Origin: Macrostomum lignano
Taxonomy: Eukaryota
Direction: 5' to 3'
Length of the DNA stretch: 40,546 nucleotides
Assembly (NCBI GenBank): GCA_002269645.1
Contig: NIVC01000904.1
Coordinates: forward strand, 1 to 40,546
Shown: positions 1 to 40,546 of the stretch, piece after piece
Layout: the number at the start of each line of letters is the position of its first letter
How positions within the stretch are numbered: position 1 is the stretch's first letter
Notes under the pieces: model-generated
What the model was told of the DNA's origin: nothing
Database searches by the model: none
Seen by the model: the letters and a program-made list of their open reading frames with translations, nothing else
Program-made: the position numbers and the translations under genes

Positions 1-2400
1 TAATGCTGGGCAACGGCTGAAAATATAAGTGCATTGGATTCGGATCGGTATACAACATCTAACTAAATCAACAAAATGCGATAAAATCTAGCTTACTTCC
101 ACTAGATCAAACTGAAATTAAACTTAAACAAATAACTTTTCTCTTTAGCATAAGTAACTTGGATTTTCGGTATGGGCTGGTTCGGCCTAGCCATTTAAAT
201 ATTTGAACCGAATAAAAGTTGCTTTTGCTGTGCTGGAAGAAGATGATTATTGAATGCAATATCTAATAGCAGATTCTGCAGATATTCTCTTTATCAAAAA
301 TGTCTATCAAAATCTCAACATAACATTTTCATTTAACTATTAAATAATAAATTTCATGATCAAGATCACATCCAAAACTATTGTGATTCCATCAAATATT
401 TTAACTAATTTGGATTAAGAGAACTTTGCAGAAATATCATACAAAATATTCCTTTTTAATGCATAAATTTACCTATTTTGATTTTACTTTAAGATAAAAG
501 CAAAATTACTGCGAATGGCTTGATATACGCTCGTATGTGTAGTAAGTAAAATATTCGTAACTACTGTTTTACTTCTTCCCAATATCATTAGGAAGAACAA
601 CTTCACTTGTGCAATATCATATCAATTTATTGAATATAAATCCACATGAATTGCGCAAGTGAAGCTTTATTGGCCGTATTGTTCAATAATTTCTTTCTGT
701 GAAAGTCTTTTTTTCAAATATAAATATAAAAGGCATTAAAAATACAGCTCTTAAGTCGAAAAATAATTAATTATACACCGAGACAAAAATTCTAGTTGTA
801 ACGAAATTTAAATATAGCTACATGTAAAAGGCGAAATCTTATGGAAAGCTAACGTACTGGCTAGAAAAAAACAATCTACATGAACACCCAAATTTCAAGT
901 CCATCTTTACTCATCTATTACTCATCTAAAAACCCTATCGCACAAAACTAAAAAATAATAAAAAAATTTTTTGACTATAGACTGATCACTAGCTCGTACA
1001 AGGTAATAAAGTACACTGGGTATAGCAAGTGTTGCTCGTAGGGTAGGCCTATAACGCATAGCTAGTTTTTGCGACTAGCCCATTGATACCAAATAAAAAT
1101 ATCAATACCAATTTATACGAGTACGACAAATTTAATTCAGACTGTCAATCAAGTAGTCACAATAACCAAAGTATTGCACAATAACAAAAATCAATCAATT
1201 ATTATTTACCGATAAAACCAAAGTTAAATAGTCTCCTAAGAATTTTACATTGACAATAGCAAGTTTAAACAAAACCAAATGTTAATAATCTGAAGAAATA
1301 CGTTTGTGCCTAAAAGCTTACCATCTAGATATGCTTTTTGATTTTTACTGATAAATTAAAAACTAGAATTAAAAGAGAACTTATAATAATTTCTGTAACG
1401 CTTATTCCGTACAAAATCGTGATGTGATCCACTTTAGGGTGACATCCGCCTATGTAACCTTATTTATAAAAGAATATACAAAAATAACTGTATCGTAGTG
1501 GCCTTTACAGTAATTGTGTATATCCATGATTATGCACAGAATTATAATCATATATTTGATAAAGATCAATGATAAAGATATAAATATTTTAAGAGGATCT
1601 GAGACGTTAATTTAGCCAACATTCACCGTTGTGTCAGAACCTTAGTCATCGCAAGCCAGGAGTTCGGTGATCTTTAGCCTTTTGTGAAGTGTGGCAGACA
1701 GTTTGTCACTGTAAGTCATAGCGAGACAGTTAGCCTTATTTTTTTAAATTCGCTTTTATTGATTGCGGCCAAACCGAGCCGATCATTCTGCACCCGCCGC
1801 CGCGTAGAGTTCGGGTGGAGAAGCCTTATTAGTTGAGTTCGGTGATAGAACAATAGCCTTTTAGTTATCGTGGTTTGTTAAATGTTAAGTAGATGGCCAG
1901 AACGTTTGCATTTGGCTTATCAGCGGTGGAATTGTGAAGTTGGGATTTAGTGAAATTGGTATTCATTTCCCAGCGATTTCACGTCTACTACACAAGTTTC
2001 TCTCAACTTTTCTGCACAGTGTATGCTTACGTACGAACTACATGTAATCTATTTACGTATATAAGGAACATTTTATTGCTTTTTTGGTTGTTTGGATACA
2101 GTTTAAATGTAAGATGCTTAGCTCTCTATGAGAGTGCATGGAACAGTGCTCGGAATACGCTTGTAAGATGTATAGTTATTTGTAGAACAGGATTTTCAAT
2201 TTTGATACATGTGTACGAGCGTACAAGTAACGCCATCTGTGATTACTTCTGACAGGTTGGTCCTAATGAAACCAAATTAAATCGGTGACTCAAGTATAGA
2301 AGCATTAGAGTCACTGAAATTACGAATAGAGCCGCGTGAAAAAACAAAAGTTCGCTCAGTTGCAAAAAAGTTTATACCAGGTATAAAAAATTTGGAGCAG

Positions 2401-2931
2401 TTAAATTTTGTCGATCAGTGAGAAGAAGTTTCGAATCTCGGTCTCGGACATGCTCACGTTGGCCATGGCCAGAGCCTTCAGGGTGCCGTTGAACATTACG
2501 CTGCTCGGAGGGCTGTGCCGCATGCCGAGGTAAAGACAAGCATTAGTGCTACTATTCACTGTGTTAAGGTCATCGTCCGGTGTCTGCACAATTTGAGCCC
2601 TCGGCAGGAACGAATCCGCTACGAAAAAGTCGTAGACGGCACCTGAGACGGTGAAGCCAATGTTCAGCCAGTCGATCGCTGGAACTGGCGGGCAGGGTGT
2701 TGCTCGGGGTGAACAGTCTGGGCAGCGACGTCCCGGTGATTTGCTTGATCGTCGAACACCGCGCCTTCGCTGCTCCACTCGACGCCAGACGGGTGCAGGC
2801 GGTTCGTGTCCTCATCGGCCTGGCACACCAGGTTCTCCAGCCGGCTCGCACCGCCGGCCAGCCACAGGTTGCTGAGCTTGGCCTTCAGCGATCGGCGATT
2901 GACGGGAAACCGGAGGTTTCAATTGGCATTC
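2401..2931 (-). CDS. Probable host terminal exon encoding a LamG/concanavalin-A-like domain (frameshifted)
   Basis: GC-rich island in AT-rich DNA. Candidate acceptor TTGCAG at about 2932, stop at 2401. Peptide WLNIGFTVSG..YDFFV..LYLGMR..FNGTLKALAMANVSMSETEIR resembles the end of a LamG/pentraxin fold. At least two frame changes are needed to join it. Confidence 0.45.
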
Positions 2932-3741
2932 CTGCAACGACGAGTTTCGGTGGTGAAGCTGAAGTTTTAATGAAGCATTTCTACATAGCAGTCACCCTGC
3001 TGTTTTACTTACCGTTAAAATTGTCCAGGTAAAGAGCCAGAAGATAGAGATAAGCTTAGGGCTTAGACTAAACTGGACTAGACTAGTCCTTTAGTCTAAA
3101 CTAGACTAAGACAAGCGTAAGGGCTGAACTCTGAAAACCCCAGGTTCTCCTCTCTGTCTTTATGTCCTCTCATTTTGATTATAAATTTCAAGCCAATAAG
3201 CCCCATCCCTGTGTTAATAAGCGTACCTGCATGATGCAGGGACTTATGAGTTATTTTGAAACGTACCTGATGCACTTTATCATAACAACTACCACTAATT
3301 GAAGTGGGGGTCCATTAATTGGAAGCGAAGCCCGGTGATGAAGGAGAGAGAGGCTGGATGAGCCACCTCGGGTTGACAGGTAGAGGCAATGACTGGGAGG
3401 GACAAACTGCCAAGGATCCCTTGATTTTGCAGCTGGACTGGCAGCTAACCAGCAACAAATTGAAAATAGAAATTTAAAAGCCGTCGCATAGTTTGAGAAC
3501 GCTTCCACTCGAAGATGCTAACTGTTAGTGGTCCCTGTAAAGCGCATGCAAAAAAAAACTTAAAACTCATAAATAATTAAAACAGCTTAATGCTTCGTTG
3601 ACTCAGGGCATAATGCACGATATTTTAGAGTGGATCAAATGCATTGGATGCATGCTTCCTGTAAAAACAAAGCAATGGAGTTGAAATAAACTGCTCTTCC
3701 AACAATGGAGGAGAATGGATGAACTTTGAAAGCGACGCTCT

Positions 3742-4150
3742 GTTGAGTACAGAGTTGAGTACTGAGTTGAGTACAGAGTTGAGTAGAGTTGAGTAAAAAG
3801 TTGAGGACAAAGTTTAGTGCAGAGTTGAGTACAGAGTTGAGTACAGAGTTGAGTGCAGTGTTGAGTACAGAGTTGAGTACAGAGTTGAGTGCAGAGTTGA
3901 GTGCAGAGTTGAGTACAGAGTTGAGTGCAGAGTTGAGTACAGAGTTGAGTGCAGAGTTGAGTACAGAGTTAAGTGCAGAGTTGAGTACAGAGTTGAGTAC
4001 AGAGTTAAGTAGAGTTAAGTAAAAAGTTGAGGACAGAGTTGAGTACAGAGTTGAGTACAGAGTTGAGTACAGAGTTGAGTGCAGAGTTGAGTGCAGAGTT
4101 GAGTACAGAGTTGAGTACAGAGTTGAGTACAGAGTTGAGTACAGAGTTAA
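3742..4150. repeat. 12-bp minisatellite (AGAGTTGAGTAC/GC)n
   Basis: Directly visible tandem array; it explains the STELSAEL and TLLNSV ORFs. Confidence 0.95.
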
Positions 4151-4239
4151 GCGCAAAGTTGAGCTGTTGAAACTCCCTATTAAAATCAAAATCGTCTCCT
4201 AACGTCCATTTAGTTTCCTGTTTAAAACAAAATCAACTG

Positions 4240-4582
4240 AGTAGTAGAAGGCATGAGGGGGCTTTTGGGACAAAATTTTTCACGTCCTCCATAATCCCAT
4301 TAAATCCATCCATATTATCCCTGACAGAATCAGAAAAAAAGGGGGGTCGCACTTGTTCACAAAACGTCCTCCATAATCCCATTAAATCCATCCATATTAT
4401 CCCTGACAGAATCAGAAAAAAGGGGGGTCGCACTTACTCCAAAAACTTCGAACATAATCCACCTAAATCCATCCATATTATCCCTGACAGAATCAGAAAA
4501 AAAGGGGAGGGGCCGCACTTGCTCCGAAAACTTCGAACATAATCCCATTAAATCCATCCATATTATCCCTGACAGAATCAGA
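4240..4582 (+). repeat. Left terminus of element 1 with about 82-bp subterminal tandem repeats (about 3.6 copies)
   Basis: AGTAGTAG start; unit ATAATCCCATTAAATCCATCCATATTATCCCTGACAGAATCAGAAAAAAAGGGG recurs at 4291, 4373, 4454 and 4539. Confidence 0.75.
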
Positions 4583-4983
4583 GCAGGTGTCCACTGATAC
4601 CTGTTATGTCACTGTGGACACCTGTTATGTTCACTGACACAGACATAATCCACTGACATCCACCCATAACATCTTCGAAACAATCAGAAAATAATCTGCA
4701 TTCTTCTCCCCACATTCAATTCGCAACGTGCTACCAGATCCCTAAGACTTTAAATCATCAGCGCAGGGTCCTTACCCTTTGAAAAAAATAAAAATGCTTC
4801 CAATCATCTCTCCAGGTTCTTATTATAGGAACTCACACTGAACAGTTCTGCCAGGCTTGTTAATGTCTACTAAGATCTATTCATACACAATGCTCTTACA
4901 TCTAAAATCAACCACTTGCAACTATTTATCTAAGGGAAAAATGTAAAACTACCCTCTAGGGCACCAGCTACAGAGCCAGCTAC

Positions 4984-5098
4984 AAATGTTCCTCAGCCGA
5001 ACAAATGTTCCTCAGCCGAACAAATGTTCCTCAGCCGAACAAATGTTCCTCAGCCGAACATTTGTTCCTCAGCCCAACAAATGTTCCGCCGCCGAACA
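4984..5098. repeat. 19-bp tandem repeat (AAATGTTCCTCAGCCGAAC), about 6 copies
   Basis: Directly visible. Confidence 0.95.
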
Positions 5099-5508
5099 TG
5101 TACAGAGCAAATATCTCTTCCCCCATACAAAAGCTTCATGCCCTCACTAACTCAGAGTACGCAGGCCCCGTATACAGAGAGAACCTCTCTTCCTATGCAC
5201 AAGCTTCTCCTCACCGCGAGCATTTATTTCTACATAGCAAGTTCTCTCTCTTTCCACTTCTCTACCTACAGTCAATCCCGCAGCACGTGTATGCTACGTA
5301 TGGCATACGTATGGCCAACCAAAACCATACCCCCGATCCTCCATTGTCCCTCGTCCCACAGCTCTTCTCAGTCTACTCAATTCTCTCCCCTTATCCCCAA
5401 AGCCAAGTCGTCTCGCCGCTATCAGGCGGACACCCCCCCCCCAAAGTCGGTCGGGTAAGGAAGAAAGCTTATTTATACAACTACTTTTGAAGAGTTACTC
5501 GGTTAAAA

Positions 5509-6282
5509 ATGTCTGACTTGTCTGTCACACCAGATCTATCTCTCTTCTCTAAAATTTTACAGCTAAATGAGTTAGCAAAATATAACAATAAACACGAACT
5601 ACTCTTATATGAAGATGATTTAATTCATTTAAAAGTTACATTAGATTGCCCGTTGGTACCTAGTTGTGGCAATTTAGAAGATCGATCAAAAAAATTAAAT
5701 GAAGAGCGCATGGATGTAGATGAGGATCAAGATCAAACAGCAAGAAAGAAAGTAAAAGTAAAGAAGCAAAAACTACGGCCAACTGGTGAGACGCTTCATC
5801 AATATCTTTGCGCAAAAGTATTTGAATTTGAAGGGGTCGATGAATTTAATCACCCCTATTCTATTGTTGATACGAATATGCCGTTATCTGTACAAGAACA
5901 ACTACAGACGGCAGTCACAAGTTTAAAAAGATGTAATAATCGTATGCTCATTGCCACATACATCTGTGGTGTATGGTTTAACCACAACGCAGCGAAATAT
6001 AGAATAGAACATCCTGAAGAAACTGTTAAATGTAAAAGTTGTGATGATCAGGTTTTGGAGTTTTTGCAACAACATGGGATAACATATGCTAAAAGCACTA
6101 TTAGAAAAATGTTGTCTCTTAGTAAAACATTACATGATTATCCTCGTTTTTTTAAGCTAAATATAACATTTGAAGAACTTTACACCTTAAAAAATGATAT
6201 TGAAGACATGTTAATGTGTTCACATCAATATAAAACCTATTGGAGTATGGGTGTTATTCAAATAAAAAAGAATAGTAAATAA
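5509..6282 (+). CDS. Hypothetical accessory protein of element 1 (257 aa)
   Basis: Uninterrupted ORF with the AAAAATG start context seen in the other viral genes; basic patch ARKKVKVKKQK; no recognised catalytic motif. Confidence 0.65.
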   Translation: MSDLSVTPDLSLFSKILQLNELAKYNNKHELLLYEDDLIHLKVTLDCPLVPSCGNLEDRSKKLNEERMDVDEDQDQTARKKVKVKKQKLRPTGETLHQYLCAKVFEFEGVDEFNHPYSIVDTNMPLSVQEQLQTAVTSLKRCNNRMLIATYICGVWFNHNAAKYRIEHPEETVKCKSCDDQVLEFLQQHGITYAKSTIRKMLSLSKTLHDYPRFFKLNITFEELYTLKNDIEDMLMCSHQYKTYWSMGVIQIKKNSK

Positions 6283-6430
6283 AAATAGTAAAAATAGTAA
6301 ATAAATATAACTTTTATTTTATTTTCTTTATCTTCTTAATAATTTTCACTTTCGCTTTCGCTTTCTTTTTCGCTTTCTTTCGCTATATCTTATGAATAAT
6401 AATAAGAAGATAATTCTCATTTTCTCTAAA

Positions 6431-6493
6431 TCTTCTTCTTCTTCTTCTTCTTCTTCTTCTTCTTCTTCTTCTTCTTCTTCTTCTTCTTCTTCT
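6431..6493. repeat. (CTT)n microsatellite
   Basis: Directly visible. Confidence 0.95.
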
Positions 6494-6777
6494 CCTCTCT
6501 TCTCTTCTCTTCTTCTCTAAATCTTCTCTTTCATGTTTCAGACAAGATTAACATTTTTTCCATCTTTAAAAGAAAAAGAAAGTAAGGAGATTGCTAATAT
6601 CAAATTACTTTTTTTCTTCTTTTAAAGATGCGCGGGCTGTAGCAGCGGCCTTCGAGTGGCAGCCTGTGTGAGTACCAAATTTGGGAAACTAACTGCTGCT
6701 CAAAAAGTATGTCTTTCATTTCTTTTTCTTTTGCTGTTATTTTCTTAAAAAGTTTCTCTTGAATTTTCTTGCTTGAA

Positions 6778-7248
6778 TCATTCTGCTCTCTCAACCCCCA
6801 GCTCTTTCAGCAGTCTTCCTAGTTCTTTCCTTGGTGCATGCAGTACAAAGCCCACCCCGCTCTCTCTCCCTGTGCACCCGCCCTCGCCTTCAACCCCCAA
6901 CCCCAATTTTGTCTTACTAAAAATAATAGCTTTAACTAGCTTCCGAGCAATAGACTCGCGAAATCCGCTTGAAGCCCCTATATTGTCGAGTCTCCTGAGC
7001 ATTTCTTTGTCCCAGCGATTCTTCTCCTCAGGAAAATCTCTATACTTAACGTCGTGCCACATGCAGACAGAGTCTAGCTCGTTCACAGGCTCATGCCCAG
7101 GATGTGGATTATTGTTTTTATCTAGCTGTATTTCAAGTGGATTCAAAGGCCCGCAATATTTATAGCCGGGAAGTGTCCAGCCTTTGTTTGGATGAGGAAG
7201 CTTTTCTATCAGTCCATGTGAATCTATTTTACCACCAGAGCGCTGCAT
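6778..7248 (-). CDS. Parvovirus-VP1-like phospholipase A2 (PLA2X) protein, intronless
   Basis: LPGYKYCGP Ca-loop, NELDSVCMWHDVKY catalytic HD, KTKLGLG end motif. ATG at 7248; a frameshifted tail may continue to about 6600. Confidence 0.9.
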   Translation of the reverse strand: MQRSGGKIDSHGLIEKLPHPNKGWTLPGYKYCGPLNPLEIQLDKNNNPHPGHEPVNELDSVCMWHDVKYRDFPEEKNRWDKEMLRRLDNIGASSGFRESIARKLVKAIIFSKTKLGLGVEGEGGCTGRESGVGFVLHAPRKELGRLLKELGVERAE

Positions 7249-7278
7249 TATTTTATTTAAAATTTTCTTTTTAAATAA

Positions 7279-8244
7279 ATGACAGATCAGAAACTTAAAA
7301 AACTCTACTACAGCGACAAAGGATTCTTTGTAGGCAAAAATGCCGTTAGTAAACTCATGGAGCTGAGTAAGGAACCAAAAGCTACAGTAGAAAAATCGCT
7401 CTCTAAGCAGGCTCTCTTTCAAGTCTATTTCCCACCAGTAAAATTTACAAGACCTCACTTTAGCATCTATAAACCTAATGAAGCGCACCAAGCAGATCTT
7501 TTGTTTCTCCCCAACGACTCAGGCTACAAGTATGCTCTTACAATTACAGACGTTGCCTCCAGATATAAGGAAGCGAGACCGCTTAAGACGAAGAAGTCAG
7601 AAGCAGTTGCAGCCGCCCTCCAAGATATTTATAAAAACTCACCCCTTAGTTACCCTGAAATCTTTATGACGGACCCGGGTAAAGAATTCATGGGTGCAGT
7701 GAAATCACTTCTACATAAGCATGACACAAAAATTCGCTATGGAAGAACTGAGCTACACAGAGACCAGGCTTTTGTGGAAAGATTCAATCTAACTCTAGCC
7801 AAGAGGCTATTCACTAAGCAGACAGCTGAAGAGCTGAAACTAAAAAGTGGTCAGTACTATACCAAGTGGTCAGACCGGCTCCCCACTGTTATAGAGCAAC
7901 TGAACAATGAAGTCACACGCATGACTGGATTGAAACCATCCCATGCAATTAAACAAGACACTGTCGAACTTAAGTCATCTCATAGAACAGACACCTCGAA
8001 CTACCCTAAGCTTCCAGGAGTTGAATCACCATACATACTGACAAACTCTGAGTTTCTACGCTTTTTATATCTACCTGGAGAGCTAGAGAAGGACACCAAA
8101 AGAAGAGCTACAGATCCATACTTCAGCCTTGATGTACATAAAATAGACAGACATTTTACCTCCGACTCCGGTGACTATTACTTTTTATCTCAGGCTTTAA
8201 CCCTAAATCCCCCACGCGGTCATTCACTAGAGCTGAACTCCTAG
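7279..8244 (+). CDS. int: Retroviral-like (rve) DDE integrase
   Basis: HQADL / MTDPGKEF / FVERFNLTL catalytic triad; YKYALTITDVASRY. The C-terminal end is probably frameshifted by a few codons. Confidence 0.95.
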   Translation: MTDQKLKKLYYSDKGFFVGKNAVSKLMELSKEPKATVEKSLSKQALFQVYFPPVKFTRPHFSIYKPNEAHQADLLFLPNDSGYKYALTITDVASRYKEARPLKTKKSEAVAAALQDIYKNSPLSYPEIFMTDPGKEFMGAVKSLLHKHDTKIRYGRTELHRDQAFVERFNLTLAKRLFTKQTAEELKLKSGQYYTKWSDRLPTVIEQLNNEVTRMTGLKPSHAIKQDTVELKSSHRTDTSNYPKLPGVESPYILTNSEFLRFLYLPGELEKDTKRRATDPYFSLDVHKIDRHFTSDSGDYYFLSQALTLNPPRGHSLELNS

Positions 8245-8289
8245 TGATACCAGCTGACACGGAAATTAATTAAAATATTAAAATAAAAA

Positions 8290-8735
8290 ATGACAAAGAT
8301 TGAAACTAGAACCTCAATAAACTCAATAAAATCATTGAATCAAAGAAACCAGGTCTTATATCAATTAAAGGTGCCAAAGTAAAAGTCGATCCCGTGCAGC
8401 AAATAGTTCAGTGTAATGAGCAAAGACACAGCATCACAGATGAAAAGTCAGGAGGAATCCTACCATTAGCAGCTCTTATTCCGATCATTGCAGGCGCTGT
8501 AAGTGCCGCAGGTGGTGTAGCTGGAGGTGTAGCAACTGCTGTTAAAGCTGGTAATGATAGAGCCCACCAGCTGGAATTGCAAAAGATTGCAAGAGATAAA
8601 GGTATAACAATTAAGGCAGGAGAGGGCTGCCCGGATTTTGATGATTGTGAGCATGAAAATTCTGTAAGCAAGTCTGACATTGTCAAAGCCATCATGACAC
8701 TGCACAATGCTGGGTTTACAATAATGCGGATGTGA
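8290..8735 (+). CDS. Adenovirus pX/mu-like core protein (frameshift near 5' end)
   Basis: KSGG-ILPLAALIPIIAGAVSAAGGVAGG resembles the adenoviral pX C-terminal segment (GGILPLLIPLIAAAIG) after a GG protease site. ATG at 8290 joins ORF 8394-8735 via a frame change. Confidence 0.75.
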
Positions 8736-8859
8736 TGAGGTTTAAAACCCCACTTTATCCAGCTTCATAAACCTAACGCTACTTATAGGATGTAGAAACA
8801 GTTCAACTTTTCTATCAGGGTGGTCACCCTCAAAAATTTTTTTTATTTTAGAGAAAAAA

Positions 8860-11800
8860 ATGCCAAAAGCTAATCCAGCAAAAGATTTAGTCAACAAATA
8901 TTTTTCAAAAGGCGTCTCATTTCAAGACAAAAGTAATTTACTAAGAGAAGCATGCAAACAAAGTTCAACACCGACCCTGGTCACCTGGGAAGCTATGAAA
9001 AACAGTTGGAAATCATCAATCAATTAGAATCCAACCAATATGCGCCTATACAAAATCCTGCAAAGGAACACCAAGAGAGGAGTCGCAACTTAGTTAACAA
9101 ATACGAAACTCTCACTGGTGAAAAAGCAAAGTACCCACAAAATAAGCAGGAACAAGAGAAATTAGAGCAATTAATCCATTTAAAAGAGTCGGAGCTTGCC
9201 ATTGAAGAGATTAATTTTGCACAGAGGAAGTTTACAGAACATTACATAGAGTACACAATCCCAATTAACGGCACCAACGGTACCACCGCAAACATCTACG
9301 ACTATAAAGACAGCATCCAATCAGTTGTTGATCACACACTCAAAACACGCAAGACTTTTAAACTACAGATATCATTCAAGATTGCGTTTTATATGCCTGC
9401 AAAACCCACTGAGCATCTCGAGTATTACATGACAACAAAGGCAAAGCCATTCACCCCTACAGACACACTGGATCCTTTCCTTCAAGATGTCACTAAGAAA
9501 ATTGAAGCGTTTACATCCAGAGGTTCCGGATGGGTCGTGGGGGATTCAAAGAGCGACTGTCATGGTCATGAAATATGACCCACTTAAAGCCTCCTCTTAT
9601 ATAGAGCTCCCGCATAAGCTAGCCGGCAAAAAAGCTTGCATAAATGTTAAAAATAAAGACAATTGCTGTGCTCTATGGGCAGTTCTTTCTGCACTTCTTT
9701 ATGATAGTGTCCCTCACCACCCCGAAAGAACCTCAAATTATCAAAATTATTTCAACTACTATCTCATCGAATGCGAAAAGAAGGGAATCAGGTTTGACAA
9801 AGGAGGCTTGGCGATCTCTCAGATCCCAAAGCTAGAAGAAGTGTTTAATAACAAAATTAGAATCACAGTCTTTGAGTGGAGTGAAAAAACTGAGAAAGTT
9901 CAACCGGTCAGATGTAGCAAAGACGTTTTAGATCCTGAGGGGAAAAGGCGGACTGAAGTGGATCTTCTAGTGATTGGTAATTTACTAGAGGAGGCTCACT
10001 ATGTTTGGATTAAAGATCTTTCAAGACTCATTCACAAGCAGTTGAATAATCATCACGAGGCTGTTGCCATCTGCCGCTTGTGCCTTAAGCATTACAGTGG
10101 ACCTGAACGCTTTGAAAAACTAGCAGAGCATGAATTATCATGCGAGGATCACCCAACAAACTGCTCTCTTCCTTCAGCTGAAGAGAAGTATCTCCGGTTT
10201 AAGAACTATCACAAGATGGAGAAGCTCCCATTTGTTGTATATGCTGATTTCGAATGCTCAATCGTGCCAGAAACTCAAAAACAAACTCAAACTCAAAAAC
10301 ATGTCCCCAATTCAGTAGCATATGCCTTTATTAATACAAAAGGACTTGTTGAGTATAATTATTTCTTTGGAGAGCAGTGTGTGGAGCAGTTTATTGCCAG
10401 AATGTTAGAGTTGCAAAAAGTGATTAGCACCCTTCAACCTGTTCCAATAAGTATGTCTGAGGAGGATGAAAGCAATTTCCTATCAGCAACTCATTGCCAC
10501 ATCTGCAGGAAACAGTTAACTTGCACTGATTTAAAAACCCCACCGTTAGGGACCACTGCCACTTTACTGGGAAATTTAGAGGTGCAGCGCATAACACCTG
10601 TAATCTAAAGCTAAAATCGAACATTCATGATCTAACGATATTTTGTCACAACGCAAAGAACTATGACATGCATTTAATAGTTGAAAAAATCGGCATGATT
10701 CCAGACATACACCTTGATTGCATCGCAGAGAACAAGGAGAAGTTTAAGTGTGTTGATATTAAACAGGATAATTCAATTACAGGTAAAATAAGACTGAAGG
10801 ATTCATATCAATTTCTAGCTGCCAGTCTAGACGAACTAAGCAAGAATCTAAAAGATGAACAATGTACATATACAAAGATGTTTGCAAGTAAAATTACAAC
10901 AGTGATGAATCATTTAAACTCCTGAGAACCAAAGGCTTCTACCCCTATGAAAATATTACTGGGTATCACGTATTTGAAGAAGGTTTACCACCACAGGAGA
11001 AGTTCTTTTCAAAGCTAACAGACTCTGGAATCTCTGACAAAGACTATGAGCACGCGAAGCATGTCTATAATTACTTTAATTGTCAAAACTTCTTCCAGTA
11101 TCACCTGCTTTACCTCTACACAGATGTGTTTCTGCTGGCCGATGTGTTTGAAACCTTCAGATACACCTGGTACACAGCATATGGCCTCGATCCAGCACAT
11201 TATGTGTCTCTGCCTGCCACTAGCTGGGAATCTTTGCTTAAAATGAAATGGGATCAAGATCCAGATTGGTACATTGAACTTCTTACAGACATTGACATGT
11301 ACAATTTTGTCGAATCGTCAAAGCGAGGGGGAATCTCAATTTGTGTTAACAGGTATGCAAAAGCAAACAATCCCTACATTGAATCTTACAATAAGGAGCA
11401 CCCTCAAACTACATTACTTACTTGGACGCTAATAATCTCTACGGGTGGGCGATGAGTCAAGATCTTCCAGTTAGAGATTTTCGATGGCTACCCTCATCAG
11501 AACTAAAGTGGGACTTTTCATTGGCTGCCATTTATGAGTTGATGTTTACATTCCACCAGAGCTTCACGACTATTTCTCTGACTTTCCACCCTTCCCAGAG
11601 AACATCAAGTGCCCGAAAATAATCGAAACTCCCAATGATAATAATGGAACTTGGCACCTGTCAGGAACAGAAAAAGAACATACAGAGAAACTAACACAGA
11701 ATCTAAACAACAAGACACGTTACAAAATCCATTACAAACTGCTTCAGTATTTTATCTCACTTGGTTGCAGGGTCACCAAAGTTCACGGGCTCTTACATTT

Positions 11801-12697
11801 ACAGAGGAAGCGTGGATGAAACCCTACATTGATAAGAACACCCAGTTTAGGACCAAAGCAACCAACGACTTTGACAAGAACCTCTTTAAGTTGGCCAACA
11901 ACTCTGTCTATGGCAAGACTCTTGAGAATGAGCGGAAAAGAACAAACCTGAAACTTGTTACCTCATCAGAGCCTGCTGTTATTCAGGCAAATATGTCAAA
12001 GCCAACATTCAAAGAACTCCATATCTTTAATAGCTACTTAGGTGTGATCATATTTTACAAAACCAAGGTGACGCTGCGCAAGCCGATCTATACAGGTGTC
12101 ACTGTTCTCGACGAATCAAAACGTCTGATGTACCAGTTCTTCTATGGCATGAAGCAGCAGTACAAGGATAAAATGAAACTCTTGTACACTGACACAGACA
12201 GTTTTATTATGGACATTCAAACAGAAGACATTTATCAGGACATGCTGCAGCAAAAAGATTTGTTTGACTTGTCTGAGTATGATGAATCTTGCAGGACACA
12301 GAATGGCGATCAAGTGTTTGACGCTACTAACAAGAAAGTGATTGGGAAAATGAAGGACGAGATTGCTGGTGACATAATCACTGAATTCATTGGGTTGAGA
12401 GCAAAGTCCTATTTTGTAAAATGTGAGTCGTCAGACCCAATTAAAAAATCAAAGGGAATTCCGAAACGTGTGGTTAGGAAGGAAATTAATGAAGCTGAAT
12501 ACAGAGACGCCTTGAATTGCAACAAAAAGACATCACATGAGTTCTCAAAGCTACAATCTAAAAACCATATTATTCACACAATTCAGCAAAAGAAGATTGG
12601 ACTGTCAGGTGCAGATAACAAGAGATTCATTTTTGATGACAATATTAACAGTCTACCGTTCGGGCATTGGAGATTAGGCTTAGGAGGTTGGGTTTAG
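8860..12697 (+). CDS. polB: Protein-primed family B DNA polymerase (pPolB), split by frameshifts
   Basis: vOTU-like DNCCALWAV...AHYVWIKD, C2H2-like finger, Exo I YADFE, CHIC/endoVII-like finger, LKDSYQF, DVFLLADVFE, DANNLYG, KLANNSVYGK, YTDTDS, KSKG. Pieces are ORFs 8952, 9487, 10668, 11126, 11422 and 11651. Confidence 0.95.
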
Positions 12698-12749
12698 GAG
12701 GTGGAGACTAGGTTTAGGTTTAAGAGAAAGTTTAATAAAACTCAAAAAA

Positions 12750-23012: not shown

Positions 23013-26000
23013 ATGGAAGCAATTTTAGCTCAAATCGACAACCCTGAACTTAGAGCACAATTAATAGCTCAAATCGATGCACAACGAATTGCCGATAGGG
23101 CTGAAATAGAAGCAAGAATTAGGGCAGAAAATGAGATACGTTTAGAAAGACAATTAAATGATATTAATAACCCCCAACCACAAGGACAAAATGGAGCTGA
23201 AGTAATATATATAGATATAGATATAAATACAAATTATAAAGAATATTTTAAACAAATGAAAGATAAATTAAAGACCATATTAAACAATTATACTATAAGG
23301 CCAAATAACAAACGACAGCCAATTAAGTATAAAATAGAAGTTGAAACAGAATTTAAAAAACCAAATATTCTTAATGCAAATTCAGAAATTGAAGTAATAA
23401 ATAACTTTTCACAAGAATCATATAAAACATTATTATCAATGGGAAATTACAACAATCAATTCGATCAAATAGAAGCTGAGTTTGATGAATGGATAGATAA
23501 GATGACAGAAAACGGATCTGGGTTTATATTTGTATCCTGTAATTCAGCAATAGTAAAGATTGCACCTATAGAAATTCTTAAAGGACGATCACATATGAAG
23601 CTCAAATTTAAATCACCTATGATTATAAATCCAGACAATAAAGATAATAAATGTTTATTATGGTGTTTATTAATTCATAAATATCACAATCAAGTAGAAT
23701 CACACATTAATAAAATATATAATTATAGACAATATGAGGATGAAATAATAATGAAAAACATATCATACCCAGTAGCAATAGATGATATATATAAGATTGA
23801 AAAAATGAATGGTTTAAATATTAATGTGTTTACAATTGAAGAACCAAAAGATCTAGAAGAAATTTTAACCGATCCAGAATGGTATAAGAAAACTGTTATC
23901 TTGTTAAGCCAGCAACTGATATAACAGCACCAGATCAAATCGATCTTTTGTACATGCAGCGCGAAAATGAAACACATTATATATACATAAAAGATATTAG
24001 TTCTTTTTTAAGAGAAAATAGAAATAGATATCCACTATGTAGAAATTGTTTTACATTTAAAAAGGATGAAACAGCTCTTAAAAACCACCAACGATTTTGT
24101 TTAGATCACAAATTTACTAATGCTATAATGCCAGCATCTGAAGATGCAACCCTAAAGTTCCAACAACATTATATGGCAGTTAAAAAACCAATAGTAATAT
24201 ATGCTGATTTTGAAGCAACAAATGTTCCCTTAAAAGAATCACAGACGGTATCATCTGATGATGGGGAATGCACAAAAAAATTGGCACAACAGTTTCCGAA
24301 TAGTTATTGTATATATGTACACTCTGTAGCTGATCATATATTTAAATCAAGGATGATTACTTACCACGGTAATGATGCAGCTAAGCACATGGCAGAATCA
24401 TTAGTAAATGTATTTGAATATATTCAAAATCAATATGATAAATTATCAAAAAATATTAATATGACAAATAAGGATAGAGACAATTATAAAAATGCAACAA
24501 ATTGTTTTATGTGCAAAAGACATTTAAGTAAGAATAATAAGATACGAGAACATTGTCATCTAACAGGAAATTATCGAGGGGCAGCATGTAGATCATGTAA
24601 TGCAAAAGAAGGAAAAGGATGTAAGGAAATACCAGTATTTTTTCATAATGGTTCCGGATATGATTTTCATTTCTTAGTTCGAGAATTGCTTCATTTAGGA
24701 AAGGATGAATATGAAATAAATATATTACCTAAAACATCAGAAAATTACATATCAATAACATATGGTAAGAAATACTCCCATCTAGTTTTTCTAGATTCCT
24801 TGAGATTCTTATCAACATCTTTAGCAAATGTTGTTTCATCATTAGTTCCAAAACCATGGGATTTAGAAATAGTAAAGAAAAACTTTCCAATACTATTGAA
24901 TCGTTTCAAAAAGAAAAACTATCCGAGGAAGAACTAATGCTATTAACTCGTAAGGGCATCTATCCATATGAATATGTAACATCTGAAGACGTATTTTTTC
25001 ATACCGAATTACCCCCAATTGAAAAGTTTTATTCAACATTATCACAAACAAACATAAGTGAATCGGATTATGAACACGCTCAAAAAGTATGGAAATACTT
25101 TAATTGTAAAACATTTAAAGATTATCATAATCTATATCTTAAAGCAGATGTTCTCCTATTAGCTGATGCATTTGAAAACTTTAGGAATCATACATATGAG
25201 AATTTTAAAATTGATCCCGCATATTGTTTCAGTGCACCGGGATTAACATGGGCTTGTGGTTTGAAACATACAGATGTTAAGATTGATTTACTAACTGATC
25301 ATGATATGTTGTTAATGATTGAGAGAGGAATTCGCGGCGGATTCTCGGGTGTACTAGGAGATAGATATACTAAAGTAAATAATAAATATCTACCAAATTA
25401 TAATAAAAAAGAAAAATCATCATATGTATTATATCTAGATGCAAACAATTTATACGGTGGTTGTATGAAACAAAAATTACCAATAGCTGATTTCCAATGG
25501 GAAGATGACCCCGATTATTACAAAAATATTCCCGAAGGAAGGGGCTGTATCGTAGAAGTGGATTTGCAATATACTCGGGAAGCAAAAGCAAAAACATATA
25601 AATATCCTTTAGCTCCAGAGCATTGTTCAGTTAATGAAGATGATTTATCACAAACACAAAAAGATTATCTTAAAGTAGATAATGCAAAACATCTAGCAAC
25701 AAAAAAATTAATATTAAATTTACATGATAAGAAAAACTATGTAGTGCATTATAAGCTTCTACAATTTTATGAAAAGCAGGGATTAAAAGTGTCTAAAGTA
25801 CATCGAACAATATCGTTTATTGAGGAAGATTGGTTAGCTAAATATATTGACTTTAATTCAAATCAGAGACAGATGTCAAAAACAAATTTTGAGAAAGATT
25901 ATTGGAAATTAATGAATAATGCTTTTTATGGAAAAACGGTTGAAAATATTAGAGATAGAACCCAATTCCATTTAGAAAAGGATATTGATAAAGCAAAGAA

Positions 26001-26992
26001 ATATTTCTCAAAACCTAACTTTAAAGACTTTATAAAATTTGATGATAACTTTATGGGTATTCATATGAGAAATAAAACAACAAAATTTCTTAAACCAATA
26101 TTTATTGGAATGGTTGTTTTAGATTATGCAAAGCTGTAATGTATGAATACTATTATGATGTTATAAATAAAACATGGCCAGATAACTATCCAATATATGC
26201 AGACACCGACAGTTTGGTATTTAAGGTTGAAACAGATGATCGGGCAAAGCCGCGAACCAAAGGTTCGATGTCTATAAAGATATGGAAAAAATTAAGGATA
26301 CATTGGATACCTCCGACTATCCGGATAACCATCCTTTAAAATCAGATCAAAATAAAAAAGTTGTACTTAAAATGAAAGATGAATTAAATAGCAAAATCAT
26401 AACCGAGTTTATAGCAATAAGATCAAAATGCTATGCATTTAAGGTTTTAGGACAGGAGGGAGAGGTAAAAAAAATAAAAGGGGTATCAAGAGCAGCAGTA
26501 AAAAAGATAACATTTGATGATTATAAAAACGTACTTTTAGATTACCTTAATACAATTGAAAATTATCATGCTCCACAATATCGATTAAATTCAGATAAGC
26601 ATCAGATGTTTGTCATCGAGACAGATAAAAAAACATTAAGTCCATTTGATGATAAAAGATATTTAGATGATAAAATTAAAACATATCCATATGGTTTAAA
26701 AGAAGAGATAAAAAATATGATAAAAGATAAAAAACAAAAAGAAGATATAATAAGTAAATATAATGAATACAAAGCGGCAATAAATAATTATTATTACGAT
26801 TGTGATTGTGAATCCGAATGTGATTGTGAATATAATACATTTCTAGAATATGAAAAAGATATAGATAATTATTATTCAACATTTCCAAAAGAACTTAAAA
26901 AATTAAATAAGGAAAAAGTCTTGAATAACTGGAAGAGATTAACAGAAAAATTACTTATCGGGCGTAAAAAACTAAAGCATGTAATTGTTTAA
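23013..26992 (+). CDS. polB: Protein-primed family B DNA polymerase (pPolB), split by frameshifts
   Basis: vOTU-like DNKCLLWC...THYIYIKD, YADFE, CFMC..REHCHLTGNYRGAACRSCN, FHNGSGYDFHF, FLDSLRF, YLDANNLYG, KLMNNAFYGKT, YADTDS, KIKG, DDKRY. Confidence 0.96.
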
Positions 26993-27314
26993 GCATAATA
27001 TCATTTCAATTTCATATATATTGAGCCAATTTCCTCGCAGTCGTCAGGGTAACTTAAACAATCCTTTATTTTTTTCCTAAGTTTTTTTATTTTTCTAACC
27101 AATCTATCTATTTCAATTTCAATTACTATTTCAGCATAAACAATTCAGTTTAAAAAACGTTTTCTTTTATCTATTCATATCGGATGGGAAACATATCGTC
27201 CCCATACTCATGATATTTCTGAGATATAATTATATTTATTTTTTTATTAATATCATTAAGTTCACGCTCTTTAGTGATAAGGATTTTTATCGTATCCATT
27301 TTCTTATAAAAAAT

Positions 27315-27647
27315 TTAGTCTTCGTCGTCATCCTCCCAAACAGCCGCCAATTTTACAGTCCTATCACTCTTTTTATTATTTGTTTGTTTTAGTTTAAATT
27401 GCAATCCACCCTCGTTGCAGTATTTCATAACAAACGCTTTAGGTTTATTAATAACTAAAACAGGAAAATTTTTAACATCATCTCCGCTTAGACATAAAAT
27501 TTTTTGCCCATCTAATTGTAAAAATATTGATTGAAGCCCAATAAATTTAACCTGTCTCAAACATATAATATTATATTCTTTATTCTCCAACATATTGGGT
27601 GTGAGATAATTAATCACATTAGAATCGGTTTTGAACCAGCTCTCCAT
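27315..27647 (-). CDS. Small beta-rich protein with acidic tail (possible OB-fold ssDNA-binding protein)
   Basis: ATG at 27647 in an AAAAATG context; alternating beta-strand pattern; C-terminus WEDDDED. Confidence 0.5.
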   Translation of the reverse strand: MESWFKTDSNVINYLTPNMLENKEYNIICLRQVKFIGLQSIFLQLDGQKILCLSGDDVKNFPVLVINKPKAFVMKYCNEGGLQFKLKQTNNKKSDRTVKLAAVWEDDDED

Positions 27648-27672
27648 TTTTAATCTAAAAAAATAAAAAAAA

Positions 27673-27963
27673 ATGAAAGACATTTATGTTTGTAATAAAT
27701 GTAATGTGACTATGCACAGAGGGCAAACAGCAAACGGAGATATATATCATATGTGTTATTCATGTTCTAAAATATATCAATTTGAAAAAACAAAAAAGAT
27801 TGAAAACTCATATTACTATTTTAAAAACACAATTTTAAGAAATCTTACAAGAGACATTTCTGATCCAATTTTAATTCCCGGAAATAATGTTTATTTATAT
27901 AATAACTTTTTCCATTTAAATAAAGGAAAGGGATTAAGTTCGAAAGACTCGAAAGGATTTTAA
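27673..27963 (+). CDS. Small zinc-ribbon-like protein
   Basis: CNKC-x16-CYSC. Confidence 0.5.
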   Translation: MKDIYVCNKCNVTMHRGQTANGDIYHMCYSCSKIYQFEKTKKIENSYYYFKNTILRNLTRDISDPILIPGNNVYLYNNFFHLNKGKGLSSKDSKGF

Positions 27964-28150
27964 TTTTAGTTGGATATTATTTCAATTTTCTTATTCGAGA
28001 GAATACAAAGTTTATAAGGATAGGTAACATACCTAACGAAATGTTATTGAAAAAGTCATTGGAATTTTTATGTATTGATAAAAAATTTAAACCTAGGATC
28101 AGAAGAGAGTTACCACTTTGGGAAGAATATATAACATATGCATTAAAAAA

Positions 28151-28805
28151 CTAAACAACCTGAAGTTCTACAGCACTTCCTGACCGCGGGCTTTGTGCCC
28201 CAGTAGCAATAGTTTCAGGTTCGTAAATGCCTAATGTTTCTATCGGTGGAGCTTTGGGTTTATCGAGTCTCAACTCTTTTAATTCCATATCGGTAAAAGT
28301 TTCAACATCTAAAATTCTATTTCTATCTTTTAAATATTTTTCATATAATTCAACCGCGGTTGATAATTCATGAATCGTTATCTCTCCGTCATCCAATATT
28401 TTTTGCACATATAAATATAATTGATTTTTATATTGCTTGCAACATCTCTTAAGATTTATATTTTTCCTTTCTTTTTTTAAGATATAATTTAATTGCTAAA
28501 AGTATTGATAAGTTCCTGATCAATTCAAAACCTGATATTGAGCCAATTGAAATACCTAAAAATAATTGAGATAAATTAAGAGTTGGAATAGATTGTAAAA
28601 TACCTAAAACGATTACACATAACATTGATAAGCTTCCAAATCCAATATTGAAAAAGTCCATATTTCTTATATGGTTTGAAACTCTTCTTACTTTTTTAGC
28701 ATATAAATCATAATCATAGTTAATACGATCAACATTACTTAACATCTGACCTTTACGTTGGTTGAACCGGTCGCGTTCCCATTTATCTGCTTCAGATACC
28801 GACAT
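28151..28805 (-). CDS. Conserved Polinton membrane protein (GasderminX-like candidate), frameshifted
   Basis: Coiled coil, two hydrophobic helices, then ILDDGEITIHELSTAVELYEKY; homologous to 13153-13883. Confidence 0.7.
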
Positions 28806-28817
28806 TCTCGTCTATTT

Positions 28818-29117
28818 TTAATAGCACCAAAATGAATTCCCCACGCTCTTTGGGATTTGTCCCGAGCTCAATAGGTATTGTATTGGAGTTATTCTTTCTT
28901 TTTTCTCCCATTTAAATCCTATTTTCCAAAACTCTTGAAGTATAATATGATTTTTTAATAACTTAATTAATTCTTGAAGCTTCTTATTATCCTGAACATT
29001 TACAGTACTAAATAAAAATTTGGTATGAGATTTGAATGTTTTTATATTTGATTCTTGTTTAGGAATAGGAATAATAACATTATTTTGCCGCATCGATGGA
29101 GTTCTACTAAAAGCCAT
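28818..29117 (-). CDS. Hypothetical basic protein (about 99 aa)
   Basis: ATG at 29117 (AAAATG) within ORF 28818-29276. Confidence 0.45.
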   Translation of the reverse strand: MAFSRTPSMRQNNVIIPIPKQESNIKTFKSHTKFLFSTVNVQDNKKLQELIKLLKNHIILQEFWKIGFKWEKKERITPIQYLLSSGQIPKSVGNSFWCY

Positions 29118-29148
29118 TTTATATAGAAATATTTTATATATAAATATT

Positions 29149-31193
29149 TTATATTTGAGTAGGAGGTTTTTCCAAATAAGCAGTAGAGGGAAAAACATAA
29201 CCAAACGACGTACTACCACATACAACTGCACCACGAATAAAATGTGCAGCATCCGCTCCACCAGTTCGAGCACCAAAACCCATAAGGGTTCCAGATTTAT
29301 CTAAAGTTCCCCAAGTTCCACTATCATATGTGAAAACGTTCTGTCCAATGAGGGTAAAAGAATCACCAGCAACATTGTATGACTGTAATCGGTACCAAAC
29401 CCTTTGATTTAAAATATTAACTTCAAATAAATGCCAATCGCCGTTATCAATATTAGCATAGGCTACAGTTTGATCCGCATCACTACTAACATCGTTACGA
29501 ACCGTAGATCCGTCTGATTTTTTATTACTCCAAACAACTCCAAACCTATCAGTCCACTCACTAGCAAACACTATCAGCCCGGCGTCGGTTGATAATCCAG
29601 TTCCAAATTCCGATGTTGGACGTTCGTGACATATGCATAAAACCAAACCGCATCTGCACCATCTCCTGTAGAATTAGCAACTCGGAAAAAGAAAGACGCA
29701 GATATATTTTGAAAATGTGTGAAATTGAATTGTAAAGCACCACTTACTCCAGAAGTTTCACGAGTAATTCTAGCGCCGTTTTGATAATCGATATAAGAAG
29801 CATCGCAATTAAAGAACCGACTGGATATATATCTCCGGCGGTTGTTGGATTTTGATATCCAGACCAATTGCAAATTACTGGTTCGAACAAGGCCGCATCA
29901 ATAGCAGGTATTCCATCCAATTTATTTTTATCGCTTCCAGACATTCTACCATTTGATGTTGGAGTAGCTAGCTGATCTACGTACGCTCGCGGAACTGCAG
30001 AAAGTATTTGAGTTGGCCAATTAAGATCTTGAATTTCAACACGGTGTTCAAATAATTGTATTTGACGAACCTCGATAGGTTGTGTACCGGTACCACCAGT
30101 TGGGAAGAATACGCTATAATATTTCCAAAAATTAGTCGTTAAATTAGATAGAGCAAATGATGTTGCTTGAACTGGTGATCCCGACGTAGTTAATGTCGTC
30201 CATGAATCGGTAGCAACATTTTTTGCGCGAACCGACCACCCCGAGGGTATCTCAATTGTTTCACTGCCTGTAATTCTTAATTCAAATATTCTTCTATTAT
30301 AACCTAAAAATTCAAATTGAATTTCCATATTGGTTGTGGTTCCGGTATTTGGTGACCATTGTGTCGCAAGGCTTCCATCTCCAACTCGAAAAGCTGTGTT
30401 GCCATTTTCAGATGCTGTAAGAACAACATCAGGATTTGAAGTATTTGATGTAAGCGGCGTGGTAAAAATATCGGCGTCGGTTGCATTAGCTCGCTCGTTT
30501 ACTTGGCCTAGAGTTATCGAGTCTGCGTTCTCTGTTCCAAATAATAAATTTGTTAATTTAAAATTATTCATATTAATATTACCACTACGAGTGGCAACTT
30601 GATTATCGACATAGTTCTTATCAACCACTGAATCACTAGTTGTAATTGAAACATTTATAATTCGGTTGTTGCTCATATCTAGGTTTCCGGTTGCGGTGGT
30701 TTGAACATAACGTGAATCAGAATCAGTTCGAGAATAAGAATCAGTTACATCTCTTTTTAAATTTAATCCATTATCAACTTCGGTTTTGGTATAAGAATCG
30801 GCTACGTTCCGTTTCAAATTTAATGAATTATCAACTTCGGTTTTGGTATAAGAATCGGCTGTATTGCGTTTTAAATTTAATGAATTATCAACTTCGTTTT
30901 GGTATAAGAATCGGCTGTATTGCGTTTTAAATTTAATGAATTATCAACTTCGGTTTTGGTATAGGAATCGGCTACGTTCCGTTTCAGATTTAGTGAATCA
31001 TCTATTTGAGTTTTGGTATAGGAATCTGCAACATTTCTTTTTAAATTTAGTTTAGTATCAACTTCACTTTTTTTATAACCTTCATCTCATTAATATATCG
31101 ATTATCTCCAAATGTAACACTTATTCCACCAGATGTGCCACCACCACCACTACTTGTTGTTCCGTTCCATGAGGGTGTTCCAGAAAATAACAT
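29149..31193 (-). CDS. Modular fibre/receptor-binding protein (frameshifted)
   Basis: 19-aa repeats YTKTEVDNSLNLKRNxADS; LDMSNNRIINV/KNYVD shaft motifs; discoidin/F5-8-like domain; ATPTSNGRMSGSDKNKLDGI motif; C-terminal ConA/L-lectin-like domain (GDGADAVWF, DNGDWHLFEV). Confidence 0.75.
30725..31075 (-). repeat. 57-bp coding tandem repeat (about 6 copies) in the fibre gene
   Basis: ATACCAAAACCGAAGTTGATAATTCATTAAATTTAAAACG.. repeated on the minus strand. Confidence 0.9.
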
Positions 31194-31203
31194 TTTTTAC
31201 TGT

Positions 31204-31641
31204 CTATTTTATAGAGTCTAAAATATTCTTAAATACTTCGGGGGTTTCCTTCGAGTTATTAATTTTATATAAAAAATACAACGCCGCTTGCCCGCAATAA
31301 CTTTTATCAAAGGTTTGAAATTGTTCGTGATGATCTCCACATAAACGATTTTTAGTATGATTAAATTTATCTTTTATTTCCTGTAACGGAGGAAGCGCGT
31401 ATGAATCAAAAAAATAAACAAGTTTTGGTTTTGAATAAACTGCTGACCAATGAACACCATTTTCTTTTGTTGTTTCAATATTAACAATGAAAGATCCATA
31501 TTGTGGTAAGTCTTTGATCTCATCTCGCATAACACATCTGAATGGTTTTATTTTTAACTGCCTCGCCCAATTTGTTAATTCGATATTGCTTGTTGTGTCC
31601 GTTCCATATCTTTGTTTAAAATCATCCCACGTCATGGTCAT
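31204..31641 (-). CDS. Adenain-like cysteine protease, intact
   Basis: GVHWSAV, FFDSYA, FQTFDKSYCG: His-Asp-Gln-Cys all present. Confidence 0.95.
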   Translation of the reverse strand: MTMTWDDFKQRYGTDTTSNIELTNWARQLKIKPFRCVMRDEIKDLPQYGSFIVNIETTKENGVHWSAVYSKPKLVYFFDSYALPPLQEIKDKFNHTKNRLCGDHHEQFQTFDKSYCGQAALYFLYKINNSKETPEVFKNILDSIK

Positions 31642-31642
31642 T

Positions 31643-31822
31643 TTATGTTCCTGAAAAACTCTTGGTTTTAGTTAGTTTCGTAGGTGTGGGTTTTAACAAT
31701 TCCTTTCTTATTTTATCAGCTTGTAACTGCCTTAATTTTGCTAGTTCTAGTTCGTAATTATCTTCAGCTTTTTTAACTTTTTCTGATTGTTTTTTTATTA
31801 AATTATTATTATTATTACCCAT
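31643..31822 (-). CDS. Small basic coiled-coil protein (59 aa, MGNNNNN...)
   Basis: Read by eye; AAAAATG context; fills the gap between penton and protease exactly. Confidence 0.5.
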   Translation of the reverse strand: MGNNNNNLIKKQSEKVKKAEDNYELELAKLRQLQADKIRKELLKPTPTKLTKTKSFSGT

Positions 31823-31832
31823 TTTTACAGTA

Positions 31833-32618
31833 CTAAACCTGTTTTATACGTAAAATTATTGTTATTGACTGCCCACCAAAACTTATTAATCTATCGCTTT
31901 CATCTACAATCCTAATATAAATTGATTGAACATTATATTGATTTAATGGGTAATATATTGGGGTTTGAGGTGATACAATCATTTTCTCTCCAATTGGAAC
32001 AGCAAGAAATGGGATTGAATAAATAATTCCACGTTGAACCAAAACTCCGTTATCGTCTGTTATATAACCACCGTTTGAAATGTCGGTTGTTATATTAATT
32101 GTATTTACTCCACCCTCTATATTTCCAACTGTATCACCGGTGCTTGATGTGGTAACTATTCGGGAATTAAATCCAAGTATGGTTCTGAGTGAATTTGCAA
32201 TTGTGAAATCAACCTGATATCCGGATCCTAGTGATAGTGTGAATCTGCCAGACGGTAAATCAACACCTATAACAATTGCTCCTGCTACCCAATCACCATT
32301 AGTTGTTAATTCTCCTTCTATATAAGCATTCAAATCAGTATAGCTATACGCTCCTGGGTTAACGCTAAATGTTGTCCAATTGGCTCCGGAATCTTTAGAA
32401 TATCTAAATTGATTATTTGTTGCATTAATTAATTGAGGCATGTTGAAAACCGAAAATAGTATTAAACCTATTTGATAACTTAGGCTTTGATCAAGTTGTA
32501 ATGGATCGCGCAATTGAATCCGTTGCTCGCTGGTTGTCATTATAAACTGTAATGTTGTACTAAATTTTGAATTAGTTCGATCTACCAATTGTTTTATAGT
32601 ATTTAAATTTGTAGTCAT
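31833..32618 (-). CDS. Minor capsid protein (penton, single jelly-roll)
   Basis: PGAYSYTDLN, SLRTILGF, INITTDI, IIYSIP, PIYYPL, IYIRIVDE..RLISFGG..ITIILRI. Confidence 0.92.
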   Translation of the reverse strand: MTTNLNTIKQLVDRTNSKFSTTLQFIMTTSEQRIQLRDPLQLDQSLSYQIGLILFSVFNMPQLINATNNQFRYSKDSGANWTTFSVNPGAYSYTDLNAYIEGELTTNGDWVAGAIVIGVDLPSGRFTLSLGSGYQVDFTIANSLRTILGFNSRIVTTSSTGDTVGNIEGGVNTINITTDISNGGYITDDNGVLVQRGIIYSIPFLAVPIGEKMIVSPQTPIYYPLNQYNVQSIYIRIVDESDRLISFGGQSITIILRIKQV

Positions 32619-33448
32619 TTTTATAGTGGGAAATTAATCGTACGAAGGTACGCGACCCTATGCGATCATTCTTCTTCCTCATATCTTCTTTTATCAAATT
32701 TTTAAATTCTATTTTCCTTTCTAACCTCGGATTGATATAAATATGTTTGTATTGGCTATCATCCCAAATTTTTTTACACATACTTTTAAATGGTTTTGCA
32801 TCCAATCCGGGATTAAATCTAGCGTGAATATTTTGTAATCATATTATCTAAATCAAACATTACACAACAGCTTGCATTCTTTTTTATAATCGATTCTAAT
32901 TCTCTAAAGGATTGAGTAAGATAAAAAGCTCCAATTCCATCTCCTCTACCACTAACAAAAATTTCCTTTTGCAATTCTTGATCACCGTCATTAATACAAT
33001 CATCAAAAATAATTAGTGTTTTATCATGTTTTGGAATTTGATCATAGGCTAATCGGGTTGATACTCTAACAGTTGGGGCTCGATCGGACGAAGTCCGCGA
33101 CCCTTCGGGGCGATCGGTGATGTTTTCTGGCTGTTGTGCCATTGTTTTACATAAATCCTCAATGTCTGCTAGATTAAATCGCGGTTCGTCATCATCCTCA
33201 TATTGCTCATATGCTCTTAACATTCTAAACAAGACATCTTTTTTTAATTTGTTTTTTAATCCATGTTTAAGAAATTCATAATATTTTATTCTAGGTTTAT
33301 TAGTATAAATTATTAAATTATTATAGTCTAACATTCCATCTGTGTTTAAATCGTAAACAAAGTGTGTTTTTCCTTTACCTGATCCTCCGATTACTAAACA
33401 AAGAAAAGGATCATTTGGAAATATCTTATCGTGTTTTGCCTTTACCAT
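32572..33448 (-). CDS. A32/FtsK-like packaging ATPase (frameshift at about 32830)
   Basis: Walker A IGGSGKGKT, Walker B LIIFDD, SGRGDGIGAFYLTQS. Confidence 0.92.
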
Positions 33449-33499
33449 TTTTAAAGAAATAATTTAAATAGGCGCGACGGTCGGAGACCTGCACTCATT

Positions 33500-34972
33500 T
33501 TACAATGGTGCGTCCCGAACAATCGTGCCATCAGCTTTAGCAATTGACATATATTCCTCTAGAAACAATACGTGGGCGTCAAGTGCCTGATTACCGGTTT
33601 TATTAATCTCTAACATATAATTAAGTCCAATATTGGCTACGTTTTCTTTCTGTGCCGTTAGATCATAAACAACCACTGGATGAATGTTTAGAAACTCTGT
33701 GGGTGTGTACTGAGGGACGGCATACGCTTCATTTTTAGCATAATCTTGATAATATTTTATAAAATCATTAACATTATTATTTGCTATATTTAAATTTAGG
33801 GGGTCTTTAACCGGATAATATTGATCATCAACCTGCAGGCGGATATTCTGAACATTAAACTCGTTAATAGCTGCAGCCGCATTGTCTGTTGCGGTGGCTG
33901 CTTGTTCTGCTATGGCACCGGATTGAAGCCAATATAAATCCCCATTTGCTCTTTTACTCCTTCTATTTGTTATCTTAAACCAAACAAAAATATATCTCAC
34001 CCGACGTTTTGATGTCAGTATTTGCCACTGGAATGAATCCTGGTTATTATTAATGGTTCGCATAAAATGTCGACGATTCAAATAAAATATTTCCTGATCA
34101 TGCGTTAACTGATTATCGATGTGTTTTAAAAGTGGGGCTGTTACCTCAATAGTTGGTACGACTAATTGAATTGAATCTATACGAACTGCTATATCGGTTG
34201 AAATTGAGGTTCCATAAAGTATCCTAGGCTGATATCCACCAGATATTTGCAACTGTATCCCAAATTTTAATCCTTTCCATACCCGATTTGGTGAGAAAAA
34301 CCCAAATAGTGGAAAGATTGAAAAGTCCTGCTCATATGCTGTTGCTGTGGTTAAAACCGCGACTGGGAATTTATTCTGACGATCTATAAAACCAGTATTA
34401 ATATCTTTTGTATTAGTCATAGTGGTTACAACTGGAACTATGTTTGTATTAAGGTAAACAATTAGCGCTGCAGTATCTGCACCGGCTGCGTTTTGTACAT
34501 TAGGGAAAACTACTGCTTGACCGTTACCTTTATCCGGCATCCACCCAACATTATCACCAACTTGTTTTGATAAATAAGTATAATTTAAATGTTTCAAAAC
34601 TCCATTAATCTCTGCGGGGTTTGATGATGTCTCAACCTCAGCACCATTAACAGTTAGTTGAGCTTGGGAAAAACATTTATAAAACCAATCATTTTCTATT
34701 ATTATTCCGGATCGATCTGCGATATCTCCGGCTGCAAGAGCAGTTCCATCATTTCTAGTATACAACCATCTAACGCGGAAAAACGCATTTTTCATATCCA
34801 ATATAGTGTTGGTTGCGCCGATGTCAAAAGTTACCGTTCCAGTAGTAAAGTTATTTGAATTATCACTTGTTGGTAGGGTATAATTTAAATCTCTTGCTCT
34901 GACCTCATTAATATACTGTCGGTGCTTTTTGAAATGAAATTTATCACTCCACATAGTTTTTGTTTCAGCCAT
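33500..34972 (-). CDS. Double jelly-roll major capsid protein, intact (490 aa)
   Basis: ENDWFYKCFSQAQLTVNGAEVE, FPLFGFF, IQLVVPTIE, RYIFVWF, NIRLQVDDQYYP, HPVVVYDLT. Confidence 0.92.
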   Translation of the reverse strand: MAETKTMWSDKFHFKKHRQYINEVRARDLNYTLPTSDNSNNFTTGTVTFDIGATNTILDMKNAFFRVRWLYTRNDGTALAAGDIADRSGIIIENDWFYKCFSQAQLTVNGAEVETSSNPAEINGVLKHLNYTYLSKQVGDNVGWMPDKGNGQAVVFPNVQNAAGADTAALIVYLNTNIVPVVTTMTNTKDINTGFIDRQNKFPVAVLTTATAYEQDFSIFPLFGFFSPNRVWKGLKFGIQLQISGGYQPRILYGTSISTDIAVRIDSIQLVVPTIEVTAPLLKHIDNQLTHDQEIFYLNRRHFMRTINNNQDSFQWQILTSKRRVRYIFVWFKITNRRSKRANGDLYWLQSGAIAEQAATATDNAAAAINEFNVQNIRLQVDDQYYPVKDPLNLNIANNNVNDFIKYYQDYAKNEAYAVPQYTPTEFLNIHPVVVYDLTAQKENVANIGLNYMLEINKTGNQALDAHVLFLEEYMSIAKADGTIVRDAPL

Positions 34973-35006
34973 TTTTTTAAGTTAAAAAAGTTTTTTATGT
35001 TAAAAA

Positions 35007-35674
35007 ATGAGTCAATTTATGGACGTTGATGGAGAGTTAGCGATTTATAAAGAGAAGCAAAGATATTCTGATTTTGTTAGAAATTTACAAAAAAGAAAGT
35101 TAGGAATACAATTAGCTGGCGAAAGATTTGCTGCTCCTTTTGTTAATCCTATTACTGGGAAAATTAGTGAACTAGAAAAAACAGATAAAGATCTTCTGGA
35201 AAAAATTGCTAAAAATACTGAGCCAAAAGAGGATGAAATTTTGGATGAGCCGCCTGCTTATGATGTTGATCAAGCACAATTGAGAGTTTAGAGATTAGGG
35301 CTGAAGAGATTAGGGGTGGAGTTGATCGGAACAATTTCCAAGAGTACCACCTAGTATTGCTGTACAGATTTAGGTAATAATAATTATCGAATTGGTAACG
35401 TTGATAAAGATCGAAATGAACTATATACAGAATTGGGTGGAGCATATAATATTATTATGAACCCTAGGGTAAAATTTAACCCGATTTATATACTAGGATG
35501 AATTAGTAAGTGCTAAATTTTTTATGATGAGTTAGGAGGAGCTGTTAAAAATACCAGCTTGTATAAATGGATTGTTAATTCTATAAATAACAAACCAGCT
35601 GTTGGTGATGGATTTAAAACCCGCGAAAACTTGTTTTAGCTGCTGCGAAAGCTGCTGGACATACAGGTGTTTAA
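35007..35674 (+). CDS. Conserved Polinton protein (PZ-like), several frameshifts
   Basis: N-terminal RFAAPFVNPITGK; C-terminal GDGF..LAAAKAAGHTGV parallels element 1 GKG..LLGAAKTG. Head-to-head with MCP. Confidence 0.55.
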
Positions 35675-35697
35675 TTGTTAAATTTATTTTTTATAAA

Positions 35698-36201
35698 ATG
35701 GATAATACGATAAAAGATTGTCTTTGTAAACCTATTTATGATAAGGCTGGTTCTGACAGAATACTAAATAAGATATTTCAAGATGAATTAATAATTGCAA
35801 ACCGTATTAAAACAATTCAAATGAGACTTGGATATCTTTATGAATTATTAGCTATTAAACATTTTGGTTTTGAAAAAGTAAATAAAATTGATTTAATTCA
35901 TACAGAAAGAAAAGTTGCGTTAGAGTTAAAATCTTCTGATAACACAGATAATTCATCAAGTCGATTTAGAAATATTCAAAAGTTATTAGAATTTAAATAT
36001 GTTAATCCCGAATTTGATTTATATTATATTTGCATTAATAATACTACTAAAAACCCCGTACAAAAAGTATTTGATAATGGAGTTACCTTGTTAACTGGGG
36101 AATTTGCTTTAAATTTTTTATATGGTGATCAATATTTAGAAATTATTAAATTGATAGAAACATGTTTTTTAAACATTAAAAATGAACCAACTTGTGTTTG
36201 A
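35698..36201 (+). CDS. PD-(D/E)xK endonuclease, Eco47II/giant-virus restriction-endonuclease-like (167 aa)
   Basis: QMRLGYLYE..IDL-x8-LELKSSDNTDNSSS..NIQKL motif; intact ORF, ATG at 35698; the stop overlaps the PLA2 start. Confidence 0.75.
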   Translation: MDNTIKDCLCKPIYDKAGSDRILNKIFQDELIIANRIKTIQMRLGYLYELLAIKHFGFEKVNKIDLIHTERKVALELKSSDNTDNSSSRFRNIQKLLEFKYVNPEFDLYYICINNTTKNPVQKVFDNGVTLLTGEFALNFLYGDQYLEIIKLIETCFLNIKNEPTCV

Positions 36202-36307
36202 TGGAGGATTGTTAGATGTTCAAAAAGGATTAACAAGCTTACCACCAATCTTTACTACTGGGAGGTATACAAATGAATTACACATCCCATCTTACAACTT
36301 CGCGGGT
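36182..36307 (+). CDS. Exon 1 of PLA2-integrase gene (42 codons, ends LHIPSYNFAG)
   Basis: Open frame from ATG 36182 to GGT 36307 encoding the first half of the parvoviral PLA2 Ca-loop; DGG-LL protease-type site. Confidence 0.85.
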
Positions 36308-36632
36308 GGAGCTCGAGCTGTGCCCGAGTGGTAGATGCAAAGCTACTGCTAGTCACTATTAGTGGCAACACCAGCCGCTCACTCAATCCCCTAAAGCTTC
36401 AAGTACCACTTTGTTTTCGAAAGATTACAAAGGAACAGAGGTAACTCCTCTTCCCAACGGTAACAAGCTTGAAGATAAATATATGGGCAAGAGTGAATCG
36501 AAAACCTAACCTCATATGACTTGAGTATGGTTGAGATGCAACGACTGTACGCTGGTGGGCTTGAAGGACTTAGTCAATCCTTATGATAGCTTAAGACACA
36601 GTCTACTCCTTTGTGAAAGCAAAGGTATAAAG
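36308..36632 (+). ncRNA. Group I self-splicing intron (IC1-like, ORF-less, 325 nt)
   Basis: P1 exon CGGGU/IGS GCCCG (36322-26) with U.G at the 5' splice site; P3 CACCAGC 36369-75/GCTGGTG 36551-57; P4 TCACTC 36379-84/GAGTGA 36491-96; P5a CTTCAAG/CTTGAAG with GGTAACAAG A-rich bulge; P5b GAAA and P5c GTAA loops; J6/7 GCA; P7 A(C)GACTGT 36541-48/ACAGTCT 36598-604; J8/7 TAAGAC; P9 CCTTTGT-GAAA-GCAAAGG; terminal G at 36632 or 36633. Confidence 0.92.
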
Positions 36633-37783
36633 GCCGGGTTGACTCGACTCGATCTCCGATTAAATCCTGACAATACTCCAAAATCTGATTCAATTCCAAT
36701 AAATGGGATTGATTGGTTAGCATACTATCACGACTTAGCATATAGAGATGCTGACAAGAACCCGCCCGAGGAAGCATTAAGATTAAAACATGAAGCCGAT
36801 CAAAAAATGATTCAAGGATTAGATAACTTGCAGGGATTATCGGTAGGGCAAAGATTAACTAGGTGGATGGTTAAAAAGATTTTGCAGTCTAAAGTTAAAT
36901 TTGGTTTGGGAATTAATTATAATCAACATGGAAATAATTGTGTCGAGTGTTTATTATTAAGTGGTGGTGGGTTAAGTTCTGATGAGGCAAAGATTCTTCA
37001 TAAAGAATATCGAAAACCTAAATTTTATAGAAAAATCATGAACTTCAAAAAGAATGAAATTTGGTATGCTGATTTAATGTCGATGCCGAACGAAAGAGGA
37101 TATAAATATATCTTAACCATATTAGATGGTTTTACTCGATACGCGTGGGCTGTTCCTTTAAAATCCAAAAAGGGAGAGGAGGTTGCTGCTGCTTTTAGAA
37201 GTCTTGGAGAAAAAAGCGAAAGATTGTGTGTTGATGAAGGAAAAGAATTTTACAATCCTCATATGTATAAATTGTATCATTTTGAAAAAGGAAAAGAAAG
37301 GAAAAAAGACGCGAATGGGGAGTATATTAATAAAATTTATTCTATTTATGGAGAGAGTAAAAACGCATTAATAGAAAGATTTAATCGAACTTTAGGTAAG
37401 AAATTATGGTTTCAGTTTAGTCTTAATGGTAACCAAAAGTGGGTAAAAATATTACCAGACGTAGTGAAAGATTATAACAATTCATATCATTCAGCTATAA
37501 AGATGACTCCTCAACAAGCTTATAACAATCCTGAAAAGTTAAAGTTACTTTTGGAAAATTTGAAAAAAATAAAAAGAAATCTTTTAAGGTTGGTGATTCT
37601 GTTTATATCTATAAATGGAAAGATAAGTTTGAAAAAGGAAGAAAAGGATATTGGAAGATAAGTGAGAAATTTACTATCAGTAAAGTTTTAAATACCAATC
37701 CTACAACCTATATAATTGCTGATAAGGACGGTGAAGAAATATTGGGTTCTTTTTATGAGAACCAGATAATGTCTGCGAACTAA
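36633..37783 (+). CDS. int: Exon 2 of PLA2-integrase fusion (PLA2 catalytic half plus rve integrase; frameshift at about 37570)
   Basis: INGIDWLAYYHDLAY...KVKFGLG (PLA2), LSGGG linker, then WYADL / CVDEGKEF / LIERFNRTL (DDE). C-terminal KVGDSV..FEKG..GSFYENQI lies in another frame. Confidence 0.92.
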
Positions 37784-37793
37784 GTTCAAACAG

Positions 37794-37961
37794 TTACTTA
37801 AGACAACATGGTAGTAAATTTTTTATTACAAACAAAAACAATATTATTACTATAATTGTTACTAATATTATTATTGACATTTGTTCAACTGTTATCAAAC
37901 TTAAATTTTCATTAAGTTCATTAATTGGAACATTTCCGATGTAGGAATAGTTTACCTTCAT
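37794..37961 (-). CDS. Small single-pass membrane protein (55 aa)
   Basis: IIILVTIIVIILFLFVI followed by KNLLPCCLK; AAAAAAATG context. Confidence 0.5.
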   Translation of the reverse strand: MKVNYSYIGNVPINELNENLSLITVEQMSIIILVTIIVIILFLFVIKNLLPCCLK

Positions 37962-38034
37962 TTTTTTATATATATTTTTCACAATAAATGTCGTTTCTGT
38001 TATAGAATAATAGTTCATTTTTTAAATATTTTTT

Positions 38035-38349
38035 TCACATAAAAATTTCACTTTCATTCTCTGAATCACTGGTTTCATATGAACTATTTGTTGATTCGGA
38101 ATCTGTTGATCTAACCTCCCAATCATCCGAATTTAAATAATCTCCAAGTTGAAATATTAACTCACCCTCTTGTTCTAAATCATACATCTCATCTAGCTCT
38201 AATGGATAAAGTTTTAGGTCGTGCTTGTCGTCATATTTTAAATAAACTTCATCAATTATTCCATTCAAAATATGTTGTTTTATTATCTCTGCATTTTTAG
38301 CAACAGTCTCAAAAGTATCACTAACAGAAAAGGTGTAAACTCGGGTCAT
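38035..38349 (-). CDS. Small acidic hypothetical protein (104 aa)
   Basis: First ORF inside the right TIR; AAAAATG context; Ser/Glu-rich tail. Confidence 0.55.
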   Translation of the reverse strand: MTRVYTFSVSDTFETVAKNAEIIKQHILNGIIDEVYLKYDDKHDLKLYPLELDEMYDLEQEGELIFQLGDYLNSDDWEVRSTDSESTNSSYETSDSENESEIFM

Positions 38350-38366
38350 TTTTAGTAACAGAAAAA

Positions 38367-38674
38367 GACCCTTCGCGCCTGCGGCGCGGGCAAGGGGTTA
38401 TAGAGTAGTAGTATAGAAAAAGACGCTTCTAGACCAGAGCACTTTTTTAATTACCGTTTTTAAGGTCTTAAGAGGGGGGACGCGAGGGGAGTATTGGGGA
38501 GTGTTTGGAAGTGTTGGGATTGATTTTTATTGTTAGGGGTGATTATGGGTGATTGGATGTGTTAAGGGTGATTAGATGTGTTTTTTTATTTACCCCCCGT
38601 GTCCCCCCTCTAGACCCTTAAAACGGTAATTAAAAAAGTGCTCTGGGTCTAGAAGCGTCTTTTTCTATACTACT
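38367..38674 (-). repeat. Right TIR of element 2
   Basis: Ends ...TTTTTCTATACTACT; reverse complement of 20939-21246. Confidence 0.95.
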
Positions 38675-38675
38675 G

Positions 38676-38752
38676 CTGTCTGTCTTAGTGGCTGTCTGTC
38701 TTAGTGGCTGTCTGTCTGTCTTAGTGTCCGTCTGTCTGTCTTAGTGTATGTG

Positions 38753-38785
<33 letters not shown>

Positions 38786-38865
38786 TGTCTGTGTGTCTTT
38801 TTTCTGTCTGTCTGTCTGCCTGTCTTAGTGTATGTGTGTCTGTCTGTGTGTCTTGTCTGTGTGTC
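38676..38865. repeat. (TGTC)n-rich simple repeat
   Basis: Directly visible. Confidence 0.9.
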
Positions 38866-39200
38866 TTTTTTTCTTAGACGCAGGGGCTGTGTACACCCCG
38901 GCGCAATTTAGGCGACATTGTCACACAACCGGCGAGAGGCATTACTGCCCATTCCACAGACTCGTACGCAGTCATATGCACAGGCACACACTCACACAGG
39001 AGTGTACAGCGGCCCCAACTTTATTTATCGTTATTCATGTACACTTCACTGTGCTTTGGGGATTTGGCCTCAAGGCCGTTAATTTCACGAGAAAAACCCA
39101 AGTCGAGGTTCCAATTTAGCCCCAAATTAATGTGACTGCACTTGAAATCTAGCCTGGGCAGCTGGCACATCAGAGCGCCGCGCTAGACCGCTGGCTCCCC
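38866..39200 (-). mobile_element. tRNA-derived SINE, same family as 19935-20291 (more diverged)
   Basis: Reverse complement shares AAGTGCAGTCACATTAATTTGGGG, AGTGAAGTGTACATG, GGGCCGCTGTACA and CCTGTGTGAGTGTGTGCCTG. Confidence 0.85.
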
Positions 39201-39325
39201 TTAAACTGTGTGTCTGTCCTCCTGTTTGTATGCCTGTTTGTCTGTCGGACTGTTTATTTCATTTTGCTTTTTATTTTTTCTTTCTCATTATCTAAACTCG
39301 CGCCCCAACTGCACTACTCACTCAG

Positions 39326-40066
39326 GCGAGTAGCCAGCGTGGAGCAGGACTGGCTAACCGGTTTTCAGCTAAGCCAGACAGCGGCCTGCCAGTGCCAGCA
39401 GGAGGAGGACGCCCTGCTAGCCGGTCACCTGCGCCTGCTGGCAGCGGCCTGGCAGGCGGATCCGCCCGACCCTTCGGCCGGCGAGCGGCTGCTGCCTCAG
39501 CTGATTGGCGCCTTCCTGATGCCGGCCGACTCGCACTGCCGTGCCGGGCCACTGTCCCGGCCAGCCATCTACGACCTGCTATTGCAGCTGTGCGCCAGCA
39601 ATTGCCGATGCCTTCGAGCGCTTAGCTTGGCCCTGCGGCCGCTGCACCGAATCCACGGCTGGGAGGTGCCGGCGCCGCCCGAACCGCGCGGTCAATGCGG
39701 TTTAGTTGGCCTAAAAAATGGCGGTGCCACCTGCTATATGAATTCGGTGCTGCAACAGCTGTTTATGGTGCCAGGCCTGGCAGCTGCTGTACTGTCAACG
39801 CCGGATCCTACTGCGACTGCTGGCGACGAGCAGAACACTGCGACGGCGGCAACGACTGTCGCTACCGCCGCCTCTGGCAGCTCCGTTGACGGCGGAGGCA
39901 GCAGCGAGTCGGGCGACGGTGCCTCTACCAGCTGCAGCTGGTGCTGGCGCACCTGTTGGAGCTGCAGCAGCAGTACTACGTGCCAGATCAATTGTGGGCC
40001 AATTTCTCACTGTGGGGCGAGAAAGTCAATCCGAGAGAGCAGCAGGACGCGTTCGCGTTCTTTCAG
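39326..40066 (+). CDS. Host internal exon of a USP9X/USP24 (FAF-family) deubiquitinase; one frameshift at about 39900
   Basis: Cys box GLVGLKNGGATCYMNSVLQQLFM and QYYVPDQLW..FSLWGEKVNPREQQDAFAFF; acceptor CTCAG at 39325, donor CAG/GT at 40066. Confidence 0.88.
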
Positions 40067-40105
40067 GTATATCCTTGCGAATCGCCTTTAAATATGCTGC
40101 ACCTA

Positions 40106-40546
40106 CATAGCCCCACAAGAATCGCCTCCATAGCCCCACAAGAATTGCCTCCATAGCCCTACAGAATCGCCTCCATAGCCCCACAAGAATCGCCTCCATA
40201 GCCCCACAAGAATCGCCTCCATAGCCCCACAAGAATCGCCTCCATAGCCCCACAAGAATCGCCTCCATAGCCCCACAAGAATCGCCCTCCATAGCCCCAC
40301 AAGAATCGCCTCCATAGCCCCACAAGAATCGCCTCCATAGCCCCACAAGAATCGCCTCCATAGCCCCACAAGAATCACCTCCATAGCCCACAAGAATCGC
40401 CCTCCATAGCCCACAAGAATCGCCTCCATAGCCCCACAAGAATCGCCTCCATAGCCCCACAAGAATCGCCTCCATAGCCCACAAGAATGCCCCATAGCCC
40501 CACAAGAATCGCCTCCATAGCCCCACAAGAATCGCCTCCATAGCCC
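40106..40546. repeat. 23-bp minisatellite (ATAGCCCCACAAGAATCGCCTCC)n
   Basis: Directly visible; runs off the window. Confidence 0.97.

Follow-up and report, generated by a model that had tools for sequence, protein, structure and literature searches.

Group I introns at the PLA2 loop of animal-integrated Polintons, with a candidate homing nuclease and GGNCC avoidance

Described group I introns and homing nucleases

Among the closest described systems to the locus reported here are the group I introns that polinton-like viruses carry in the nuclear genomes of protists, where these viruses are integrated (PMC12220804). These introns match the Rfam model RF00028, are 309-376 nt long and, as at our locus, interrupt a protein gene of a small, integrating dsDNA virus. 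The hosts named are Rhodomonas, Paulinella and Desmodesmus, the intron interrupts a short ORF that precedes the capsid gene, and the passages of that paper drawn on here annotate no nuclease in the intron. Our locus differs in its animal host, in the gene affected, which encodes a PLA2-integrase, in the presence of three intron types and in an associated nuclease. Protein-gene group I introns also occur in other eukaryotic DNA viruses, namely chloroviruses (an IB intron in TFIIS; PMC7019647) and Bodo saltans virus, whose introns are spliced according to RT-PCR and whose intron endonucleases have been proposed to harm competitors (PMC5871332). The hosts there are algal or flagellate, the Bodo saltans virus nucleases are of the HNH or GIY-YIG type, and the relevant passages of the two papers do not mention avoidance of sites. 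Nuclear group I introns have been described as confined to the rDNA of microbial eukaryotes (PMC3679873, PMC10964413), and those of animals as found only in basal lineages and some sharks (PMC10964413). The nuclear rDNA introns, IC1 and IE, share with the introns described here the P2/P2.1 and P5abc architecture and a nuclease gene in a peripheral loop; unlike them, the intron under study lies in a viral protein gene (PMC3679873, PMC10964413). An earlier reading of this DNA, made from its letters (the sequence-only reading), had surveyed the known group I introns and omitted the polinton-like viruses of protist nuclear genomes (PMC12220804).

Homing endonucleases fall into six families, including that of the PD-(D/E)xK enzyme I-Ssp6803I, and recognise long targets, often over 20 bp (PMC3943268). 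They resemble the present system in that a small nuclease is encoded in or beside a group I intron that splits the target, but the nuclease described here resembles Eco47II and EcoO109I and seems to use five bases together with genome-wide avoidance. Collaborative homing by free-standing endonucleases (PMC11296320) is alike in that a nuclease gene adjoins the intron; it concerns phages, whereas inside and outside layouts coexist here in one animal genome. As to the interrupted gene, a parvovirus-type PLA2 is known from animal Polintons as the PLA2X of adintoviruses (PMC8502044), in a text whose single 'intron' passage is unrelated; here an intron splits the PLA2, which, as in many homologues, is fused to an integrase. 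In the literature searched (including 10.1101/2023.08.22.554363), group I introns in animal Polintons and a homing nuclease of this kind are unreported; the PMC11835236 database and S11/S12 of PMC12220804 could hold animal entries. Within the extent of these sources, a group I intron in an animal nuclear protein gene appears to be new. The nuclease inside the intron of a sister family, with its link to GGNCC, is also new here and is the most novel part; a homing strategy is a plausible interpretation of it.

The interrupted PLA2-integrase gene and its intron

The window, that is, the whole stretch of 40,546 nucleotides analysed, carries a Polinton/Maverick that we call element B (Table 1). Its inverted repeats (20944-21030 and 38581-38667) are 98% identical; no target-site duplication was seen at its ends, where the flanks differ and the right one is a simple repeat. 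The element contains pPolB in pieces, a protease, minor and major capsid genes, a packaging ATPase and the PLA2-integrase gene; Pox_A32 and rve profiles match in it, and the capsid, protease and polymerase labels, which have no Pfam match, were assigned from the order of the genes, from motifs and from a tblastn comparison with a sister family. The host is an animal, with a 764-Mb genome that yields 159 nuclear-receptor zf-C4 and 140 innexin matches, host genes also being duplicated in the assembly so that match counts are not copy numbers, and contigs C87, C441 and C2121 hold both a copy of the window's intron type and zf-C4 genes. Transcription of the PLA2-integrase gene is presumably by Pol II. 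PF08398 and rve are both matched by natural, uninterrupted homologues of the gene (PF08398 in P0010 and P0012). The frame of exon 2 stops earlier in the window than in most sister copies (378 vs 419 codons, stop to stop).

Table 1. Coordinates of element B, the split PLA2-integrase gene and the elements of its intron in the window
Feature	Position	Strand	Remarks
Polinton/Maverick element B	20939..38674	.	17.7 kb (17,739 bp); terminal inverted repeats start AGTAGT
Eco47II-like PD-(D/E)XK nuclease gene	35698..36201	+	free-standing; overlaps start of exon 1
PLA2-integrase exon 1	36182..36307	+	ends on Gly codon of PLA2 loop; final U forms the 5' splice site
Group I intron, type I	36308..36633	+	326 nt to G36633, 325 nt if G36632; ORF-free
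P1	36303..36326	+	exon end 36303-36307 with guide 36322-36326, 5/5; U36307.G36322 at splice site
P10 (potential)	P1 loop 36308-36321	+	can pair with exon 2
P2 + P2.1	36327..36366	+	P2 7/7 by coordinate; P2.1 from constrained fold
P3	36369-75/36551-57	+	7/7 paired
P4	36379-84/36491-96	+	6/6 paired
P5 + P5abc	P5abc 36397-36474	+	constrained fold; A-rich bulge 36462-36466, GAAA loop on P5b
P6/P6a/P6b	36497-36537	+	constrained fold
P7	36541, 36543-47/36599-36604	+	6/6; bulged C36542; guanosine-site pair G36543-C36603
P8	between P7 strands	+	constrained fold
P9.0	36606-07/36631-32	+	followed by tail and terminal G36633 (segment 36605..36633)
P9	36608-14/36619-25	+	7/7; GAAA loop
PLA2-integrase exon 2	36634..37661	+	rest of PLA2 and rve integrase; rve E 1.4e-7

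Judged by its sequence, the insert at 36308-36633 belongs to the group I introns. When 36150-36800 was scanned by E-value, RF00028 matched over its whole model length at 36335-36625 (33.6 bits, E 8.1e-7), a score below the Rfam gathering cut-off of 50 bits for this family, as is that of the window's intron type; the runner-up Rfam match reached E 0.5, and the whole window at the Rfam gathering score gave zero matches. The intron region folds more stably than expected (z = -3.68), none of 100 shuffles being equally stable. Several hallmarks of the group were found, namely a P3-P7 pseudoknot core, a P4-P6 domain, P8, P9, the U.G pair of P1 and the G-C pair that follows the bulge in P7, and the P2/P2.1 and the P5abc with A-rich bulge that mark IC1 are also present. 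When P1, P3, P4, P6 and P9 were forced, the fold reached -97.1 kcal/mol vs -103.3 unconstrained, the P7 pseudoknot being unscored, and recovered P2.1, P5, P5abc, P6a/b and P8. The core helices are intact in 23/23 parsed type I copies. The junction is not an assembly slip, since the contigs of four public runs agree and 24/24 type I copies share it. The sequence-only reading had proposed just such an intron in the PLA2-integrase gene of a Polinton in an animal nuclear genome, inserted in a conserved motif, with the loop split after 36307, and had recommended an RF00028 covariance-model search. The match, though under the gathering cut-off, and the paired core helices bear this out; the insertion separates the Gly codon of the PLA2 loop from the Pro codon that follows, and its 5' boundary is fixed by three intronless sister copies (L067-L069). 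The complete core with GNRA loops that it described holds for P1-P9, for the A-rich bulge of P5abc and for the GAAA loops of P5b and P9, but not for P5c, whose loop is non-GNRA.

Three intron types interrupt the PLA2 loop between Gly and Pro. Type I, to which the window belongs, has 25 core matches at 24 places in the genome. Type II has a different core and scores 59.8-64.6 bits with RF00028 in 3/9 loci scanned; at E <= 0.01, RF00028 failed to match three loci of type I and three of type II. The 28 RF00028 matches that were scored in the genome above the cut-off (72.7-91 bits) are without exception type III, and every one of them lies at the PLA2 site. Types II and III carry core motifs that we take to be those of IC1, and the window core is ~50-57% identical to both. 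A search of the genome for intron-plus and intron-minus sister copies, which had also been advised, found both at the same site. Intronless alleles occur in 3/20 hand-picked regions (L067-L069), and a sister family gave 20 further pattern matches, one of which was fetched and confirmed (L297). An earlier empty-site pattern was discarded: its 7 matches equalled the 7 of the control, chance level apart from C3967. Beyond this genome, the same site is occupied in 5/84 related viral and metagenome loci, on 4 distinct contigs, as judged by P1, P7 and P9 pairing; L213 and L229, the two of these five loci scanned, gave no Rfam match. An exact motif scan of the window core in viral contigs returned 4 matches, all in unrelated coding DNA, and protein scans of viral contigs with the exon 2 or nuclease alignment found zero relatives.

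The introns have changed in ways that preserve their pairing. P7 exists in four parsed sequence variants, all paired 6/6 with the G-C pair kept, and a fifth was read by eye in L229. In P1, at a codon position where the change is silent, type I has a G-C pair and types II and III have A-U. The comparison displays a full group I core, the exact site, intron-plus and intron-minus alleles and compensatory changes. Types I and II have up to 38/40 nt in common in P2/P2.1 (three type II copies) and 65-68/80 in P5abc, while the cores are about half identical; peripheral domains have therefore been exchanged recently. One type I copy, L025, has an insertion of ~0.8 kb in its core. Another variation concerns the terminal base: A replaces G as the last base in 18/30 type II copies, whose P9.0 is intact. 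A terminal A has a precedent in the Coxiella intron Cbu.L1917. The intron is listed under that name in PMC4990558, in the passage drawn on here.

Where does the type I intron end? The sequence-only reading was right that a splice at G36632 is in frame and one at G36633 is not; its choice of G36632 as the terminal base is doubtful because P9.0, the tail length and related introns favour G36633. The latter base closes an 8-nt tail after P9, as in types II and III and in the giant-virus intron L165. Types II and III have their terminal base eight nt past P9 and continue in frame with the Pro codon, and P9.0 at G36633 shares its geometry with L213 and L276. The 3' end of L165 is almost identical to that of the window, with the P9.0 pair reversed, and its eighth base after P9 fits what is presumably an RNA-polymerase motif. 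P9.0 also shows compensatory changes, and G36633 is thus the homologue of the terminal G. The first codons of exon 2 differ in length from those of intronless, type II and type III copies; as this is so in all 24 type I copies, a splice at G36633 is out of frame and meets an immediate stop, and the structural 3' site would give a truncated product. A splice at G36632 is in frame but yields three residues where 107/107 parsable homologues have two (40/147 were unparsed), and every in-frame choice for type I changes this fixed spacing. That type I gives an in-frame product after all, whether through G36632 or because the 5' cut moves by one base, is a reading that we consider somewhat less likely than not. 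A long pairing between the P1 loop and 36645-36657 (-14.6 kcal/mol) would fit an in-frame G36641 but is no more than suggestive, being matched by 842/10,368 synonymous codings and 199/5,000 shuffles.

The alternative, to which we grant slightly less than an even chance, is that type I is a real but unproductive lineage, splicing at G36633 into an early stop and spreading with PLA2-integrase supplied by intronless copies or by those of the other two types, or with an integrase started at ATG 36807. P9.0 and the tail length, the two-residue spacing fixed in homologues and the many potential helpers (150 scored exon-2 matches) speak for it. It sits less well with the state of the exons, since exon 1 is open in 24/24 type I copies and exon 2, over its first 95 codons, in 21/24, with pN/pS among type I haplotypes of 0.36 and 0.06, respectively; nor does it account readily for the stronger pairing of the 8-bp P10 that begins at 36633 (-9.8 kcal/mol, vs -7.2 from 36634) or for the type-specific changes directly past the junction, which are silent. 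In type II, pN/pS is 0.16 for exon 1 and 0.11 for exon 2; copies recombine, so the low type I values may be imported from other types. Given purifying selection on both exons, we infer that splicing takes place. Assembled contigs of four runs (three presumed RNA, one unlabelled) contain no exon joints; the test is insensitive, as the unlabelled run also lacks a joint though intronless copies exist in the genome.

The Eco47II-like nuclease and GGNCC avoidance

The sequence-only reading identified the intron and overlooked the neighbouring nuclease and its link to GGNCC. PF09553 was found in 10/10 aligned members of the nuclease family, the window copy scoring E 3.9e-5 and 23.8 bits against a cut-off of 25.9, and the Atlas comparison with the Eco47II-like family gave 0.94 with 176 shared features. 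The structural model has a pLDDT of 89; in the Foldseek search DdmD ranks first, with EcoO109I (TM 0.61-0.63) and AvaII among the top rows, and a further structure comparison placed EcoO109I first at a middling Z of 7.7. The nuclease had zero matches in phages or solved-structure sequences. In type III the same nuclease gene lies inside the P2.1 loop of the intron in 25/28 loci, and 8/157 nuclease homologues from other samples continue into a translation of the intron core. In most type I and II copies the position upstream of exon 1 is taken by an HNH-like gene; in L213 it is taken by a GIY-YIG-like ORF, whose motif was read by eye. Beside the empty site the nuclease was absent in 4/4 intronless copies examined; in family B an HNH-like gene stands upstream in 3/3 intronless copies, but also in most intron-plus copies, and the link between empty sites and absence of the nuclease is weak in this family. 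A methyltransferase search had zero matches among the element B ORFs scanned (23, less two short antisense ones). The window nuclease is a candidate for a homing or a competition endonuclease.

An Eco47II homologue has been assigned the site GGNCC (PMC10305163, in the passage drawn on here). Every Gly-Pro codon pair spells GGNCC, so the PLA2 loop forces one such site, which the intron splits; the empty site is indeed GGNCC in L067-L069 and L297. Elsewhere in element B the motif is missing: dinucleotide composition predicts 20.9 occurrences and there are 0, which ranks lowest among 1,280 gapped patterns. Once the encoded proteins and their codon usage are allowed for, 4.2 would be expected. Related GG..CC patterns are scarce too (7-11 vs 20.9), which brings a fair expectation nearer 10. 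A distant family bearing type III (capsid 24% identical) has 0 in 10 kb vs 10.0 expected, and 0 vs 11.3, the two loci concerned, L300 and L299, counting as one observation because they are 98% identical over 6.2 kb, with ~3.8 kb of L300 outside the shared stretch. Element A, a nuclease-free Polinton in the same window with an uninterrupted PLA2 loop, has 15 vs 17.8 expected, and host DNA has 5 vs 6.7. A second GGNCC is present towards the left end of the intronless L297. Intron-plus metagenome loci, which have no Eco47II-like nuclease, show 2 vs 6.0 expected, an unclear depletion. Avoidance of all GGNCC suggests a short recognition site rather than a long homing target.

A model for intron spread and its alternatives

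Based on these observations, we propose a model in which ribozyme, nuclease and site avoidance act together. The ribozyme would excise itself from the viral pre-mRNA, an exogenous G held at P7 attacking after U36307 and the exons joining after the terminal G. The Eco47II-like nuclease, whose gene lies within the intron in type III and stands alone in the window, would cut GGNCC. The viruses would have purged this sequence except where Gly-Pro forces one copy, and the intron would split the copy that remains, shielding its carrier from its own nuclease. Intronless relatives would be cut and then either repaired from an intron-bearing copy, that is, converted by homing, or lost in co-infection; homing and competition are not mutually exclusive. 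That a mobile group I intron family invaded the Gly-Pro codons of the PLA2 loop in animal-integrated Polintons, the window holding one of three types, we consider probable when the whole explanation is judged jointly. The part concerning the nuclease, that it cuts GGNCC, that the sites were purged, that the intron masks the Gly-Pro site and that intronless relatives are cut and converted or outcompeted, is somewhat less secure, though we lean towards it. Opinion is evenly poised on the furthest extension, in which a former restriction enzyme, now a homing nuclease, mobilises the introns, reads GGNCC only and owes its specificity to the purged sites, in a pool that includes core-swapped chimeras and a common, still-splicing terminal-A variant.

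Could the nuclease serve another end? It might cut GGNCC as a weapon against host DNA or against rival viruses such as element A, the intron being kept to hide the Gly-Pro site and moved by HNH-like or GIY-YIG-like nucleases or by reverse splicing. A five-base cutter would strike host DNA widely, where GGNCC is near expectation, the HNH-like gene upstream of exon 1 in most type I and II copies and the GIY-YIG-like ORF of L213 would provide the movers, and competition by intron endonucleases has been proposed for a giant virus in PMC5871332. The position of the nuclease inside the intron, in type III and in other samples, is nevertheless the classic homing layout, and intron-plus and intron-minus copies are 98% identical elsewhere; we regard the weapon as unlikely, if far from negligible. 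The sequence-only reading had the ribozyme control expression, and nothing was found in support of a regulatory role. A switch for the PLA2-integrase could operate through alternative P9.0 and P10 pairings that toggle the 3' sites, but coexisting intronless alleles and three unrelated cores at one site fit selfish spread better and a regulatory element was not found, which leaves this reading quite improbable. Less probable still is a decayed ribozyme that is removed by the spliceosome or never removed. A GT at 36306-07 and AGs at 36623-24 and 36631-32 would be available to the spliceosome, and an unspliced contig covers both junctions in run X5 (presumed RNA). The GT combined with the AG at 36631-32 is out of frame and the donor is weak, the in-frame AG lies within the P9 stem and has no pyrimidine tract, and the intactness of the core helices in all parsed type I copies argues against decay. 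That the elements derive from a non-animal contaminant, food or symbiont, is hardly credible: close relatives of the intron do occur in giant-virus contigs, but copies lie on contigs of 0.2-1.5 Mb with nuclear receptors or innexins (C87, C441, C2121, C23, C56, C292), type III copies start at the same terminal repeat, and the left-flank DNA of L043 matches 0/27 other type III loci.

What would the spread of selfish introns at this codon pair imply? The copies offer a natural, multi-copy setting to test whether group I ribozymes function in animal nuclear mRNA, and the variants with a terminal A or a swapped core provide natural material for probing how the 3' splice site is chosen. Annotation based on ORFs takes such intron-split genes for broken ones. 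If our reading of the nuclease is true, it would represent a new homing strategy, in which a short site is combined with genome-wide avoidance, and would signal nuclease conflict among animal DNA viruses.

Nuclease slot and element ends

The slot upstream of exon 1 of the PLA2-integrase gene is filled by interchangeable nuclease genes, which are Eco47II-like, HNH-like or GIY-YIG-like depending on the copy. In the second Polinton of the window, counts of GGNCC, the inferred target of the Eco47II-like nuclease, are normal, and no Eco47II-like nuclease was found in this element. Elements carrying the type III intron begin with a palindrome of approximately 100 bp at the terminal repeat (358-456 of locus L043); at their left end they carry the integrase gene, oriented inward.

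Coordinates of features in the window and in fetched loci (L)
Feature	Location	Basis
Second Polinton, unrelated to element B	window about 5400-18600	
PLA2 gene of second Polinton, separate, intronless	window 6778-7248	
Integrase gene of second Polinton	window 7279-8244	
Endonuclease VII-like domain, inside polymerase region	window 23954-24934	PF02945, E 2.9e-7
Host ubiquitin hydrolase exon and tandem repeat, end of window	window 39519-40091 and 40026-40546	exon: PF00443
HNH-like gene, slot upstream of exon 1	L036:919-1485; most copies of types I and II, at the equivalent position	weak PHROG matches
GIY-YIG-like gene, slot upstream of exon 1	L213:1723-2061 (related locus outside this genome)	motif by eye
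Type II introns	L031-L035, L038, L070-L084	
Short hairpin-like element, variable presence	L036, L039-L051, L076, L078, L031:1440-1510	

Terminal base of the type II introns

A terminal A replaces the usual G in 18 of the 30 type II intron copies. These copies span several silent exon-2 haplotypes, and their introns combine an intact P9.0 with an unusual P7.

Insertions and chimeric structure

The core of one type I intron (L025, G000:C249:319738-320564) contains an insertion of approximately 0.8 kb. A short hairpin-like element, which is possibly a small mobile insertion, is present or absent depending on the copy; its positions are P5abc, P4-P5, P6 and the beginning of exon 1. When window positions 36327-36474 are compared with the intron copies at L024, L033 and L070, the peripheral domains are near-identical across intron types, whereas the cores are only about half identical. 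By this comparison, intron types that share a near-identical periphery around differing cores are chimeric ribozymes.

Follow-up and report, generated by a model that had tools for sequence, protein, structure and literature searches.

A Polinton in the genome of the animal Macrostomum lignano carries a small restriction-like nuclease gene just upstream of a group I intron that has no ORF of its own, which raises the question of what the nuclease does for the intron. The locus lies in a stretch of 40,546 nt (contig NIVC01000904.1, assembly GCA_002269645.1), hereafter the window. A preliminary description of the sequence saw a candidate collaborative-homing pair, in which the nuclease would cut the intronless form of the interrupted PLA2 gene, and set against this a weapon that attacks competitors or host DNA at a short palindrome.

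The window holds two Polintons (Table 1). Element 2, with the nuclease and intron, has the hallmarks of Polinton/Maverick elements: terminal inverted repeats, an rve integrase, a packaging ATPase and, as assigned from motifs, size and position, polymerase B and a capsid. The stretches that flank it, 19981-20230 and 38922-39157, are inverted copies of each other (85-92%), as if the element lay inside another repeat. Element 1 had no nuclease match, as described earlier, and its intronless PLA2 gene served as a control. All coordinates and motifs given earlier for the nuclease ORF were confirmed: it is intact, overlaps the PLA2 start (36182) by 20 nt, ends 106 nt from the last exon-1 base (36307), and encodes D65-x10-E76-L-K78 followed by SSDNTDNSSS. 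An in-frame ATG lies upstream at 35608; sister copies start at 35698.

Table 1. Features of the two Polintons in the window (positions are those of the whole stretch).
Feature	Position	Strand	Remarks
Intronless PLA2 of Polinton element 1 (control)	6778..7248	-	Gly-Pro GGNCC intact at 7148
Polinton element 2 (family A)	20944..38667		17,724 nt between terminal inverted repeats
Polymerase gene in four pieces, element 2	23013-26992		Assigned from motifs, size and position
A32 ATPase, element 2	32819-33448		Basis: Pfam
Probable capsid gene, element 2	33500-34972		Inferred from size and position
Eco47II/EcoO109I-like PD-(D/E)xK endonuclease	35698..36201	+	167 aa, intact, free-standing in exchangeable slot
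Exon 1, PLA2-integrase fusion gene	36182..36307	+	42 codons; ends in Gly codon
Group I intron, ORF-less, minority type W	36308..36632	+	Basis: Rfam, fold, junction table
Exon 2, PLA2 remainder in frame with rve integrase	36633..37661	+	

Judged by sequence profiles and a structural model, the window ORF is an Eco47II/EcoO109I-like nuclease of predicted PD-(D/E)xK fold, with a sub-threshold Pfam match and a moderate structural one. Pfam RE_Eco47II (PF09553) matched at E 3.9e-5 and 23.8 bits, below the curated cut-off of 25.9, which several homologs pass. The model (pLDDT 89) was most similar to EcoO109I (Z 8.4, rmsd 4.0, 162 residues aligned), with the next match at Z 6.1 and other restriction enzymes ranking below EcoO109I; Foldseek returned DdmD, EcoO109I (E 4e-4) and AvaII, in agreement with the fold first proposed. 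The Atlas placed the protein in Eco47II (0.94) and EcoO109I clusters, and the Eco47II clusters have Nucleocytoviricota among their members. A viral fold library gave weak restriction-like matches, and a profile search of PDB sequences gave chance matches only. E49, D65, E76 and K78, together with the T-D-N-S-S-S loop, are invariant across 11 nuclease sequences. Profile searching recovered 290 relatives, some of them fused to C5 methylases (distant relatives P0025 and P0122), from which we conclude that the family derives from restriction-modification systems. The earlier claim that element 2 lacks a methyltransferase was borne out, as Pfam matched no methyltransferase family among the 32 window ORFs, and none of the 12 C5-methylase (PF00145) matches genome-wide falls on the window's contig.

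The intron interrupts a gene whose natural intronless alleles encode a single PLA2-integrase fusion of 424-452 aa, on which Pfam matched PF08398 and rve. These alleles fix the insertion site: the U of the Gly codon that closes exon 1 is the 5' splice site, and this codon forms the left half of a split GGNCC. The intron contains no ORF, as first described, and matches RF00028 (E 1.9e-9, 42.9 bits); with a gathering score of 50 it is missed at the Rfam threshold, above which sister introns at the same site score 88.9, 82.6 and 61.1 bits. The introns of L075 and L105 had no Rfam match. A conserved P3-P7 core is present (P3 36370/36551; P4 36379/36491; P7 36543/36599), and in the window intron and its sisters the 5' splice-site U is paired in P1 (36303-36307/36322-36326 in the window); the fold has a z of -2.65, with 0/100 shuffles as good. 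The 3' end lies at 36632, which keeps the frame, or at 36633, which gives better predicted P10 pairing but is followed by a stop. The in-frame junction would read Gly-Ala, as do 5/76 outside proteins at this point, and the exon-2 frame of the window copy stops earlier than in most sister copies. Spliceosomal removal was considered and rejected by inspection, as GT/AG choices at the junctions shift the frame. Four of 23 sequence runs, with contigs of uncertain kind and 88% likeness, contained no joint across the intron, which is uninformative either way.

We next place the locus among its relatives in the 764-Mb M. lignano assembly, whose Wnt proteins mark it as an animal genome. Its 102 nuclease matches fall into two groups, families A and B. 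The census of family A, to which the window belongs, started from the top-scoring matches and kept those places in which both exons are present, at least 139 distinct ones; loci missing either exon were excluded, and L148 and L160 were classified manually. In the slot ahead of exon 1, 37 places have the PD-(D/E)xK nuclease, 99 have an HNH/endonuclease-VII-like ORF and 3 have a remnant; 24 have an intron of the window's type W, 112 one of type M and 3 none. The nuclease is intact in 26 of its 37 copies, with a pN/pS of 0.44, and dN/dS between the nucleases of families A and B is 0.24. At least three variants of the HNH-like ORF (190-205 aa; e.g. L032, L033, L075 and L111:3460-4029) take the place of the nuclease, their start and overlap lying in an unchanged context, and 70/99 are intact; they match PHROG 1035 (E 4e-9) and Atlas HNH clusters (0.87-0.89). 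Such an ORF fills the slot in all three intronless alleles; the target of these proteins is evidently not their own intronless junction.

All 37 family-A nuclease copies have the intron, with only three intronless alleles sampled; none of those three carries the nuclease, and the comparison (0/37 intronless against 3/102 among other copies) is not significant (p 0.56). An HNH-like ORF or remnant fills the slot in 99/136 intron-bearing copies, and the nuclease stands beside 7/24 W and 30/112 M introns, so that the slot gene is independent of the intron type (Fisher p 0.80) and co-transmission of nuclease and intron was not found in family A. One reading is the classical collaborative pair, in which a dedicated free-standing enzyme with a long junction site moves in cis with its intron. 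Adjacency and the absence of the nuclease from intronless alleles speak for it; however, 17/24 W-intron copies have another slot gene, and a long site would leave the loss of every GGNCC described below unexplained, so we regard it as very improbable. What survives of the pair first proposed is a free-standing nuclease beside an ORF-less intron, never found with an intronless allele; a dedicated partnership in cis does not.

Copies whose slot genes differ carry one identical W intron, and their exon 2 differs by 4-5% from +39 on, a pattern that, at the level of sequence, resembles a short conversion tract; intronless L111 differs from the identical-W copies at 2/110 exon-1 bases. The W intron shares P2, P2.1 and a long P5 extension with types M and B and differs in its P3-P4-P6-P7 core, which suggests a chimeric intron. 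The terminal base is G in the window's type, family B and L211 (an unrelated metagenome contig), whereas 83/112 type-M introns (e.g. L007, L016 and L079) end, just before the Pro codon, in A instead of the canonical G. Exon 2 stays open in 64 of these 83, type-M P7 has paired changes relative to family B, and the 83 may be natural A-ending group I introns. L105-L107 are old W-like intron remnants (74% identical) with PLA2 exon 2, with no exon 1 or nuclease nearby. L108 (G000:C1063, C1064), a family-A locus, was rejected as a case of nuclease without PLA2, as an unrelated sequence with three cysteine-rich RING-like ORFs interrupts the nuclease and cuts it short.

Family B is distant from family A (capsid 27% and PLA2-integrase about 60% identical), and DNA similarity between the two is confined to the surroundings of the integrase, nuclease and intron. 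In the 16 interrupted loci examined, a group I intron at the same PLA2 codon encloses the nuclease ORF (58-67% identical), and the introns pass the Rfam threshold; none of 16 intronless loci examined has the nuclease. Cross-referencing the genome match lists by hand, we counted the nuclease in 29/31 intron-bearing and 0/20 intronless places (Fisher 3e-12, among copies that are related), the two exceptions being degenerate. Together with the 0/3 of family A, these counts agree with the co-occurrence of nuclease and intron anticipated in the preliminary description. Loss of the ORF from the intron is seen in L118 (G000:C1464), a degenerate intron of family B that lacks the nuclease ORF and has an expanded tandem repeat.

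This arrangement extends beyond M. lignano. In L211 a group I intron at this PLA2 site again contains a homologous nuclease, and in both family B and L211 the ORF is peripheral within the intron, placed between P2 and the core. The tails of eight database nuclease homologs read through an intron core. IMG/VR scans yielded nothing related to the nuclease, to exon 2 of L211 or to an intron motif. Six outside PLA2-integrase proteins (P0159, P0162, P0180, P0184, P0192 and P0216) have matches that start exactly at the Pro after the intron site; some can tentatively be paired with homologs of the nuclease, a hint that this intron occurs in additional multi-copy families. The homologs inside introns in family B and L211 mark the nuclease as a homing-endonuclease-type gene, and the idea of a strictly free-standing partner had to be given up. 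In the tree, family A is sister to family B and nested among intron-encoded homologs (supports 90/84, 89/79, 80/47 and 91/79); on this branching, the nuclease probably left the intron secondarily in family A, making the free-standing state the derived one.

What might such a nuclease cut? EcoO109I recognizes RGGNCCY, Sau96I GGNCC, and AvaII and SinI GGWCC. The intron splits the Gly-Pro codon pair of a PLA2 motif, which reads GGNCC for any codon choice and is retained in 69/76 outside PLA2-integrase proteins that span the site. GGNCC is reported as the sequence cut by Eco47II homologs in the available part of one source (PMC10305163).

The same word has vanished from element 2, with 0 GGNCC in 17,724 nt against 15.7-21.1 expected. 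Among 544 gapped words none is more strongly depleted, and words that differ from it by one letter occur at 1.0-1.1 of expectation. Codon-order shuffles of element 2 contain a mean of 11.7 sites and 0/500 reach zero; synonymous-only shuffles, a weaker comparison, have a mean of 4.1 with 8/500 at zero. Pro-Gly is also scarce (2 against 7.3 expected), and CCNGG (8 against 21-25) and CTNAG (15 against 40) are low too, but present. Nuclease-free element 1 has 15 GGNCC (17-18 expected) and the rest of the window 15 (20-24 expected). A host mutation bias can be rejected as the cause of the purge, as element 1 and the flanks keep their sites.

The purge recurs in both families. The 37 family-A nuclease loci have 0 GGNCC in 117 kb, and the 96 HNH loci have 7, all within foreign insertion; the sites of L054 and L136, considered as counter-examples, were rejected for lying in foreign insertion. 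In the aligned parts of the three intronless family-A loci (L111-L113) only the junction GGNCC remains. Family-B copy L219 has none (10.7 expected), the word again ranking first in depletion, and ten intron-bearing family-B stretches have none; of ten intronless ones, eight keep only the junction GGNCC, L228 has four further sites and L231 has lost the junction site. Twelve further long stretches hold two GGNCC between them, one within an element and the other a little beyond the aligned part; L233, with one extra site, is an exception to the purge. The copies are related and their totals not independent, families A and B being the two nearly independent cases. Single-step gains of GGNCC number 0 in family A against 18.2 expected, with five control motifs at 0.55-1.5 times expectation; in family B the count (3 against 9.2 expected) is uninformative, as controls are low too.

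Copies with an HNH-like slot ORF or without the intron are purged as well, so that, from one copy to the next, site loss does not follow the presence of the nuclease. This would suit a reading in which an outside GGNCC enzyme, such as the restriction system of a parasitised giant virus, selected both purge and intron, and the captured nuclease is a passenger with other or no activity. The C5-methylase fusions among distant relatives and the Nucleocytoviricota in the Eco47II clusters also point this way. However, the nuclease is under purifying selection with its catalytic residues intact and sits inside the intron that breaks the only site, and element 1 in the same host is not purged; we consider an outside enzyme distinctly improbable.

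We suggest instead, as the probable reading, that a type II restriction-derived GGNCC cutter serves the group I intron of PLA2 as an endonuclease for both homing and competition. This reading draws on the anatomy, the fold, the placement in or beside the intron, the absence from intronless alleles and a word-specific purge that spares the insertion site; from these we infer expression, cleavage of GGNCC with this specificity, splicing and homing. Lacking a methylase, these Polintons would have purged GGNCC from their own DNA instead, except for the PLA2 Gly-Pro, whose single GGNCC would rarely be lost since the protein code forces it. An intron within the junction GGNCC would mask the site in DNA, and the common intron types would restore it in RNA. 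An intronless sibling would then offer a single cut site, exactly at the insertion point, and a cut there with repair from an intron-bearing copy would spread the intron. The genome-wide purge would thereby make a 5-bp cutter site-specific, and the intron would be at once an immunity that takes the place of a methylase and a homing passenger. In family B the nuclease would travel inside the intron, as in ordinary homing. In family A it lies 126 nt upstream, in a slot that HNH-like ORFs also occupy; there it would probably serve every intron-bearing copy in trans, and most of the benefit must arise in trans. Of the two possibilities first set out, the PLA2 junction as likely target thus stands; opposing a junction cutter to a short-palindrome weapon does not, since the likely site GGNCC is the junction itself.

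How much of this activity is homing and how much warfare is a matter of weight. With the same GGNCC specificity, the nuclease could serve mainly to attack rival Polintons, a giant virus or the chromatin of the host in a replicative phase, with the intron serving as immunity only and homing rare or incidental. A site this short would expose host DNA to cutting, and element 1 at 15 positions; the free reassortment of slot genes with intron types also fits this role. From the parts of the literature available, giant-virus restriction systems are proposed to exclude co-infecting viruses (PMC7253447), and an intron endonuclease of phage PhiPA3 mediates interference competition (PMC11620839). Yet the intron-encoded position in several lineages fits homing, as do the near-fixed introns of family A (136/139) and the identical W intron in divergent flanks, which we take as signs of homing at the sequence level. 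A mainly weapon-like nuclease therefore seems unlikely to us, although the two roles are not exclusive. Host DNA contains a GGNCC about every 650 nt (15 in 9.8 kb), so expression of the nuclease must be silenced, compartmented or confined to a lethal phase. We see an even chance that orphan 5-bp cutter, genome-wide site loss and masking ribozyme together replace the methylase in a methylase-free restriction system that is both gene drive and weapon against unpurged competitors.

If our preferred reading of a homing and competition endonuclease is true, it reveals a direct path from restriction enzyme to homing endonuclease in which no longer site evolves: the genome changes and the enzyme does not. 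It would also give a group I intron a concrete benefit, immunity, to its host element, and add a protein-coding gene in the nuclear genome of an animal to the places where group I introns occur; a methylase-free restriction system would further imply that self-splicing and homing are active in protein-coding genes of the animal nucleus. Because intron-encoded and free-standing nucleases coexist in one genome, the debated order of events becomes testable, and selection against the cut site implies that these Polintons meet and recombine as free DNA.

We found no description of this system in the freely accessible main texts searched; a supplementary table of introns could still name these elements. 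No such intron is reported in the available parts of a paper on nematode Polintons (10.1101/2023.08.22.554363) and of one on adintoviruses (PMC8502044). Reviews, as far as available, place nuclear group I introns only in rRNA genes of microbial eukaryotes, and those of animals mostly in mitochondrial genes of early-branching animals (PMC3679873; PMC11835236), sponge mitochondrial introns being the subject of another study (PMC5360047). Protist Polinton-like viruses carry RF00028 introns of about 310-380 nt (PMC12220804), similar to those described here; in the accessible text these lie near the capsid gene with no homing endonuclease identified, whereas in the animal studied here the introns interrupt PLA2-integrase and are accompanied by a nuclease with a predicted target. 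Collaborative homing for Polinton-like elements appears in the accessible portions of two sources as a hypothesis only (PMC11296320; bioRxiv 10.64898/2026.10.13.758929).

The window pair is in its working closest to F-CphI and the ORF-less psbA intron of cyanophage S-PM2, a case of collaborative homing in the source text available (PMC6083498; PMC3984707). The present host, however, is an animal Polinton, the fold is PD-(D/E)xK as opposed to Endo VII, the predicted site is 5 bp long and purged from the whole element, the slot is exchangeable, co-transmission fails, and by the tree the nuclease seems to have left the intron, whereas the path proposed for such pairs runs the other way. Like intron homing endonucleases, the ORF of family B and L211 is peripheral in its intron, and the intron disrupts the target. 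Characterised homing endonucleases mostly have sites of >14 bp (PMC3984707, accessible part), and I-Ssp6803I, an intron homing endonuclease that shares the PD-(D/E)xK fold, one of 17 bp (PMC3424549, accessible part); in contrast, the nuclease described here belongs to the Eco47II family (PF09553) and not that of I-Ssp6803I, the purge pattern points to a 5-bp site, and uniqueness seems to follow from the avoidance of a short palindrome throughout the genome. With Eco47II/EcoO109I and giant-virus restriction-modification systems the nuclease shares the fold, the motif and the predicted GGNCC site (PMC10305163; PMC7253447; both as far as available). Unlike type IIP and giant-virus systems, the nuclease has no cognate methylase, and self-protection would come from site loss and the intron; we read the system as a variant of intron homing, with a fair chance that it amounts to a methylase-free restriction system of a new kind.
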